NCBI GenBank assembly: GCA_023898345.1
Contig: CP060218.1
Coordinates: forward strand, 413,510-477,509
Length of the DNA stretch: 64,000 nucleotides
Source: Candidatus Woesearchaeota archaeon
GTDB taxonomy: Archaea > Nanobdellota > Nanobdellia > Woesearchaeales > UBA583
Reading direction: 5' to 3'
The notes below the pieces were generated by a model that was not told where the DNA came from, searched no databases, and saw only the letters and a program-made list of their open reading frames with translations. A program made the position numbers and the translations under genes. This document shows positions 1 to 64,000 of the stretch, piece after piece (the stretch's first letter is position 1; every line of letters starts with the position of its first letter).

Positions 1-1316
1 ATACCTATTCGTTAAAACAAGGAATAGAGGATGGGTTTCTTGCTCCGTACAAAGTCGTTAGAATTACTTTTGACAAAGATATTGAATGGCGCCCTTATGC
101 TTCACAAACAGATAAATATGGCGAGATTATTCCGGACAAGGAGTATAGTGGCAGGGATTATGATAAAGAGATTGTCCTAGAAAAGAGGACAGAACTTGTT
201 GCTAAGAAAATTAGTTCTTACCTTAAACAGACAGATAGATTTGACAAGACCATTGTTTTTTGTAATGATATTGAACATGCTCAGAGAATGACTCTTGCTT
301 TAATGAATGAAAATAGTGATTTGGTTGCTAAAAATAGAAAGTATGTTATGCAAATTACAGGAGACAATAATGAGGGAAAAAAGGAACTTGATAACTTTAT
401 TGACCCTGAAAGCTCTTATCCTGTTATTGCTACAAGCTCAAAGCTTATGACAACAGGAGTTGATGCCCAAACCTGTAAACTTATTGTGCTTGATTCAAAT
501 ATTCAATCCATGACAGAGTTTAAGCAAATTATTGGAAGGGGGACGAGAATTAATGAGGATTTTGGAAAGTATTCTTTTACGATTCTTGATTTTAGGGGCG
601 TTACTCGTTTGTTTGCAGACCCAGACTTTGACGGAGAACCTATAAAAGTATGTGAAAATAGTGAGGATTCAGCTTTTGAGAAAGTAGAAGAAATCTTGGA
701 TGTGTACGGAGAAGAAAAGAAAGAGGGAGCAGCTTTTATCAAAAGAAAAGAGAAAATGAGGAAATATTATGTTCACTCTGTCCCTGTTGAAGTTTCTTCT
801 GAAAGAGTGCAATATTTTGGGAGTGATGGAAAACTCATTACTGAAAGTTTGAGAGATTATACTAAAAAAAATATTCGAAAGGAGTACAGAGACTTAGATG
901 ATTTTTTGAAGAAATGGCAAAGCGTGAAGAAGGCTGCAATAATAAAGGAACTTGAACAACAGGGAATTTTCTTTCATGAACTTGAGCGTGAAGTGGGTAA
1001 GGAGTTGGATCCTTTTGATTTAGTTTGTCATATTGCCTACGACCAAAAAGCATTGACGCGAAAGGAAAGGGCAAGTAATGTTAAGAAAAGAAATTACTTT
1101 GGAAAATACGGGGAAAAGGCGAGAAAGGTCATTGAAGTCTTATTGGATAAATATGCTGACACGGGGATTGAAAATATTGAAAGTTTGGATATACTAAAAG
1201 TCAAACCTCTTTCAGATATTGGCTCTCCTTTGGAGATTGTTAAATTATTTGGAGGGAAAAAAGCTTACTTGCAAGTTATTAATGAACTTGAAAAACACTT
1301 GTATAGTGAGGTATGA
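1..1316 (+). CDS. hsdR: Type I restriction enzyme R subunit (HsdR), C-terminal part; the gene runs off the left edge of the window
   Basis: The open frame reads from position 3 without a stop. The upstream translation ...TYSLKQGIEDGFLAPYKVVRITFD... is the classic HsdR helicase C-terminal motif. The listed ORF 288..1316 is the in-frame continuation. Stop TGA 1314-1316 overlaps the next ATG (ATGA). Confidence 0.85.
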   Translation, partial: TYSLKQGIEDGFLAPYKVVRITFDKDIEWRPYASQTDKYGEIIPDKEYSGRDYDKEIVLEKRTELVAKKISSYLKQTDRFDKTIVFCNDIEHAQRMTLALMNENSDLVAKNRKYVMQITGDNNEGKKELDNFIDPESSYPVIATSSKLMTTGVDAQTCKLIVLDSNIQSMTEFKQIIGRGTRINEDFGKYSFTILDFRGVTRLFADPDFDGEPIKVCENSEDSAFEKVEEILDVYGEEKKEGAAFIKRKEKMRKYYVHSVPVEVSSERVQYFGSDGKLITESLRDYTKKNIRKEYRDLDDFLKKWQSVKKAAIIKELEQQGIFFHELEREVGKELDPFDLVCHIAYDQKALTRKERASNVKKRNYFGKYGEKARKVIEVLLDKYADTGIENIESLDILKVKPLSDIGSPLEIVKLFGGKKAYLQVINELEKHLYSEV

Positions 1317-2680
1317 AGAGAATGAGTCTTACACTGAATGCACTGAAAAGAATTGCCAAAATTCATGAGGGTCAAACTTTGGAGTTTAAAGAGAATCTTT
1401 CTAAAGAAATAAAAAAGGAGATTTGTGCTTTTGCAAATTCTCAAGGTGGAAAGATTTATCTGGGAATAACAGACAGTGAAGAATTAAAATCTCAGAATAT
1501 AACAAATACATACCTTTCTCAATTAGACGATTTTATTTCTCAATTAACTCCTAAATTAGACTCTATTACATACGAAATCATTGAAAACAACTTTGTCGTT
1601 GTTGACGTTCCTGAGGGTGAGCTAAGAAATAAACCGTATTCTATTGACAATAAATTTTATATTCGAAAGGGCGCAAGTTCGCAAACATTAACAAGGGAAG
1701 AAATTAAATTTTACTTTCAGGAAGGGAGGGAATTAGCTTTTGATGAAAGAGTACATCAGAAGTTTAGCTTTGAAAAGGGCTTTGACACTCATGCGTATGA
1801 ACTTTTTTGCCAAAAATCCAGAATAGATGAGAAAGAGTTTGACAAAAAACAACTTTTAGAAAATTTAAAAATAACTCGTGATGGAAGGTTTACGAATGCA
1901 GGCGTTTTGTTATTTGCAAAGAATATCACGGATTTTTTTATTGATTTTCAAATTCGATGTGCCATTTTCAAAGGAAAAACAAAAGCCAATATTATTGATA
2001 GTAAGGAATTCAATTCAAATCTTATAGAAAATATTGAAGGGACCCTTATTTTTTTCAAAAGAAACTTGCGGAATAAATTTGTTATTGAAGGTTTGCAAAG
2101 GAGGGAAGAACTTGAGATTCCTGAAGAAGTGTTGCGAGAGGCTTTGTTAAATGCTATTTGTCATAGGGATTATAATATTATAAATGCCATTCATATTTAT
2201 GTGTTTGATGACAGAATTGAGATTGTAAGTCCCGGGGGATTAGTTAAGGAACTTAGTATAGAGAATATGAGGAGCAAGAGTATTTCAAGAAATCCCTTTC
2301 TTTTTTCTTTATTGAAAAGGGCAAATTATGTTGAGAAGTATGGTTCTGGAATTAACAGAATTGAAAAGCTATTAGAGGAGAGGGGATTAGAGAAAGCATC
2401 TTACGAGAATCTTCCTTTATTTTTTACGATTAGTTTTAAGAGAGAGCCATTAAATGAGCCATTAAATGAGCCATTAAATGAGCCATTAAATGAGCGCCAT
2501 AAAAAGATTCTGCGATTTGTTGAAAGAAAACCTAATGCCAAAAGAGAGGAACTTTATGACATTTCTGGCGTGTCTTTGGCAACTTTAAAAAGAGATATTG
2601 AATTCTTGATACATAAAAATCTTATTGAGAGAAGGGGCTCAAAGAAAACGGGAGGGTATTTTGTAAAGAATGACCATTAG
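1313..2680 (+). CDS. AlbA_2/AAA_4 (Schlafen-like) N-domain plus HATPase_c_4 C-domain protein (RecG-like putative regulator) with a C-terminal winged HTH
   Basis: The N-terminus (ALKRIAKIHEGQTLEFKENLS...CAFANSQGGKIYLGI) resembles the divergent AAA_4 domain. HRDYN...IEIVSPGGL resembles HATPase_c_4. Contains an (EPLN)x4 repeat. Translationally coupled to hsdR and hsdM. Confidence 0.6.
   Translation: MKRMSLTLNALKRIAKIHEGQTLEFKENLSKEIKKEICAFANSQGGKIYLGITDSEELKSQNITNTYLSQLDDFISQLTPKLDSITYEIIENNFVVVDVPEGELRNKPYSIDNKFYIRKGASSQTLTREEIKFYFQEGRELAFDERVHQKFSFEKGFDTHAYELFCQKSRIDEKEFDKKQLLENLKITRDGRFTNAGVLLFAKNITDFFIDFQIRCAIFKGKTKANIIDSKEFNSNLIENIEGTLIFFKRNLRNKFVIEGLQRREELEIPEEVLREALLNAICHRDYNIINAIHIYVFDDRIEIVSPGGLVKELSIENMRSKSISRNPFLFSLLKRANYVEKYGSGINRIEKLLEERGLEKASYENLPLFFTISFKREPLNEPLNEPLNEPLNERHKKILRFVERKPNAKREELYDISGVSLATLKRDIEFLIHKNLIERRGSKKTGGYFVKNDH
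2444..2491 (+). repeat. Perfect 12-bp tandem repeat GAGCCATTAAAT x4 (plus one degenerate unit), in frame, encoding EPLNEPLNEPLNEPLN
   Basis: Read directly in the sequence at 2444-2491; the following unit gagcgccataaa matches 9/12. Confidence 0.9.
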
Positions 2681-4091
2681 CACTACAAATATTAAGGGTA
2701 TTCAGGACATTATGCGTAAGGATGCAGGTGTTGATGGAGATGCACAAAGAATTTCACAATTGGTGTGGATGATATTTCTCAAGGTTTTTGATGATAAGGA
2801 ACAGGAATGGGAACTTGATGACACTTATACGTCGCCAATTCCTCAGAGACTGCGCTGGCGTAGCTGGGCATCTGATAAGGAGGGAATAACTGGTGATGAG
2901 CTTTTGGATTTTATTAACAATGACTTGTTCAAGACCTTAAAAGAGTTGCCAGTTTCTCATGAAGAGAGAAAAGCTGTCTTGGTTAAGGAAGTTTTTGAGG
3001 ATGCTTATAATTATATGAAATCCGGAACTTTGTTGAGGCAAATTGTGAATGAAATTAATAAGATTGATTTTACAAGTTCTGAGGATAGACATACTTTCAA
3101 TGATATTTACGAAACTATTTTGAAAGATTTGCAAAGTGCAGGAAATGCTGGAGAGTTCTATACTCCAAGAGCTGTTACTCAATTTATTGTTGACATGGTA
3201 AATCCTCTTCTTGGTGAAAGAGTTATGGATCCTGCTTGTGGGACTGGAGGATTTTTGATTTGTGCTTTGGAGCATTTGAGAAAGCAAGAGAAGTCTGTCG
3301 AAGATAGAAAAACATGGCAAAGTTCTCTTTTAGGCATTGAAAAGAAGCAACTTCCTCACATGCTTTGTACGACAAATATGATTTTGCATGATGTGGAAAT
3401 TCCTCGTATTAGGCACGACAATTCTTTGTCAAGACCGATGAGGAGTATTGGACAGTCTGAAAGAGTCGAGGTTGTTGTTATGAATCCTCCTTTTGGTGGT
3501 GTTGAGGAAGATGGTATCTTGGCAAATTTTCCTCTGGCATTGAGAACAAAGGAGACTGCAGACTTATTTCTTGTTCTTGTCATGCAAATCTTAAAGGATA
3601 GGGGAAGATGTGGTTTAGTTTTACCTGATGGTTTCTTATTTGGCGAGGGCGTTAAGACTCGAATAAAGGAGAAATTACTCGATGAGTTTAATTTGCATAC
3701 TATCGTCAGATTGCCCAATGGAGTATTTAATCCATATACTGGAATTACTACAAACTTATTGTTTTTTGAAAAAGGGACGCCAACAAAGGAGATTTGGTAT
3801 TTTGAGCATCCTTATCCTTCTGGTGTCAAGAGCTACAATAAGACTAGACCAATTACTATCAAAGAGTTTGATTTGGAGAAGAGTTGGTGGGCTAATCGCG
3901 TTGAGAATGAACACGCTTGGAAGGTTAGCATTGATGACATTAGAGCGCGTAATTATAACTTGGACATCAAAAATCCCACGAAAGCTGTTGAGGAAGTGCA
4001 ACTCAGTTCAAAGGAGTTGCTTGAACTGCTTGACAAAAGCATTGCTAAGAGCAAAGAAACTTTGGATAAGATTAAGGTGGAGTTGATGTGA
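2670..4091 (+). CDS. hsdM: Type I R-M N6-adenine DNA methyltransferase subunit (HsdM)
   Basis: HsdM N-domain, AdoMet motif DPACGTGGFL, catalytic NPPFG, and GEFYTPR. Stop TGA 4089-4091 is immediately followed by ATG 4092. Confidence 0.9.
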   Translation: MTISTTNIKGIQDIMRKDAGVDGDAQRISQLVWMIFLKVFDDKEQEWELDDTYTSPIPQRLRWRSWASDKEGITGDELLDFINNDLFKTLKELPVSHEERKAVLVKEVFEDAYNYMKSGTLLRQIVNEINKIDFTSSEDRHTFNDIYETILKDLQSAGNAGEFYTPRAVTQFIVDMVNPLLGERVMDPACGTGGFLICALEHLRKQEKSVEDRKTWQSSLLGIEKKQLPHMLCTTNMILHDVEIPRIRHDNSLSRPMRSIGQSERVEVVVMNPPFGGVEEDGILANFPLALRTKETADLFLVLVMQILKDRGRCGLVLPDGFLFGEGVKTRIKEKLLDEFNLHTIVRLPNGVFNPYTGITTNLLFFEKGTPTKEIWYFEHPYPSGVKSYNKTRPITIKEFDLEKSWWANRVENEHAWKVSIDDIRARNYNLDIKNPTKAVEEVQLSSKELLELLDKSIAKSKETLDKIKVELM

Positions 4092-4724
4092 ATGGGGAAT
4101 TCTAGATATATGTATGTTGATGAAAGTGGAGATTTGGGCTTTGGTAAAAAGGGGAGTTCTAGATATTTTGTCATTTCTGCGTTGCTTATTGATGATTGTA
4201 AAGAACCTGAAAGATTAGTAAAAAACATGCGTAGAAATAAGTTCAAAAAGGAATTAAGAAAATCAAATGAACTTAAAGCAAATAACTCATCAGATAAACT
4301 TAGACACTATGTTTTAAGTAAAATCAATGAGTTTAAAGGAATTCAGATCTTTCATATTGTTTTAGATAAAACTGAGGTTAGAAGTCCTTACTTGAAAGAT
4401 AATAAAAATAAGCTTTACAATTTTGTTGCTGGAAAACTTGCTAAAAACATTTTAATGAAAGATGCGGATTTACTTGTCATTATAGATAAATCCAAAGGGA
4501 AAAAGATTTTAAGAATAGATTTTGATAGATATTTTAGAACTAAATTACTTGAAGGAGAAACGGCCGGAGACTGTACAATTTCTCATGGTTACTCTCACAA
4601 TTTTGCGGGGTTACAAATGGTTGACTTTCTTGCATGGTCTGTTTTTAGAAAATATGAATATAAAGATTTAGACTTTAACAAGAATATAACTGTAGAACAA
4701 GAGGTGTTTTCCGTATGGTTTTAG
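4092..4724 (+). CDS. DUF3800-like protein (N-terminal YVDESGDLG motif)
   Basis: 210 aa; the N-terminal MYVDESGDLGF...RYFVISALLI fits the DUF3800 signature from memory. Lies between hsdM and hsdS. Confidence 0.5.
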   Translation: MGNSRYMYVDESGDLGFGKKGSSRYFVISALLIDDCKEPERLVKNMRRNKFKKELRKSNELKANNSSDKLRHYVLSKINEFKGIQIFHIVLDKTEVRSPYLKDNKNKLYNFVAGKLAKNILMKDADLLVIIDKSKGKKILRIDFDRYFRTKLLEGETAGDCTISHGYSHNFAGLQMVDFLAWSVFRKYEYKDLDFNKNITVEQEVFSVWF

Positions 4725-4987
4725 AACTAGACACAGTACCATTAAGCACTGAAGCGAACACCTCAAGGTATTCTGACTTAATGGTTTTACCTGATAAGAA
4801 TGGTAGTAAAAGGTTATATAAAAACGTTTTTATTTCCTCCTTAGTGAGGTCTTGGGAGAAAATGGGCAGTAAAATCAAAATTATTGCACAGAAATTCTTA
4901 GAAGATTCAGGAAGTTCTATTAAGAAGATGTACACTACTCAAGGCAACATCAAAGAATTATTAAAGAAAGTAAAAGGTGAATTTTAA
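4715..4987 (+). CDS. Small hypothetical protein (90 aa), Lys-rich
   Basis: ORF overlaps the DUF3800 stop and the KAP start by about 10 nt each, which is operon-like coupling. No recognisable domain. Confidence 0.25.
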   Translation: MVLELDTVPLSTEANTSRYSDLMVLPDKNGSKRLYKNVFISSLVRSWEKMGSKIKIIAQKFLEDSGSSIKKMYTTQGNIKELLKKVKGEF

Positions 4988-6233
4988 AATGATAACAAAA
5001 ATTCCAAAGACAAAAGACGTGTTAGAAAATTTCACATTTGAAAAAAATGATAAATTACAGAGGGAAACAATTGCAAATAATTTCAATAGGTGTTTTGAGG
5101 GAACTGAAGGAAATTTAATTTTAGCGATTAACGGAGAGTGGGGACAAGGGAAAAGCGCATTTTTGCATATGTGGAAAAACCAGTTACGCTTTAAGGAAAA
5201 GGAAGTTATTTATCTTAATTTATGGGAAGAAGATTTTTATAAAGAACCTTTTTTATCTATTCTTAATACCTTTAGTAACAATTTTTTTGATATTAAAAAA
5301 GATTTAATAAGTATTAGTAAAAAAATACTTAAACATATCTTAGAAAAAAAAACAGGTCTTAATATAGATGAATTTTTCGACAAATCTGTTTATGATGAAA
5401 TAAATAATGATAAGATAAAATTAAAAGAGATACTTAGAAAAAAAATTGGAGAGAGAACAGATAACTTTCCACTAGTTGTTATGATTGATGAATTAGATAG
5501 ATGCAATCCGTTATATGCAATAGAATTCTTAGAGGTTATCAAACATTTTTTTGATATAGATAAAATCGTCTTTGTACTTGCATTGGATATTCAAGAATTA
5601 GAACATTCAATTAAGAAAGTGTATGGTGAGAATCTAAATACACAGAGATATCTTAGAAAAATTATTGATGTTATTTATGATTTACCAAATCCCTCTCTTG
5701 AACTTTATTTTGACCATATCTTACAAAAATATGGGGATAAATATACTGACTTGTCAGAAAATGGAAATGTTTTTCGTTGTTGTATTTTGAAAAATGCTAA
5801 AAATTTAAGAGATATAGAAAAATTTTTCATAAGATATAATTTATCGTTCAAGGAAAAAAAAAATCAAAGATTACAAAGCCTAAGTTTTAATGAAAATCAG
5901 AAGTATTTCATTAGAACTTATTTATTACTGTTAACTCAATTAAATAAGGAACTTTACTCTGAGATAAGAGAAAAATCACTTACAAAAGAGAAAATCAAGC
6001 TATTTTTTGAATTTTTGGGAATTGAAAAAAAAAATGTTCCAGGAGATTTTATTAGAGCAATTTTTGAATTACTTACTTGGGGAAAAACTCCCTCTCTTTC
6101 TAATCAGACTATAAAGGGGGAAATAGAGACATTAGGATATAATACTTCTTATATTGGTGAAACTATAGGCGGAATCTCCTATGATCCAAAAACTGATTTT
6201 TTACTAATTGATTTTTTGCAAGAAATTGACTAA
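4977..6233 (+). CDS. KAP family P-loop NTPase
   Basis: Walker A is GEWGQGKSAF (the GxWGxGKS KAP signature); Walker B is VVMIDELDRC. Contains three poly(A)9-10 tracts. Confidence 0.75.
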   Translation: MNFKMITKIPKTKDVLENFTFEKNDKLQRETIANNFNRCFEGTEGNLILAINGEWGQGKSAFLHMWKNQLRFKEKEVIYLNLWEEDFYKEPFLSILNTFSNNFFDIKKDLISISKKILKHILEKKTGLNIDEFFDKSVYDEINNDKIKLKEILRKKIGERTDNFPLVVMIDELDRCNPLYAIEFLEVIKHFFDIDKIVFVLALDIQELEHSIKKVYGENLNTQRYLRKIIDVIYDLPNPSLELYFDHILQKYGDKYTDLSENGNVFRCCILKNAKNLRDIEKFFIRYNLSFKEKKNQRLQSLSFNENQKYFIRTYLLLLTQLNKELYSEIREKSLTKEKIKLFFEFLGIEKKNVPGDFIRAIFELLTWGKTPSLSNQTIKGEIETLGYNTSYIGETIGGISYDPKTDFLLIDFLQEID

Positions 6234-6234
6234 A

Positions 6235-7572
6235 ATGGTTTGGAATAAAGTTAAAATTAGTACTTTTCTAAAGGAAAGAAATAACAGATTTAAGCCAGAG
6301 GATGCTAATAAATTAGGATTAAAAAGAATTGAAAAAATAGATTTTTCTGGAAATCTCTATATTGTTGAAAAACAAACAAATACGGGAATGATCCTAGTTA
6401 GAAGTGGGGATTTGGTGATCTCAGGGATTAATGTGGAAAAAGGAGCATTAGCAGTTTATGGTGGTCAGGAAGATGTTTTAGCAACTATACATTATTCTTC
6501 ATATGAATATGATAAAAATAAAATTGACATAGAATATCTAAAGTGGTTTCTTAAAAGTAATGTTTTTAGAAGTATTTTATTAGAAGAAGTAGGGGGAGGA
6601 ATTAAAACTGAATTAAAACCTAAAAGATTTTTATCTCTTGAAGTTTACTTGCCTGACTTACAAACTCAGATTGAAATGAGAAACAAGATACTAGCTGTAG
6701 AACAAGAAATAGGAGAACTTCAAATTCGTATAAAACAAGAAGAAGATTATCTTACTAAACTAAAAGAAGCAATTTTACAAGAAGCAGTACAAGGGAAATT
6801 AGTAGAACAAAATTCTAATGATGAACCTGCGCAGATATTACTTGAAAAAATTAGAACAGAAAAAGAACAATTAATCAAAGAAAAAAAATTTCAAAAACCT
6901 AAAGAAAAAGGAATAATCTTAGAAAATGAATTTAATCTTGAAATTCCAAAGACTTGGACTTTAGCAAAGTTAGTAGATTTATGTTTTGTCACAAAATTAG
7001 CAGGTTTTGAATATACTAAATATGTTAATTTGAAAGATGTTGGTGAAGTTCCAGTTATTAGAGCTCAAAATGTTAAAAAAAGATATATTGATAAAACTAA
7101 TTTGAAATATATTGATTTGAAAACTTCTGAATTGTTACATAGATGTGCTTTAACAAAAGAATCATTATTAGTTACTTTCATTGGAGCAGGAATTGGGGAT
7201 GTTGCTTTATTTAATGAAGATAAAAGATGGCACCTTGCTCCAAATGTTGCTAAGTTAGAACCATTCAATAATTTTGAATTAAAAATATTGCCTGACTATT
7301 TATTATATTATTTATTATCTGAAACTGGAAATAAAGAAATATTTAAATCATCAAAATCAACAGCACAGCCAAGTTTATCAATGGGTACAATTAGGAATAT
7401 TATTATTCCACTTCCGCCATTGGCAGAACAGCAGCGTATTGTCAGGAAAGTTGAGGAACTTATGGCCTATTGTGATGTACTTGAGCAAGAAATACGCAAG
7501 TCCAAACAACAAGCAGAACAATTAATGCAATCAGTGTTGAAGGAAGCATTTGAACAAAAGAAAGGGCTATAA
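6235..7572 (+). CDS. hsdS: Type I R-M specificity subunit (HsdS) with two target-recognition domains and a central coiled coil
   Basis: Has the typical HsdS architecture and the conserved C-terminal LPPLAEQQRIV...L motif. Start taken at ATG 6235, just after the KAP stop 6231-6233. The ORF track begins at 6208 in frame. Confidence 0.8.
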   Translation: MVWNKVKISTFLKERNNRFKPEDANKLGLKRIEKIDFSGNLYIVEKQTNTGMILVRSGDLVISGINVEKGALAVYGGQEDVLATIHYSSYEYDKNKIDIEYLKWFLKSNVFRSILLEEVGGGIKTELKPKRFLSLEVYLPDLQTQIEMRNKILAVEQEIGELQIRIKQEEDYLTKLKEAILQEAVQGKLVEQNSNDEPAQILLEKIRTEKEQLIKEKKFQKPKEKGIILENEFNLEIPKTWTLAKLVDLCFVTKLAGFEYTKYVNLKDVGEVPVIRAQNVKKRYIDKTNLKYIDLKTSELLHRCALTKESLLVTFIGAGIGDVALFNEDKRWHLAPNVAKLEPFNNFELKILPDYLLYYLLSETGNKEIFKSSKSTAQPSLSMGTIRNIIIPLPPLAEQQRIVRKVEELMAYCDVLEQEIRKSKQQAEQLMQSVLKEAFEQKKGL

Positions 7573-7677
7573 GTTCAAACTTAAAAAAATGAATGCTTTT
7601 CATAAGGGTGAGTGCAAATTGTCATCCTTCTTTCCGTTGAGAGAAAAGGTGAAATATTGCTAAACATGTAAAGCAAG

Positions 7678-7818
7678 AGTAAAGAAATCGCTAAAATATG
7701 CCTATCCCAATCGGAGCAGAGCTCCGGAGCATTACGGCAATTTTCAAGACGCGATTTCTAACTCCCAGCTGGGTGGTCGCAGCAGAGCTGCGGGGTATAT
7801 AATACCCAGCTAAGGAAT
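7678..7818. repeat. Copy A of a ~140-bp structured repeat. Its inverted near-identical partner is at 36411..36549.
   Basis: Reverse complement of 36411-36549 matches 7678-7818 with about 4 differences. Contains two similar hairpins, CGGAGC-AGA-GCTCCG and CGCAGC-AGA-GCTGCG, and CAGCTG/GAGCTC palindromes. Confidence 0.85.
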
Positions 7819-7944
7819 TAGAAAAGGAAACAGGATAAAAAATCGTTTCTAAAAAATAAAATAACAGTTGAGAAGAGAGAGAAAATCTGAAGTTCCAACA
7901 CACAAACAGAAACGCATTTAAAGTGTTAGCTTCAGAAAAGTTAA

Positions 7945-8607
7945 ATGGCATTAAAACAGAAAAGAACGTTGGAGTTGTTCAAACACAGGTTCGGATTTGA
8001 ATGGTTAGCCTTTTTTTTTCTTATCTTGCAGTTTTTTGTTCTTTTGGGAAACTTGCCTTCTCCAAGGTATGATGTTTTTTTCTGGTTCTGCAATCATACT
8101 CCTCTTATCTTTGCTCTTGCTTTTGCTTTTCGTAAAATTAATCTTATCAAGGGACTTATTTGTGTGGGGTTTCTTCCTCAATTTATTTGGACTCTTGACT
8201 TTCTTTTACGACTTTTTTTTGACTATAATTTTTTTAGAATAACTGCGTATGTCTTTGAAAACTCACTAGGGTATTGGGTTTTGCTTCCTATTGGCATTCA
8301 CATGTTTTCAACAAATCTTGCTCTTCTTGCAACATACAAGTTTCCGACAGAGAATAAAGTTTTGACGAAAGCTGCTTTGTACATTGCTCTTTTGTATGTA
8401 ACGACTATTATTCTTACGCTTCCTGAACGTAATGTTAATTGGCTTCAAGGGATTGGAAAAGAGGGTTTTCTCATAAGTTTTACAGGTTATCAACTTGTCT
8501 GGCCTTTCTTTGTTTTCTTTGTCCTTGTGCTTCCAACATATTTTTTTCAGAAATATTTGTATGAACATTATGAACAGAACAAGCTAAAAAAAAGAACAAA
8601 AAACTAA
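7945..8607 (+). CDS. Polytopic membrane protein, function unknown
   Basis: 220 aa with multiple hydrophobic segments. First gene inside repeat copy A. Confidence 0.5.
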   Translation: MALKQKRTLELFKHRFGFEWLAFFFLILQFFVLLGNLPSPRYDVFFWFCNHTPLIFALAFAFRKINLIKGLICVGFLPQFIWTLDFLLRLFFDYNFFRITAYVFENSLGYWVLLPIGIHMFSTNLALLATYKFPTENKVLTKAALYIALLYVTTIILTLPERNVNWLQGIGKEGFLISFTGYQLVWPFFVFFVLVLPTYFFQKYLYEHYEQNKLKKRTKN

Positions 8608-8608
8608 G

Positions 8609-8983
8609 TTGAAAATAACTAAAAAAATTATGAATTGTTTCTTTACTCCTATCGGCACGTTCTTAAACAAGTTCTTCTTTTCTATTTTCATGGAAAAGGA
8701 TTCTCTTCTTTCTACGTATTATGATTTGGAACTTGATAAACTTGTTGAAGAAGTAAATGCAAAGAATTTTTCAAAAGTCGTTCTTCAATTTCCTGATGGC
8801 TTGAAGTATTATGCAAGAGAAGTTTTAGATGTTTTGGAAGCGCGTACAAAGGCTCAGTTCTTTGTTTACTTTGGTACTTGTTTTGGCGCTTGTGATGTTC
8901 CTCTTCACCTTAAGGAACTTGATTTTGATCTTTGTGTGCAGTGGGGTCATAGTGTGTATGTGAAGACAAAGGGAATGTGGTAG
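8609..8983 (+). CDS. dph2: Diphthamide synthase Dph2, N-terminal domain fragment (domain 1). The real start is probably the internal Met near 8690.
   Basis: VVLQFPDGLKYYAREV...FGACDV...LCVQWGHSVY aligns with the archaeal Dph2 N-terminus, up to the HLGHSYM region. Confidence 0.6.
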   Translation: MKITKKIMNCFFTPIGTFLNKFFFSIFMEKDSLLSTYYDLELDKLVEEVNAKNFSKVVLQFPDGLKYYAREVLDVLEARTKAQFFVYFGTCFGACDVPLHLKELDFDLCVQWGHSVYVKTKGMW

Positions 8984-9007
8984 CTTTTTTATGTAAAAGC
9001 TTTCTCA

Positions 9008-9622
9008 TTAATTAATGCCTAATAATAGTAAATTTAATCCAAAGGTAATTATTTCGGTGATTACATTTGTAATGAATGCCCAAAGCATGACAACTCCTAT
9101 TAGTTGCCAATTTCCTGTATTGAATTCTCTTTTGAATAAATAGAGTGATGTATTGATTTCTTTAAGGCCATAATAAATCATTGGGAGGAAAAGTAGGTAT
9201 GCGAGTGATGCATAGGTTGTTGAAACGAAACTTAGTGCCATTGCTAAAAGACTAATTCCTGCATAGGCTGTCAATAATGGTAAGTATAGATAAATCAAAA
9301 CGGTATAAAATTCAGTTACGGATAGGGTGGTTTTGAAAAACAATTTTGTGAAATAATATCCTCCAAATAAGAACAGGATGCCTAGTATTATATTTGGAAT
9401 AAGGAGAATTAAAAAGGTTAGTAATATGTTTAAACTCTTTTCAGTTGGAACAAGGTTATATAAGGTTACATATGAGGAAATTGATAGAACCAAGGTTAAA
9501 AAGAGATGTAAAAAAAGCATGGGGACCCATTCAAGTTTACTTAATTTTTCTTCAAATTTAGTAACTTGTTCGTCTGTCATTTTCCATTTGTATAAAGTTA
9601 TGGAGTCGAATAAATTAACCAT
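9008..9622 (-). CDS. Membrane protein (204 aa) encoded on the opposite strand between the two dph2 pieces
   Basis: Highly hydrophobic multi-TM ORF. Confidence 0.45.
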   Translation of the reverse strand: MVNLFDSITLYKWKMTDEQVTKFEEKLSKLEWVPMLFLHLFLTLVLSISSYVTLYNLVPTEKSLNILLTFLILLIPNIILGILFLFGGYYFTKLFFKTTLSVTEFYTVLIYLYLPLLTAYAGISLLAMALSFVSTTYASLAYLLFLPMIYYGLKEINTSLYLFKREFNTGNWQLIGVVMLWAFITNVITEIITFGLNLLLLGIN

Positions 9623-9689
9623 TGTAGGGAGTTTAGCAATTTATCTTTTGAAATAAATTCTGTGCTCTTTTTGAGTAGTTAGGAAGGCA

Positions 9690-10487
9690 TTGAATAGTGG
9701 TGTGGTTTACGTGTGTGTCTCTCTTTTTATCGTACAAGTTTATAAGTTTTTTGAGCTTTCCTTTTTTATGAACTTGCGTTTTCTCAAAGCTTCTATTGAA
9801 ATTGATTTTCAAATTCCCGTCGATTTTACGGACTTACTCAAAACTACTTTTGAAAAAGGAAACACAAAAAATCTGGCTTTGTTCAGCGCTGTGCAGTTTA
9901 GGAAGCATCACGATGAAGTTTCTGGAATCTTAAAGGAACACGGTTTTACTTCGCAAACTTCACAACCTTTTCGGACAAGTATTGAGGGGCAACTTTTGGG
10001 TTGTGATTCTCATAAGGCTGCTTTGAAAATGGATTTAAGCGAGATTGATGGCTTTGTGTATATTGGTGATGGCTACTTTCATCCTCAGGCACTTCTTCTT
10101 GCTCAGGAATTCGAGGATGAGATTAAACCTGTTCTTATTCTTAATCCTGTTCAAAATATGTGTGAGATTCTCTCTCGTGAACATATTGAAAAATATCTTT
10201 CGAAAAAGAAAGCAACTTTGGCGGCTTTTCATTTAGCAGACCAGGTTGGTGTTTTTGTAACGACGAAATGGGGTCAGGAATATCTGCAATCTGCACTTAA
10301 GCTCAAAGAAATGTATCCTCAAAAGACTTTTTCTTATTTTGTTGGAGACAATTTTCTTGATGCTGAACAAGAGAACTTTCCCTTTGTCCAGTGCTGGGTC
10401 AATACTGCCTGTCCGCGAATTGGGCAAGATGATATTTTACGGCACAAAAAGCCGACGGTGAACCTACGTGATGTTTGGCTGGAGTGA
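9690..10487 (+). CDS. dph2: Dph2 C-terminal fragment (domains 2-3). The real start is probably an internal Met near 9768.
   Basis: QLLGCDSH, FVYIGDGYFHP and WVNTACPRIGQDD correspond to Dph2 domains 2 and 3 with their cluster cysteines. Confidence 0.6.
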   Translation: MNSGVVYVCVSLFIVQVYKFFELSFFMNLRFLKASIEIDFQIPVDFTDLLKTTFEKGNTKNLALFSAVQFRKHHDEVSGILKEHGFTSQTSQPFRTSIEGQLLGCDSHKAALKMDLSEIDGFVYIGDGYFHPQALLLAQEFEDEIKPVLILNPVQNMCEILSREHIEKYLSKKKATLAAFHLADQVGVFVTTKWGQEYLQSALKLKEMYPQKTFSYFVGDNFLDAEQENFPFVQCWVNTACPRIGQDDILRHKKPTVNLRDVWLE

Positions 10488-10538
10488 AGTTTTTGGAGCA
10501 TAGCTTTTTTAAAGGCATCTCTAATTGCACTCTTTGGA

Positions 10539-11957
10539 ATGGAAAGTTTTACAAAAATTGTAGCGACTTTGGGACCTGCCTGTGATACGGTAGAGGGAAT
10601 TGAAAAGCTTAGAAAGGCTGGCTTGAATGTTGCAAGGCTTAATTTTTCTCATGGGAGTCATGATTACTTTAGAAAGGTTATTGCAAATATTAGAAAAGTC
10701 GATACTAATATTGCAATTCTTCTTGACACAAAGGGTCCGGAAATTCGAACGGGGGATTATGAAAGCGGTTCTTTGACACTTGACTTACACGAAAAAATTC
10801 TTCTTTCAAATAAGCCAATGAAGGAAAAGCATATTCTTATTCAGTATCCGCATTTGCTTACGGTTAGTGAAGGGACAGAAATTCTTATTGACGACGGACT
10901 TGTTGAGGTTAGGGTTCTTAAAGTAGAGAAAGACCACCTTGTCGCACGTGTTGAAAATTCTGCAGTCCTTGGTTCGCGTAAAACTGTTACTATTCGTAAC
11001 CACCAGACAAAGATTCCTTTTTTGAGTCAGAAAGACAAGGAAGATATTGAATTTGGAATTGAGCAAAATTTAGATTTTATTGCAGCATCTTTTGTTAGGG
11101 AAGTTGAGGACCTTGAGCAGATTGAAGCGATTTTGAAAAAGCACAATTCAAGTATTAAGATTATTTCTAAGATTGAACATCCGCGTGCTATTGAAAATCT
11201 TGACAAGATTATTGAGAAGTCTTTTGGGATTATGGTTGCTCGTGGTGATTTGGGTGTTGAACTTCCTGCTGAAAAAGTTCCTGAGTACCAGAGTTATATT
11301 ATTGAGAAATGTAATTTTTTTGGTAAGCCTGTTATTGTTGCAACTCAAATGCTTGAGAGCATGAAATCTGAGCCGCGTCCGACAAGGGCAGAGGTTGCTG
11401 ATGTTGCTAATGCTGTTCGTGAAGGTGCTGATGCTGTTATGCTTAGTGGAGAGACGGCAAATGGAAAGCATCCGCACAAAGCTGTACAAACTATGAACCG
11501 TATTGCTCATGAGTACCAAGATAAAATTCGAGTTAACTTAAGGGATCTTATGGAGAAAACTGCAAAAAAAAGTGAAACGAGTTCTTTGTATATGACAAAG
11601 GCAGCGTACGAAGCAACTCTTCATCTTCCTATTAAGGCAATCTTTGCTCCGACGGAAAGTGGTTTTACAGCAAGAAATATTTCTCGTTTCAGGCCTCAGT
11701 GTCCTATTTATGCGATAACTTCTGATGAAAAGGTTCACAGACAACTTCAACTTTCTTGGGGTGTCTTTCCTCTTATGAATGATTCTAAAGCAAAAAGCCA
11801 CGATGCTTGTGTAAACAAAACTGTTAAGGCATGCTTTGAAAAGAAGGAGCTTAAGAATGACGATAGTTTGCTTGTTCTCTCTGGACACGTCTCTGGAAAG
11901 AGTGGTATGACAAACATGCTTGAGATTTACAGGACAGAAGATATTTTGAAAAGATAA
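10539..11957 (+). CDS. pyk: Pyruvate kinase
   Basis: The N-terminus TKIVATLGPACDT...NVARLNFSHGSH and the MVARGDLG motif. Confidence 0.9.
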   Translation: MESFTKIVATLGPACDTVEGIEKLRKAGLNVARLNFSHGSHDYFRKVIANIRKVDTNIAILLDTKGPEIRTGDYESGSLTLDLHEKILLSNKPMKEKHILIQYPHLLTVSEGTEILIDDGLVEVRVLKVEKDHLVARVENSAVLGSRKTVTIRNHQTKIPFLSQKDKEDIEFGIEQNLDFIAASFVREVEDLEQIEAILKKHNSSIKIISKIEHPRAIENLDKIIEKSFGIMVARGDLGVELPAEKVPEYQSYIIEKCNFFGKPVIVATQMLESMKSEPRPTRAEVADVANAVREGADAVMLSGETANGKHPHKAVQTMNRIAHEYQDKIRVNLRDLMEKTAKKSETSSLYMTKAAYEATLHLPIKAIFAPTESGFTARNISRFRPQCPIYAITSDEKVHRQLQLSWGVFPLMNDSKAKSHDACVNKTVKACFEKKELKNDDSLLVLSGHVSGKSGMTNMLEIYRTEDILKR

Positions 11958-12009
11958 CTTTACTCCTAATAAGGGAAGAAGTTAAAAAAAGAACTTCTTT
12001 CTTCTTTTC

Positions 12010-13086
12010 ATGGAATTTGAAATTACTCCCAGGACGCTTCCTTATTTCTTAGAGTTGGAGAGATTGTCTTCACTTCTGAACGATAAGCTTTTTGATGCGT
12101 ACAGGCCAGTTGCTCTTCCTAGGGAGCTTCTTTCTTTTTCCGAGCCCTTGAGGACATTTGTACAAAGAAAAAGACAAACTCTCCAAGGGCTTCTTCAGAA
12201 CTTTTCTTTAGATTTTTCTTCCTTATTGGATACTTTGTATGGAAACTTTGCTACTAACTTTAATCTTGAGCTTTTTTTTGCATCTGAAAGAAGTCTTAAG
12301 CGTTTAGGTAATCCTTATTTTAGTTCTTTATTTTCACAGTACGATCCTTTTGAACAAAGTTTGCCTCTGAGTTTTTTCTCTTCTCTGGATACTTTCCTTG
12401 CTGATTGTACGGAGTCTTTACCTTTAACTCAAACTTCTCATACTGCTCCTTTTACGCTTCCTTTTACCTGCTTCTATACTGGTGAGGATGATGGAGAAAT
12501 TTTGATTGATGGTGTAAAGTCGGGAGATCTTTTTTTGCCTTTTGAGGATCCTTTTTTTTTAGATGCAAGAACTCTTCTAGAATCTTCTGAAAATGACACT
12601 CTTTTTGCTTTGGTTAATACTTTTCATGATTGGAGAAGGGACGACTCAACCTCCACTTCTGATTTTAATCTCTATCTTCTTAGAGCTCTTTCTCTTCATT
12701 TGGATCCTACGTACCAGAAGAAAGCTCTTTTGGAAACTTATTCAGATTCAGAATTACTTGTTACCTTAAAATTTGATGGGCGTATGTTTGGAGATGCAAA
12801 GCTTGTTTTTAATTATATAGAAGATATGGTTAACGCTTCTTTGCTTAGAGCTTATTCTTCTGGAGAGGCTTATTCTGCTAAGGCTACTTCAAATCGGAGG
12901 GCAAGGGATCTCATTGATGAAACTGCAATTTCTCTTGAGGAAGAGGGCTTTTATCCCTATTTAGTTCTTGAAACTCTTTTATCTTCTTCTACAAATAGAG
13001 AGGAAACAGCACAAGCCCTTAATGGAATTTATCACACTTTGTCTTCTCTTCTTGAACTTAGTTGGAGAAAGTCTTCTCGCTATTGA
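12010..13086 (+). CDS. Hypothetical protein, Ser/Leu/Phe-rich (358 aa)
   Basis: Long uninterrupted ORF with no competing frame on either strand. Composition is atypical (K-poor) relative to its neighbours. Confidence 0.45.
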   Translation: MEFEITPRTLPYFLELERLSSLLNDKLFDAYRPVALPRELLSFSEPLRTFVQRKRQTLQGLLQNFSLDFSSLLDTLYGNFATNFNLELFFASERSLKRLGNPYFSSLFSQYDPFEQSLPLSFFSSLDTFLADCTESLPLTQTSHTAPFTLPFTCFYTGEDDGEILIDGVKSGDLFLPFEDPFFLDARTLLESSENDTLFALVNTFHDWRRDDSTSTSDFNLYLLRALSLHLDPTYQKKALLETYSDSELLVTLKFDGRMFGDAKLVFNYIEDMVNASLLRAYSSGEAYSAKATSNRRARDLIDETAISLEEEGFYPYLVLETLLSSSTNREETAQALNGIYHTLSSLLELSWRKSSRY

Positions 13087-13145
13087 AGAAAAAATATCGC
13101 ACTTGTAAAAACTTATAAAGAAAGCATAGCCCTGCTTTTTTTTAG

Positions 13146-13841
13146 ATGGCACTTTACATCATGTCCGTTGGCGGTTCCCTCATTGTTCCTGAGGAAATAG
13201 ATACTGAGTTTCTTGCTTCTTTCAAGCAGTTTATTATTAAGAGAATTGAGAAAGGAGATAGGTTTATTCTTATTGCTGGAGGGGGCAAAACCTGCAGAAA
13301 ATATCAAAAAGCAGCAGCTGAAGTTGCAGGTATAGATAATGAAGAAAAAGACTGGCTTGGTATTCATTCATCAAGGCTTAATGGGCATCTTCTTAGAACA
13401 ATTTTCAAGTTACATGCTCATCCAAAGCTTGTCACAAACTATGACCTTGACCTTAAGGAGATTGGAACTGAATTTAGGGAAAATATTCTTGTAGGGGCAG
13501 GATGGAAACCTGGCTGGTCGACGGACTATGACGCTGTTCTTATGGCAAAACAATTTGGAGCTACAACAATTATTAATCTTTCAAATATTGATTATGTTTA
13601 CACTGATGATCCTCGTGTGAATCCTGAGGCTCAAAAACTTGAAAACATTAAATGGAAGGAGTTTCAGGCGATGATTGGAAGTAAGTGGGATCCGGGGATG
13701 AATGCTCCTTTTGACCCAATTGCAAGTAAGGAAGCAGCTGCAAATAATTACACTGTTGCTATTCTTAATGGGAAAAATCTTGCAAATATCTACAATTTTA
13801 TGGAAGGAAAAAAGTTTAAGGGTACTATTATTAAAAATTAG
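13146..13841 (+). CDS. pyrH: Uridylate (UMP) kinase, archaeal type
   Basis: GGSLIVPE, IAGGGKTCRKY and GWKPGWSTDYDAV...NIDYVYTDDPRVNP match archaeal PyrH. Confidence 0.8.
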   Translation: MALYIMSVGGSLIVPEEIDTEFLASFKQFIIKRIEKGDRFILIAGGGKTCRKYQKAAAEVAGIDNEEKDWLGIHSSRLNGHLLRTIFKLHAHPKLVTNYDLDLKEIGTEFRENILVGAGWKPGWSTDYDAVLMAKQFGATTIINLSNIDYVYTDDPRVNPEAQKLENIKWKEFQAMIGSKWDPGMNAPFDPIASKEAAANNYTVAILNGKNLANIYNFMEGKKFKGTIIKN

Positions 13842-13844
13842 TTT

Positions 13845-14147
13845 TTACTCAAATCCTTTTTTACGGAAATGCTTTACAAATTCTGTATTGAGTGCGTCAA
13901 AGTTACACTGAGGATTATTTGTGATTGTTCTTAGATTGTATATGACTCGAAAATTTATGGCTGCTGGTTTTTCTTCAACGTGAAAGTCTTGTAATTCATG
14001 TTTTTTTATGAGGTGCATGACGAGATCGGCAAAATGTCTTCTTTGCTCTTCATTTTCATACTTTATAAGAAATGTGTGTGCGATTGATTTTGGTTCTGGG
14101 TCACGGATGGTTGGGTTTTTGTCGTTCTCGGGGAATTCTACACTCAT
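13845..14147 (-). CDS. Hypothetical protein (100 aa) co-transcribed downstream of srp54
   Basis: Its ATG overlaps the srp54 TGA stop (ATGA at 14144-14147). Confidence 0.45.
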   Translation of the reverse strand: MSVEFPENDKNPTIRDPEPKSIAHTFLIKYENEEQRRHFADLVMHLIKKHELQDFHVEEKPAAINFRVIYNLRTITNNPQCNFDALNTEFVKHFRKKGFE

Positions 14148-15553
14148 CGTCTTGCACCTTTCATCATTTTTTTGAGGTCTTTTTGTTTCATTCCCATTTG
14201 CTTCATCATCTTCATCATGTCTTGAGGATTCTTCATGTTCTCCATGTCCATATCTTCCATATCACTTGGATTTTTGAACATGTGCATCATTTTCTTCATT
14301 TGCTTGAATTGTTTGAGTAATTCGCGTACGTCAGAAGCATCTGTTCCTGATCCGCTGGCGATTCTTCGTGTTCTTGAAAAGTCAATTTCTTCAGGATGTT
14401 TTTTTTCATAGGCAGTCATTGAATCCATTACGTAACCCCAGACTTTTAATTTTTGTTCTTGAACGGAGAGTTGTGACTTATCTATGTTCATTCCGCCAAG
14501 TCCTGGAATCATAGAGATAAGCTTTGACATGGATCCCATTTTTTTCATTGCTTTGAGTTGTTCGTACATGTCATTCAAGTCAAATTTTCCGGACATGAAT
14601 CTTTCTTGCATGTCTTGTGCTTTGTTTTCGTCAAGGGCTAATTTTGCTTTTTCTAGAAGGGCTTCTAAATCTCCCATTCCTAAGAGCTCTGATACAAATC
14701 TTTCTGAATTAAAGCGCTCAAACTCGTCAATTTTTTCTCCAACTCCTATGAAACGTACGGGCGCCTCAACAACGGCACAGGCAGACAAAGCTCCTCCTCC
14801 TTTTCCGGTTCCGTCCATTTTTGTTATGATGACTCCGTTTATGTCAAGGCGTTCTTTGAACATTTGTGCTTGCTTTTGGGCTGTCTGTCCAACATCTGCT
14901 CCGAGAACAAGGAAAGTGTCTGTCGGCTGTGCAATTTCGTTGAGTTTTGAGATTTCTTCTACGAGTTCGTCGTTGAGGAAGTCTCTGCCGGCACTGTCGA
15001 TGATAACAAGAGAATATTTTTCTAGTTGGGCTTTGAATTTTTCATAAATAGCAACGGGATCTTTTTCTTGTGGGTCTGTGTATACATCGATTTCGGCTTG
15101 TTTTCCTAATTGTTGTAATTGCTCGCCTGCTGCTGGACGCCAGGTGTCTGTGGAAAGAAGAGCCACTTTTTGTGAACGTTTCTTGAAGTAATGTCCAAGC
15201 TTTGCCGCCGTTGTCGTCTTTCCTTGTCCGTAGAGTCCTACTAGGAGTAAGCGATTTTGTTTGTCTTCTTTTAACGTAAATTCCTCTCCTTGACCTAGAA
15301 AGGAACTCAGCTCTTCATAAATAATTGTAATTAAATGCTCTTTTTTATTCAATCCTTTTGTGTTTTCAGAAACTGCTCTGTCCCGTATTTTTTTACTTAA
15401 TTCGAGAACGAGGCGGACATTGACGTCTGAACTGAGTAGTGATTTCTGAATTTCTTTGACGACTTCTTCAACTAGTGTTCTGTCGACTGTGAGGGAGTTT
15501 TTAATTTTTGAAAGTGTGTGCTTCAAAGAATCGCCTAATTTGTCCAGAACCAT
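14144..15553 (-). CDS. srp54: Signal recognition particle protein SRP54
   Basis: NG GTPase domain (GLYGQGKTTTAAKL, DTAGR) plus a Met-rich M-domain tail. Confidence 0.9.
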   Translation of the reverse strand: MVLDKLGDSLKHTLSKIKNSLTVDRTLVEEVVKEIQKSLLSSDVNVRLVLELSKKIRDRAVSENTKGLNKKEHLITIIYEELSSFLGQGEEFTLKEDKQNRLLLVGLYGQGKTTTAAKLGHYFKKRSQKVALLSTDTWRPAAGEQLQQLGKQAEIDVYTDPQEKDPVAIYEKFKAQLEKYSLVIIDSAGRDFLNDELVEEISKLNEIAQPTDTFLVLGADVGQTAQKQAQMFKERLDINGVIITKMDGTGKGGGALSACAVVEAPVRFIGVGEKIDEFERFNSERFVSELLGMGDLEALLEKAKLALDENKAQDMQERFMSGKFDLNDMYEQLKAMKKMGSMSKLISMIPGLGGMNIDKSQLSVQEQKLKVWGYVMDSMTAYEKKHPEEIDFSRTRRIASGSGTDASDVRELLKQFKQMKKMMHMFKNPSDMEDMDMENMKNPQDMMKMMKQMGMKQKDLKKMMKGARR

Positions 15554-15603
15554 GGAAGGGTCAAAAAGAACAGATTTATAAAATTTGTTAAACTTGTGCC
15601 AAA

Positions 15604-15954
15604 ATGGCAGATGAGTACAAACAAGTCATTCTTGTTAGAAATGATTTGAAAATGTCTAAGGGAAAGACTGCGGCTCAAGTTGCACATGCTGCAGTCGAGG
15701 CTGTTCTTAGGTCCCCGAAACAGGAGCTTTTTCTTTGGCGTGAATCTGGTATGAAGAAGATTACTCTGAAAGTGTCGTCTGAAAAGGAACTTTTTATGTT
15801 CTTACAAAGAGCAAAGGACATGGGACTTACAACGGCGCTTATCACTGATGCAGGTCACACTGAACTTGAACCGAATACGAGGACTTGTTTGGCGATTGGT
15901 CCTGACAAAGAAAAATCTATTGATTCGATAACAAAAACTCTTTCACCTCTCTGA
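15604..15954 (+). CDS. pth2: Peptidyl-tRNA hydrolase, archaeal/eukaryotic type (Pth2)
   Basis: KQVILVRNDLKMSKGKTAAQVAHAAVEA...LITDAGHTE. Confidence 0.85.
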   Translation: MADEYKQVILVRNDLKMSKGKTAAQVAHAAVEAVLRSPKQELFLWRESGMKKITLKVSSEKELFMFLQRAKDMGLTTALITDAGHTELEPNTRTCLAIGPDKEKSIDSITKTLSPL

Positions 15955-15957
15955 AAA

Positions 15958-16557
15958 ATGGATTATACAACAAAAATACTCACAACGGGATTGCTTGTTC
16001 CCATACTTTCTTTTTCTGGCGGCTGTGCACAGCTGAAACTTTTGGATGCTGCTTGTAAAGAGTCTCCTTTAGTTGAAGCAATTTATGAACATACTATGCA
16101 TAATCCTGCTGCACAGTGTAGCTCTTTTGGATTTAAACAGCAGATGTGTAGGCTTACTTTTAGTTATAGTAATGATGATGGTCTTGAGGATTTGCCTTTT
16201 TCAGTACCTGAAACAAAAGGTTTTCTTATTGCTTCTAACAATGTTCTTTATGGAAGAAAATCTCTTGGGATCTTCAAACAAGATGATGCTCAAAACTCGG
16301 AGATGGGGCTTTGTCTTGTCTATAGGGTAGAAGATGGTTCTGGAAATTTTCAGACTGCTCCTGATTTTGCAGAGACGGGCACACTTGAATCTTGCCTAAA
16401 GAAGTTTCACGAAATACGTGAAAGCTCTACTTCTTCTCCACAAAGTCTTGATACAGAAAGATTTGAAAAGTGGGGAGGGGCTGATTTTGTCCTGCAGATG
16501 TTGAAAGGAATTCTTGACCCGATTCATTCATATCTTGCTGGGCTTCAAAATAAGTAA
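15958..16557 (+). CDS. Putative lipoprotein, function unknown
   Basis: Signal peptide with a lipobox-like LSFSGGC. Confidence 0.45.
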   Translation: MDYTTKILTTGLLVPILSFSGGCAQLKLLDAACKESPLVEAIYEHTMHNPAAQCSSFGFKQQMCRLTFSYSNDDGLEDLPFSVPETKGFLIASNNVLYGRKSLGIFKQDDAQNSEMGLCLVYRVEDGSGNFQTAPDFAETGTLESCLKKFHEIRESSTSSPQSLDTERFEKWGGADFVLQMLKGILDPIHSYLAGLQNK

Positions 16558-16588
16558 ATATATAAATACTCTTTCTTTGGCAAGCATA

Positions 16589-17647
16589 ATGGACATTCCT
16601 TCATTTTTAGCTACAAACTATTTTGGGAATAGTGTGCAGGGCTACATTTTGGCGCTCTTGATTACTGGAATTGCAATGGTTCTTTTTGTTCTTTTCAAGC
16701 AGATTATTATTGGGAGAATTGAGGCCTTTAGCAAAACGACAAAAACAAAGATTGATGATAGGATTGTTGAAGTTCTTAATCATATTAACTGGCCTTTTTA
16801 TGTTGTTCTTCCTGTCTATCTTGGATTTAGAACTTTAACTCTTTCTGGTCCTTTTTTAAGAATATTTGATTTGCTTCTTGCGGTAGTTATTGTGTATTAT
16901 GTCATAAAGGTCCTTGATATTATTATGAATATTGGAGCTGAAATGTACATTGTGAAGCATCAGGAAAAGGATAGGACTTTTGATAGGTCTTTTGTTGATA
17001 TTATTCGAGTTGTTGTTAGAATTCTTCTTTGGGTTATTGGTATTCTTTTTGTTCTTGATAATTTAGGTATTGAGATTACACCGCTTCTTACTGGACTTGG
17101 AATTGGTGGTATTGCTGTTGCTTTTGCGCTGCAAAGTGTTCTTGCGGACATTTTTGCTTATTTTACGATTCAATCTGATAAACCTTTCAAGATTGGAGAT
17201 TTTATTATTATTGGTACTGATATGGGAACTGTCAAGTATATTGGAATAAAATCTACTCGTATTCAAACACTCCAGGGGCAGGAACTTGTTGTTTCAAACA
17301 GGGAATTGACGGATGTTAGAATAAATAATTATAAGCGTATGAAGAAAAGAAGGATTGTTTTTTCTATTGGTGTTGTGTATGAAACTCCTACAAAGAAACT
17401 TCATAAAATTCTTGAGATTTTAAAGGATGCTTGTGCTGCTCAGGAAAAGGTAACTGTTGATAGGGTCCACTTTGCAAAATTTGGTGCTTATAGTTTGGAC
17501 TATGAAGTTGTTTATTATCTTGATTCTTCTGATTATAATGAGTATATGACTACTCAGCAAAACATAAATTTTGCAATTAGAGAAGCTTTTGAAAAAGAAA
17601 AGATTGATATGGCGTTTCCAACTCAGACTATTTATGTCAATAAGTAG
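16589..17647 (+). CDS. Mechanosensitive ion channel, MscS family
   Basis: N-terminal TM helices and the conserved MscS beta domain (IGDFIIIGTDMGTVKYIGIKSTRIQTLQGQELVVSN). Start taken at the internal Met after the upstream ORF ends. Confidence 0.75.
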   Translation: MDIPSFLATNYFGNSVQGYILALLITGIAMVLFVLFKQIIIGRIEAFSKTTKTKIDDRIVEVLNHINWPFYVVLPVYLGFRTLTLSGPFLRIFDLLLAVVIVYYVIKVLDIIMNIGAEMYIVKHQEKDRTFDRSFVDIIRVVVRILLWVIGILFVLDNLGIEITPLLTGLGIGGIAVAFALQSVLADIFAYFTIQSDKPFKIGDFIIIGTDMGTVKYIGIKSTRIQTLQGQELVVSNRELTDVRINNYKRMKKRRIVFSIGVVYETPTKKLHKILEILKDACAAQEKVTVDRVHFAKFGAYSLDYEVVYYLDSSDYNEYMTTQQNINFAIREAFEKEKIDMAFPTQTIYVNK

Positions 17648-17988
17648 TTTGTTTTGAGCGTTTTTTGTTTTCTTTTTGTCTCATCTCAACTTCCTCGTTC
17701 GCTATATGGTGTTTTTGAAGTTAAAAACTTCTGCGGAGCACTATATGCTTTTCACTAGGGGGTTTTTCTTTTCAAAATTTTTTTGGGATATTTTAAATCA
17801 TTTTTTTTAGGTTAAGAAATTATTTTAACTCATAAACTATGGATGCAGTGAAACGAAGGTGGAGGTTACGTGGTAGAAAAATTGAAGATCCTTTTCGAAA
17901 GAGTGGTATTTTGTATGCTCATATACTTTCTCACTCATCATTGAATAAAGGAACGAAAGTAATTTTGAACTAAAGCTTAGCTTGTACT

Positions 17989-19065
17989 TTAATTTCTTCC
18001 TACACAGTTTAGGTCGACAAAGGCCTGCCTTAATCTTTCTTTCATACTCTCTTCTCCTGCTCTCATAATTGCTCGTGGATCATAGTATTTTTTATTAGGT
18101 TTGTCTTTTCCTTCTGGGTTACCAATTTGTGAACGAAGGTAGGCTTTATTTTTATTCATATATTCTCGTACGCCAGAACTGTAGCCCCACTGTGCATCAG
18201 TATCAATATTAAATTTAACAACACCATAGCCGACAGCCTCACGAATTTTTTCAGCCTCAGATCCGCTTCCGCCATGAAAAACAAAGTTGACTGGTTTCTT
18301 TCCTGTTTTGAATGTCTTTTCAATATATTTCTGACAATTCTCTAGAATTTTTGGTTGAAGCTTAACATTCCCAGGTTTGTACACGCCGTGGACATTTCCA
18401 AACGTAGCCGCTACAGTAAAGCGTTTGCTAATTTTTCCTAATTCCTCAACTGTATATGCTATGTCTTCTGGTTGTGTGTACAATTTTTTGTTCTCGACTG
18501 CGGTATTGTCTACTCCGTCTTCTTCTCCTCCCGTAACGCCAACCTCAAGTTCTAGCGTTATTTTCATCTTATCAAGAACCTTGAGATATTTTTTTGAAAT
18601 CTTAATGTTTTCCTTAAGAGTTTCTTGGGAAAGGTCAATCATATGAGAAGAAAAAAGGGGTCTCTTTGTTTTTTTGAACTGTTCCTTATCTGCTTTTATC
18701 ATGCCATCAAGCCAGGGGAGCAATTTCTTTGCACAGTGGTCTGAGTGCATAATCACAGGGACACCATATATTTTTGCAAGAGAATGAACGTGCTGTGCTG
18801 CACAAACTGCTCCTAGTACGGAGGCTTCTTGTTTCGAATTGTCCAAACCTTTTCCTGCTATGAACGCAGCGCCGCCGTTTGATACCTGAATGATGATGGG
18901 AGACTTGATGTCTCTTGCAATTTCAAGAGCAGCATTTATTGTACTTGTGCTTGTCACGTTAACTGCAGGAATTGCAAACTTTTTTTCTTTAGCATGCAAA
19001 AACAACTTTGTTACATCATCTCCAAACAAAACTCCGGGTTTCACAATATCTAAAACTTTTACCAT
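17989..19065 (-). CDS. fba: Fructose-bisphosphate aldolase, class II (bacterial/fungal long type)
   Basis: VPVIMHSDHC and GNVHGVYKPGNVKL are class II FBA signatures. Confidence 0.85.
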   Translation of the reverse strand: MVKVLDIVKPGVLFGDDVTKLFLHAKEKKFAIPAVNVTSTSTINAALEIARDIKSPIIIQVSNGGAAFIAGKGLDNSKQEASVLGAVCAAQHVHSLAKIYGVPVIMHSDHCAKKLLPWLDGMIKADKEQFKKTKRPLFSSHMIDLSQETLKENIKISKKYLKVLDKMKITLELEVGVTGGEEDGVDNTAVENKKLYTQPEDIAYTVEELGKISKRFTVAATFGNVHGVYKPGNVKLQPKILENCQKYIEKTFKTGKKPVNFVFHGGSGSEAEKIREAVGYGVVKFNIDTDAQWGYSSGVREYMNKNKAYLRSQIGNPEGKDKPNKKYYDPRAIMRAGEESMKERLRQAFVDLNCVGRN

Positions 19066-19167
19066 TGTAGAATGTTTGGAGAGGTATTTTAAATAATTGT
19101 GTTATTCTTTTTCTGGAATGAATTCTTAAGAAAAGTTAAAGAAGTAGATTTTTTGAAGATAGTAATC

Positions 19168-19968
19168 TTACTTTTTTTTCTTTATAGATTTCTTTTTTTT
19201 CGAACATACGATAATAAGTTGGGGGGAAGTGAGGGAATTGGAAAAATTAAATCCGAGCTTGTATAATCCAATCATGAAGGGGTCGAAAATAAGTCTTTGT
19301 CCAAGAAAAAAAAATAGTCTGATGGTGTCAAGAATCTTATTTTTGTATGTTAATAACCCGAGATTGAGAAGACCTCCACAATAAAATAGTTCATGTGTTT
19401 TGTATTGTTTAAAATATGTTTTCAAAGAAGTTTTTTCCATAATTGTGAGGTTGTGTGAATCAATGAGTTCTTTTGACAGAAATGGTTTGTATATACTTCT
19501 TAGGTTAGGGATGGCAATAATGACATAACCGCTTTCTTTGACGAGAGCAAAATGTCTGTCGATGCATTCTTGTGGGTTGTCAAAATGTTCAATAAAACCA
19601 ATTGAATAAACAATATCATATTTATTTTTATTTTTTTTTAGAAAGGCATCATCAAAAAAATCAGCATGAAATATTTTTCCTTTTACATTATTCTTCGAAA
19701 AATTTTCTTCTATTTTCTTCATTCCTTCCTCACTATATTCAACACCGGCAACATCCAAATTAAATTGTTTGTTAAAAGCAATGAGGTAGTTGGCTGGAGC
19801 ACATCCTACTTCAAAAATTGTCTTTGCTTTTGCTTTCTTTGCGTATTTCTTAACTAAGAGGTTTAGCTCATAATTTTGAAGTCCTTGAAGTAGTGGAGAC
19901 TGAACATAGCCAAAACCTTTTTTGTGTACACTGTCCCAGTATGATTTTTTTGCAAGTTTTTTTGCCAT
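19168..19968 (-). CDS. Class I SAM-dependent methyltransferase
   Basis: IFEVGCAPANYLIAF is a glycine-rich SAM-binding motif I. Last gene of the asnB–MT–GT–MT operon. Confidence 0.6.
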   Translation of the reverse strand: MAKKLAKKSYWDSVHKKGFGYVQSPLLQGLQNYELNLLVKKYAKKAKAKTIFEVGCAPANYLIAFNKQFNLDVAGVEYSEEGMKKIEENFSKNNVKGKIFHADFFDDAFLKKNKNKYDIVYSIGFIEHFDNPQECIDRHFALVKESGYVIIAIPNLRSIYKPFLSKELIDSHNLTIMEKTSLKTYFKQYKTHELFYCGGLLNLGLLTYKNKILDTIRLFFFLGQRLIFDPFMIGLYKLGFNFSNSLTSPQLIIVCSKKKKSIKKKK

Positions 19969-19969
19969 T

Positions 19970-21115
19970 TTATTTTAGTTTTTCTCCTTTTATGAGTTTA
20001 CTCATTTTTTTTGCTTGTTTTTCAAGGGAAAATTCTTTTTTTATTCTTTTTGCTGCTTCTTTACCCATTTTTATTCTAAGTTTTTTGTCTAAGAGAATTT
20101 TTATTTTTTGGATAAGATCTGTTACTGATCCTGTTTCAAAAATGAGGCCACTTACTCCTTCTTCTACATAATCTTTTGCTCCACATGTATCTGAGATGAC
20201 ACAGGGGACTTGACATGCCATAGCTTCACTAACGCTAATTCCTATTGCTTCATTAAAACTTGGCAGAACAAAAATATCTGTTTCTCTATAATATTTTACA
20301 ATGTTTTGGTAGGGAATTTTTCCTAAGAAAAGAACTTGCTTTTTTATTCCAAGCTCTTTTGCAAGAAGCATATTTTTTGCAAGTGTTGGTCCTTCTCCAA
20401 TGAGTGTCAGTCGTACTGGAATTTTTTCTGCATGTAGGGCGGCTACTGCTCGGATTATGTCGCTGTGCTTTTTGTATGCAACAAAACGACCTACCATAAG
20501 GACTTCAAGACGGTTTGATTTGTGAGTAGAACTTTTTTCTTTTTTTGGAAAGAATATTTTTGTGTCAACTCCTGGTAGAATTGCTTCAACAATTTTTTCT
20601 TTTATTGAAGGAAAGTTTTTTTTAAAATATTCTTCACTTTCTTTTACCCAGGGGATAAGTAGATTTGTTGTTTCTATTATTTTCTCGCCCCAGGTTTTTA
20701 CAAATGCTTTGAATAAAAGTGAGTCAATGTTTGAGCTTGGCATTCTTTTCAATTCTGTTTGTAGAAAAAAAGGAATGGAGTGTTTGCGACAAAGGGAAGC
20801 TGTCTGTACTGTTGATGGAAGATAAAAAAGGTTTGTTATGACGATGTCTGGTTTCTCGCGGAGAAAAAGTTCTTCTAATTCTTTTCCATATTTGAGTAGG
20901 TAGGCATTTGGTTCTTTTTTGTAGAAATAAAGGTAGTCTGCAATGTCGCTAACAGGCAAAACTACTACTTTGTACTTGTTCTTTTCATAGAAAGGAAATT
21001 TGTTTGAAAGGACCATTATAATTTCAATGTCTTTATCAAGAGAGTTGAAAAGATTATTGTAAATTGAGTTATACCAATTACACAAATAGATTACTTTCTT
21101 TTTTTGTTTTTTCAT
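19970..21115 (-). CDS. Glycosyltransferase family 4 (GT-B fold)
   Basis: The C-terminal FVLPSFNEAIGISVSEAMACQVPCVISDTCG is the GT4 signature (EX7E-like). Confidence 0.75.
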   Translation of the reverse strand: MKKQKKKVIYLCNWYNSIYNNLFNSLDKDIEIIMVLSNKFPFYEKNKYKVVVLPVSDIADYLYFYKKEPNAYLLKYGKELEELFLREKPDIVITNLFYLPSTVQTASLCRKHSIPFFLQTELKRMPSSNIDSLLFKAFVKTWGEKIIETTNLLIPWVKESEEYFKKNFPSIKEKIVEAILPGVDTKIFFPKKEKSSTHKSNRLEVLMVGRFVAYKKHSDIIRAVAALHAEKIPVRLTLIGEGPTLAKNMLLAKELGIKKQVLFLGKIPYQNIVKYYRETDIFVLPSFNEAIGISVSEAMACQVPCVISDTCGAKDYVEEGVSGLIFETGSVTDLIQKIKILLDKKLRIKMGKEAAKRIKKEFSLEKQAKKMSKLIKGEKLK

Positions 21116-21924
21116 TTTTTTCTGGCGATAATGAGGTTGGTCATTCCTAATTTTAGAGGGTCATTTTTGTGGAAATATTTTTCGAGAAACTTTCCGCTCT
21201 TTACTGAGAGGCTTCCAAAAAAACCGGCAGAGAAGCAAAGTGCTTCTTCATCAACAATTTTAAATTTTTCTTCAAGTAATGAGTGAATGCGTTTTTTCTT
21301 GAATGGCACAAAGATATTTGCAAGAGGGGAATAGGGAAGTGCATCTTTGCGGATTTTTTTTTTAATACTATTATATAATCTTACGAAGTGTGGGGAGCTG
21401 TCTAGTAGACAAGAGGTACTAAAACGGAGGATACGAAAGACTGATTGGCTGTTTCCGTAGGTGAAAATTAGTAGGCTATCTTTTTTCATCATGGAAGCAA
21501 TTTTTTCCAATGCTCTTTTATTATCTTCTAGGTATCCAATAACTCCCATTAGAAAAATTACATCAAAGGTCTTTTTTATTTTTGCTTTGTCAATGTTGAG
21601 GACTTCAAACTGTAAATTCTTTTGTTGTTTGTATTTTTTTTTTGCATGTTGGATCATCTGTGGAGCTATGTCTGTGCCAAGACAGGTCCAATTTTCATTG
21701 TGTTTAGCAAGTTCAGAAATATTAAATCCTGCTCCACATCCAATTTCAAGAATAGTACATTTTTTATCTTTATAGTATGTTTCGATTTCTTTTTTTGTAA
21801 TTTCTAGTCTTCTTTTTCTTTCCCAAGAAATAATGTCTTTTCCTGAATCTTCTGTCCAAAATTTCACTTCTTTATTGAAGCGATTCTTTGAAACGTCATT
21901 TAAACTTTTTACTTTGCTACCCAT
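21112..21924 (-). CDS. Class I SAM-dependent methyltransferase
   Basis: ILEIGCGAGFNISEL; overlaps its neighbours in ATGA fashion. Confidence 0.65.
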   Translation of the reverse strand: MGSKVKSLNDVSKNRFNKEVKFWTEDSGKDIISWERKRRLEITKKEIETYYKDKKCTILEIGCGAGFNISELAKHNENWTCLGTDIAPQMIQHAKKKYKQQKNLQFEVLNIDKAKIKKTFDVIFLMGVIGYLEDNKRALEKIASMMKKDSLLIFTYGNSQSVFRILRFSTSCLLDSSPHFVRLYNSIKKKIRKDALPYSPLANIFVPFKKKRIHSLLEEKFKIVDEEALCFSAGFFGSLSVKSGKFLEKYFHKNDPLKLGMTNLIIARKK

Positions 21925-23816
21925 TTCTTATACCACGCATCCCAAATGTAAAGACGGATTTTATAGATATTAAAAAGTTTATTCTCTTCTTTAAGGACTT
22001 TGCCTTCATAGAACTCACTTAATTCACGGGGAAAGACATCTGCATATTTTTTGAGAATTTTTGAAAATTTGTCTGATTCTTCAAGTATCCATTTGTCAAG
22101 TGGTGGTTCAAAGCCTTGTTTTCCTCTGCTTATAATTTCTTGTGGGACTAGGTCTTTTATGATTTCTCTCATTAATGTTTTTGTTTTGTGTAGGCTTAAT
22201 CTGTACTTGTGGGGAATGGTTTGTGAGTACTCAATGAAGCGATAATCGAGAAAGGGCGATCGGAGTTCGAGCGCATGATACATGGAAACTCTGTCGGCTC
22301 TGCACAAGAAATTGTCTGCGAGTGTATTGTAAAGAAGATCGTAGAGCCGCAGGGCATCACTTAAATCTTGTTTGCTTAGTTTTAGGCATTCTTTTAATTT
22401 TTGTTCACTCCATTTTTGAAATGTTTTTGGCAAGTATTTCTCGCTTTCTAGTGCTTTTGCATGAAATTGTTCAGGTTCACAAAGAGAAAGTTTGGCGGCT
22501 TGTGTTAAGAGGTAAAAGGAGGTAAAGGAAGCGAGATTCTTTTTTGAAGGAAGTTTTATCAAAGACTTGCGTACAAAGACGGGAAGTTTTCGAAGCAAAC
22601 TTAATCTTTTTCCTGCGAGGTGTGCGTTGTAGCCTGAAAAAATTTCATCTCCTCCGTCGCCTGTTAGCAAAACAGTAACCTCTTTTTTTGCTTCTTCAGA
22701 AATTTTGTCTTGTGGAAGGGCAGAATAGTCTGCAAAGGGTTCATCAAATATTTTTACATAATGTTGATATGCTTTTTTCAGGTCATTTTGAATAAAGTAT
22801 TGGTGGTGGTGTTTTGTTTTGTACTGTTTCTTTACTAGAGAAATATAGGGGGTCTCATCATACTCTTTTTCTTTAAAACCTACGGAGTAGGTATGTACTT
22901 TTTCTTTGTTTTTGCTGTTTTCTTCTTTGAGAATGTTTTTCATACTTGCGACAACTGAGGAGGAATCGAGTCCTCCACTTAGGAAAGCTCCCACTGGTAC
23001 GTCAGAGCGGAGGCGAATTTTTGTTGCATCTTTTAGTAGTTCTTTTCCTTCTTCTATTAATTTTTTGCGATTGTATTCTGGCTCATATTTTGGGATTTGA
23101 AAATATTTTCTTTTGCTTGGTGTTTCTTTCTTTTTGAGATCAAAGATCAGATTATGTCCTGCTTCTAGTTTGTAAATAGATTCAAATATTGTTAATGGTG
23201 CTGGTATATATCCTAAGGTAAAGTAAAACTCAACTGCTTCTGGCACTATGTTGTTTTTTTGATTACTTCTAAGATGTTTGTGTTCTAGTATTCCTTTTAA
23301 TTCTGATGAAAAGATAAAGGTCTCATTTTTGTAATGGTAATAAAATGGTTTAACTCCTAAGCGGTCTCTTGAGCAGAATAGCTGTTGTTTTTTTCTGTCG
23401 TAGATGACAAAGGCCCACATTCCATTAAAGTGTTTACAACAGTCTTCTCCCCATTTGTCGTAGGCTGCCATAATAACTTCAGTGTCGCCTTGTGTTGTGA
23501 AATGATATCCTTCTTCTCCTAATTCTTTTCGTAGTTCTTGATAATTGTAAATTTCTCCGTTAAAAACGATGCAATATTTTGCTTTTTCATTGTTTTCTTT
23601 TTGGATTTTACTGTTAGAGGCGCCTTCTTCTTTTGAGTAGAACATGGGCTGGTAAGCGGCTTCTGAAAGATCGATGATTGCAAGACGCAGATGTCCAAGG
23701 CTAATATTTTCTTCACAGTGGGTTGCTCCTCCGTCGGGGCCTCTGTGAGAAATTGCTTTATTCATATTCTCAACAAGGGTTTCATTGGGAAAGGAGAATC
23801 CATTTATTCCACACAT
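21909..23816 (-). CDS. asnB: Asparagine synthase (glutamine-hydrolysing)-type amidotransferase
   Basis: N-terminal MCGI nucleophile and SGGLDSS PP-loop. Confidence 0.85.
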   Translation of the reverse strand: MCGINGFSFPNETLVENMNKAISHRGPDGGATHCEENISLGHLRLAIIDLSEAAYQPMFYSKEEGASNSKIQKENNEKAKYCIVFNGEIYNYQELRKELGEEGYHFTTQGDTEVIMAAYDKWGEDCCKHFNGMWAFVIYDRKKQQLFCSRDRLGVKPFYYHYKNETFIFSSELKGILEHKHLRSNQKNNIVPEAVEFYFTLGYIPAPLTIFESIYKLEAGHNLIFDLKKKETPSKRKYFQIPKYEPEYNRKKLIEEGKELLKDATKIRLRSDVPVGAFLSGGLDSSSVVASMKNILKEENSKNKEKVHTYSVGFKEKEYDETPYISLVKKQYKTKHHHQYFIQNDLKKAYQHYVKIFDEPFADYSALPQDKISEEAKKEVTVLLTGDGGDEIFSGYNAHLAGKRLSLLRKLPVFVRKSLIKLPSKKNLASFTSFYLLTQAAKLSLCEPEQFHAKALESEKYLPKTFQKWSEQKLKECLKLSKQDLSDALRLYDLLYNTLADNFLCRADRVSMYHALELRSPFLDYRFIEYSQTIPHKYRLSLHKTKTLMREIIKDLVPQEIISRGKQGFEPPLDKWILEESDKFSKILKKYADVFPRELSEFYEGKVLKEENKLFNIYKIRLYIWDAWYKKWVAK

Positions 23817-24222
23817 ATTTTTACTTCTCTAAAAGAGCTTTATATGTTTTTGTACGAATTTTCTTTGGAGAGGATTTTAACTTCTTTTGGCAGAGCCGTT
23901 CTGACAATGTTTCGTTCACCCTGTAAATGTTAAGAAGCGAATGTTCAAGTAATGCTGTTTTTCAAACGAATAGTTATATTAAGATTTTAACATGGGAATT
24001 TAATGAAGTTTGATTTTCCCTCGTGAAGCTAAGCGGAACAGAGCTGGAAAATCAAATTTGAATGGAGGGGCTGCAAGGATCTGGAATTGTTAAATTCCTG
24101 TTAGTTTCGTCTGACTAAAGGGAAGGCCTAAACTTTGGTGCAACGTTCCGAAGGAAAATTTTAGAGTTTTTGAATTGCAGGTCTGAAATAAATGCAACCG
24201 GAGGGAGTCTAAATAGAAAATA

Positions 24223-24615
24223 TTAATCACGTGCAGAAGGTGCATTTGTATAAATTTCAATAGTAGGATATTGATATCTTGAAATCACATCAGCCAAGGG
24301 TGTATTCGGTTCTATAAAACCATTGTATCCTGGTCTATGATAAACTCCGGGTGGTTCTTCTTGAACAATAATCCCCATGTGTTCAACCCTATCTCCACGA
24401 ATTACCAATACTGCTCCTTCTTTAGGAGTTTCTATTTTTATCATTTTCTCTAATAAATTCTCAACAATTCCATCTTCCCATCTTTTTTCACCTGAACCTA
24501 TGTAAGTGTCATAATTAGAAACTCCGAGGACATATAGTACTGTACCTATGCAATTGGTTCCACTCCTAGTAGATTCTGCAATCTTCATTCTTTTTTTTAC
24601 TCTATCAGTTAGCAC
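24223..24615 (-). CDS. Hypothetical protein (130 aa), possible Cys/His papain-like fold
   Basis: Has NCIGTV...VEHMGIIV. Flanked by unusually long non-coding regions. Confidence 0.35.
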   Translation of the reverse strand: MLTDRVKKRMKIAESTRSGTNCIGTVLYVLGVSNYDTYIGSGEKRWEDGIVENLLEKMIKIETPKEGAVLVIRGDRVEHMGIIVQEEPPGVYHRPGYNGFIEPNTPLADVISRYQYPTIEIYTNAPSARD

Positions 24616-24946
24616 AGTTATTAGAGAAAACCAATTATTTTTAAATCTATTGCGGAGTGTGTCACTGAATAGTAAGTAATACTTTCTTTGAGAAATTCAA
24701 AAATTGCAATTAACAACGGGATTTAGGGAAGTTTCGAACGTAGTGAGAAATTTGGGTAAAATTCTGCAAGAATTTTCCTCTAAATCCTTGTTATGTCTGG
24801 GTGAGCGATAGCGAAAGTCTGCAAGACGTCCCCGACTGACCAGAGGGAAGGGGAGAGTTTCTAAATCTCGTCCGAGCATAGCGAGAGTAAAATTAAGGAG
24901 GGCGTTTTTTGTTTTTGAAATAGATTGAAATATTTTAATATAATTA

Positions 24947-25849
24947 TTATGATAAAAAATAAATAAGTATAGGTATAAAAATAATTCCTATTAATATTGA
25001 ATATGAAATTATACTTGTTGCAAATTCTTTATCTAAATTTTCCATTGATGCAAATGTTAATGTATTGTAACCAATTGGAGCCGATGCACTAATTAATACA
25101 ATTATTTTATTTAATCCTTCTAAATTAAATAAATATACAAAAATAAAACCTAACAATAGTCCTACAAACATTCTAATAAAAATTGCAGAAATCAAAGGAA
25201 GTATCTTAACTATTTTTGGACTAAAATATATTCCTAAAGATAACATTATTAATGGAATTGTCATATTTCCCAAAATTTGGAAAAAACTAATTCCAATTTC
25301 ATGAATTTTTGTTTGTGTTAAATTTAATACTATTGCTAAAAATAAAGCCCAAAGTGGAGGGGAATAAATAAATTTTTTAATCATTGCTTTAGAATCTCGT
25401 TTATTATTCCCATATTTACATGCTAAATAGTATACTATTGTAAAAGCAAGTAGTCCATTTCCGAAATCAAATAATGATGCTCTAGCTAAACCCTCTTTAC
25501 CATATGCTGCGATAAAAAATGGCAAAGTGAAACCAAGGTTCATAATCATTGTTCCAACTAAAAAAACACCAAAAGATTCGTTTTTTAGATGAAATAATTT
25601 TCCGACTAAAAAAGATACTCCATATGTTAGACCAATTATTAACATAGCAATCACTGGAAAATATATCAAATTAAAAGAAAGAGTAATATTTGAAATTGAA
25701 ATTAGAATTAAAGCAGGGAGAGAAACATAAAAATTCAATTTTAATAAAAAGTCAGCATTATCTTTTTTCACTAATTTAGCCTTTTTTAATAAATAGCCTA
25801 AAACAAAAATTAAAATTATAGGAATAATCTTTATTGCTATTTCGTTCAT
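24947..25849 (-). CDS. AEC (auxin efflux carrier/malate permease-like) family transporter
   Basis: 300 aa, about 10 TM segments, family-like topology. Confidence 0.6.
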   Translation of the reverse strand: MNEIAIKIIPIILIFVLGYLLKKAKLVKKDNADFLLKLNFYVSLPALILISISNITLSFNLIYFPVIAMLIIGLTYGVSFLVGKLFHLKNESFGVFLVGTMIMNLGFTLPFFIAAYGKEGLARASLFDFGNGLLAFTIVYYLACKYGNNKRDSKAMIKKFIYSPPLWALFLAIVLNLTQTKIHEIGISFFQILGNMTIPLIMLSLGIYFSPKIVKILPLISAIFIRMFVGLLLGFIFVYLFNLEGLNKIIVLISASAPIGYNTLTFASMENLDKEFATSIISYSILIGIIFIPILIYFLS

Positions 25850-25896
25850 AAATATTACTCAGAATTAATCATTTATAAATATATTTGGTATTTTAA

Positions 25897-26882
25897 GTCA
25901 GTTGCATAAATCCTCCCTATCTGTGAGATTTTGCAACCACACAAAACACTGCACCATTCTAAACACACTTTGAAGTTCATACTTCAAAGATCTACAAGCA
26001 TCCCCAAACCTTCGTTTAAATGCACTAAAACTACGTTCTACTGCAGTTCTGAGTCCATAATCAGAAAAATATTTCCATAAGTCAAAATCAATTTGTTGCA
26101 AAGTAAATTCTCTGTATCTCAAAGGTTGAGCCAAAATTTTTGGTTTAGCATTTTTGCGAATGGGAATTACGGTTTGAATCTGATTTTTGTAACAAAAATC
26201 AAATAATTCTATTGCGTCATAGCCACCATCCCCAAATATTTTTTTTGGAAAAATGCTTATTTCCTTTAAATTCCTTAAAGCAATTTTTGCATCTCCTCCC
26301 CCTTTTTCAGTGGTGACATCAAAAAAAACAACTTCATGTCTTTCATTAATACCAAAATGAATTTTGGTAAAACTTCTCCTTGTTTTCCATTTATAGGCCA
26401 TGTATCCTGACCGTTTTACTTGGCTCATTCCCGTGCTATCAACAATCAAATACTTATATCTCTTATTTGTAAAATTGTGTTGTTTAACCTCTGCTTTTTG
26501 TACAATTCTACGCCAAAGTGTAGTATAAACAGCAACTCTGGGAAGTTTCAAATAATTGCTTAAAGCAAGAAGGAAGCCTTCTAACTCACGAAATGTGAGT
26601 TGATGAATGAATCTTAGTCTTGAACAAAATTCAATGAAATTTTCGGGATAAATTTCAGGTCTGCCTTTGCAACCTGTTTGAACAGGTTGCCATTCTTGAC
26701 TCAACCAAGAATGCAAAACTATAAATCCTTCGTGAACATATTTATTTCTGTTGTGAGCTTTCATTTAGCGATAAAGTTCTCACAACTTTAGTTCTAAAAG
26801 TTAAGATGTCACTGGGCTTCCAGTCGCAGCAACCTTAGAAATCAAGTAGAAATTTAATTTACAAATGATTTATGCAACTGAC
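25897..26882 (-). mobile_element. IS5-family-like insertion sequence (986 bp) with 16-bp perfect terminal inverted repeats and a ~12-bp flanking direct repeat
   Basis: GTCAGTTGCATAAATC at 25897-25912, and its reverse complement at 26867-26882. TTTGGTATTTTA flanks both ends (25884-25895 and 26883-26894). Confidence 0.65.
25898..26764 (-). CDS. DDE transposase, IS5-family-like
   Basis: DSTG...GDGGYDA...VERSFSAFKRRFG matches the IS5 DDE_Tnp_1 pattern (IDST / DKGYDS / VERxFxxLK). Confidence 0.7.
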   Translation of the reverse strand: MKAHNRNKYVHEGFIVLHSWLSQEWQPVQTGCKGRPEIYPENFIEFCSRLRFIHQLTFRELEGFLLALSNYLKLPRVAVYTTLWRRIVQKAEVKQHNFTNKRYKYLIVDSTGMSQVKRSGYMAYKWKTRRSFTKIHFGINERHEVVFFDVTTEKGGGDAKIALRNLKEISIFPKKIFGDGGYDAIELFDFCYKNQIQTVIPIRKNAKPKILAQPLRYREFTLQQIDFDLWKYFSDYGLRTAVERSFSAFKRRFGDACRSLKYELQSVFRMVQCFVWLQNLTDREDLCN

Positions 26883-27003
26883 TTTGGTATTTTAGAATTT
26901 ATTTAAAATTTGAGATAAACTCAAATTTAACGGGATTTTTTATTCAGTGGGACAGAGCCTTTAGCGGCGTACATTTATAAATAATTAAAACTCTTCTTTA
27001 AGC

Positions 27004-27558
27004 ATGATTTTAGATTTTGTAGACGAACCATTTAATAAAGAACAAATTTTTCAAGAGATAGTTGGTTGTTTTAATGGGTTTGAACAACTTGTTCTTTATC
27101 ACGGAACAACAAATTTATTCAAAGATCAAATTCTTTCAGAGGGTCTTAAGGCCAGATATTTAGTTTCAAATTCTGTTTATGAAGGAAAAGAAGTTAATGG
27201 AGAAAATCTTGAATCAAATCCAAATCTAGTTTATATTGGAAGTCTTTGCATGGCGAGATGGTTAGGAATTAACGCACCAAAGAAATATGGAGGGAATTTT
27301 ATTTTATTCCAACTATTGTTAGATAGAAGAGACTTACTTCCAGATGAAGATTCAAGAAAAACTGATGGGATAGAATCTCTGGTTTGGGAAGGTAGTGCGG
27401 CCATTCAATCCCATATACCTCCTGAAAGAATTATTGGGTATAGTGAGGTTATAGACTATTGTGGAACTGATAGTGAAAGGGAATTTCTACCAATTAGACC
27501 TGTTGGTGATGTTGTTAGATTCACATATGAATCACACAGAGAACTTCTTAGCCGCTAA
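27004..27558 (+). CDS. Hypothetical protein (184 aa)
   Basis: ORF only. Confidence 0.4.
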   Translation: MILDFVDEPFNKEQIFQEIVGCFNGFEQLVLYHGTTNLFKDQILSEGLKARYLVSNSVYEGKEVNGENLESNPNLVYIGSLCMARWLGINAPKKYGGNFILFQLLLDRRDLLPDEDSRKTDGIESLVWEGSAAIQSHIPPERIIGYSEVIDYCGTDSEREFLPIRPVGDVVRFTYESHRELLSR

Positions 27559-27604
27559 AAAATATTGCAATTAACGACTATTAAACGTAATAATGCTTTG
27601 TTTT

Positions 27605-27760
27605 ATGGTTGGCAAACAGATTGTTGGTGCTGAAATTAATGCATTGGTCATGCAAGAATGTAACATCAAAGGATATTCACAAAAAAAAATTAACAGCTAC
27701 TTGAACCACGTCAATGAATTCATTGCATCAAAGAAAACCTCACGAGACTACTCACTATAG
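27605..27760 (+). pseudogene. Possible remnant of a tyrosine recombinase/integrase N-terminal (SAM-like core-binding) domain
   Basis: The 51-aa ORF ...IKGYSQKKINSYLNHVNEFIAS resembles the S..T..AY..dl..F motif of the integrase N-domain. No catalytic domain follows. Lies about 360 bp upstream of tRNA-Arg. Confidence 0.25.
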
Positions 27761-28080
27761 CTCATAGAAAAAGGTAAATCTTGTGAAACAATGAGATCAG
27801 TCGCCTTTGTGGCTTGCTTCCAAAATTAAAAATCTGGAAGCTTATCTGTTAGACTGTCCGTTTACAATAAAATTCCTCTAGACGGTTGGTTAGATTGACG
27901 CTTTATGCCAAGATCGTTTTTTGACTGTTAGAATTGAAGAAAAACTCTGTTTAATCACTTGGCTCTCTCCTCCCCCAACAGTCTAATTGAACAGCTGAGA
28001 ATAAATATCTCACAATCGGGCGGTATGGTTTGACAGGAATGTTTATAAAATCATTTTGGATTTCTTATGTGTAATAGCAT

Positions 28081-28094
28081 TTGTGTAAAATAAG
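28081..28094 (+). promoter_or_regulatory. Possible archaeal TATA/BRE-like element about 30 bp upstream of tRNA-Arg
   Basis: A-rich gtgtaaaataag lies 26-39 bp upstream of the tRNA 5' end. A weak match to TTTAWATA. Confidence 0.2.
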
Positions 28095-28119
28095 TTTTTC
28101 ACTTTTGCTTTTCTTTGTT

Positions 28120-28193
28120 GGCCCTGTAGCTTAACCTGGATAGAGTAGCGGGTTTCGGCCCCGCTGGTGGGGGTTCAAATCCCTCCAGGGTCT
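28120..28193 (+). tRNA. tRNA-Arg (anticodon TCG)
   Basis: Hand-folded cloverleaf. Acceptor stem GGCCCTG/CAGGGTC; D stem GCTT/GAGT; anticodon stem GCGGG/CCCGC with loop TTTCGGC; T stem GGGGG/CCCTC with loop TTCAAAT. No encoded CCA. Confidence 0.8.
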
Positions 28194-28216
28194 TTCATTG
28201 TTCTGACTATAGACTA

Positions 28217-28756
28217 TTGTTGTCTCTTTTCATGACAACAACTTTTATAAATCCTTCTTGCTTTACTCCATCCGACATGAGTTATCAATCAAATGCTGCA
28301 GGACTACAAGGAGTATATGGTTTTCCTCTGGACATAAATCTTTTGGAAGATGAGTTAGGAGAAGTCGTAAATTTAATGAGGCATGCACAAAGTGCAATAC
28401 CTCTTGCAAATGTGCCCATTACTCAAGCAATAAAAAACAGTGCATTTGCAGGAAAAGGGGACCAAGCCCTTTTGACAATAGGGGCCACGAATTCAAGAAA
28501 AGGAGGTTCCCTTACTCTTGTGGAACTTATTGGTGCTATTTTGAGAAAGGAATATCCTGAAGAGCCGTTTTACACTGCTTTCCAAAAGGAGGGACTTCCT
28601 CAAAATCCTTGTTTAAGGCTTGCTCTTGCATCTGGATATGAACTTGGAGATCTTTCAGATATGCAACGATCATACATTAAAAATGAGTTTTCTGGAATTT
28701 TGGATGAAATGAGTGACTACAGCAAATCTGAGCAGAGAATTCTTTATTCCAATTAA
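28217..28756 (+). CDS. Hypothetical protein (179 aa)
   Basis: ORF only. Confidence 0.4.
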   Translation: MLSLFMTTTFINPSCFTPSDMSYQSNAAGLQGVYGFPLDINLLEDELGEVVNLMRHAQSAIPLANVPITQAIKNSAFAGKGDQALLTIGATNSRKGGSLTLVELIGAILRKEYPEEPFYTAFQKEGLPQNPCLRLALASGYELGDLSDMQRSYIKNEFSGILDEMSDYSKSEQRILYSN

Positions 28757-28935
28757 AAATTTCAAATTTTCCAAAACCAATACCTCTAAATTTACCAAAC
28801 ATTTTATAAATTATTTTTGATTCACTTTTGTACTGAAGAAAGAGATGAGAAGCGGCTTATCGAGCAAAGGTCGTGGAGTGATGCTCTTGGCTCACAAAAT
28901 ATTGTATCCCTTTCTTTCTTCTTTCACATAAAAAA

Positions 28936-29313
28936 ATGGAAGACCCAGCAGAAATGTATGTTGAGGAAGTAACTCCTGCAAATGAACTAAAAGGTTTCAC
29001 AAAATCCTTCGTAAAGCGTACAAAGGATAAGCGAGAAGAGCATAAAGAAATCAAAGCAATTCTCACAGCGCTTAAAGAGAACCGACTTGTTTTAGGAACA
29101 AAAGTTACAGAAAAAATGCTAAAATCAGGCAAGACAAAGCACGTGTACATATCGTCTACTTGCGACAATCTTGTTCTGCGAAAACTCCAGCACTACTGCG
29201 CACTTGCAGAAGCTGAACTAAGCGTTCTTCATTTGAACAGTAATGAACTTGCACAAAAACTTGCAAAACCCTTTAATATCACAGTAGCATGTGAAAAGGA
29301 GGCTAAAAAATGA
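28936..29313 (+). CDS. rpl30e: Ribosomal protein L30e (L7Ae/L30e family)
   Basis: [28 protein letters not shown]...[16 protein letters not shown]. Sits in the archaeal L30e–S12–S7 gene order. Confidence 0.75.
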
Positions 29314-29732
29314 GCAGAAAAACAAATGGTCTATTCGCAGCAAAGAAGATGCTTATCAAAAGAGCGTTATTCAAGAAAAGAAGAGTGAATCCTCTTGAGA
29401 AGGCAAAGTACGATCCGCTTGAGAATGCAAACCAAGCAAAAGGAATTGTCTTGAACAAAACAGAAAGAGAAGCTAAACAGCCAAACTCTGCTTTGCGTAA
29501 GTGTGTTACAGTCCAGCTTTCTAAGAACGGAAAGTCTATTGTTGCGTTCCTTCCTGGAAATAATGCTTCAAAGTTCGTGAACGAGCACGACGAAGTAATG
29601 GTTGAAGGTATTGGTGGAATTAAAGGAAAATCCAAGGGTGATATTCCGGGAGTGAGATGGAAGGTTATCCAAGTAAATGGTCAGTCGCTCAACGCGCTTA
29701 TCAGAGGAAAACTTGAGAGGGCAAGAAAGTAA
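29310..29732 (+). CDS. rps12: Ribosomal protein uS12 (archaeal/eukaryotic S23 type)
   Basis: [20 protein letters not shown]...VEGIGG. Confidence 0.9.
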
Positions 29733-29733
29733 A

Positions 29734-30339
29734 ATGGTTCAAACTGAAATTAAACTGTACAACAAGTGGACTTTCAATGACGTTGCCGTGACAGACCTTG
29801 GTTTGCAAAACTACATCAACTTGCGACCTATTATTGTCCCAAGAACAAACGGATATTATCACAATACAGCCTTTTACAAAACGAAAATAAATATTGTAGA
29901 AAGGCTCATGAACCGTTTGCAAGTCACAGGACACAAAGGAAGGAAACATTACATTAGTTCGGGACATAATACAGGGAAAGCAAAAAAAATTTCATCTCTT
30001 ATGAAGGAAGTCTTTGAAGAGTTGGAAAAGAAAACAAAGGAAAACCCTATTCAGGTGTTAGTAACTGCGATAGAACATGCAGCACCACGTGAAGAAGTCA
30101 TTACTATTGAGCGTTCAGGAGCAAGGTATGCACAGGCAGTCGACATGTCTCCTCAGAGAAGAGTTGACTTAGTTTTGCGCTATCTTTCACAGGGGGCATC
30201 TCACAAAGCTTTCAATTCTGCAACGTCACTCAAAGAGACATTAGCGGCAGAAATCCTTGACTGTTATCACAGAGGGGACAAAAGTACAGCAATGTCCAAA
30301 AAGAACGAAATTGAGAAGATGGCAGCAGCTGCCAAATAA
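29734..30339 (+). CDS. rps7: Ribosomal protein uS7 (S5e type)
   Basis: Start taken at the ATG immediately after the S12 stop. VLVTAIEHAAPREEV...AQAVDMSPQRRVDL. Confidence 0.9.
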   Translation: MVQTEIKLYNKWTFNDVAVTDLGLQNYINLRPIIVPRTNGYYHNTAFYKTKINIVERLMNRLQVTGHKGRKHYISSGHNTGKAKKISSLMKEVFEELEKKTKENPIQVLVTAIEHAAPREEVITIERSGARYAQAVDMSPQRRVDLVLRYLSQGASHKAFNSATSLKETLAAEILDCYHRGDKSTAMSKKNEIEKMAAAAK

Positions 30340-30353
30340 AGCTAAAACATAAA

Positions 30354-30989
30354 ATGGTCTCAGACGAAAGAATCAAAACTGGAACAACGACTTTAGGAAT
30401 GCTCTTCAAAGGAGGAGTTCTTCTTGCAGCGGACAGGCGAGTAACGTCATATAAGATTGTGAGTGATAAATTCACAAAAATTTTTGATTTATCTCCAAAT
30501 GCTGTTGCAACAGTCTCAGGCGGAGCTGCTGATGCTCAACTTTTCATGAGGATTATTCAAGGAGAATTGAAACTCATCTCTCTCAAAAACGAGCGAGAAG
30601 CAAAAGTGAAGGAAGCAGCAATGATCCTTAATTCCATGCAGTACAGAGGAATTCGTTCAATGGGAAGTATTGTCGGTCTTATTATAGGGGGTTACGACAA
30701 AGGTGAAGGAGCAAGTCTCTACGATCTCTCTCCTGACGGTACCATCAGTTTAAGTGATGGATTTTTGACGACAGGTTCGGGAAGTATTTATGTTCAAGGA
30801 TTGCTTGATGATTGCTACAAGCCAGATTTAAGTGAAAAAGAAGCACTAGATCTTGCGGAGAGGGCATTCAAAGTAGCATTCAAGAATGATAATGCAAGTG
30901 GAGGCGGCTTTATTGCCAAAGTTGTTACAAAAGATGGGATCAAAGAAGCTGAGCGAAAAATTATCAAAGCAGATTTGGTGAAAGAGTAA
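30354..30989 (+). CDS. psmB: Proteasome beta subunit with propeptide
   Basis: Propeptide followed by the TTTLGM Thr1 active site, with conserved GSG and K33-like residues. Confidence 0.9.
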   Translation: MVSDERIKTGTTTLGMLFKGGVLLAADRRVTSYKIVSDKFTKIFDLSPNAVATVSGGAADAQLFMRIIQGELKLISLKNEREAKVKEAAMILNSMQYRGIRSMGSIVGLIIGGYDKGEGASLYDLSPDGTISLSDGFLTTGSGSIYVQGLLDDCYKPDLSEKEALDLAERAFKVAFKNDNASGGGFIAKVVTKDGIKEAERKIIKADLVKE

Positions 30990-30990
30990 A

Positions 30991-31284
30991 ATGGAAATTA
31001 TTAATGACAAAGTAAATACATTGCTTGGAAGGCGCGAACTTACTGTAAGGGTTGAGAGTACTGGACCCACTCTTACTCGTGGCGCTATAAAAGAACAACT
31101 TGTAAAGAAGTTGGATGAAGAAGCAGCAAGCATTTTTGTGAAAAAGATTAATACAAATTATCGTTCGCAAGATGTTCTTGTTGAAGCTTATGTATATGAG
31201 AGTGAGGAAGCACTCAAAAAGAGTTTTCCTGCTCATCTGCAAAAAAGAAATGAAAGCAAAAAAGCTGCTGGTGGGGAAGAATAA
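30991..31284 (+). CDS. rps24e: Ribosomal protein S24e
   Basis: NTLLGRRELTVRVESTGPTLTRGAIKEQL... Confidence 0.8.
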   Translation: MEIINDKVNTLLGRRELTVRVESTGPTLTRGAIKEQLVKKLDEEAASIFVKKINTNYRSQDVLVEAYVYESEEALKKSFPAHLQKRNESKKAAGGEE

Positions 31285-31286
31285 AA

Positions 31287-31457
31287 ATGTCGCGCTACAA
31301 ACATGTTAGTAAGAAAAAGAGAATTGTAAAGGCAGCACGACAAACTTCTTGGGCTCCTTACTTTGCTATCTTCAAAAAATTTGGAGTTGGAAAAAGAATT
31401 CATCCTTCAGTTATGTCTAAAAAGAGAAGCTGGAGAAGAGACAGACTTAAAATCTAA
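31287..31457 (+). CDS. rpl39e: Ribosomal protein L39e (56 aa). Not in the ORF track because it is shorter than 60 aa.
   Basis: MSRYKHVSKKKRIVKAARQTSWAPYFAIFKKFGVGKRIHPSVMSKKRSWRRDRLKI fits the L39e pattern K..KK.R.aKa.kqN...P.Wv..KT......P..R.WRR..LKv. Confidence 0.6.
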   Translation: MSRYKHVSKKKRIVKAARQTSWAPYFAIFKKFGVGKRIHPSVMSKKRSWRRDRLKI

Positions 31458-31461
31458 AGTC

Positions 31462-32022
31462 TTACTTCTTTTTAGAAAAATAGTTTTTTGCGTACTTCTT
31501 ACCGAAAGCTCTTGAAGAGAGTGAGATGGAGATTTCTGGAAATGAGAGTAATACCCACTCTACATATGTGTTGCAATTTGGGCCGGGTACAAAGTGATAC
31601 TTTTCTTTGAAAGGGTAATCTTTCAAACTTTTTTCTAAGAACTCGCCTATGTCGTGAGCTAGGGATGTTTCGTTTCCTGAACAGAACCACACGAGGGTCG
31701 AGTCAAAGGATGCTGAAGAATAGCCTTTTTTCAGTCCTTGATTTGCTTTCCAGAAAAAATCTTTGTATAGGTGGTCTGCTGAAATTCCTCTTTTCAATCC
31801 TTTTTTGTGCCAGATTTCGTAGCGATGAGTTCCTTCTGGGGAGACTGCAACAAACCAATGGTGCAGTGCAAAGGATAGGGGAAAGGTTATTGGAGAGGAA
31901 TAAAGGTATATTGCATATTTTTCATCTTTTGTTGTCATTTTTTCACTTGCAGTGCGATAACACGAGCTGCTCAAATTCTTTGTAGGCTTTGTCAAGGGAA
32001 TCATTAATAATTTTGTGGTCAA
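31462..32022 (-). CDS. PPPDE/DeSI-like putative peptidase
   Basis: HHWFVAVSPEGTHRYEIWH ... GPNCNTYVEW gives the His then NCN Cys arrangement of the PPPDE fold (from memory). Confidence 0.4.
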   Translation of the reverse strand: MTTKLLMIPLTKPTKNLSSSCYRTASEKMTTKDEKYAIYLYSSPITFPLSFALHHWFVAVSPEGTHRYEIWHKKGLKRGISADHLYKDFFWKANQGLKKGYSSASFDSTLVWFCSGNETSLAHDIGEFLEKSLKDYPFKEKYHFVPGPNCNTYVEWVLLSFPEISISLSSRAFGKKYAKNYFSKKK

Positions 32023-32527
32023 ACTTATTAGCGTATTCTAATTCTTTTCTTGCGGTTTCAAGGCGTGTCTGGATTTCTTTTTCGTCTCCGGTCCCGCGCT
32101 TTGTAAGGCGTTCTTGAAGAACTTCAAATGATGGTGGTGCAATGAAGATTGTCGTTAGTAGTTCTGAGGGGAATATTTCTTGAAGGGCAAGAGCTCCTTG
32201 GACATCTATATCTTTCATTACAAAAAATCCTTGGGTAAGTTGTTTCAAAAGAGCTTCTTTGAGGATTCCGTAATATTTGTCGTGCACCTTTGCCCATTCT
32301 AATACTTTTTTTTTTTCAATTGCTTCTTCGAATTCTTCTTTGCTGAGAAACTGATAATGTTTTCCGTCAATTTCTCCTTCTCTCATTGGTCTTGAGGTTG
32401 CTGAGAGGGGAAAGACAAAATGGGTGTAGTTCTTGAAAAATTCTTCTTGGAGGGTATTTTTTCCAACACCACTTGGTCCAATAATAACGAAGAAATGTCC
32501 CTTTATCTGGGAATGCTGTATATCCAT
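31943..32527 (-). CDS. gmk: Guanylate kinase
   Basis: GPSGVGKNTL P-loop and SATSRPMREGE. Confidence 0.85.
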   Translation of the reverse strand: MDIQHSQIKGHFFVIIGPSGVGKNTLQEEFFKNYTHFVFPLSATSRPMREGEIDGKHYQFLSKEEFEEAIEKKKVLEWAKVHDKYYGILKEALLKQLTQGFFVMKDIDVQGALALQEIFPSELLTTIFIAPPSFEVLQERLTKRGTGDEKEIQTRLETARKELEYANKFDHKIINDSLDKAYKEFEQLVLSHCK

Positions 32528-32564
32528 AGGAAAGGGAAGAGCAAGAACTTAAAAAGCTATTCTT

Positions 32565-33422
32565 TTAGCTTACTGAGCCCCAACCTGTGTCGACAACTTC
32601 TGTTTCTGTTTCTTTTGTCGGGTCGATAACTAATAATGTATTTTCTAAAAGTTGGCGTGGTTTGACACTTTGTGGGTCTGAGCGTTGAAATGTATAATTT
32701 CCTCCTGTTTGCATTGTGTAATAGTCGACAGAATAGCTAAGGCTAACTTGTAAGTTTACTGAGCGCATTGTTTTACTGAAATCTTTAAGTTTGAAGAGAT
32801 CACTGTCGTGTTCGACTACTATTTTTAATTTTTCTCCTGGTGTTGTGAATTTCTTACTTAGTTCTTTACTTGCAATAATTTCATTCTCATTTGTTATGAT
32901 GTATAGGCCTTCTATTGTTAGGTCTTTTATTTTCCGTGTGTCTGTGCTTTGTATTTTGTTTAATTCTACTTCAACTTCAAACTCATGTTCTCCTATGATA
33001 AAAGGGCTATTATATGTTACTTGTGCGCTTAGGGTATAGTCATTTCCATTGCTAAATGAAAGGAGTTTTGTTTTCTTGTCAACTGCATCTGTTACTTTAG
33101 TTTGGCAAGTATTGTCTTTCGTACAGTAGTATTCTAAATATTCTCCTTTGTTGCCACTACAACCGCCTTCGCTACGTGGCAGGTTAATGTCTACATCTTT
33201 TGGACAGTTGCAAGCATTCTCTGCAGACTCTGCAACTCCATTTCCACATTTGTTTTTTGGAATTGATTTTCCTTCACAGTTTCCAGTTTCTGGGTTGTAT
33301 GTATAGATTTCATACACGCCGTCACCATATGTACTGCAGTCTGGAGGGTTAGAAGAACAGGATGTTAGGGCTAGAAGAGAAAAAAGGAGAAGCAAGGAAA
33401 GAAGGTAAGTACTTTTTTTCAT
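32565..33422 (-). CDS. Cys-rich secreted lipoprotein, function unknown
   Basis: Signal peptide plus LALTSCSS lipobox; many paired Cys. Confidence 0.45.
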   Translation of the reverse strand: MKKSTYLLSLLLLFSLLALTSCSSNPPDCSTYGDGVYEIYTYNPETGNCEGKSIPKNKCGNGVAESAENACNCPKDVDINLPRSEGGCSGNKGEYLEYYCTKDNTCQTKVTDAVDKKTKLLSFSNGNDYTLSAQVTYNSPFIIGEHEFEVEVELNKIQSTDTRKIKDLTIEGLYIITNENEIIASKELSKKFTTPGEKLKIVVEHDSDLFKLKDFSKTMRSVNLQVSLSYSVDYYTMQTGGNYTFQRSDPQSVKPRQLLENTLLVIDPTKETETEVVDTGWGSVS

Positions 33423-33444
33423 TTTATTTAAAGGAGATTTTTAT

Positions 33445-34008
33445 TTATTCTATGCTAATTGCTATTTGTTCTGTTTTCTTCAATTCTGTTCCAGGTGGGC
33501 TAAATGTTAGGGAAAGGAAAAGCTCGTCTCCTGTTGTGCAAGTTCCGGAATCTGCTAGAATTGCTAATGTCATTGTTTGTGTATCTTTTGGATTGATGTC
33601 AAATCCTTGACCTTTTACTTGTAGCTGGCAACTCTGTGGGGAGTTAATAATTTGGCTTTGCATGGTGATAACTCCTGTAGGTAAAGCTCCTTCAAAACTT
33701 GGGATATTCAAAACACTTGTTCCTAGGTTTTGTACTTTTACAAAAAGGTATGAAGGTTTTGTTCCTGGTTTTACTTCTAGTGCGTCAGGGCCAGCAGCAA
33801 AATAGCCAGCTTCATTTTCAACTTGTTGTTTAATTCTTAACTGCGCATCGTTAAGTTGATCTTCAAATTGGTCTGAACTCTTATTAATGAGGCTTGTAAC
33901 GAAGGCAATAATGAGGCCCATGACGATAAGTCCAATAATAAGCATAATAATGAGGTTTAAACTCATCTCTATTGCTCCTTTTTTATTCTGTTGCATGGTT
34001 TTCATCAA
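33445..34008 (-). CDS. Type IV pilin/archaellin-like protein with a class III signal peptide
   Basis: The N-terminus MMKTMQQNKKGA|IEMSLNLIIMLIIGLIVMGLII is a basic stretch followed by a hydrophobic helix, typical of prepilin-peptidase substrates. Confidence 0.5.
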   Translation of the reverse strand: MMKTMQQNKKGAIEMSLNLIIMLIIGLIVMGLIIAFVTSLINKSSDQFEDQLNDAQLRIKQQVENEAGYFAAGPDALEVKPGTKPSYLFVKVQNLGTSVLNIPSFEGALPTGVITMQSQIINSPQSCQLQVKGQGFDINPKDTQTMTLAILADSGTCTTGDELFLSLTFSPPGTELKKTEQIAISIE

Positions 34009-34087
34009 GTATAAGTCTTTATATTAATTTTTTATTACTGGGGAGGGTCTGAGTTTTTTCTTCGTAAAAAATTTAAACTAGGCTTTA

Positions 34088-35257
34088 ATGTTCTTTCCCA
34101 TGACAGAAGGAAAAGTGACTCCCTGGGATGTCAGTGGTACTATTGATTATAATAAGTTAATTCGTGAATTTGGTGTTGAATATATTTCAGCAGAACAAAA
34201 ACAATATTTGCTAGAACTTGCAAAGGCTAAGGGTTTGCAAGAACATATTTTTTTGAGACGAGGCCTTTTTTTTGCACAAATGGATTTGTCAGAAGTTATT
34301 AGTGCTCACAAAGCAGGACAAAGTATCTTTTTGTACACGGGACGTGCGCCAGGCGGAAGCATGCATCTTGGGCATCTTATTCCTTTTCTTTTCACGAAAT
34401 TTTTGCAAGATCTTTTTGATTGCAATTTGTATATTCAGTTTCCCGATGATGAAAAGTTTCTCTTCAAGAAAGACTTAACACAAAGTAAAGTTGATGACAT
34501 GTGTCAGAGTGATCTTTTAGATGTTGCTTCTTTTGGATTCAATATTGAAAAAACTTTTATTTTCAGAAACTCGGAATTTATTGCTCATATGTATCCGCTT
34601 GTTCTTGAAGTTTCAAAGCGTCTTACGTTTTCTCAGGCAAGAAATACTTTTGGCTTTACAAATGATTCAAATGTTGGGATGATTCATTATCCTGCTCTTC
34701 AGATAACGCCTACTTTTTTTGAGAGGGGGTTTTGTCTTATTCCTTGTGGTATTGATCAGAATCCTTATTTCCTTTTACAAAGAGACTTTGCTGTAAAAAT
34801 GGGTTTTCACAAAAATGCAACAATCCTTAACAAGTTTTTGCCCTCTCTTACTGGTCCCGCTGGAAAAATGTCGGCTTCAGATCCGTCCAAGGCTTTGCTT
34901 TTGTCTGACGATGCTGCTACTATAAAAAAGAAAATAAACAAGTATGCTTACTCTGGCGGTCGTGAAACTCTTGAGGAGCATAGAAAATTTGGGGGAAATA
35001 CGGAAATTGATGTTTCTTTTCAATGGTTGTATTATTTATTCGAGGAAGATGATATGGTAATAGAACAGATTAAAAAAAATTATGAGTCTGGAAGTATGCT
35101 CTCTGGTGAAATGAAGGCTCTTTTTATTGATAAGGTAAATGCATTTTTCTCGGACTTTCAGGCAAGGCGTGTCCAGTGCAGGGAAACAAACTTACTGAGA
35201 ACATATATGTACGAAGGGACTTTGGCAAAGGCTATGTGGGAGAGAACTGGGCACTAA
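34088..35257 (+). CDS. trpS: Tryptophanyl-tRNA synthetase, archaeal/eukaryotic type
   Basis: GRAPGGSMHLGHLIPFLFTKFLQD (the HIGH motif) and KMSASDPS (the KMSKS motif). Close to eukaryotic TrpRS. Confidence 0.85.
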   Translation: MFFPMTEGKVTPWDVSGTIDYNKLIREFGVEYISAEQKQYLLELAKAKGLQEHIFLRRGLFFAQMDLSEVISAHKAGQSIFLYTGRAPGGSMHLGHLIPFLFTKFLQDLFDCNLYIQFPDDEKFLFKKDLTQSKVDDMCQSDLLDVASFGFNIEKTFIFRNSEFIAHMYPLVLEVSKRLTFSQARNTFGFTNDSNVGMIHYPALQITPTFFERGFCLIPCGIDQNPYFLLQRDFAVKMGFHKNATILNKFLPSLTGPAGKMSASDPSKALLLSDDAATIKKKINKYAYSGGRETLEEHRKFGGNTEIDVSFQWLYYLFEEDDMVIEQIKKNYESGSMLSGEMKALFIDKVNAFFSDFQARRVQCRETNLLRTYMYEGTLAKAMWERTGH

Positions 35258-35307
35258 GGATGGATTACCAAACACTACATGTTAACTCTGTTGGCAAAAA
35301 AGACTCT

Positions 35308-36321
35308 ATGAAAAAAATTCTTCTTGTAACGGATGCCTGGTATCCACAGATAAATGGTGTTGTGAGGGTCTTTGAAAAGATAATGGGGGAACTTGAAAAG
35401 AAAGGCTACACATTTATTATTATTAGTCCAAGTCTTTTCAAAACTGTTCCACTTCCTACATACAAGGAGATAAGAATCTCTCTTTTTCCGAAAAAGAAAA
35501 TAAAAGAAATTCTCGAAAAAGAAAAACCTGATTTTATTCACATTGCGACAGAGGGGTCTCTTGGAATTGCGACAAGAAATCTTTGTAAAAAAAGGGGACT
35601 TCCTTTCACTACTTCGTATCATACTAGATTCACCGATTATGTGCATCTTAGGTTAAACATGATTTCTCCAAATACGGTGTACAAATATTTGGGTTGGTTT
35701 CACAACGCAGCGCAACACACCATGGTAAATACAAAATCAATGGAAGACGAGCTCAGGCAGTACAAGATTACAAAACTTGTTCAATGGCCTCTTGGTGTTG
35801 ATACGGGTCTTTTCATAAAGAATGAAAAAGCAAAGAAACTCAAAAATCTCAAAAAACCTATTTTTACTTATCTTGGAAGACTTGCTATTGAGAAAAATGT
35901 TGAAGACTTTCTAAGACTCGAGCTTCCAGGAAGCAAACTTATTATTGGCGATGGTCCTGACAAAAAAAAACTGGAAGAAAAATACAAGAAAAATACTTTC
36001 TTTGTTGGATATAAGCAGGGTCAAGATATTGTAGACTTACTTTCTCTTTCTGATGTTTTTGTCTTCCCTTCAATAACTGAAACATTCGGGCTTGTCATTG
36101 TTGAAGCACTTGCATGCTCTGTGCCTGTCGCTGCCTATGATGTCCAAGGTCCAAAGGACATTATCACAAATGGATTTGATGGTTTTATAGGTCCAGATCT
36201 AGGGAAAAATGCTCTTAATTGTCTTGAAATAAAAAAAACTCATTGTAGAGAAACTGCATTAAAATACTCGTGGGAAAACTCTGCGGAGTGTTTTCTTCGC
36301 AACTTGGTGCCTATAAAGTAA
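35308..36321 (+). CDS. Glycosyltransferase family 4
   Basis: MKKILLVTDAWYPQINGV...FPSITETFGLVIVEALACSVPV. The ORF track starts at 35176 and overlaps trpS; start taken at the internal Met. Confidence 0.7.
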   Translation: MKKILLVTDAWYPQINGVVRVFEKIMGELEKKGYTFIIISPSLFKTVPLPTYKEIRISLFPKKKIKEILEKEKPDFIHIATEGSLGIATRNLCKKRGLPFTTSYHTRFTDYVHLRLNMISPNTVYKYLGWFHNAAQHTMVNTKSMEDELRQYKITKLVQWPLGVDTGLFIKNEKAKKLKNLKKPIFTYLGRLAIEKNVEDFLRLELPGSKLIIGDGPDKKKLEEKYKKNTFFVGYKQGQDIVDLLSLSDVFVFPSITETFGLVIVEALACSVPVAAYDVQGPKDIITNGFDGFIGPDLGKNALNCLEIKKTHCRETALKYSWENSAECFLRNLVPIK

Positions 36322-36410
36322 CTCTTTGCTTTGAGGTAAGTTCAATGTTCTTTTTGTTTTCTTGTTTTATGGGGTCTCTGGTGTTTGTATTGGGCATCCA
36401 TTTTTCAGTG

Positions 36411-36549
36411 ATTCCTTAGCTGGGTATTATACCCCGCAGCTCTGCTGCGACCACTCAGCTGGGAGTTAGAAATCGCGTCTTGAAAATTGCCGTAATGCCC
36501 CGGAGCTCTGCTCCGATTGGGATAGGCACATTTTAGCGATTTCTTTACT
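36411..36549. repeat. Copy B of the ~140-bp structured repeat, inverted relative to copy A at 7678..7818
   Basis: The reverse complement is about 97% identical to copy A. Confidence 0.85.
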
Positions 36550-36606
36550 TCTTTACTTATCCAATCTTAAAGAAATGTTTATTAACTGGGGTGAGAAATA
36601 ATTTTT

Positions 36607-37329
36607 ATGTCTGCTCCTTTTCTCCGACATAGTCTTTTTGGTGGGTTTGTTTTTCTTAGCTCTTGTTTTTCAGTCTCTGCGGCAAGGTCTGAACAAACCT
36701 TTTATGATTCTCCTTCTTATCTGCCTTATTGTATAATTATTGATAAAGCAGATAGGGAGTTATATTTTTTTGAATGTGATGGTATGGAACATTTGCAAAA
36801 CCTTATTTATAAGAGCCCTATTGTCATTGGTGGAAGAAATAAAGATTATCGTACGGGTAAAAAAAGAAACTTTGAAACACCTGTAGGTAACTTTCAAATT
36901 CAAGCCTATGTTAAAGATGCTAAATGGTTTCCACCTAAATGGGCAAAAGAACATAGGGTAAATGAACGAGGAGAAATTATTGGGGTTGGTGGTGTTTTTG
37001 GTCCTATGTGGATGCCTTTGACTTCTTACGGGACTCCTCTTGATCCTTCTTTTTCTTTTAATCCTGAGGGGTATGGTGGGCTTGCACTTCATGGGACTCG
37101 GGATCAGAGACAGTTTTTGAAGAGGTTCTCGCGTCAGTCTCATGGTTGTATTAGACTTCCTGATGGGGCTCTTTCATTTCTTGAATCTTTTTTTAAAAAA
37201 TATCTTGTTTTATCATCTCCCGAACAGATTCCAAAAGGTGAGAAAGTAGTTTTTTCAAGGGGCGCAATACCTGTTTCTATTAGACATTCTTTTTCTTTGG
37301 AGAGGGTTTTGTCTTCAGCAACCCCATGA
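36607..37329 (+). CDS. L,D-transpeptidase (YkuD) domain protein with signal peptide
   Basis: HGT...SHGCIRLP catalytic motif. Confidence 0.65.
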   Translation: MSAPFLRHSLFGGFVFLSSCFSVSAARSEQTFYDSPSYLPYCIIIDKADRELYFFECDGMEHLQNLIYKSPIVIGGRNKDYRTGKKRNFETPVGNFQIQAYVKDAKWFPPKWAKEHRVNERGEIIGVGGVFGPMWMPLTSYGTPLDPSFSFNPEGYGGLALHGTRDQRQFLKRFSRQSHGCIRLPDGALSFLESFFKKYLVLSSPEQIPKGEKVVFSRGAIPVSIRHSFSLERVLSSATP

Positions 37330-40300
37330 GGCTGGGGCTTGTGTGCTAAGGAATGCTCCTGTGAGTGTATTAATGTACCAGTCTTTGCATTCTTCTGTTC
37401 TCTCTCTTCTTGAATCATAGCTTGGTGAGAATTCTCTTGCATCACATTTTCCACTTTCGAGTAGGGCTCCTTGTTTGCAGTATCCTTGGCTTTTGTATAG
37501 GGTATTTGGTTCGGAGTTTCCTTTTCCACTTTCTCCTTTCTGCCAAATAATTGTGTCATCTTCTTTTTCTCCTGTGTACCAACTTTCATCACAAAGTATG
37601 AAGACTGAGTCCCAAGTTTGCTCGTCATTATCGGGAGGAATTTGGTATAGTGGGTTGCTTTCGTCGGGGAGAACGGTCACTCCTGCTTTAGGAATTAGAT
37701 TTTGAGAGTCTAGGCTTCCGGTATTTGCTTTGACAAGTCCTGCTGAATACACGGTCCCGTCTGCGAAGCGTACGTACATACTGCCGTCGGGTGTTCCTTT
37801 TTCTGAAATATAACAAAATTCACAGGTTGATGCTACTTTTTCTACTCCTATGTTGAGGTTTTTATTTATGCTAATGAGGTTGTTATTGAAAAGCATGCTT
37901 TCAATGTGCTTTGTTCTTTGTGTTACGACTGAACTACTGAGGGCTGCTGTATGGATGTCGCCTTGGGGGTATTTTCCGTTACATGTGGATTGGATGCGAA
38001 CTTTGTAAAGGGTGTTTGTACTTGGGTCTTGTGCAAAAATGTTTGTTTTGCTTGGATCAATATTTTCAATTTCGGGATCAAAGATTGCTTCGACTCCGCT
38101 TTCTCGACAAAGGTAGAGTTCTGTGTCAAGTACTGTGTCTGAAGAACTTGCAAGATTTGTTTGAGGATAGAAAAAATTTTGTGGGGGATTTTCTTGAGGA
38201 TTGGTGATTGTCTCTTCTATTTCTTCCATATTACAACAGGAGAGTTTTCCTCCGTAGAGTTCAATTTTCTCTTGTTCTTCTACATTGTTTGCATTGAGTG
38301 GTTGTGGGCCTAGGCATGCAGCGGGGTAAATTGTAACTTCGTAGGGATCAGTTAAGGGGGTGCCTGTTTGTGTGTTGGAAATGCTTACGGTAAATCTTAA
38401 TGGACTGACTAAGTCTAGTGAAGAGGGAATTTCATTTTCTCCGATTCTTCCTGTTTCAGGGTCAAAACTTACTTCTTGGGTGATGCCAAGTCCTAGGTCC
38501 GTCATAAGGGCTTCGTACGTAAATTGTACATTCTCGGCATCGTAGAGGCAACTTGTATCTAGATAAAGTTCAAAAGGGTCTGGAATTTCTTCTGGGGAAT
38601 AGGATTTTGAACTGTCTAGTCCGAGGGTATAACCAAAAACTTCTTCTTTGTCTGTTCCTTCTCTAGAAAAAAGGGTATTTTTCAAGTCTGAACTAATTGG
38701 GAAGGGAGTAATTTTATTTTCATTTGAGTTGATGAAATTGAAACAGTTAATGGCTTCTTGATTTCCTGAATTATCTGCAAGTCCTGCTACAAAGATGAAT
38801 GTCATTCTTCTGAATGTCTCTGTGTCGGAGACTGTCACTTCAAAGCTAAATCTTCTTTCTTCGTATGCAACAAATGTCATTTGTCCATCTTCTGTCAGTG
38901 AGAAATAAGCATCTGGTCCGTCGTAGTGTTGAGCTACAAAAAATACTTTGTCCCATCTGTCGAGAAATTGTGCTTCTTTTGTTACTGCTTTGAGATCGAG
39001 AGTAAGGGTTTGCTCTTCACATCCTTCTTCTCTTTCTTTGCAAACCGGATTTACAAATACAATACTGTTTTCTCCTGTTCTGAATGCTTGTGGTATGAGG
39101 TCTGCATCTATGTATGGAGCATAATTTTCGTATGCAAAATTGAAGACGTAAGGATTTCCTAATATTTTTGATTTGGAGTCTATGAGGGAGTAAACATAAA
39201 GCTTGTAGTCCTCATCGTCAACAAGACGAAGCATTGATATTGAAAGGCCTGTGTCACTTTGTTTGCGAAAATATTCATTTTTTTCAGCAATAACTTTGCT
39301 TAAGTTTCTTGGGTCTGAGTAATCAATTGGTTTATTTTCTTCATACTTGTATGAGAGCATCTCTGAGGCTAATTCTAGAAGTTTTTCGAAGCGAATGTTT
39401 GCGGTTTGTCTTGAGCTGTAATACGCTCTTTTTGTATCATTTGTATTGAAGCTTGCTGGAAAAAGGAGGCGGGCTGTTACTGATTCGTCGTCGAAATCTA
39501 ATTCTACGAACAGGGATGTGTTGAGATTAATTGCAAAAATTTCTCTGTTTAGTATTTCTGTCCTAATGTCAGAAAAAATTCCACTCTCATTTTTTATTTC
39601 GGCAATTATTTTTCCTTGTTCGTCAAGTTTAAAATCTTCATATGTTCCTGTGTAGCTTTTATCATTAATTGTAAACTGGACTAGGTCTCCTTTTTCTCCT
39701 AAAAGGTCTTTGACAAGCAGAGTTTGTGTGTCTGGGATGTCAAAAATTTCTCCGGAAAATTGGTCAAAATCAACTTCAAATCCTTCGTTTTCAAAACTCT
39801 TAACTTTGAGGCAGCGTTTGAATTCTTCGACGACAAATTGTTCCATTTCCTCTTTTATTGAATAGTTATAGATTGGTGGCCACTGTTTGTCAATAAGTGG
39901 GGCGTATACTTCTTTGTTTGACATAAGTAAGGTTCTAGAGAGAAGATTATTTTTGTTGAGCTGCATATTGGTGAGAAGGGTTTCTGAGTAGGCATTGTTT
40001 GGCAGGTGGCCCGGTACATATTTTTCGCTTCTGTTGTAGATGAATCCTCCTCTCATTCCTGCAATAAGGAGGGCTCGTTTTAGTTGGAGATCTAGGCATG
40101 AATCAATGCTGCTTTTTAGTGGGGTTAGTTGTTCATTTCCTTTGTCTATGATTGTATCTAAGGTTTGCTCACGTTCTTGTTTTTCTTCGTCGCTACTCAG
40201 AAAAAAAAGGAAAATGAGAAGAACTATTATACACAGTGCTATGATGATGAAGATGGTGATTTGTGCCTTGCGTTGTGTTGAAATTTCTTGTTTCATAGGG

Positions 40301-40383
40301 AGAGTTTTATTTTTTGGAATTTTTTTTTGAGCTTTGCTTTTTCTTAAGTGCAGGATAAACAAGTAAGAGGAGGAGAAAGACAA
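37315..40383 (-). CDS. Giant secreted/surface protein (1022 aa) with an N-terminal TM anchor
   Basis: Long ORF with an N-terminal hydrophobic segment. No recognisable catalytic motifs. Confidence 0.5.
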   Translation of the reverse strand: MSFSSSYLFILHLRKSKAQKKIPKNKTLPMKQEISTQRKAQITIFIIIALCIIVLLIFLFFLSSDEEKQEREQTLDTIIDKGNEQLTPLKSSIDSCLDLQLKRALLIAGMRGGFIYNRSEKYVPGHLPNNAYSETLLTNMQLNKNNLLSRTLLMSNKEVYAPLIDKQWPPIYNYSIKEEMEQFVVEEFKRCLKVKSFENEGFEVDFDQFSGEIFDIPDTQTLLVKDLLGEKGDLVQFTINDKSYTGTYEDFKLDEQGKIIAEIKNESGIFSDIRTEILNREIFAINLNTSLFVELDFDDESVTARLLFPASFNTNDTKRAYYSSRQTANIRFEKLLELASEMLSYKYEENKPIDYSDPRNLSKVIAEKNEYFRKQSDTGLSISMLRLVDDEDYKLYVYSLIDSKSKILGNPYVFNFAYENYAPYIDADLIPQAFRTGENSIVFVNPVCKEREEGCEEQTLTLDLKAVTKEAQFLDRWDKVFFVAQHYDGPDAYFSLTEDGQMTFVAYEERRFSFEVTVSDTETFRRMTFIFVAGLADNSGNQEAINCFNFINSNENKITPFPISSDLKNTLFSREGTDKEEVFGYTLGLDSSKSYSPEEIPDPFELYLDTSCLYDAENVQFTYEALMTDLGLGITQEVSFDPETGRIGENEIPSSLDLVSPLRFTVSISNTQTGTPLTDPYEVTIYPAACLGPQPLNANNVEEQEKIELYGGKLSCCNMEEIEETITNPQENPPQNFFYPQTNLASSSDTVLDTELYLCRESGVEAIFDPEIENIDPSKTNIFAQDPSTNTLYKVRIQSTCNGKYPQGDIHTAALSSSVVTQRTKHIESMLFNNNLISINKNLNIGVEKVASTCEFCYISEKGTPDGSMYVRFADGTVYSAGLVKANTGSLDSQNLIPKAGVTVLPDESNPLYQIPPDNDEQTWDSVFILCDESWYTGEKEDDTIIWQKGESGKGNSEPNTLYKSQGYCKQGALLESGKCDAREFSPSYDSRRERTEECKDWYINTLTGAFLSTQAPASWGC

Positions 40384-41101
40384 TGAAGATGACGAGGACT
40401 ATTTGAATGAAACTAAAGAGGGGAGTTTTTGTGAATTCAAGGGTAAAGTCTTTTTTATCTTCGAGTGTTGTTTCTTTATTGATAGTATAATTAAATTGGG
40501 TTGGTGTTTCTTCAACGGTCCAAGCAATTAATGGGTCAGAATCTAAAATTTCGTAAGGTAACTCGCTTTGAATTAATAGGTCTTTGTTTTCTTCGGTTAG
40601 GCTTTCAATAACTGATTTTGGGATATATTGACTTATTTGAACATTTTCTCCTGTGTCTGGGAGTGAAATGGTAATGGTTGTGCTGTTTTCTTTGTCTGTA
40701 AATGAAAAGGAAGCATTTGCAGAAGTTTCACTTTTTAGTTCTGTGTGGAAGAGCTGGTAGAGTTGTTCGCCGTTTTCATTTTCAATTTTTGCGACAAAGG
40801 TGTACTGTCCGTCTCCGAGTTTTGGTATTTCACAACTTGTTTTTAGGTATTGGGTTGAACTAAAGTTGAGAGGGACTTCACATTTGCGGACTTGTAGTTG
40901 GCCGTTGTGGTAGAAGCTCATTGTAAAGGTGTTTTGTTCTTGCATTATTTCTGTTTTTTCTATGCCAAAGGAAATGAGGTAACTTAATTTTGAGTCATCT
41001 GCATCAAAGGAGAGAATACTTAGTGGAGTTGCAAGTATGTTAGTGAGGGAGAACATAACAAAAAGGCAGATAGAGATGAGAGGTGTAATTCTTACTTTCA
41101 T
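40307..41101 (-). CDS. Secreted protein with signal peptide and a C-terminal TM anchor plus basic tail
   Basis: The listed ORF start at 41158 lies inside the IS end. The native start is probably MKVRITPL at 41101. The C-terminus is ...VLVIFIVFLLLLLVYPALKKKQSSKKNSKK. Confidence 0.4.
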   Translation of the reverse strand: MKVRITPLISICLFVMFSLTNILATPLSILSFDADDSKLSYLISFGIEKTEIMQEQNTFTMSFYHNGQLQVRKCEVPLNFSSTQYLKTSCEIPKLGDGQYTFVAKIENENGEQLYQLFHTELKSETSANASFSFTDKENSTTITISLPDTGENVQISQYIPKSVIESLTEENKDLLIQSELPYEILDSDPLIAWTVEETPTQFNYTINKETTLEDKKDFTLEFTKTPLFSFIQIVLVIFIVFLLLLLVYPALKKKQSSKKNSKK

Positions 41102-41145
41102 ATGTTTTTCTTCGACAAGGAATTTATAAAGTTTTGTTGGAATTG

Positions 41146-42213
41146 GGCTCTGTCCCATTGAGCATCATTTTCAAATAATTAAAAATCAAAACTTAATTTT
41201 TGAATAAATTAATTGATTTTCCCCTGAAAATTAAGTAGTTTTGGTTAAGGAACATACAATATTTGAAGAATAAAAATTGCATAGCAATATTTTTCTTCAT
41301 ATTATAAATAACAATTTTAAAAGCAACTTCTCTTTTTTTTGTCATGTGATTTTTCGAGACAATTTTAGTTAAAATTGTCCTTTTTAATGCAGAAAATACC
41401 CCTTCCACATTATTTCTTAATGGGTATAAGTCTTGATATTCATTAAATGTTTGTTGAAATTGTTTGCGCACAATATTATTGTGCAAACATTTTTCTCCTT
41501 TATTTACTGGAGGAACAATAAGTATATTGTTCAGTTCTTTCATTTTAGAAAAAAGATAGAAATAATAATATCCTTTATCTCCAATGAGAGTAATATTTTT
41601 CAATTTGAGTCTATTAAACAGGCGTTTTGCCTGTTTTTTGTCATTATATTGTTTCATCGTAAAAGTAAAATCAAAAATTTTCTTTTTACCTTGTAAATCA
41701 CAAATTACATCTAATTTATGATAGGGAGATTTTGGATTTAGACCAAATTCCTGCAATCTTTTTTGATAATATGACGACTTAAATGTTGAACTAATGCCAG
41801 TTCCATCTATCCCGAGAATCTCAGGAGATTCAGTTTTTATTGTTATTTCAAGAATTTGTTTGATAAACGTCAAACTAAATTCTTTTATCCAACGATTTAA
41901 TGAGGATTTATTTATTTTATACTTCAAATATAGCCGTCTTGGCCAGATAGTTTCGTTATTAAAATAACTACAAAACTCTCGAAGTGAGAGTTTTGACTTA
42001 AAATATAAAATCACACAACTCAGTTTTTGATTTTGTGTAAATTGTTTATTTCCTGTCTTATTTGCATATTTAGGTAGATCTAAACTTAAGATTATGTCAT
42101 TTAATTCATCTTTAAATTCTCGAGATTTTTTAGGAACAATCTCATGAAGAACTAATTGCCTTTCCATATTATATAAAATTAAAAAATGTCTTTATTAAAC
42201 TTGGGACAGAGCC
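41146..42213 (-). mobile_element. IS5-family-like insertion sequence (1068 bp) with 12-bp terminal inverted repeats and a 9-bp target-site duplication
   Basis: GGCTCTGTCCCA at 41146-41157, and TGGGACAGAGCC at 42202-42213. TTGGAATTG flanks both ends (41137-41145 and 42214-42222). Confidence 0.75.
41193..42167 (-). CDS. DDE transposase, IS5-family-like; distant homologue of the 25898..26764 transposase
   Basis: GIDGTG...IGDKGYY...VEGVFSALKRTIL. Confidence 0.75.
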   Translation of the reverse strand: MERQLVLHEIVPKKSREFKDELNDIILSLDLPKYANKTGNKQFTQNQKLSCVILYFKSKLSLREFCSYFNNETIWPRRLYLKYKINKSSLNRWIKEFSLTFIKQILEITIKTESPEILGIDGTGISSTFKSSYYQKRLQEFGLNPKSPYHKLDVICDLQGKKKIFDFTFTMKQYNDKKQAKRLFNRLKLKNITLIGDKGYYYFYLFSKMKELNNILIVPPVNKGEKCLHNNIVRKQFQQTFNEYQDLYPLRNNVEGVFSALKRTILTKIVSKNHMTKKREVAFKIVIYNMKKNIAMQFLFFKYCMFLNQNYLIFRGKSINLFKN

Positions 42214-42303
42214 TTGGAATTGAAGTTATTTTCCTTATGACTACTTTCTTTGTTTTATCGTGAGTTAATGGAAAAATTAAAGTAGTTCTAGTCTTAAACT
42301 TTT

Positions 42304-42585
42304 TTAGGGCTGTGCTGCTACTTTTTTGGTGCTGCAGGTGTTTATTGTTTCTTTATATTGGAGTGCTCCAGTTTTGGCTTCATATGTAAAGATGTAGGTA
42401 GTGCAGGGATCTTTTCCCGTTAGAGTGACTTTTGTCATTTCTCCGAGGGAAAGAAAGTAACTTTTATTATTTGGAATTGTCGGGGGAAGAAAGATGGCGT
42501 TTTGTCTGTCGTAGTATGTCGTTACTCCTGTTGCTAAAAGACTCCCGAAACAGAATGACCACAAAATTATTTCAAGTTTACTCAT
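42304..42585 (-). CDS. Small secreted hypothetical protein
   Basis: N-terminal hydrophobic segment only. Confidence 0.3.
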   Translation of the reverse strand: MSKLEIILWSFCFGSLLATGVTTYYDRQNAIFLPPTIPNNKSYFLSLGEMTKVTLTGKDPCTTYIFTYEAKTGALQYKETINTCSTKKVAAQP

Positions 42586-42631
42586 TGAAGAAGGTGTTCT
42601 TTCTTTCTTTTTATATTCTTCCTTCTTGTCT

Positions 42632-44776
42632 TTATTGAATTTTTAGGAGTTCTTCTTTGTTTAGGAGGCCTTGCTGTGAACCTCTGTGTTGGATGAGCTG
42701 AGCACTGTGGAGGGATGCAAAATGAAGGGAGAGGTTAATTCCGAAGCCGTGTGCATAGAAGTAGAAGAATGTTGCTGTAAAACAGTCGCCGGCTCCTGTT
42801 GTGTCGATAACTTCTTTTACTTTCTTTGCTGGACAATAATATTCTTTTTCTTTGTCGTAGGCGTAGGATCCTCTACTTCCATCTGTAATAACAACAATTT
42901 GTGGTCCCATAGCACAGATTGTTTTGAGGCAGTCTGTTATTTTCTGTTTTTTTGAAAGGAGTTTTGCTTCTTCAAAATTGAGAATGAGGATGTTTGTCAA
43001 TGCTATGAGTTCTTTTAATTTTTTTTCTCCTTTTACTAGTCCAGCACTTGGATTGTAGCAAAGAAGGGTCTTTCTTTTGTTTTTGCTTAATTCTTTTGCT
43101 AGTCTGAGCTGAGTTTTGAAACTTTCTCCACCTAGGGAAGAAAAATAGTAATATTTTGCAATGCTGTCGCTTTCTCTAAAGTCTGTCCATTTGAGTTGGC
43201 TGTTTTGTCCGCGATGTGTAAAAATAATGCGATCTTTGTCGAGTGTGTCTATGACGATTGACTTTGCTGCACTTTCGGAACTAAAAATTGAGGGGATTAC
43301 TTCAACATTATTTTCTTTTAGATTTTTTATGGTGGGGTCTTTTGTTTCTTGGGCTAGTTTTCCCAAATATGCGACTTTTTTTGCTCCTAATTTTTTGAGG
43401 GCAATACTAACGTTTACTCCTCCTCCGCCAATACTTTTTTCAAAATCTTTTTCGATTTTTACTTTCTCTCCTAATTGAATTTGGCTATAATATTTGTCGA
43501 GGCCGAGTGTTGTGTCCAGAACGTTTGAGCCGAGGCAGAGGAATTCGGGGTAGTCGCAGTTAAAAGTATCATAACTTTTTTCTAATGCTTTGAGTCCGAC
43601 TAAGTCTTGCTCGGTTAGAAAATGAAAAAGGGATGCTCCTCCTGCACTGACGAAATTTATTGAACTTTTTTCTTTTTCTGAAAATTTTTGTAGTGCTGTT
43701 AAAGTATGACCTCCTACTAGGATTGTAAATGCTTTTGTTGTACAAAGGGCTTTGAGCAAGATTTGTGTTCCACTTTGACTTAGCGGATTTTCTATTTCTC
43801 CTGACGGGCCGTGCATGAAAACTGCTTCTCCTTTTAGGATTATGTCTCTGAAAATATGGGCACTTTTTATTCCGAGGTCAAAGTGTTCTGCTTCCATGAC
43901 TCTTGTTTTTTCCTCTGAGAGTTTTTCAAGGGGGATGTCTAGTCTTGTTTTTTTATTAATAAGTCCTATGTCGATAGGGAGGCTTATTTGTGTTTTGTAC
44001 GTTTGCAGTATTTTGTGAAGGGTTCTTCTTTTGTTTGCGAATTCAGGCCTTGACAAAAGGGAGTCGAGTTTTCCAAAGCGATATCCTTGTGTGTATAGTG
44101 CAAAATATCCTATGACTCCGGTGAGGGCGATGTGCTCAGTAAGTTTTTTTTCTAGTATTTCTTGGACAAAAGAAACTGTTTCTTCGATTTTGTCTCCTCC
44201 TAAAACCATTATTCGAGGTTTTTTTGTGTGGAGAAGCTTGTGAAGATTGGTAACTTCATTTTCCATTACTCTTCCTGCAAGAAGGGGGATGTTTTTTATT
44301 TCCGTGATGCTGCTATTACTAAGGTGGGCTAGTGAAAAGGCATCGAGGATGTAGTAGTCAAAGTGTTTTTCTAAATCAAAGAACAGATTTTCTTTTTTTG
44401 GGGGGTGTTCTTCATGTGGACAGAATCGCAAATTTTCAAGGAGGAGAATTTCTCCTTCTTTAAGTTCTTTTATTGCTTTGAACACTTTTTGTGATGTAAG
44501 TTCTGGGATGAATTTTATGTTCTTTTTGAGTTCTTTTTCCAACATGGGGATGTGATCTTTAAGACTTTGGAAATCTTTGTTCTGGCTGCGTCCTTGATGT
44601 GAGAGGAGAACTTGCTTTGCTCCTAGTGCACTTAATTCTTCTACTGTTTTCAGATGTGCTGCAATTCTCTCGTTCATTACTGGTTTGTAATCAACTATTG
44701 CTGCACTAAAATCGACGCGCACTCCCAGAGTTTTTCCTTTGAGCGAAAAATTGTCTATACTGAAAAAGTCATACAT
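42632..44776 (-). CDS. pgk: Fusion protein: phosphoglycerate kinase (N-terminal ~405 aa) fused in frame to a PfkB/ribokinase-family carbohydrate kinase (C-terminal ~300 aa)
   Basis: PGK: KGKTLGVRVDFSA, VLLSHQGR, GGASLFHFL. PfkB: GGGGVNVSIALKKLG and DTTGAGDCFTATFFY. A single 714-aa frame. Confidence 0.8.
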   Translation of the reverse strand: MYDFFSIDNFSLKGKTLGVRVDFSAAIVDYKPVMNERIAAHLKTVEELSALGAKQVLLSHQGRSQNKDFQSLKDHIPMLEKELKKNIKFIPELTSQKVFKAIKELKEGEILLLENLRFCPHEEHPPKKENLFFDLEKHFDYYILDAFSLAHLSNSSITEIKNIPLLAGRVMENEVTNLHKLLHTKKPRIMVLGGDKIEETVSFVQEILEKKLTEHIALTGVIGYFALYTQGYRFGKLDSLLSRPEFANKRRTLHKILQTYKTQISLPIDIGLINKKTRLDIPLEKLSEEKTRVMEAEHFDLGIKSAHIFRDIILKGEAVFMHGPSGEIENPLSQSGTQILLKALCTTKAFTILVGGHTLTALQKFSEKEKSSINFVSAGGASLFHFLTEQDLVGLKALEKSYDTFNCDYPEFLCLGSNVLDTTLGLDKYYSQIQLGEKVKIEKDFEKSIGGGGVNVSIALKKLGAKKVAYLGKLAQETKDPTIKNLKENNVEVIPSIFSSESAAKSIVIDTLDKDRIIFTHRGQNSQLKWTDFRESDSIAKYYYFSSLGGESFKTQLRLAKELSKNKRKTLLCYNPSAGLVKGEKKLKELIALTNILILNFEEAKLLSKKQKITDCLKTICAMGPQIVVITDGSRGSYAYDKEKEYYCPAKKVKEVIDTTGAGDCFTATFFYFYAHGFGINLSLHFASLHSAQLIQHRGSQQGLLNKEELLKIQ

Positions 44777-44851
44777 AGTTTTAGTGCAATGTGAGGAGTA
44801 TTAAAGGACTTGTAATTTCTCTTTAATGATGACTTTGAAAGAATTGAAGTT

Positions 44852-47065
44852 CTACTTTTCGTATGTGAATTTGGGTTCTTTTGCTTTACTTAATTCTTCG
44901 AGGTTTCCAAGCTTGTTTGAAACCGCTTCTAAGGAGCTGTAACTTGATGGGAGACCTGTATTGACAAAGTAGAATGTTATGTGGTTATTGTTGACAACAT
45001 CTTTGAGACTTACTTCAAAAGATTGCAGTTCTATTCCTCCTCTGAGCCAGGATTCTATTGTTGTCGAAGGAATGGTCTGGCAGTCTGCATCGACAAAAAG
45101 TGAGGCTAGGCCGCTTACTCCTGGGCAAATTTCTTCTGCTGGGATTGTTATATTTTTGTTGTCTATAAGAAAGCCTTTAATGGAATAGTTTCCTGGAAGG
45201 AGTGCTATGGAAAGATTTTTTTGGGTCTCTTTTGTAAATTCTAGGACTCTTGTATTTTCTTCGTCAACTTTATCTTCAACAATCAAAAATGCCTTATCTG
45301 TATCTCGAAGTGAGCTTCCTACTCCATTTTTTGTTTCTTCTGGTTCAAGTAATTTAAATGAGACTGAGAAATTTTTTTCTGATGGCATGTAGGCTTGTCC
45401 TAAGTTTATTTCTTTGTCGAGTGTTGGGTTAAGATTTTCAAAAACGAGTTTTCTGTGTCCATATTTGTAAATTTCAAGTGTCCCTGGGTCGCAATTTATG
45501 GGGAGCCTAAATTCAAGATAACTTAGATTTTCTGCTGTTTTGTTTCCGTTCTTTTTTGTTGTTCCTACAAAGCAAGAGGAAATTCCGGAACAGGAAAAGG
45601 AGATTATTGCATCTTCGACACCTTCTTCTGCTTTGTTAAAGGCTCTTTTTTCTGGGTCTATATAACGCTCGCCAAAGAGAACTGGGTCGGAGATGTTGAT
45701 GCGAACGGGCGCTGAGATGAAATGAAGTGGGTCGCAAAGCAGTGTCGTGTCAACATTTGCTTCATACTCTTCATCTAGTGTTATGTCGTAGTTGTCTTTT
45801 AGTGCTGCATTATGGTCGATATTCAATTCTAAAGGTAGGCGGAAAACAAAGTCATCGTTTGTTTCTTTGCTGTTTTTTATTTCAAAAATAACTGGCGTTG
45901 TAATTTCGTACACTGCATTGTATTCTGTAAAGAATATGGGTATGAGGTTGAGAAATGCTTCGGGGTGTGGCATGAGAATAATATCTCCGAGACTTGGTGC
46001 TAGTGAAAAGAACATGGGGTAAAAAATTTCGTAACTTCCTTTTACTGTATAGTCTTCAAATTTTTGGAATATTTTTTTATCATCTGTTTTTGTTATACTT
46101 GTATTGCTGAGATAATCTTTTGTATAGAGATTTGTGAGACTGCTTGCAAATGGACTATCTTCTAGGCCTTCTGGAACTTTTCTTACTTTGTAGTCTGTAT
46201 TAAGAAATTGGATGAGTCCTATGTTGGCATTGAAAATTTGTTTTACGAGTTCTTCTACTTTTGGAACAGACCATGGTTTGAAATCGTAACCTAGTTCAAA
46301 TTGGTAAAATGGCGGGAGAAGGTCTCTTGAATCGCTGTCTTGGTAGGCGTAGAGAAATTGTACGAAGCGTGTTTCGACAAAGGAGCTAGAGTTTTCTGCA
46401 AGGGTTATGTCGCGTGCAAGGTAGTAAGGAATTTTTAATTTGTTGTCGACAACTGAGTCAAATGAAGAAACACTTTCTTGGGTTTGTGTGTTCTTTACAT
46501 TAATTTCAATAGGTAAGGAAAGCTCGGTGAGGATATTGTCGCCTTCAAATTCTACGTTAACGTCGATTTCTTTTGGTTCATAGCGAATATTATATTCATT
46601 ATCAAAAATGTTAAAGCCTTTGAGGCATTCTTTTTCTAGTGTTGCATCTACATATTGTTTTACTTGTGAACGCAGGGAATACTTGCTATTACTGTCATAC
46701 TCGGGGATGTTGAGGTAGAAGATTTCCTCCGAGTCGTCGTAGTAGTGCCAGTATGGAAGTTCGATTCCTCCGAGATCTTCGTACCCTTCTGCTCTTTGAA
46801 TTAAATATTTTATATCATCTCTTTTTGTAAATAGCATGTCTGGGTGGTAGAGCCATCCTGCGTGAAGCCCGATTTCTTTTATTGCTTGTGTTGTTTGTGT
46901 TTCTAGGCAGTCTTCAACAAAGGTTCTTACTTTGACGGCTGGCCTTTCGTCGTCGAAGAAAAAGAAACTATCAGAAAAGGAAAAATAGAGGATGGCCAGA
47001 AGAACGAGAATTGTGGCAATAAGAACAAAGATTCCTATTTGACTTTTCCTTACTTGTTTGTTCAT
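44852..47065 (-). CDS. Large secreted protein (737 aa) with an N-terminal TM anchor
   Basis: ORF plus N-terminal hydrophobic segment. Confidence 0.5.
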   Translation of the reverse strand: MNKQVRKSQIGIFVLIATILVLLAILYFSFSDSFFFFDDERPAVKVRTFVEDCLETQTTQAIKEIGLHAGWLYHPDMLFTKRDDIKYLIQRAEGYEDLGGIELPYWHYYDDSEEIFYLNIPEYDSNSKYSLRSQVKQYVDATLEKECLKGFNIFDNEYNIRYEPKEIDVNVEFEGDNILTELSLPIEINVKNTQTQESVSSFDSVVDNKLKIPYYLARDITLAENSSSFVETRFVQFLYAYQDSDSRDLLPPFYQFELGYDFKPWSVPKVEELVKQIFNANIGLIQFLNTDYKVRKVPEGLEDSPFASSLTNLYTKDYLSNTSITKTDDKKIFQKFEDYTVKGSYEIFYPMFFSLAPSLGDIILMPHPEAFLNLIPIFFTEYNAVYEITTPVIFEIKNSKETNDDFVFRLPLELNIDHNAALKDNYDITLDEEYEANVDTTLLCDPLHFISAPVRINISDPVLFGERYIDPEKRAFNKAEEGVEDAIISFSCSGISSCFVGTTKKNGNKTAENLSYLEFRLPINCDPGTLEIYKYGHRKLVFENLNPTLDKEINLGQAYMPSEKNFSVSFKLLEPEETKNGVGSSLRDTDKAFLIVEDKVDEENTRVLEFTKETQKNLSIALLPGNYSIKGFLIDNKNITIPAEEICPGVSGLASLFVDADCQTIPSTTIESWLRGGIELQSFEVSLKDVVNNNHITFYFVNTGLPSSYSSLEAVSNKLGNLEELSKAKEPKFTYEK

Positions 47066-47225
47066 AGATGTATGATCTTAAGTCTAGTCTATTATAAAAT
47101 TTTGTTTGCACCTCTCAAGTAAACATAGTCGGGTCTAGTGTTGAGGGATTGTTGTTGGAGAATTGTGATTGATGTTTTAAGGTTCTTTCCGAAATTTTTA
47201 TAAGGGTTTTTGCCTGTGTCTTTGT

Positions 47226-47750
47226 ATGGCTTTGAAAGAAGAAACCATTACAAAATTAGTGAGAAAGATTTTGCAAGTTCCTTTAAAGAAGGATTTTGAA
47301 AAAAAATTGCCTTTCGAAAAACTAAAGAGTTTTATACTTCTTTGTGGCGTTTCTGAGTCTGATTCTCCTTCTTTTCTAGGGTATTTTCGGGCTCGTCAAG
47401 ATTTTGAAGGTGAGAGACGAAAAGAGGCTCCAAAATATAAAGATTTTTTTCAGCCTTTTCTTTCTTGTCGCTTTGTGTTGTACTGTGATGCAAGGTATGA
47501 GGATTGTACTGAGGAAAAAGAGTTTTTGGTTTATGGTCTTCCTGAATTATATGACTTTAAGATTTTGAATGAGTGTATTTTATCTTCTGATTTATCTTCT
47601 GATTTGAAAAAGAGAGTTTCTCTTCTGGACATTAGAACTTTAAATGGGGATGTGAAGAATGTGTGTTCTGCCTTGCCAAAGCTTGTTCCTTTGTATGGCT
47701 CTGAGAACGGCAAGCAAGTGATTGTTGCTTATCTTCGATGCAGGGAGTAA
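47226..47750 (+). CDS. Hypothetical protein (174 aa)
   Basis: ORF only. Confidence 0.4.
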   Translation: MALKEETITKLVRKILQVPLKKDFEKKLPFEKLKSFILLCGVSESDSPSFLGYFRARQDFEGERRKEAPKYKDFFQPFLSCRFVLYCDARYEDCTEEKEFLVYGLPELYDFKILNECILSSDLSSDLKKRVSLLDIRTLNGDVKNVCSALPKLVPLYGSENGKQVIVAYLRCRE

Positions 47751-47919
47751 TTCTTATTTGCTTTGTCCTAGGTGCAAATCGTAGAGTTCTTTGAAAATCT
47801 GCATGCTAGTTTTTTTCTCTTCTTTTTTTAAAACTTCTGACGACAAAGCATTTAAAGCTTGTTTTCTTCTTTTCCTTTTAGGTGCTTTTTTGTTCTTGGC
47901 ATCATAGTCTTATCGAAAA

Positions 47920-49506
47920 ATGGCAAATCATAACAAACGAAGGCTTGTTTCTTTGGCGCTGCTTGTGGCAGTTTTTTTGATGCTCTTTAGTTTAGGGGCT
48001 TGTTCTTTGACTCAAAAGGATGTTTCACAGAATCTTTCTCAAGATGATCAAGTGGATGGTAATACTTCAGGAGTTGAGACTAATGAAACTTCTTTGACTG
48101 ATTCAAAGGTGAATTCTTCTTCAGTTAATGAAACTGTTGATGCTTCTTTTACTCCTCATGTGTATGTCAATGAAAATTACTATAAGGAAACAGTTATACA
48201 AACGGGAATTGATAGTGCTCGTTCTGTTGCTGTTCTTGATGGAAAAATTTTGATTTTGGGCAAGGACCTTGATGATGAGTCAAAATGGAAGTTGTATCAT
48301 TTCAAGGGAGCTTGGAGAGATTTTGAAGATTATTATACGGGAAGTGCTGAAGCTAATTTTCAGAAAACTTTCTCTTCTAAGGGGTATTTATCTTTAACGG
48401 TTATTCGTGGGGAATTGTACTTTTTGACGGGAGATGGTGTCTATATAGATGAGGATGGAGAGTTTGTTCTTTTATTTTCTAATGGGGATTATGATAGAAA
48501 AGAGGGAGAGAATATTATTGATTATGCTATAGATAGTAAGGGCAATTATTTTATTGAAACAAATTGGAAAATTCTTAGATTTGATGGAGAAAGTGTTGAG
48601 ATAGTCTATGAGAGTTCTGTTGAGTTAAAGGGATTGGCAATTGATAGGGGAGATATTATTGCCTTTGGAACTTCAGATAAAGAAATTTATGCTTTGGATG
48701 ATGGAGGTGAGGGGGATCCTCGCTTACTAGTTGGTCTAAAGGATGAATTTGCTGGTGAGTACAATGAAACGAATCCTTTTTCTTATGTTGTTAGTGATGT
48801 ATCAGAATTGCGTTTTGATACTCGGGACAATTTATATTTTAAGGGAAAATCTGAGGTATATAGGCTTGATGCTGATACTGGACTTTTGCAATGGGTTCCT
48901 TTGACGACAAAGTATGGGGATTTTGGTTCAGATCCTCGTTTTTTCTATGCTCTTGTCACTCCTTCGCAGCTTGTTATGGTGATGAAAGATAGTAAGGTTC
49001 TTTCTACTTTGACGGTGGATCCTTTGGCGGCTCCTTATGTTGTTGCTAAATCTGAGGCTAATAAAAAGGTTGATTTGAAGATTGGGGGTGTTGCTGTTTA
49101 TTCTGAGGCTGGAACCTTGTTTGATGAGGAAAGTTCTGGAAAGGCTTTGGTTGAAAAGAAAGATCATACTATTTTGACAAGTCAGCAATTTTATCTTGTT
49201 CCTACTATTGAAAATGCTGGTTCTTCTGTACTTGTCGCTGACTCTTTGAAAATCGGGATGTATTCTGGTGATAGGAGTGGTCTTTTGGAGGTGCGTTATT
49301 GTCGGCCTTTTAGGATTGTTCTTGAACCTGGACAGACCTTAGTTTGTGATTATCGTCTTGAAGGAGGAAGGGGACTTGTGAATCCAGGAGAGTTTTCCTA
49401 TTCTGTTAAAGTTGATCATGAGGATTCTAAGAGTAATGGCAATATTAAGGAAACAAACGAGAAGAACAACTTTGCAGATGTGAAATTGAAGGTTGTATCT
49501 CCTTAA
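47920..49506 (+). CDS. Secreted lipoprotein with a C-terminal CARDB-like domain
   Basis: Lipobox LGACS. The C-terminus ...ETNEKNNFADVKL resembles the CARDB E.NE.NN ending. Confidence 0.5.
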   Translation: MANHNKRRLVSLALLVAVFLMLFSLGACSLTQKDVSQNLSQDDQVDGNTSGVETNETSLTDSKVNSSSVNETVDASFTPHVYVNENYYKETVIQTGIDSARSVAVLDGKILILGKDLDDESKWKLYHFKGAWRDFEDYYTGSAEANFQKTFSSKGYLSLTVIRGELYFLTGDGVYIDEDGEFVLLFSNGDYDRKEGENIIDYAIDSKGNYFIETNWKILRFDGESVEIVYESSVELKGLAIDRGDIIAFGTSDKEIYALDDGGEGDPRLLVGLKDEFAGEYNETNPFSYVVSDVSELRFDTRDNLYFKGKSEVYRLDADTGLLQWVPLTTKYGDFGSDPRFFYALVTPSQLVMVMKDSKVLSTLTVDPLAAPYVVAKSEANKKVDLKIGGVAVYSEAGTLFDEESSGKALVEKKDHTILTSQQFYLVPTIENAGSSVLVADSLKIGMYSGDRSGLLEVRYCRPFRIVLEPGQTLVCDYRLEGGRGLVNPGEFSYSVKVDHEDSKSNGNIKETNEKNNFADVKLKVVSP

Positions 49507-49563
49507 TTTTTCCCTGTGAAGAGTAACAAATCTTTAAAACTTGTTTTTTTGCTTTTTTTTGTA

Positions 49564-52500
49564 ATGACATTCATTAAGAGGATGAAACTCGAAGGCTTCA
49601 AGTCTTTTGCAAATCCGACTACTATTTCTTTTGAACAGGGTTTTAATACAATTGTCGGTGCCAATGGTTCGGGAAAGTCGAATGTGTTTGACGCTCTGTG
49701 CTTTGTTCTTGGTCGTATGAGTTCGAAGGGGCTTCGTGCTGAAAAGCTGGGAAACCTTGTTTTTAATGGTGGAAAAAATCTTAAGCCTGCTCGTGCTGCG
49801 GAGGTTAGTATTTTTCTTTCTAATGAACAAAGAGAGCTTCTGGATAGTGAGTTGGATGAGATTAAGATTTCTCGTGTTGTCAAAAAGGATGGTTCGTCGA
49901 CGTACTTGCTCAATAATGTGAAGGTGACGAGAACGGAGATTGTGGAAATTTTGAGGCGTGCGTACATTGACCCGGATGGGTACAATATTATTTTGCAAGG
50001 GGATATTATGCGTATTGTTAATATGAGTCCTTTGGAGAGAAGGGAGCTTATCGAGGAGATTTCTAATGTTTCGGGTTACGAAGAAAAGAGAGAAAAGGCA
50101 ATGAAGAAGCTGGGGCAAATTGAACTGGATTTGAAGAATGCAGATCTTCTCATGGAGGAAAAGTCAAAGTATCTTAAGGAATTAAAGTCTGAAAAGGAAC
50201 AGGCAGAGAAATTTCATTCTGTGAAGGAGGATCTTCGTTTTAACAATTTGCTTTTGATAAAGGCAAAGATTGTCCGTAACGCTCAGCTGAAGGCAAAAAA
50301 GGAGGAGGAACATAAAGAGCTTGAGGAGGTTCTTTCAAAGCATAAGGTCAAACTTGATGATATTAGTACGAAGCAAAAAGAAATTGATGAGCAGATTACA
50401 GAAATTGAGAAGGAAATCGAGGTGAAATCTCACAAGGATTTTATTGCAGTTACAAATACCATTACGAGTCTTGAGGGTGAAGTCAAGCTTTTGAGTGAAA
50501 AAAAGGCAGAGTACACAAAGCAGAAAGAGGAAGTTTTGGTGAAGGAACGAGAGTTGAAGGAATCTTTGAAGAAGGGAAAGGAGGAATTGTCTGTTCTGGA
50601 AAAGGAGATTACGGAGCTTTCGGGGAAAAAGTCTCTTGCTCAAAAGGAATTGGAAGGGTTTGAAAAAGATTTGGCGGAACTGAAAAAGGGGGTTGGTTCT
50701 GGCGGTTTTGAGGAAATTGAGGAATTAGAAGTTCAAATTGATGAATTGATGAAGCAAAAACACGACAAAGTTTTGCTCCGTCAGGACAATGCTGTTCATG
50801 TGGAAAAGCTCAATGCCAAACTTGAACATCTTCAGGATGAGCAAAAAAAGATTGACGATTTAATTAAGGAAAATAGTGGACAGGCAAAGGAGCTTGATTC
50901 GTACAGAAAGGAACTTAAGGATTTGATTGTAAAAACGTCTTCTCTTGCAAGTAAACACAGCGAGCACAGTGCGCGTTACGGGAAACTGAATAGGGAAATG
51001 GAAGAGCTTTCTGAGCAGTGCAACAAGCTAAGAATGAAGGCTGAAACAAGCAGAGATTTGATGGCGACAAACAGAGCTGTTGATGCTATTCTCAAATGCA
51101 AGGCGCAGGACAAAGCAATTCATGGTAGTGTTTCGGAGCTGGCTTCTGTTCCGGAGAAGTATTCTTTGGCGCTTGAGGCAGTTGCTGGAAAAAACACCTT
51201 TAACATTGTTGTTGATTCAGATTCGACGGCTGTGAAATATATTAATTATTTGAGAGACAATAAAATTGGGAGTGTTACTTTTCTTCCTTTGAATAAGGTT
51301 ACTACAAAGTTTAAGCTTGAGGACAGTGTTCTTCGTAAAAAGGGAGTTGTTGATTATGCTCTTAATTTGGTGAAGTTTGATCCTGAATATCAAAATATTT
51401 TTCATCTTGTTTTTCAGGATACTCTTGTTATTGAAAGGATTGAAGATGCAAAGTTCATTGGAATCGGCGATTACAAAATGGTAACTTTGATGGGCGATCT
51501 TGTTGCTAAGTCTGGTGCTATGAGTGGTGGTTTTAAGTCGCGTTCAAAGGGAATTGGCGCATTTAAGGACGACAAGACGAGTGAACAGTTGTCTGCAATG
51601 GAGGCAAAACTTTCTTCTTTGCACTCTTCAGTTGATCATATTCGAGGTGAGCGTGATGATTGTGAGCGACAATTGTACGACGCGCGTGTACGAAAGATGG
51701 AGGTGGAAGCGGAGATTGCTAAGATTGAGAAGGTCTTGAGTGTTGGCGGGAGCGATCCTCAGCGCATTGCTTCGGAGATGGAAGCTTTACTTGGCGACAA
51801 AACGGTTATTGATTCTTCTCTTCAAAAAATTTCTCGAGAAATTAGTGGACTTGATGAGGCACTTGCTGACTTGCAGAAGAAAAAGCAACTGTTGCGAAAT
51901 GAGTCTTCTGAACGAGGGACGGTTATGGCTGACATTGCTTCTTTTGAAGAGAAAAGAGATGCTGCACGTAACAAGCTTATTGAACTGAGTTCTTTTTTGG
52001 AAACTTCTTCTATTAAGATGAATAGTGTTCTTCTTCCGGAGTTGAAAAATATTGAAAAAATCATTAAGGATGGAGAACTTTCTCAGAAGCAACTTTCTGA
52101 ATTGATTGCGCAGACGAGCGACAAACTAAAGCAGCTTTCTTCTGAACTTGGCGAACACAGAGCAAGGGAAAAGGAATTGTCAAAGGGCTACCAAGAATTT
52201 ATTTCTCGTCGTGATGGTCTTCGTGAACAGAAGAAAGAGTTTGAGGAAAAGTATGCAAGAGAATTTGAGAAGTTTGATAAGGTTAAGGAAAAGGCAAGTG
52301 GTTTGCGTTATGCAATTGAAGAGTATGGGACGCTTCAGCAGAGTTTGAATGAGGAGCTGGAGATTGTGTATGAGGATTTGCGTGTTGAACTTATGGAAGG
52401 TGGCGAGGGAGAACAGGATGAAAAAGTTGTTGAAGAATTAATTGATAGGGTTGACGAGAAGCTTAGTTCTGGCGCTGTTGATGTGAAGGAGTTGCAAAAT

Positions 52501-53178
52501 AAGGTTAATACTTTGAAGAGCAAACTCAATAGCTTTGGTTCTATTAACATGAAGGCTGTTCAGATTTATGACAAACTGAATGAGGAATTTACGGCACTTC
52601 TTGACAAAAGACAGACTTTGAATGTTGAGCGTGATGACATTTTGCAGTTTATTGCTGAGATTGATGAGAAGAAGAAGGAGAAATTCTTGCAGACTTTTGC
52701 AAGTTTGAAGGAGCATTTTATTAGAATTTTCTCTTTACTTTCTTCAAAGGGTGAAGCTGAACTTGACATTGAGAATGAAAAGGACCTGTTTAACTCTGGC
52801 GTGGATATTCGTGTGAGGCTGAGTAAGAATAATTATCTTGATATTAAGTCTTTGAGTGGTGGTGAGAAAACGATTACTGCTATTGCTTTTATTTTTGCGG
52901 TTCAAGAATTTAATCCTGCGAGTTTTTACATTTTTGATGAGGTTGATGCTGCTCTTGATATTATGAATTGTGAAAAGCTTGGCCAATTGGTTCTTGAAAA
53001 TTCTTCAAAGGCACAGTACATTGTTGTAAGTCATAGTGAGCACTTTGTCCAGAATGCTCAAACTATCTTTGGCGTGACGATGGACAAGAACAAGGTCTCT
53101 GGCGTCGTCAGTCTGGATTTGAGTGAGACGGCTAAGTATGTCGATGCTGGTGGCGCTGAGCCTGAGGCTGGTGAGTGA
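49564..53178 (+). CDS. smc: Chromosome segregation protein SMC
   Basis: N-terminal MTFIKRMKLEGFKSF...GANGSGKSN Walker A, long coiled coils, a hinge, and a C-terminal LSGGEK signature with DE Walker B. Confidence 0.9.
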   Translation: MTFIKRMKLEGFKSFANPTTISFEQGFNTIVGANGSGKSNVFDALCFVLGRMSSKGLRAEKLGNLVFNGGKNLKPARAAEVSIFLSNEQRELLDSELDEIKISRVVKKDGSSTYLLNNVKVTRTEIVEILRRAYIDPDGYNIILQGDIMRIVNMSPLERRELIEEISNVSGYEEKREKAMKKLGQIELDLKNADLLMEEKSKYLKELKSEKEQAEKFHSVKEDLRFNNLLLIKAKIVRNAQLKAKKEEEHKELEEVLSKHKVKLDDISTKQKEIDEQITEIEKEIEVKSHKDFIAVTNTITSLEGEVKLLSEKKAEYTKQKEEVLVKERELKESLKKGKEELSVLEKEITELSGKKSLAQKELEGFEKDLAELKKGVGSGGFEEIEELEVQIDELMKQKHDKVLLRQDNAVHVEKLNAKLEHLQDEQKKIDDLIKENSGQAKELDSYRKELKDLIVKTSSLASKHSEHSARYGKLNREMEELSEQCNKLRMKAETSRDLMATNRAVDAILKCKAQDKAIHGSVSELASVPEKYSLALEAVAGKNTFNIVVDSDSTAVKYINYLRDNKIGSVTFLPLNKVTTKFKLEDSVLRKKGVVDYALNLVKFDPEYQNIFHLVFQDTLVIERIEDAKFIGIGDYKMVTLMGDLVAKSGAMSGGFKSRSKGIGAFKDDKTSEQLSAMEAKLSSLHSSVDHIRGERDDCERQLYDARVRKMEVEAEIAKIEKVLSVGGSDPQRIASEMEALLGDKTVIDSSLQKISREISGLDEALADLQKKKQLLRNESSERGTVMADIASFEEKRDAARNKLIELSSFLETSSIKMNSVLLPELKNIEKIIKDGELSQKQLSELIAQTSDKLKQLSSELGEHRAREKELSKGYQEFISRRDGLREQKKEFEEKYAREFEKFDKVKEKASGLRYAIEEYGTLQQSLNEELEIVYEDLRVELMEGGEGEQDEKVVEELIDRVDEKLSSGAVDVKELQNKVNTLKSKLNSFGSINMKAVQIYDKLNEEFTALLDKRQTLNVERDDILQFIAEIDEKKKEKFLQTFASLKEHFIRIFSLLSSKGEAELDIENEKDLFNSGVDIRVRLSKNNYLDIKSLSGGEKTITAIAFIFAVQEFNPASFYIFDEVDAALDIMNCEKLGQLVLENSSKAQYIVVSHSEHFVQNAQTIFGVTMDKNKVSGVVSLDLSETAKYVDAGGAEPEAGE

Positions 53179-53415
53179 TGTTAAGGGAGTGTAGTTTTAG
53201 GTGTATTTTGCAGGAAGTGGCACTGGGGAAGTTTCCGGAAGAAGGTCTATGAGCTTTTCTTTAACTCTTTGGTGTAGTGTTTTTTTCTTTTGATTTGGTG
53301 GGTCTATGTCGGCTCTGGAGATGTAGTTTCCCACAAAGTAACTTGTTGCCCCACTTCCTGTAATTATTATCTCGGGACACATCTTATTTTTATACTTCTT
53401 TTTTTTGTTTCAACT

Positions 53416-53652
53416 ATGAATGTTCACAAATATTGGTTTAAGCCAAAGCGTTACGGGTACGGAGCTACTCCCTCTAGTTGGGAGGGATGGGTAGTTGTTT
53501 TGCTTTTTATCTTTCTTCTCATAGCTATTTCTTTGTTTGTTGGTCCTGAGAAAATCTGGTTTTATGTTTTCCTTCTTCTTTTTACTCCTCTTCTTGTGTA
53601 TATTTCCCAGGTAAAAACTGATGGGGACTGGCGTTGGCGTTGGGGTAAGTAG
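53416..53652 (+). CDS. Small membrane protein (about 78 aa)
   Basis: Two hydrophobic helices. Start taken at the internal Met of ORF 53290..53652. Confidence 0.3.
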   Translation: MNVHKYWFKPKRYGYGATPSSWEGWVVVLLFIFLLIAISLFVGPEKIWFYVFLLLFTPLLVYISQVKTDGDWRWRWGK

Positions 53653-53654
53653 TT

Positions 53655-54500
53655 TTAGTCGAGCATTCCGCAGGCTGCTTTTATGTCTGTGCCTCGATTT
53701 TGGCGTATGAAGCATTTGTATCCTGCTTTTCGTAGTTTTTCTTTGAAATATTCACATCTTTCTTGATTTGATGCTTTGTATGTTTTGTTGTTTAGTTTGA
53801 GTTCTCCATTTAAGGGAATAAGATTTATGTTTGTCATGGGGCTAAGATTGAGCGCAAGAAGTTCTTTGAGGTCTTCTTCTGTGTCATTGAAATCTTCTAT
53901 CATGATGTATTCTATCATTATTTTTTCTTTTCTGTCTTTGTTGTAAGTATTGCAGAGTTCAATGAGCTCTTCGATTTTTGTGTTTTTTTGGCTTTGGATG
54001 AGGGTGTCGCGCTTTCTTTGTATGGCGCTGTGCAGGGAAAGAGCTAGTTTGACTTTTGGTTTTTGTTCTATGAATTGTTTGAACTGTGGCATGGGTGCAA
54101 TGGTTGAAAGGGTTATTTTCTTGTAAGGGTAGGAGTATGTTTTGTGAATGTGTTCAATTGCTTTTTCGACTTGTTCTTTATTGAGGAGGGGTTCGCCCAT
54201 CCCCATAAAAACGAGTGCGGTCAGGTATGTCTGTGCTTGCTTTGTTCTGTCGGCTTCTTTGTTTTGAACTTCTTCTAATGCTTTTTCAAATTGTTCGAGA
54301 ATATCTTTTTCTGTGAGGTTTTGTTTGAAACCTTGTTTTCCTGTGAGGCAGAATGTACAGGCGATGGGACAGCCGACTTGCGAGGAAATGCACAGTGTTG
54401 TCTTTTTGTTTTTTTGGGGGATGAGTACGGCATGATGTCCTTTGTCGAAGTGGAGCTTTGTCGTGCTGTCTTGTGAAACTTCCTTTTTTATGAGAGACAT
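53655..54500 (-). CDS. Radical SAM enzyme, RlmN/Cfr-like RNA methyltransferase family (short form)
   Basis: LCISSQVGCPIACTFCLTG (CxxxCxxC), MGMGEPL, and the C-terminal AACGML. Confidence 0.65.
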   Translation of the reverse strand: MSLIKKEVSQDSTTKLHFDKGHHAVLIPQKNKKTTLCISSQVGCPIACTFCLTGKQGFKQNLTEKDILEQFEKALEEVQNKEADRTKQAQTYLTALVFMGMGEPLLNKEQVEKAIEHIHKTYSYPYKKITLSTIAPMPQFKQFIEQKPKVKLALSLHSAIQRKRDTLIQSQKNTKIEELIELCNTYNKDRKEKIMIEYIMIEDFNDTEEDLKELLALNLSPMTNINLIPLNGELKLNNKTYKASNQERCEYFKEKLRKAGYKCFIRQNRGTDIKAACGMLD

Positions 54501-54576
54501 TTTTGTGTTTTCTTTTTCTTTACTCTTTGTTGGGGGCAGGCTAAGCTTTTAAAGAAATTGTTTTTTACTCCCATTT

Positions 54577-55116
54577 ATGAAAATTCGTATTCTTATGATT
54601 CTTGCAAAGGAGGGATATCGTGATGAGGAGTATGAAGTTCCTAAAGGAGTTTTTGAATCTGAGGGCTTTGAGGTTGTTACCGCAAGTACAGAATTAGGGG
54701 AAGCAAAAGGAAAGCTTGGTGGCTTTGCTCATGTTGATGTTTGTGTGTATGATGTTCAAGCAAAGGATTTTGATGCTGTTGTTTTTGTTGGTGGTCCGGG
54801 TGCTCCTTCGTACTGGCATGATCTGCGTGTTGAAAAGCTTTTGCAGGATTTCTCTGAACTGAAAAAAGTTGTTGCTGCGATTTGTATTGCACCTACTATT
54901 TTGGCGTATGCGGGTCTTCTTGAGGGAAAGAGGGCAACTGTGTTTAATGAAGATCAGGATCATGTTGGAGAGAATATTTTGAGGGAGAAGGGAGCTTTGT
55001 ACACGCGTGCTGACGTCATAGTTGATGGGAACTTTGTTACAGCGTGTGGTCCGAAACCTGCTGAGGAGTTTGCTTTGGCTGTCGTTGGCGTTTTTCATGA
55101 AAGTGATGATTCTTAG
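54577..55116 (+). CDS. DJ-1/PfpI family protein
   Basis: The family fold with the AICIAP nucleophile-elbow region. Confidence 0.7.
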   Translation: MKIRILMILAKEGYRDEEYEVPKGVFESEGFEVVTASTELGEAKGKLGGFAHVDVCVYDVQAKDFDAVVFVGGPGAPSYWHDLRVEKLLQDFSELKKVVAAICIAPTILAYAGLLEGKRATVFNEDQDHVGENILREKGALYTRADVIVDGNFVTACGPKPAEEFALAVVGVFHESDDS

Positions 55117-55300
55117 GTTTTTCTTTTGGTGAAGAAAGGTTTTAGGCGCAGATGTACCTGATTGAGGTTACTTTTTACCTTTAAATAGGAAATTCATTTT
55201 TCTGGCTAATCTTTAAAAAGGGTTTTGAGGCGCACTTTCTACAGAGTACAAATATGAAGAGTTTTTGTACATTTGTTTGTAAGAACGTATTGATTTAGGT

Positions 55301-57673
55301 GTGGTTTGTATGCAAAAAAATATGACAATTATGAGAGGTGTTTTAGCTTTTTTTTTGATGATTCCTTTTTTTCTTTCAGGAAGTTATGCTGTTGAAACGT
55401 ATGATAGTATTTTTGGAAACAAGGTTTTTTTTGTTCTTGGGGCAGAAGAATCAGAAAAAAGCTTGCCTTATGTGTACGATATGTCTTCTTCTGCTCATCA
55501 TGGTTATGTTCTTGGGCCAGTTAAAGTTGATGGTGAAGATTTAGTTTTTAGTTCTTCAGATTCTCGGTTAATTGTTGATCATGATTCTGATTTTGACTAT
55601 TGGAAGGGAAATACGTTTACTCTTTTTTTTGATGTTATGCTTTATAATTTGTCAAAGGATAGTCTTCTTCTTTCTAAATGGAGAAATTATGGTTTTAAGA
55701 TTGTCTATTTGAAGAATGGGCATGTCTATGTTATTGTTAAAGATAGTAATGATGATAAAGAAAAATGGTATGATACTGGGATTCTTTTTAAGAAAAGTCA
55801 TTATACATATAATGTTGCCTTTACGTTTGACAGGACTCTTAAAGAGCTAACTTCTTATTCTGAAGGAAAAAAGGTTAGTAGTGTAGATCTTGCTTCTTCT
55901 CTTGATGCTGCAATTACTCCTGATGCTCCTTTAGTTGTTTCAAGTTCTGATAGACCTTTTTATGGAGAAATTTCTAGAATTATTTGGAAGGATAAGCGTT
56001 TGTCTCCTTCTGAGTATTATATTATGTTTTCAAAAGATATTTCTTCTTATGCAAGTTTGGTTTCTTCAGAAAATCATTTCACAAAAAATTTACCTCAAAT
56101 AGCTGTTCCTTCTGAACCTGTAGTTTCAGTGGTTGTGCCTTCAGTTGTTCTTAATGAAACGAGTACTGAAAATGTGACTCCTTCAGTTCCTTCGTCTTCT
56201 TTATGGTCAGATAATTTGAAGATACTTGAAATTCCTGCAGGTTCTGTCAATGGAATTAGGGATGCTTTGAAGCTGGATTGTGATAGTGGTTGTCGTCTTG
56301 TTCTTGGCGAAGGTGTTTATGAAACTGGTGGCATTGAATTTTTAAATCTTGAAAGTGTTGTTATTGAGGGTCAAGGAAAGGGAAAAACTATTTTTAGAAA
56401 TGCAGGGTATTCAAATACTGAGGCTATGCTTTCTTTTGTGAATTCAAACAATATTCTTCTTAAAGATTTCACAGTTGATTTGAATAATTTTTCGGGAATG
56501 AACGGAATTTTATTTCATGAAACTACGGGCCAAACATTAGAAAATGTTGAGGTTATTAATGCGAAGGAGGAAGCAATTCTGAGCACGGTGTGTGAGGTCT
56601 GTGAGGAGACCAAAACTGGTCCTCGTGTGTCTGTGGGAATTAGTGATGAGTTATCTTCTCTTTTGAACACGAATCTTAAACGGATTGATGTTCCTCGTCG
56701 TAGTGTTGATATGCTTCGTCAGGCTATTGATGCTTGTCCTGAAACTGGGTGCCATATTGTACTTGGTGAGGGTGTTTATGAAACTGGTGGTATTGATATT
56801 GAAAATAAGGAGAATTTAGTTTTGGAGGGGCAGGGTTCTTCTAAAACAATTTTGAGAAATAGTGGATATGCTAATACAGAAGCGATGGTGAGAGTTCTTG
56901 ATTCAAAAAATATTACTCTTCGCAATTTTGGGATTGATGGTGGAAGTATTGCTGGTTTGCATGGTGTTCTTTTGCGAGGAACTAGGGATAGTACTGTTGA
57001 AAATTTGATTGTACGCAATGTAGGTGGAAGTGGGATTAAGACAAATGGTGTTTGCTCTTTTTGTGAACATGAAAATGTCAATAATCTTATTCGGAATAAT
57101 TATGTTGATGGTTGGGCTTACAATGGAATTGATTTATACTTTGCTCGTTCAAATGTTGTTCGCGGAAACGAGGTTACAAATGGTGTTTATGTTGGTATTA
57201 TTTCGTATACAGAGGGTAAGGGAAATGTTATAGAGGATAATTTTGTTCATGATCTCTCTCAAGATGGTATTCAGATTCGAGGTAGGGAGGAAGAATGGCA
57301 GACGTATGCCGATGCAAATGTAGTTCGTTTTAATAGGGTTGAAAATGTTAGTCTTGGTGAAGGTACGGCTTCTGGTATTCTTATTAATGTTAATACAAAG
57401 AACACTGTGGTTGCTTCAAATTTTGTAAGTGGTACGGAGGGTAATTGTATTAAATTTAGTGAACAGAGTTTGAAAAATCTTTTAGATTCAAATTATGTGG
57501 ATTACTGTGGTGTTGATGGTATTTCTACTAGTGGTTCAGCTTCTTCTGGGGTTGCTAAGAATAATATTATTGGTTTTCATCTCTGGGAGTTTGGGGATCC
57601 TTTTTCAACTCAGTCGGCAACGTGGACGTATATTGGGAACTATTATAAGGGGACTTTGGTGTATGAGGGTTAA
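55301..57673 (+). CDS. Secreted right-handed beta-helix (pectin-lyase-fold) repeat protein with an internal ~156-aa tandem duplication
   Basis: Signal peptide; NxVxxN-type beta-helix rungs; duplicated module ...C..GC.(L/I)VLGEGVYETGGI.... Confidence 0.55.
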   Translation: MVCMQKNMTIMRGVLAFFLMIPFFLSGSYAVETYDSIFGNKVFFVLGAEESEKSLPYVYDMSSSAHHGYVLGPVKVDGEDLVFSSSDSRLIVDHDSDFDYWKGNTFTLFFDVMLYNLSKDSLLLSKWRNYGFKIVYLKNGHVYVIVKDSNDDKEKWYDTGILFKKSHYTYNVAFTFDRTLKELTSYSEGKKVSSVDLASSLDAAITPDAPLVVSSSDRPFYGEISRIIWKDKRLSPSEYYIMFSKDISSYASLVSSENHFTKNLPQIAVPSEPVVSVVVPSVVLNETSTENVTPSVPSSSLWSDNLKILEIPAGSVNGIRDALKLDCDSGCRLVLGEGVYETGGIEFLNLESVVIEGQGKGKTIFRNAGYSNTEAMLSFVNSNNILLKDFTVDLNNFSGMNGILFHETTGQTLENVEVINAKEEAILSTVCEVCEETKTGPRVSVGISDELSSLLNTNLKRIDVPRRSVDMLRQAIDACPETGCHIVLGEGVYETGGIDIENKENLVLEGQGSSKTILRNSGYANTEAMVRVLDSKNITLRNFGIDGGSIAGLHGVLLRGTRDSTVENLIVRNVGGSGIKTNGVCSFCEHENVNNLIRNNYVDGWAYNGIDLYFARSNVVRGNEVTNGVYVGIISYTEGKGNVIEDNFVHDLSQDGIQIRGREEEWQTYADANVVRFNRVENVSLGEGTASGILINVNTKNTVVASNFVSGTEGNCIKFSEQSLKNLLDSNYVDYCGVDGISTSGSASSGVAKNNIIGFHLWEFGDPFSTQSATWTYIGNYYKGTLVYEG

Positions 57674-58536
57674 AAATTTCCTTTTGATTTTTTTTTCTTG
57701 TTGAGGAATTGTACTGTGCTTTCGTACGCTTGCTGTGCATCTTTTGCAAATTCTATACATTGAAATTCTTTTTTACTAATGAGGCCCATTTCAATTAGTC
57801 TTTTGAAGTTGACTGTTTGTGTCCAGTGTTCTTCGTCGTAGAGGATGACTTTGATGTGGCGTTCTAATTTTCTTGTTTGTATGAGTGTGAGCACGCCAAA
57901 GAGTTCGTCGAAGGTTCCAAAACCACCTGGAAAAAAAATGAGGACTCTTGCGTATTCTAAAAGCCAGTATTTTCTCATGAAGAAATAATGGAATTCAAAA
58001 CTGTGTTCGTGCAAAACGTAGGGGTTGACTTCTTGTTCATGTGGGAGGGAAATATTGAGGCCTATGCTCTTAATTCCTCCTAATTTTGTTCCTTTACTTG
58101 CGGCTTCCATGATTCCTGGTCCTCCACCTGTCACTATTGTTGTGTCCTTGTTTTCTTTGCTGTCGAGGAGATACTTAGCAAGTTTTTTCGAGAGGTCCAC
58201 TGCTTGTGTGTAGTACTTTGAACTTTGGTTATTTTTTGGTGGGATTCTTGCCGAGCCGTAGAAAATAATGGAATGCTTTATTCCGAGTTCTGCAAATTTT
58301 TCGTGAGGTCCTATGTACTCTGCTATGAGTCGTAGTGGTCGTGCGCTTTCTGATTGCATAAAGTCTTTTTGTAGGTAAATGAGTGGGCTTTCTTTTTTTT
58401 TCATCTTGGAACTTTTGCTGTCTTTCCTTTTATTTAGGTTTGTTACTACTTTTTTTTCTTTCTTTTTTTCTCTGTGACTTTTCAATGACAGCAAAATATT
58501 ATTGAAGCTTTTGGGAACTCTTCTTTTATGATTCAA
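57670..58536 (-). CDS. LOG family (TIGR00730) Rossmann-fold nucleotide-binding protein. The N-terminus is probably shorter than the listed ORF.
   Basis: TGGGPGIMEAASKG and PGGFGTFDELFGVLTLIQT. Confidence 0.7.
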   Translation of the reverse strand: MNHKRRVPKSFNNILLSLKSHREKKKEKKVVTNLNKRKDSKSSKMKKKESPLIYLQKDFMQSESARPLRLIAEYIGPHEKFAELGIKHSIIFYGSARIPPKNNQSSKYYTQAVDLSKKLAKYLLDSKENKDTTIVTGGGPGIMEAASKGTKLGGIKSIGLNISLPHEQEVNPYVLHEHSFEFHYFFMRKYWLLEYARVLIFFPGGFGTFDELFGVLTLIQTRKLERHIKVILYDEEHWTQTVNFKRLIEMGLISKKEFQCIEFAKDAQQAYESTVQFLNKKKKSKGNF

Positions 58537-59151
58537 GATTTTATCAATTCTCTAATGAGTATTTCTTTTCACGAGTATCTTGTGACTGTTAAACCCCTTG
58601 CTTTTTTTGTTGCTGGCATGGTTGTGTATTCTATTTTTATTTTCAAATTTTATCGTTTTCTTGGAAGAAGGGATATTATTCGTCTGGGGTTACAAGGTAA
58701 GGCTGCTTCGTACTCGCACAGTGTTATTCAAAATTTTTTCAAGGTTATTTTTTACATTTTAGAGTACATGATTGTTTTGCCTGTTGTTATTTTTTTTTGG
58801 TTTGTTGTTTTGGCAACTCTTTTAACTTTTCTTTCAAAAAATCAATCGTTTGATACTATTTTATTAGTGGCTATTTCTGTCGTTGGGGCTGTTAGGGTTA
58901 CTTCTTACTATAATGAGGATTTATCTAAAGATCTTGCAAAAATGCTTCCTTTTGCTTTGCTTGGTGTTTTTATCGTCGATATTTCTTATTTTGACTTATC
59001 TTCGTCATTTCTTTTTGTTGGGCAGGCTCTTGAACAGGTAAGTACTTTAGTTTATTTTTTGGGTTTTATAGTTGTTCTCGAAATGACTTTGAGGCTTTTG
59101 CGTTTGCTTCTTTTTCCGTTTGCAAAGGATTCTGACGAGGATGAGAATTGA
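58528..59151 (+). CDS. Membrane protein, function unknown
   Basis: Multiple hydrophobic segments. Confidence 0.4.
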   Translation: MIQDFINSLMSISFHEYLVTVKPLAFFVAGMVVYSIFIFKFYRFLGRRDIIRLGLQGKAASYSHSVIQNFFKVIFYILEYMIVLPVVIFFWFVVLATLLTFLSKNQSFDTILLVAISVVGAVRVTSYYNEDLSKDLAKMLPFALLGVFIVDISYFDLSSSFLFVGQALEQVSTLVYFLGFIVVLEMTLRLLRLLLFPFAKDSDEDEN

Positions 59152-59152
59152 A

Positions 59153-59926
59153 ATGAAAAAACATAAAATTTTACTTTATAATGTTGAGTATTGTGAGGGG
59201 ATGAAGGGACGTTTTCTTGAGTATTTGAAATTTTGGCGAACTTTTCATGCGCCCGCAGAAATAACTTCTTCTTTGGTTAATATGATTAAATCGTTTTCGC
59301 CTGAGGTTTTGGGTCTTATTGAGGTCGATTCGGGATCTGTTCGTTCTGGTGGCCAGAGTATTTGTCGTCGGCTTTCTCGTGAGCTTGGTATGAAAGGTTA
59401 TTTTGAACATGTTAAGTATGGGGAGCGTTCTTGGAAAAAGCTTTTACATTATGTTCCTATTTTGAATAAGCAATCTAATGCGTTACTTGCTCTTCATCCT
59501 TTTGAAGAAACGAAAGTTGAGTTTGTCCGTTGTGGTGTGAAGCAAGCTGTTTTGTGCGCTAAGGTCAGGTTAGGGGGGAGAGATGTTCTTTTTTATTTGG
59601 TTCATCTTTCTTTGAGTGCTGCTGCTAGAAAAAAACAGTTACTTGATCTTGCTCATATTATTGAATTTGGGAGGGGAAATTATCCTGTGGTTTTGATGGG
59701 CGACTTTAATACTTTTGGTGGCGCTGATGAATTAGATATTTTTTTGAAAATAACGGGTCTTGATCTTTTTTCTCGTTTTCCTACTCAACCTGCTTTTAGA
59801 CCGACTCGTCAATTAGATTATATTTTAACTTCTCGGGATATTGAAATTTTAGAATATGCTTCTTTACCTGTCCAGTATTCTGACCATCTGCCTGTGATGA
59901 TGGAGTTTGTGTTTCGGGATTCATAA
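59153..59926 (+). CDS. Endonuclease/exonuclease/phosphatase (EEP) family protein
   Basis: VVLMGDFNTF...QYSDHLPV. Start taken at the ATG right after the upstream stop. Confidence 0.65.
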   Translation: MKKHKILLYNVEYCEGMKGRFLEYLKFWRTFHAPAEITSSLVNMIKSFSPEVLGLIEVDSGSVRSGGQSICRRLSRELGMKGYFEHVKYGERSWKKLLHYVPILNKQSNALLALHPFEETKVEFVRCGVKQAVLCAKVRLGGRDVLFYLVHLSLSAAARKKQLLDLAHIIEFGRGNYPVVLMGDFNTFGGADELDIFLKITGLDLFSRFPTQPAFRPTRQLDYILTSRDIEILEYASLPVQYSDHLPVMMEFVFRDS

Positions 59927-59929
59927 AAA

Positions 59930-60571
59930 ATGGTAAAAACAATTATTTTTGACTTTGATGGAACACTTGCAGATTCTTTTCCTCTTGTTCTAAAGGTGCA
60001 GCAAAAAGTTGCAAGGAAATTTGGGTATAAGGTGATTTTTTATGATCTGGGGTTAAGGGAAAAAAGATTTGTCGACATTTTGAAAGAAGAAGGTGAATTA
60101 CGCTCAAATCTTAGTCTTCTTAGATTTCTTAGTCGTTTTCAGCGAGCGTTCGATGAAGTAGTGGAGGAAATAAGATTGTTTTCTGGTTTTCAAGAACTTT
60201 TACATGAACTAAATGTTGTTAGGGGGTTTGAACTTGGGCTTTTATCTACAAATATTTCTCATCATAGTCTTGAGCATATTGAACATGTTCTTGCAAGGGA
60301 AAATGTTTTACAGTACTTTTCTTTTTTACGTCATGCTAGTGTTTTTGTTGGAAAAAAATATGCTTTGAGAGGAATTCTTAAGGAACGGAATCTTAGTCCC
60401 AAGGATGTTCTTTATGTTGGAGATGAGGTAGATGATTTTTTTTCTTGTAGGAGGGTAGGAATTTCTTTTGTCGGAGTTGGGTGGGGTGTTCATAGTAAGG
60501 CTTTTCTGGAGCGTAGTGGTGTTAAGAAAGTTATTTTAAAACGGGAAGATCTTCTTAAGATTTTGAAGTAG
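59930..60571 (+). CDS. HAD-superfamily hydrolase
   Basis: IIFDFDGTLADS motif I and the GDEVDD motif. Confidence 0.75.
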   Translation: MVKTIIFDFDGTLADSFPLVLKVQQKVARKFGYKVIFYDLGLREKRFVDILKEEGELRSNLSLLRFLSRFQRAFDEVVEEIRLFSGFQELLHELNVVRGFELGLLSTNISHHSLEHIEHVLARENVLQYFSFLRHASVFVGKKYALRGILKERNLSPKDVLYVGDEVDDFFSCRRVGISFVGVGWGVHSKAFLERSGVKKVILKREDLLKILK

Positions 60572-60647
60572 TTTTTTTAAGATGTTCAATTATTAACTAA
60601 TAATCTGTCTTCTATCTGATTTTTGTTTTTTAGAATAACACAAAGAT

Positions 60648-60779
60648 GAAGGTCACCAGAGATTTCCCGTTGGATAACAGTAATGACTCGGCTAGCTAGG
60701 CTTAACTTCTGTGTTCGAGATGGGAACAGGTGTAACCCGTAGTTATATGAACCTTCTATCTTAGTTAACGCTGACCGGT
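60648..60779 (-). rRNA. 5S ribosomal RNA; ends approximate (about 110-130 nt)
   Basis: The minus strand reads ...GUUCCCAUCUCGAACACAGAAGUUAAGCCUAGCUAGCC..., matching the universal 5S loop C/helix III consensus CCCAUCCCGAACxxGAAGUUAAGC. Terminal helix candidates are GAAGGU/ACCUUC or GGUCAGCG/UGGUGACC. Confidence 0.7.
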
Positions 60780-60822
60780 TTATAAAACTTTTGGTAGTCT
60801 GTCCGGCTGAGAGGTATTTCAA

Positions 60823-61260
60823 CTAAGGAATTAATCTTTTTATTATTTCTTCAAGTCTTGGGGGTAGGAGTGCAAATTCCTCGGTCTCATCGATTCTCAT
60901 AATAATTCCTTTTCCTTCTTCTTCTATTCCCTTTAAAGTACGTGGAACTGCTATTGAGTAACTTGCTTTTCCTTGTCTTGGAAGTATGAGGCCAGAATCT
61001 GCTACGACATATTTTTTGCCGCCAACGATTCTTGCTCCTATGTACACGCAGGCATGATCGAAAGGAGAGTTTCCTCTTCCTTCTTTGTCGTTGTAGCAGG
61101 AGATTTGTACGATGTTTTGTTTTCCTTTTGATGGTTTTCCGGGAGTAAGATTGAAGAGGAGTTCGTTTAATTGTTGGTATAAGTCAGGCAAATTTATTAT
61201 CTCGTGCTCTGTTTCTTGTCTCTCGTATTCGAATGCTAAATTTTCAGGTGCTTTGTACAT
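60823..61260 (-). CDS. Hypothetical protein (145 aa)
   Basis: ORF only. Confidence 0.4.
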   Translation of the reverse strand: MYKAPENLAFEYERQETEHEIINLPDLYQQLNELLFNLTPGKPSKGKQNIVQISCYNDKEGRGNSPFDHACVYIGARIVGGKKYVVADSGLILPRQGKASYSIAVPRTLKGIEEEGKGIIMRIDETEEFALLPPRLEEIIKRLIP

Positions 61261-61543
61261 TTTTCTTGTTTCTTTATTTTGGTGATTTTGATGTTTCAGA
61301 AAAAATGGTTTCTGCTATATCTTCTTTAAGGAGAAAGGGCCAGAGCTTTGTTCGCTAGTGGCTAAGAAGTTTTTCAGACCTCAACACTGGTGAACTCACA
61401 AAGGCAATTATGAGAAGAAAAAGAAAAAAAAGAATCTGAAGAAGAACCATTGTGTACAGTTCCAACTTTGTTCTTCCACATTCATGCTTTGTACTGTTTG
61501 TGTGTCGTTTATAAAAATATGTTTGAGTTTTTTGGAGAACTTT

Positions 61544-61948
61544 TTATGAAAGGTATGCTCTCATCTCTTTTCTGAAGTTTTCGGGAAGTAGGACATATCT
61601 TGTGTTTTTGAGAATTCTTGTTTGTGTTCCTTTTTCCAAACTTGTGCGTGTGAGTTGGTATGGTAATATTGTTTGTCTGTTCTTTTGCTGGTGAAGGAGC
61701 AACCCTAAGTCTGAGATGATGAGGTTTTTGTCTGGAAAGTTGGTTGCGCCAAAGTGGACTAGAATTAAAGGAGGGAAATTAAAGTTCTGGAGGAGGATGC
61801 AAGCTAAATCTTGTTTGTCACCTGTATTTTGGAGTTCTTTATAATGAAACTGTGGAAGAGTTGAGATGGTATTATACCATTTCTCAATTAGCTCGGCAGG
61901 GGGGTTTATATTTCTTCCTTGAAGAGGATTTTCAATTTCTTTGTACAT
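61544..61948 (-). CDS. Hypothetical protein; possibly the 3' part of a frameshifted gene
   Basis: Adjacent, on the same strand, to the ORF that ends at 61960. The frames overlap by 11 nt. Confidence 0.35.
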   Translation of the reverse strand: MYKEIENPLQGRNINPPAELIEKWYNTISTLPQFHYKELQNTGDKQDLACILLQNFNFPPLILVHFGATNFPDKNLIISDLGLLLHQQKNRQTILPYQLTRTSLEKGTQTRILKNTRYVLLPENFRKEMRAYLS

Positions 61949-61959
61949 GTTTTGTGTTC

Positions 61960-62430
61960 TTATTGGAATGTATTCAGGGGTGGGAATACTTGGTTCTTTT
62001 CTAAGTACAATATTCCTAAATTCTCTCCTGTATGTTGGTTAAAATATGCAATTTCTCTTTCTCCGCTATTGTCTTTTGGGTTGTATATTAGTTTGAGGAC
62101 ACTATCGTCTTCATCTACTTTATTAGCTATTCTTGAAACCTGATTTTTTTCAAAAGAAAGAGGGAGGTAAGTCCTAGCTAATTCTTTAATTCTTGGTACT
62201 TCTTCTTCAGCATTAACTAATTCAAGTTCTAAGCCACCTAGATAGCTTTTTTTTTCTCCATCTTGATTTTGATTGTAAAAATTTTTCAATACTTTTTGGT
62301 CCATGTATGTTCCCATCCTTAAACTCTCTGATATGAGGTTTGCAAGAACCTGTTCGTAGTAAGGAATAATTGGTTTAGGATTTGCCTCTCTTTCTTTTCT
62401 TGCTCTTATTGCTTCTATGTCATATGTCAT
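61960..62430 (-). CDS. Hypothetical protein; start taken at internal Met 62430
   Basis: The listed ORF 61960..62544 overlaps the flippase gene. An internal MTYDIEAI start is more plausible. Confidence 0.35.
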   Translation of the reverse strand: MTYDIEAIRARKEREANPKPIIPYYEQVLANLISESLRMGTYMDQKVLKNFYNQNQDGEKKSYLGGLELELVNAEEEVPRIKELARTYLPLSFEKNQVSRIANKVDEDDSVLKLIYNPKDNSGEREIAYFNQHTGENLGILYLEKNQVFPPLNTFQ

Positions 62431-62458
62431 GTTTCGAGTGTGGGTAACAGAAATGTAA

Positions 62459-63745
62459 TTAAAAAGTTTTCTTTGCTTTTTTCTCTTTCTTTTCTTCTTT
62501 GTCTTCTTTGAGTTTGTAGTAGTAAATGCCGACAAACAAAGCATCGGAAATGATTTTTACACTCAAGGTTGCAAAAATAATGCCTATGTAACCGAACTGC
62601 CAAACGAGGAGTGGCCCTATAATACAGTTTACGAGCCCAAAAATCCAGAGAAATTCCATGTTTAGTTTGGCGTGTCCTGTTGCTATGCTAAATCCTGTTG
62701 CTGCGACGGTTGCGAGTGCTTGTGAGACGAGGATTGGCAAAAGAAGATTCATGGAAAGAAGTACTTCTGGCGTGTTGTACTGGGTGAGGAAGTGTTTGAG
62801 CAAGGGGGGGAAGAAGAGGAAGACAAAGAGAACGAAGAAGGTGCCGCCAGCAAAGCAAAGGAGCATGTAGCGTTTGTACATGGCAAGAACTTCTTGCTTT
62901 TTTCCTTTGGCGTACAAACGGGTGACTTTTGGGGCAAGAACTTGGGCGAGTACGGTGAATGCGACAATGAGCAAGGTAACTATTTTATTCACCAGTTCGT
63001 AGTATCCTGCTTCTACAACGAGATTGAACCAACTTAGTACAAGAAGATTAACTCGTGTGAAAAGAAAATATCCAAGGGATGAGAGTCCAACAATGAGTGA
63101 GTAGGAGAGAACTTTTTTCATGAGGGGGATGTCTACTTTGGCGACGAATCCTTTGTGCAAGAAAAACAAACTTAGGGCTAGGAGGAAATAGAGGAGATTT
63201 TGTGCTTGTATTGCGCCTGCAAGTCCAAAGTACTTTACTAGGAAATACACGGCAATGAGGGAGACAAGTCCGACACAGACAAAGACCATACTGAGAATTT
63301 TGAATTTTCCTAGTCCGCGAAAGACTCCGTCGTACAAAAATGAGAGGGGTGCAAAGAGGAGAAAGGGCAAGAACATGAGAATATACTTGTATTTGTCACC
63401 AAAGAAAAAGGAACCGAAGATAACTAAGACAAGTGTTATTGCTATGAAAATGAAAAGAATGAGAAGTGCTGAGGTGAAAAGAATGGCGTTAATTTTTTTC
63501 TTTTTTTCGGCGTGTTCTGCGACAAATTTTGAGACTGCTGTTGAAAGACCAAAATCGATGAAAACGAGGAAGAGGAACATGTACGCGACGATGATGTTGT
63601 AGAGTCCAAATTCCTCTGGTGTGAGAAAGGCAGCGGACAAAAAGAAAATGAGAAAGGAAATTCCTTGTTTTCCAAAGACTTGCAGCGCTCGCCAGAAGAC
63701 GTGTTCAATGATTTCTTTTTCTTGTGAGATAAATTTTTTTATCAT
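62459..63745 (-). CDS. Polysaccharide/oligosaccharide flippase (Wzx-like, MOP superfamily)
   Basis: 428 aa, about 12 TM segments, with the N-terminus typical of flippases. Confidence 0.7.
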   Translation of the reverse strand: MIKKFISQEKEIIEHVFWRALQVFGKQGISFLIFFLSAAFLTPEEFGLYNIIVAYMFLFLVFIDFGLSTAVSKFVAEHAEKKKKINAILFTSALLILFIFIAITLVLVIFGSFFFGDKYKYILMFLPFLLFAPLSFLYDGVFRGLGKFKILSMVFVCVGLVSLIAVYFLVKYFGLAGAIQAQNLLYFLLALSLFFLHKGFVAKVDIPLMKKVLSYSLIVGLSSLGYFLFTRVNLLVLSWFNLVVEAGYYELVNKIVTLLIVAFTVLAQVLAPKVTRLYAKGKKQEVLAMYKRYMLLCFAGGTFFVLFVFLFFPPLLKHFLTQYNTPEVLLSMNLLLPILVSQALATVAATGFSIATGHAKLNMEFLWIFGLVNCIIGPLLVWQFGYIGIIFATLSVKIISDALFVGIYYYKLKEDKEEKKEKKAKKTF

Positions 63746-64000
63746 TCTAACAGTTCAGCATAGTACTTTTTGTACAGCTCCACATTTTTTTCTGAGAAGT
63801 TTTCTCTATAATACTTTCTCTCGTATTTACTTAGTTCGTCTAAGATCTCTGGTTTTTTGAGGATTTTTTTTACCCAGTGAATTTGCTCTTTTTTCTCGTC
63901 TGCACACATTACCTTTGTTTTGTCGATGTTTGTGTAATTGCGAAGTCCCATTTCGTGTGTCATGACGGGGATTCCGTAAGCGTAACTGTCGGCTGTTTTT
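63742..64000 (-). CDS. C-terminal part of a glycosyltransferase-like protein; the gene runs off the right edge of the window
   Basis: The frame stays open upstream of Met 63963 to the window edge (...ADSYAYGIPVMTHEM...), which resembles a GT4 C-terminal motif. Confidence 0.4.
   Translation of the reverse strand, partial: KTADSYAYGIPVMTHEMGLRNYTNIDKTKVMCADEKKEQIHWVKKILKKPEILDELSKYERKYYRENFSEKNVELYKKYYAELLE

What the first reader, a model, noticed from the sequence alone, without database searches (positions are those of the whole stretch)
42632..44776. Single 714-aa ORF fusing phosphoglycerate kinase to a PfkB/ribokinase-family sugar kinase
Residues about 1-405 are an unmistakable PGK (KGKTLGVRVDFSA, LLSHQGR, GGASLFHF). 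Residues about 410-714 are a complete PfkB-family kinase (GGGGVNVSIALKKLG ... DTTGAGDCF). The fusion is continuous in one frame with no intervening stop. To my knowledge, PGK fusions (for example PGK–TIM) are rare, and a PGK–PfkB fusion would be unusual. The PfkB domain could be the organism's phosphofructokinase, sugar kinase or nucleoside kinase, physically coupling two ATP-linked glycolytic steps.
Basis: seen in the sequence. Interest (0 to 1): 0.6.

Follow-up and report, generated by a model that had tools for sequence, protein, structure and literature searches.

The report
Phosphoglycerate kinase fused to sugar kinase
A tiny uncultured archaeon (Woesearchaeota) really does encode one protein joining the glycolytic enzyme phosphoglycerate kinase to a ribokinase-family kinase, and gene neighbourhoods in relatives suggest that this hidden second half is the phosphofructokinase these archaea are reported to lack.

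Summary
Window 42632-44776 (minus strand) is one uninterrupted 714-aa ORF. It has a full-length PGK domain (residues 1-405), a 6-residue linker and a complete PfkB-family kinase domain (412-714). It is not an artefact: the same protein occurs in three independent assemblies, and 11 clusters of this architecture exist among 1.84 billion representative proteins; all named ones come from DPANN archaea. A second, independent PGK-PfkB fusion also exists (P0115). Every named record is annotated only as "phosphoglycerate kinase", so the kinase half is invisible in annotation. The PfkB half keeps all catalytic motifs in every member. The PGK half is less constrained: the window protein has lost two 3-PG-binding residues (N24S, R152L), one lineage is heavily degenerate, and some relatives have lost PGK altogether. 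In relatives of the same DPANN PfkB clade, the kinase gene overlaps a class IA FBP aldolase gene. In a Pacearchaeote it sits in a GAPDH-PGK-PGI-GH-PfkB-FBA-TIM cluster, in the PFK slot. The PfkB half is therefore most likely a PFK-B-type 6-phosphofructokinase (about 55%), a candidate for the "missing pfk" of Woesearchaeota. Substrate specificity and any kinetic coupling are untested. This is a new domain architecture built from known enzymes.

The parts
42632..44776 (-). Whole fusion gene: 714 codons plus a TAA stop at 42632-42634. Identical to NCBI USN44664.1, which is named only 'phosphoglycerate kinase'.
43562..44776 (-). PGK half, residues 1-405, archaeal type. The best solved relative is Pyrococcus horikoshii PGK (2cun, E 3e-55).
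44705..44707 (-). Ser24, where PGKs have the conserved Asn (human N25) that binds 3-phosphoglycerate. Fixed in all three close relatives.
44321..44329 (-). 'AHL' (residues 150-152), where PGKs have 'AHR'. Leu152 replaces the 3-PG phosphate-binding Arg (human R170). Fixed in all three close relatives.
44189..44200 (-). 'GGDK' (193-196). The catalytic Lys (human K215) is retained.
43544..43561 (-). Six-residue linker NCDYPE (406-411) between the last PGK helix and the first PfkB strand.
42635..43543 (-). PfkB-family kinase half, residues 412-714, with a ribokinase-like fold (AF2 pLDDT 94.6; TM about 0.8 to ribokinases and to MJ0406 nucleoside kinase).
43514..43531 (-). 'GSNVLD' (416-421). Asp421 is the conserved sugar-hydroxyl-binding Asp (E. 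coli RbsK D16, Pfk-2 D14).
43457..43471 (-). Lid strand 'GEKVK' (436-440). Lys438 is invariant in the whole DPANN PfkB clade and aligns at or next to Pfk-2 Lys27. Lys440 is a fusion-clade-specific basic residue in the Pfk-2 Arg29 column.
43412..43429 (-). Motif I 'GGGGVN' (450-455). It contains the GG switch. The ribokinase-specific Lys (RbsK K43) is replaced by Gly, as in E. coli Pfk-2.
43202..43234 (-). Lid/hinge segment 'DRIIFTHRGQN' (515-525). Arg516 is invariant clade-wide and a basic residue is kept at 522 (Lys in the generic clade, Arg in the fusion clade). Nucleoside kinases have Gln at the 516 position.
42968..42979 (-). NxxE motif 'NFEE' (600-603), for Mg2+/phosphate coordination.
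42785..42802 (-). 'TTGAGD' (659-664): the anion hole and the catalytic base Asp664.
17989..19065 (-). Pathway context, not an operon partner: class II fructose-bisphosphate aldolase (NCBIfam equivalog 556 bits, cutoff 297). This enzyme would consume the product of a PFK.
10539..11957 (+). Pathway context: pyruvate kinase (PK barrel 386 bits plus the PK_C domain).

Best explanation
The gene encodes a genuine two-enzyme polypeptide of a Woesearchaeote (DPANN archaeon). The N-terminal 405 residues are an archaeal-type phosphoglycerate kinase. The C-terminal 303 residues are a catalytically complete PfkB (ribokinase-superfamily) kinase. A 6-residue linker joins them. SHOWN: the fusion is real, conserved across diverged lineages, and arose at least twice. 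The PfkB half is the strictly conserved part. The PGK half is under weaker constraint in the window lineage and is degenerate or lost in some relatives. INFERRED: the PfkB half is an ATP-dependent 6-phosphofructokinase of the PFK-B type (F6P + ATP -> FBP + ADP). It would supply fructose-1,6-bisphosphate to the class II aldolase encoded 24 kb away, so it would be the 'missing' pfk of these archaea. The PGK half probably still interconverts 1,3-bisphosphoglycerate and 3-phosphoglycerate, but with weakened 3-PG binding. The fusion most likely arose because PGK and this kinase were co-expressed members of one glycolytic gene cluster. PfkB enzymes dimerise through their lids and a lid lysine acts in trans, so the protein is expected to be a PfkB-centred dimer carrying two PGK arms. 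Nothing indicates obligatory substrate or nucleotide channelling.
For: Reality and conservation of the fusion. One ORF. Pfam finds both domains full length. Three independent assemblies give the same protein at >=97% identity. Seven further full-length fusions at 34-43% identity were found; P0002 was recovered from three sequencing runs and P0007 from 13 contigs. The exhaustive census finds 11 clusters at 50% identity. The apparently split genes in L006 are the same fusion with a +1 frameshift at a T5 run inside the PfkB domain of a 3x-coverage contig.

Two origins. P0115 lies outside the main fusion clade in 200/200 NJ bootstraps for the PfkB half and 149/200 for the PGK half.

PfkB half intact. 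D16, GG, N46, NxxE, T223 and GAGD (RbsK numbering) are invariant in all 17 fusions. The domain model has pLDDT 94.6 and a ribokinase-like fold.

Asymmetric constraint. Compared with MCA9487010.1 there are 18 substitutions in the PGK half and 2 in the PfkB half (Fisher p=0.002). The window's PGK half is 9 identity points more diverged from family members than its PfkB half, whereas intact members differ by about 0. The window deviates at 7 of 44 conserved PGK columns, against a mean of 1.5 and a maximum of 7 in 204 stand-alone PGKs. PfkB-only genes nest inside the fusion clade (200/200) at the same syntenic locus.

PFK assignment. In Pacearchaeota contigs L104-L106, the clade member P0299 (36% identical) lies in a same-strand cluster of overlapping genes: GAPDH, PGK, cupin PGI, GH15-like hydrolase, PfkB, class IA FBP aldolase and TIM, followed by a ROK kinase and an MFS transporter. 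PFK is the only EMP step without a gene, and PfkB is the only unassigned kinase. In L101-L103 the PfkB gene P0298 overlaps by 4 nt a class IA FBP aldolase gene (T. tenax FBPA 223 bits, against 132 bits for the ADH-synthase type). A bona fide PEP synthase lies 0.4-1.5 kb from two other clade members. The window itself encodes class II FBA and pyruvate kinase. None of the 13 neighbourhoods examined contains RuBisCO, AMP phosphorylase, R15P isomerase or nucleoside phosphorylase.

Literature. Woesearchaeota are reported to lack pfk (PMC5994134; PMC8421398). Archaeal 6-PFKs of the PFK-B family are established (PMC12525153). Motif I has Gly in place of the ribokinase Lys, and clade-invariant lid Lys and Arg residues sit at or near Pfk-2 K27 and R105, which contact the sugar phosphates. 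Nucleoside kinases have Ser and Gln at those positions.
Against: No substrate assignment is direct.

All curated equivalog models score far below cutoff. The best-scoring model is bacterial ribokinase (108.7 bits, cutoff 299.65). The hexose-phosphate kinase subfamily that contains Pfk-2 matches only the C-terminal third (71 bits, cutoff 216).

The operon evidence comes from the generic DPANN PfkB clade. The main fusion clade is a distinct sister subfamily, separated in 200/200 bootstraps. It has 10-22 clade-consistent substitutions at 52 conserved columns, so it could have a shifted specificity.

The equivalences to Pfk-2 lid residues move by 1-2 positions between aligners. The generic clade, which is the one found in the EMP operon, lacks the extra basic residues.

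In the window the fusion gene has no metabolic neighbours; it lies between unknown membrane or secreted proteins and an IS element.

The PGK half lacks two 3-PG ligands and equals the most deviant of 204 stand-alone PGKs, so its activity is uncertain.

I could not search the rest of the 1.54-Mb genome for a second PGK, a canonical PFK or pentose-bisphosphate-pathway genes.
Confidence: 0.55

Rival explanations
1. The PfkB half is a pentose or nucleoside salvage kinase: a ribokinase, a broad nucleoside kinase like MJ0406, or a ribose-1-phosphate kinase of the pentose-bisphosphate pathway. Its pathway would end in 3-phosphoglycerate or glyceraldehyde-3-phosphate, which would link it to PGK.
For: The closest solved sequence to the window domain is the M. 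jannaschii nucleoside kinase MJ0406 (2c49, E 3e-15), followed by the B. thailandensis nucleoside kinase and ribokinases. The top fold matches are ribokinases and MJ0406. The best NCBIfam hit is ribokinase. From established knowledge, DPANN archaea depend on nucleoside salvage, many carry form III RuBisCO, and R1P kinases belong to the PfkB family (Jaffe et al., PMC6389311).
Against: All of these models score far below their cutoffs: ribokinase 108.7 against 299.65, nucleoside kinase 68 against 450, and R1P kinases 35 against 500 and 55 against 330. The ribokinase-defining Lys43 is Gly, and the Glu143 position is not conserved. The nucleoside kinases lack the clade-invariant lid Lys and Arg. 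None of the 13 neighbourhoods examined holds RuBisCO, e2b2, deoA or a nucleoside phosphorylase, whereas FBP aldolase, TIM, PGI, GAPDH and PEP synthase recur.
Confidence: 0.25
2. The PfkB half phosphorylates some other substrate, such as fructose, 2-keto-3-deoxygluconate, inositol or an unknown sugar. On this view the fusion clade has diverged in specificity from the operon-embedded clade.
For: The fusion clade is a separate subfamily with consistent substitutions near the active site: L440K/R, K522R, K601Y/F and the invariant K505. The profile search against PDB ranks YdjH, IolC-like, fructokinase and adenosine-kinase-like proteins at similar scores.
Against: The independent fusion P0115 joins PGK to a generic-clade PfkB, the clade that is coupled to FBP aldolase. 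This argues that the PGK partner is the same functional type in both fusions. No neighbourhood suggests these alternative pathways.
Confidence: 0.12
3. In the window lineage the PGK half is no longer a working PGK. It would be a pseudoenzyme retained as a nucleotide or metabolite-binding, regulatory or scaffolding module for the kinase. This is compatible with any substrate for the PfkB half.
For: N24S and R152L remove two 3-PG ligands. Together with G354V, G381A and A382S they make 7 deviations at conserved columns, all fixed in three relatives. The PGK half accumulates substitutions about 7 times faster than the PfkB half. The sister lineage P0007/P0008/P0105 has lost most of the basic patch, and P0105 has also lost the catalytic Lys (17-18 deviations), yet it keeps the domain.
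Against: The catalytic Lys196, R37, H60, R63, R117, E329 and most Gly-rich loops are retained. From memory, not checked here: mutation of the equivalent Arg168 in yeast PGK raises Km but does not abolish catalysis. Seven deviations is within the range of stand-alone PGKs, whose maximum is also 7. The recent substitutions are conservative.
Confidence: 0.2
4. The fusion is an artefact: two adjacent genes merged by a sequencing or assembly error.
For: The genome is a MAG. One related contig (L006) was called as two overlapping genes.
Against: The same 714-aa ORF appears in three independent assemblies. Sixteen other cluster representatives have the same junction. The L006 frameshift lies inside the PfkB domain at a homopolymer, not between the domains. 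Composition is uniform across the two halves.
Confidence: 0.01

Closest known systems
Bifunctional PGK-TIM of Thermotoga maritima (NCBIfam NF010569, PDB 1vpe)
   Same: It is a natural fusion with PGK as the N-terminal module and a second glycolytic enzyme at the C-terminus. The partners come from one glycolytic gene cluster.
   Different: The partner here is a PfkB kinase, not triosephosphate isomerase. Only the PGK part of the NF010569 model matches (positions 5-394 of 645; 184.7 bits against a cutoff of 883). Thermotoga is bacterial, whereas this protein is archaeal-type and from DPANN.
Archaeal PFK-B-type ATP-dependent 6-phosphofructokinase (Aeropyrum pernix; Hansen & Schonheit 2001, cited in PMC12525153)
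   Same: It is a ribokinase-superfamily kinase proposed or shown to carry out the PFK step in an archaeon that lacks PfkA. It belongs to the ribokinase-like core of the family rather than the Pfk-2/FruK branch.
   Different: The A. pernix enzyme is a stand-alone protein and has been characterised biochemically. No reference sequence or model for it was available here, so relatedness was not measured. The window protein is fused to PGK and is uncharacterised.
E. coli Pfk-2 (PfkB; PDB 3cqd, 3n1c)
   Same: It has the PfkB fold, a 'GGGG' motif I in which the ribokinase Lys is replaced by Gly, NxxE and GAGD motifs, and basic lid residues near the positions of K27 and R105 that contact the sugar phosphates.
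   Different: It belongs to a different subfamily: TIGR03168 matches only residues 607-703 at 71 bits against a cutoff of 216, and hhalign identity is 21%. The R29 and R90 equivalents are only approximate.
Methanocaldococcus jannaschii nucleoside kinase MJ0406 (PDB 2c49)
   Same: It is the closest solved sequence to the window's PfkB half (E 3e-15, about 22% identity, TM about 0.8). It is archaeal and ribokinase-like.
   Different: MJ0406 has Ser, Gln and Gln where the DPANN clade has the invariant Lys438, the fusion-clade Lys440 and the invariant Arg516. NF041164 scores 68 bits against a cutoff of 450.
Stand-alone DPANN 'carbohydrate kinase family protein' PfkBs (e.g. P0299 in Pacearchaeota GCA_023139205.1; P0298)
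   Same: They belong to the same superclade at 33-38% identity and share the invariant residues K438, R516, GGGG, NxxE and GAGD. They lie in glycolytic gene clusters and are coupled to a class IA FBP aldolase.
   Different: They are not fused, except in P0115. They form the sister subfamily to the main fusion clade (200/200 bootstraps) and lack the fusion-clade-specific K/R440 and K505.

Membership tests
Phosphoglycerate kinase (Pfam PF00162) | Full-length match to the PGK profile above the gathering threshold | tested here: met
   260.8 bits against a cutoff of 27, covering profile positions 1-377 of 379. Best PDB match is P. horikoshii PGK 2cun, E 3e-55, over residues 5-405.
Phosphoglycerate kinase (Pfam PF00162) | Complete 3-phosphoglycerate-binding set (human D23, N25, R38, H62, R65, R122, R170) | tested here: not met
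   Five of the seven are kept. N25 is Ser24 and R170 is Leu152, both fixed in three close relatives. Most other fusion members keep all seven.
Phosphoglycerate kinase (Pfam PF00162) | Catalytic Lys (human K215) and nucleotide-site residues (E343, Gly-rich loops) | tested here: met
   K196 and E329 are present. The loops are altered but recognisable: VGGH in place of GGGH, and GGAS in place of GGGA.
Phosphoglycerate kinase (Pfam PF00162) | PGK enzymatic activity | not testable with these tools
   Needs a recombinant enzyme assay or pgk complementation.
PfkB / ribokinase superfamily (Pfam PF00294) | Profile match above threshold and a ribokinase-like fold with a lid | tested here: met
   144.5 bits against a cutoff of 25.8. 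AF2 pLDDT is 94.6 and Foldseek TM is 0.80-0.85 to ribokinases, MJ0406 and YdjH.
PfkB / ribokinase superfamily (Pfam PF00294) | Catalytic motifs: sugar-binding Asp, GG switch, NxxE, and GxGD with the catalytic Asp | tested here: met
   D421, G450-G451, N600/E603 and G661-A-G-D664 are present and invariant in all 17 fusion representatives.
Ribokinase sensu stricto (TIGR02152) | Equivalog score, and ribose ligands K43 and E143 (E. coli numbering) | tested here: not met
   108.7 bits against a cutoff of 299.65. K43 is Gly and the E143 column varies across the family (E/D/Q/P/T/K).
Pfk-2 / FruK / LacC hexose-phosphate kinase subfamily (TIGR03168, TIGR03828) | Subfamily model above cutoff over the full length | tested here: not met
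   71 bits against cutoffs of 216 and 292, and only residues 607-703 match. Pfk-2 is not among the 60 matches listed for the profile search of PDB.
Archaeal PFK-B-type 6-phosphofructokinase (A. pernix type) | Close relatedness to a characterised archaeal PFK-B | not tested
   No reference sequence or curated model was available in the tools. The family is known only from the literature (PMC12525153).
Archaeal PFK-B-type 6-phosphofructokinase (A. pernix type) | Genomic association with FBP aldolase or other EMP genes, and no other PFK | tested here: inconclusive
   Met for clade relatives: PfkB-FBPA gene overlap in L101-L103, and an EMP cluster in L104-L106. In the window, class II FBA lies 24 kb away and PK 31 kb away, with no operon. 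The rest of the genome could not be searched.
Archaeal PFK-B-type 6-phosphofructokinase (A. pernix type) | [quoted passage not shown] | not testable with these tools
   Needs an enzyme assay.
Archaeal nucleoside kinase (NF041164; MJ0406 type) | Equivalog score | tested here: not met
   68.2 bits against a cutoff of 450. Lid residues differ from MJ0406 and BthNK.
Ribose-1-phosphate kinase (NF041134 Thermococcales; NF053626 haloarchaeal) | Equivalog score, and a neighbourhood with R15P isomerase, RuBisCO or a nucleoside phosphorylase | tested here: not met
   35.3 bits against 500 and 55.1 bits against 330. No such neighbours appear in 13 contexts.
Bifunctional PGK/TIM (NF010569) | Match over both the PGK and TIM parts | tested here: not met
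   Only model positions 5-394 of 645 match, at 184.7 bits against a cutoff of 883.

The most novel reading that the evidence does not exclude
The fusion is more than a by-product of co-expression; it is a functional device. One version: the PGK module regenerates ATP from 1,3-bisphosphoglycerate right next to the ATP-consuming PFK-B module, linking the priming step of glycolysis to its first pay-off step in cells with very small adenylate pools. Another version: in lineages where the 3-PG site has decayed (the window in part; P0007, P0008 and P0105 fully), the PGK module has become an allosteric sensor of lower-glycolysis metabolites or adenine nucleotides that controls an otherwise non-allosteric PFK-B. 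Either would be a new regulatory design for glycolysis, evolved twice in DPANN archaea.
Probability: 0.1. Interest if true: 0.75.

Novelty: new variant of a known kind. Interest (0 to 1): 0.55.

Why it matters
Metabolic reconstructions of Woesearchaeota and other DPANN archaea repeatedly report a broken glycolysis because pfk is missing (PMC5994134, PMC8421398). That gap is used to argue for dependence on hosts or partner organisms.

This gene and its stand-alone relatives give a concrete, clonable candidate for the missing enzyme. The candidate has been hidden in two ways. The fused protein is named and KO-assigned only as PGK (K00927), and the stand-alone relatives are named only 'carbohydrate kinase family protein'. 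If the PfkB clade is confirmed as a PFK, many DPANN genomes would be re-scored as having a complete EMP pathway.

The family also shows a bifunctional enzyme at several evolutionary stages: intact, partly decayed (the window), heavily decayed, and reduced back to one domain. That makes it useful for studying how fusion proteins and pseudoenzymes evolve.

If the PfkB half turns out to be an ordinary ribokinase or nucleoside kinase, the finding shrinks to a rare but unremarkable domain fusion.

Tried and rejected
None of the 80 loci kept covered both halves. The scan says nothing about the taxonomic spread of the fusion.

2. The exact-sequence contig look-up for the window protein found nothing. 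The rest of the 1.54-Mb genome could therefore not be inspected for a second PGK, a canonical PFK or RuBisCO-pathway genes.

3. L006 first looked like naturally split, adjacent PGK and PfkB genes. Three-frame translation showed a +1 frameshift at a T5 run inside the PfkB domain, so I rejected it as evidence for a split ancestor.

4. The fusions described by Jaffe et al. 2019 are RuBisCO-isomerase fusions and are irrelevant here.

5. I tried to assign the substrate from Pfk-2 active-site equivalences. MAFFT aligns K438 with K27 and R516 with R105. hhalign leaves the K27 region unaligned and places R516 two residues before R105. I kept this only as weak support.

6. Absence of the motif I Lys is not specific to PFKs: MJ0406 also lacks it, and from memory adenosine kinases and fructokinases do too. 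It only excludes a strict ribokinase.

7. The fold search against PDB and the profile search against PDB do not discriminate between substrates.

8. A Foldseek search of AFDB for the same architecture was not possible because the library was unavailable.

9. The metagenome motif scan gave only 5 true family members among 52 loci, and none had glycolytic neighbours.

10. I first thought the PGK half had decayed in three or more lineages. Bootstrapping shows that P0007, P0008 and P0105 form one lineage (197/200). There is therefore one severe decay, the partial one in the window lineage, and mild changes in P0109 and P0110.

11. Literature searches for this fusion, or for PfkB as the PFK of DPANN archaea, found nothing. 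The library covers open-access papers only.


Full report
OBSERVATION. The window contains a single ORF at 42632..44776 on the minus strand. It starts with ATG, ends with TAA, and encodes 714 aa with no internal stop. Pfam finds a full-length phosphoglycerate kinase domain at residues 7-388 (profile positions 1-377 of 379; 260.8 bits; E 2.6e-77). It also finds a PfkB carbohydrate-kinase domain at 433-703 (profile positions 21-298 of 302; 144.5 bits; E 6e-42). In the AlphaFold2 model of the full protein (mean pLDDT 92.7), the last PGK helix covers 393-405 and the first PfkB strand covers 412-415. The linker is therefore six residues, NCDYPE. GC content is the same in the two halves, 0.376 and 0.384.

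IS IT AN ARTEFACT? No. The protein is NCBI USN44664.1, from a Candidatus Woesearchaeota MAG on a 1.54-Mb contig. Its 90%-identity cluster contains two independent assemblies: MCB9370134.1 (714 aa, on an 839-kb contig, 3 substitutions) and MCA9487010.1 (97% identical). A search of 5.8 billion clustered proteins found seven more full-length fusions at 34-43% identity. P0002 was assembled from three separate sequencing runs and P0007 occurs on 13 contigs. An exhaustive HMM search of 1.84 billion representatives clustered at 50% identity returned 11 clusters with the PGK-PfkB architecture, plus fragments. These are P0001, P0103, P0008, P0104-P0110 and P0115. By comparison, 3,679 proteins scored E<=1e-30; those listed are almost all single-domain PGKs. 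All named records come from Woesearchaeota, Nanoarchaeota or unclassified archaea. One contig, L006, was called as two overlapping genes. Three-frame translation shows that the PGK frame reads on into the PfkB N-terminus (FIVVGSNVLDT) and then shifts by +1 at a T5 run inside the PfkB domain. The contig is labelled 3x coverage. This is a sequencing error or a pseudogene of the same fusion, not a split gene pair.

EVOLUTION OF THE FUSION. In neighbour-joining trees of the two halves, 16 of the 17 representatives form one clade. P0115 is excluded from it in 200/200 bootstraps for the PfkB half and in 149/200 for the PGK half. P0115 (MAF36796.1, Tara Oceans) has a PfkB half that groups with the generic DPANN PfkBs. 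It is therefore an independent second fusion, in the same N-to-C order.

PfkB-only genes (P0252, P0253, P0255, P0118) nest inside the main fusion clade with 200/200 support. P0252 and the related gene in L146 occupy the same syntenic slot as the fusions P0002, P0004 and the one in L135. That slot lies downstream of the archaellum operon, and P0002, P0004 and P0252 are also followed by class I LysRS. In the PfkB-only loci an unrelated opposite-strand ORF of about 610 aa sits where the PGK half would be. The PGK half has thus been lost secondarily, or moved elsewhere. A 405-aa PGK-only protein, P0116, falls within the fusion clade in the PGK tree and could not be followed up. Linker length varies: the PfkB 'GSNxxD' motif starts at residues 407-418 in most members, at 430 in two, at 472-476 in P0007 and P0008, and at 716 in P0104.

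STATE OF THE TWO HALVES. The PfkB half is intact everywhere. The sugar-binding Asp, the GG switch, N46, NxxE, T223 and the GAGD catalytic Asp (E. coli ribokinase numbering) are invariant in all 17 representatives. The domain model has pLDDT 94.6 and pTM 0.92 and superimposes on ribokinases, MJ0406 and YdjH at TM 0.80-0.85.

The PGK half is heterogeneous. Most members keep the whole catalytic and substrate-binding set. At 44 columns that are at least 90% conserved in 204 stand-alone PGKs, those PGKs deviate at a mean of 1.5 positions (95th percentile 4, maximum 7). Ten fusion representatives deviate at 0-2 positions. P0115 deviates at 3, P0109 at 4 and P0110 at 5. The window protein deviates at 7: N24S, R152L, F333S, G354V, G381A, A382S and P393V. 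P0007, P0008 and P0105 deviate at 17-18 and have lost most of the 3-PG basic patch; P0105 has also lost the catalytic Lys. Those three form one lineage (197/200).

N24 and R152 correspond to human N25 and R170, both ligands of 3-phosphoglycerate. The window keeps R37, H60, R63, R117, the catalytic K196 and E329. The unusual residues are fixed in all three close relatives.

Constraint is asymmetric on both short and long timescales. Against MCA9487010.1 there are 18 substitutions in residues 1-405 and 2 in residues 412-714 (Fisher p=0.002). Against MCB9370134.1 the counts are 3 and 0. The window's PGK half is on average 34.3% identical to other family members, while its PfkB half is 43.4% identical, a difference of +9.1. 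P0105 (+10.2) and P0007 and P0008 (+14.0, +15.3) show a similar or larger gap, and the other members range from -3.7 to +3.2. I conclude that the PfkB half is the indispensable part. In the window lineage the PGK half evolves under relaxed or altered constraint. It is probably still a PGK with weakened 3-PG binding. From memory, not checked here, mutation of the equivalent Arg168 in yeast PGK raises Km without abolishing catalysis. That the half is inactive cannot be excluded.

WHAT DOES THE PfkB HALF PHOSPHORYLATE? Curated models do not decide. The best NCBIfam hit is bacterial ribokinase at 108.7 bits (cutoff 299.65). Nucleoside kinase scores 68 (cutoff 450), the R1P kinases score 35 and 55 (cutoffs 500 and 330), and the Pfk-2/FruK subfamily scores 71 (cutoff 216) over the C-terminal third only. 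The closest solved sequence is the M. jannaschii nucleoside kinase MJ0406. A family profile ranks YdjH, ribokinases, adenosine-kinase-like proteins, IolC and MJ0406 together. It is not a strict ribokinase, because K43 is Gly and the E143 position is variable.

Gene context in relatives is far more informative. The PfkB half belongs to a large clade of DPANN 'carbohydrate kinase family proteins' at 33-38% identity, from Woesearchaeota, Pacearchaeota and Nanoarchaeota. Four observations bear on function.

(i) In Pacearchaeota contigs L104-L106 (GCA_023139205.1 and two independent assemblies), clade member P0299 lies in a same-strand cluster of overlapping or abutting genes: type I GAPDH (426 bits, cutoff 367), PGK, cupin-type glucose-6-phosphate isomerase, a GH15-like glucoamylase, PfkB, an archaeal class IA FBP aldolase (T. 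tenax FBPA 239 bits, against 111 bits for the ADH-synthase MJ0400) and TIM (224 bits, cutoff 132). After one opposite-strand gene come a ROK sugar kinase and an MFS transporter. Every EMP step from sugar uptake to 3-PG is represented except PFK, and the only unassigned kinase sits between PGI and the aldolase. PGK and PfkB are co-operonic there, which gives a simple route to fusion.

(ii) In L101-L103 (three samples) the PfkB gene P0298 overlaps by 4 nt a class IA FBP aldolase gene (T. tenax FBPA 223 bits, MJ0400 132 bits, no deoxyribose-phosphate aldolase hit).

(iii) In two other lineages a bona fide PEP synthase (1223 bits, cutoff 598) lies 0.4-1.5 kb downstream.

(iv) The window itself encodes a class II FBP aldolase (556 bits, cutoff 297) and pyruvate kinase, 24 and 31 kb away. 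A GAPDH gene lies 10 kb from fusion P0007.

None of the 13 neighbourhoods examined contains RuBisCO, R15P isomerase, AMP phosphorylase or a nucleoside phosphorylase. The literature reports that Woesearchaeota genomes lack pfk (PMC5994134; PMC8421398). Archaeal 6-PFKs of the PFK-B family are established (PMC12525153).

There is weak structural support too. In E. coli Pfk-2, the motif I Lys of ribokinases is replaced by Gly. Lys27 from the partner subunit's lid takes over its role, and Arg105, Arg29 and Arg90 bind the sugar phosphates (PMC6429617). I verified my reference Pfk-2 sequence as 309/309 identical to 3cqd. The DPANN clade has 'GGGG' in motif I and invariant lid residues Lys438 and Arg516. 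The fusion clade additionally has K/R440 and K505. In a MAFFT alignment these fall in or next to the K27, R105, R29 and R90 columns. hhalign shifts R516 by two positions and leaves the K27 region unaligned. Nucleoside kinases have Ser and Gln at the Lys438 and Arg516 positions.

CAVEATS. The operon evidence concerns the generic clade. The main fusion clade is its sister subfamily, with 10-22 clade-consistent substitutions at 52 conserved columns, so its specificity might have shifted. However, the independent fusion P0115 joins PGK to a generic-clade PfkB, which suggests the same functional pairing in both fusions. I put the probability that the window's PfkB half is a 6-phosphofructokinase at about 0.55, a pentose or nucleoside salvage kinase at about 0.25, and another sugar kinase at about 0.12.

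HOW IT PROBABLY WORKS. Shown: there is one polypeptide, both folds are predicted with high confidence, and the kinase active site is intact. Inferred: the PfkB module dimerises through its lid, as in the rest of the family, so the protein would form a dimer with two PGK arms. The PfkB module would make FBP for the aldolase. The PGK module would catalyse the 1,3-BPG/3-PG step with reduced 3-PG affinity. The variable linker (6 to about 300 residues), the pTM of 0.66 for the full-length model and the existence of PfkB-only descendants all argue against a fixed inter-domain geometry or obligatory channelling. The fusion is best explained as co-expression made permanent. A kinetic or regulatory role for the PGK module remains possible but has no direct support.

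ANNOTATION CONSEQUENCE. All five named database records of the fusion are called 'phosphoglycerate kinase', and the Tara record carries only COG0126/K00927. KO-based pathway reconstructions would count this gene as PGK and miss the second catalytic domain. The stand-alone relatives are 'carbohydrate kinase family protein' or 'ribokinase'. This may contribute to the reported absence of pfk.

NOVELTY AND VERDICT. Both domains belong to well-known families, and fused glycolytic enzymes are known, for example Thermotoga PGK-TIM. I found no description of the PGK-PfkB architecture in the searchable literature, and databases do not name it. I classify it as a new variant of a known kind. Interest is moderate to fairly high (0.55). 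A PFK-B-type enzyme in an archaeon is not surprising in itself. The finding still gives a directly testable candidate for a recognised gap in DPANN metabolism, and it shows the fusion at intact, partly decayed, heavily decayed and PfkB-only stages.

Noticed in passing
window 8609-8983 (+) and 9690-10487 (+), with 9008-9622 (-) between them: The diphthamide synthase (Dph2, PF01866) match is split over two ORFs (two matched stretches; the 124-aa ORF looks like the N-terminal part). The two parts are separated by about 700 bp carrying a 204-aa multi-pass membrane ORF on the opposite strand. This could be a split gene, an insertion or a pseudogene.
   Followed up: no
window 36607-37329 (+): A YkuD-type L,D-transpeptidase catalytic domain (54.6 bits) is encoded in an archaeon. 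This is normally a bacterial peptidoglycan-crosslinking enzyme. It could reflect horizontal transfer or a role in interaction with a bacterial host or partner.
   Followed up: no
window 288-7572 (+): A defence-island-like stretch. It holds a type I restriction-modification system (HsdR C-terminal part at the window edge, HsdM, HsdS) interleaved with an AlbA_2/Schlafen + HATPase_c_4 protein (1313-2680), a DUF3800 protein (4092-4724) and a KAP-family P-loop NTPase (4977-6233).
   Followed up: no
window 17989-19065 (-): The aldolase here is a bacterial-type class II FBP aldolase (FbaA-like equivalog, 556 bits). The Pacearchaeota and other DPANN relatives examined use the archaeal class IA aldolase. 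This suggests non-orthologous replacement, probably by lateral transfer.
   Followed up: partly
window 41193-42167 (-) and 25898-26764 (-): Two DDE_Tnp_1 transposase genes. One lies only about 460 bp downstream of the fusion gene, separated from it by a 93-aa ORF. This may explain why the archaellum-LysRS synteny seen in relatives is absent here.
   Followed up: no
window 37315-40383 (-), 40307-41158 (-), 44852-47065 (-), 47920-49506 (+): Large proteins (1022, 283, 737 and 528 aa) flank the fusion gene. None has a Pfam match, and at least three have an N-terminal hydrophobic segment. They are probably secreted or surface proteins typical of DPANN.
   Followed up: no
P0104 / MFW5704297.1 (1014 aa), residues about 390-712: One fusion-family member carries an insert of about 300 residues, with no Pfam match, between the PGK and PfkB halves. 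The PfkB-only protein P0118 is its sister (200/200 bootstraps).
   Followed up: no
P0119, P0122, P0181 (PGK-PGK); P0126 (733 aa); P0204 (847 aa): The census turned up other unusual PGK architectures: tandem PGK-PGK proteins, PGK fused to a 4Fe-4S dicluster domain (Fer4_22), and PGK with a sub-threshold TCAD9 match (34.5 bits against a cutoff of 40).
   Followed up: no
L101 9128-10810 (+); L092 7422-9839 (+); L098 8451-10847 (+): PEP synthase genes (full-length in L092 and L098) or a 560-aa protein with only the PPDK_N domain (L101) recur within 0.4-2.2 kb of DPANN PfkB genes in three otherwise different neighbourhoods.
   Followed up: partly
L004 5950-7806 (-) and L146 2661-4487 (+): In the PfkB-only loci, an asparagine- and lysine-rich ORF of about 610 aa with no Pfam match lies on the opposite strand between the FlaJ-like gene and the PfkB gene. 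The PGK half occupies this place in the fused relatives.
   Followed up: no
window 1-64000: GC skew is positive in all but two of the 2-kb windows, so cumulative skew rises almost monotonically from 0.25 to 5.17 across the 64 kb. The region therefore lies within one replichore with no origin or terminus. GC content is 28-40%.
   Followed up: no
window 31943-32527 (-) and 13146-13841 (+): A guanylate kinase (PF00625, 144.6 bits) and an amino-acid-kinase-family protein (PF00696, 79 bits; possibly a UMP kinase, not checked further) are encoded in the window. If the second is a UMP kinase, both would fit a nucleotide-salvage lifestyle.
   Followed up: no
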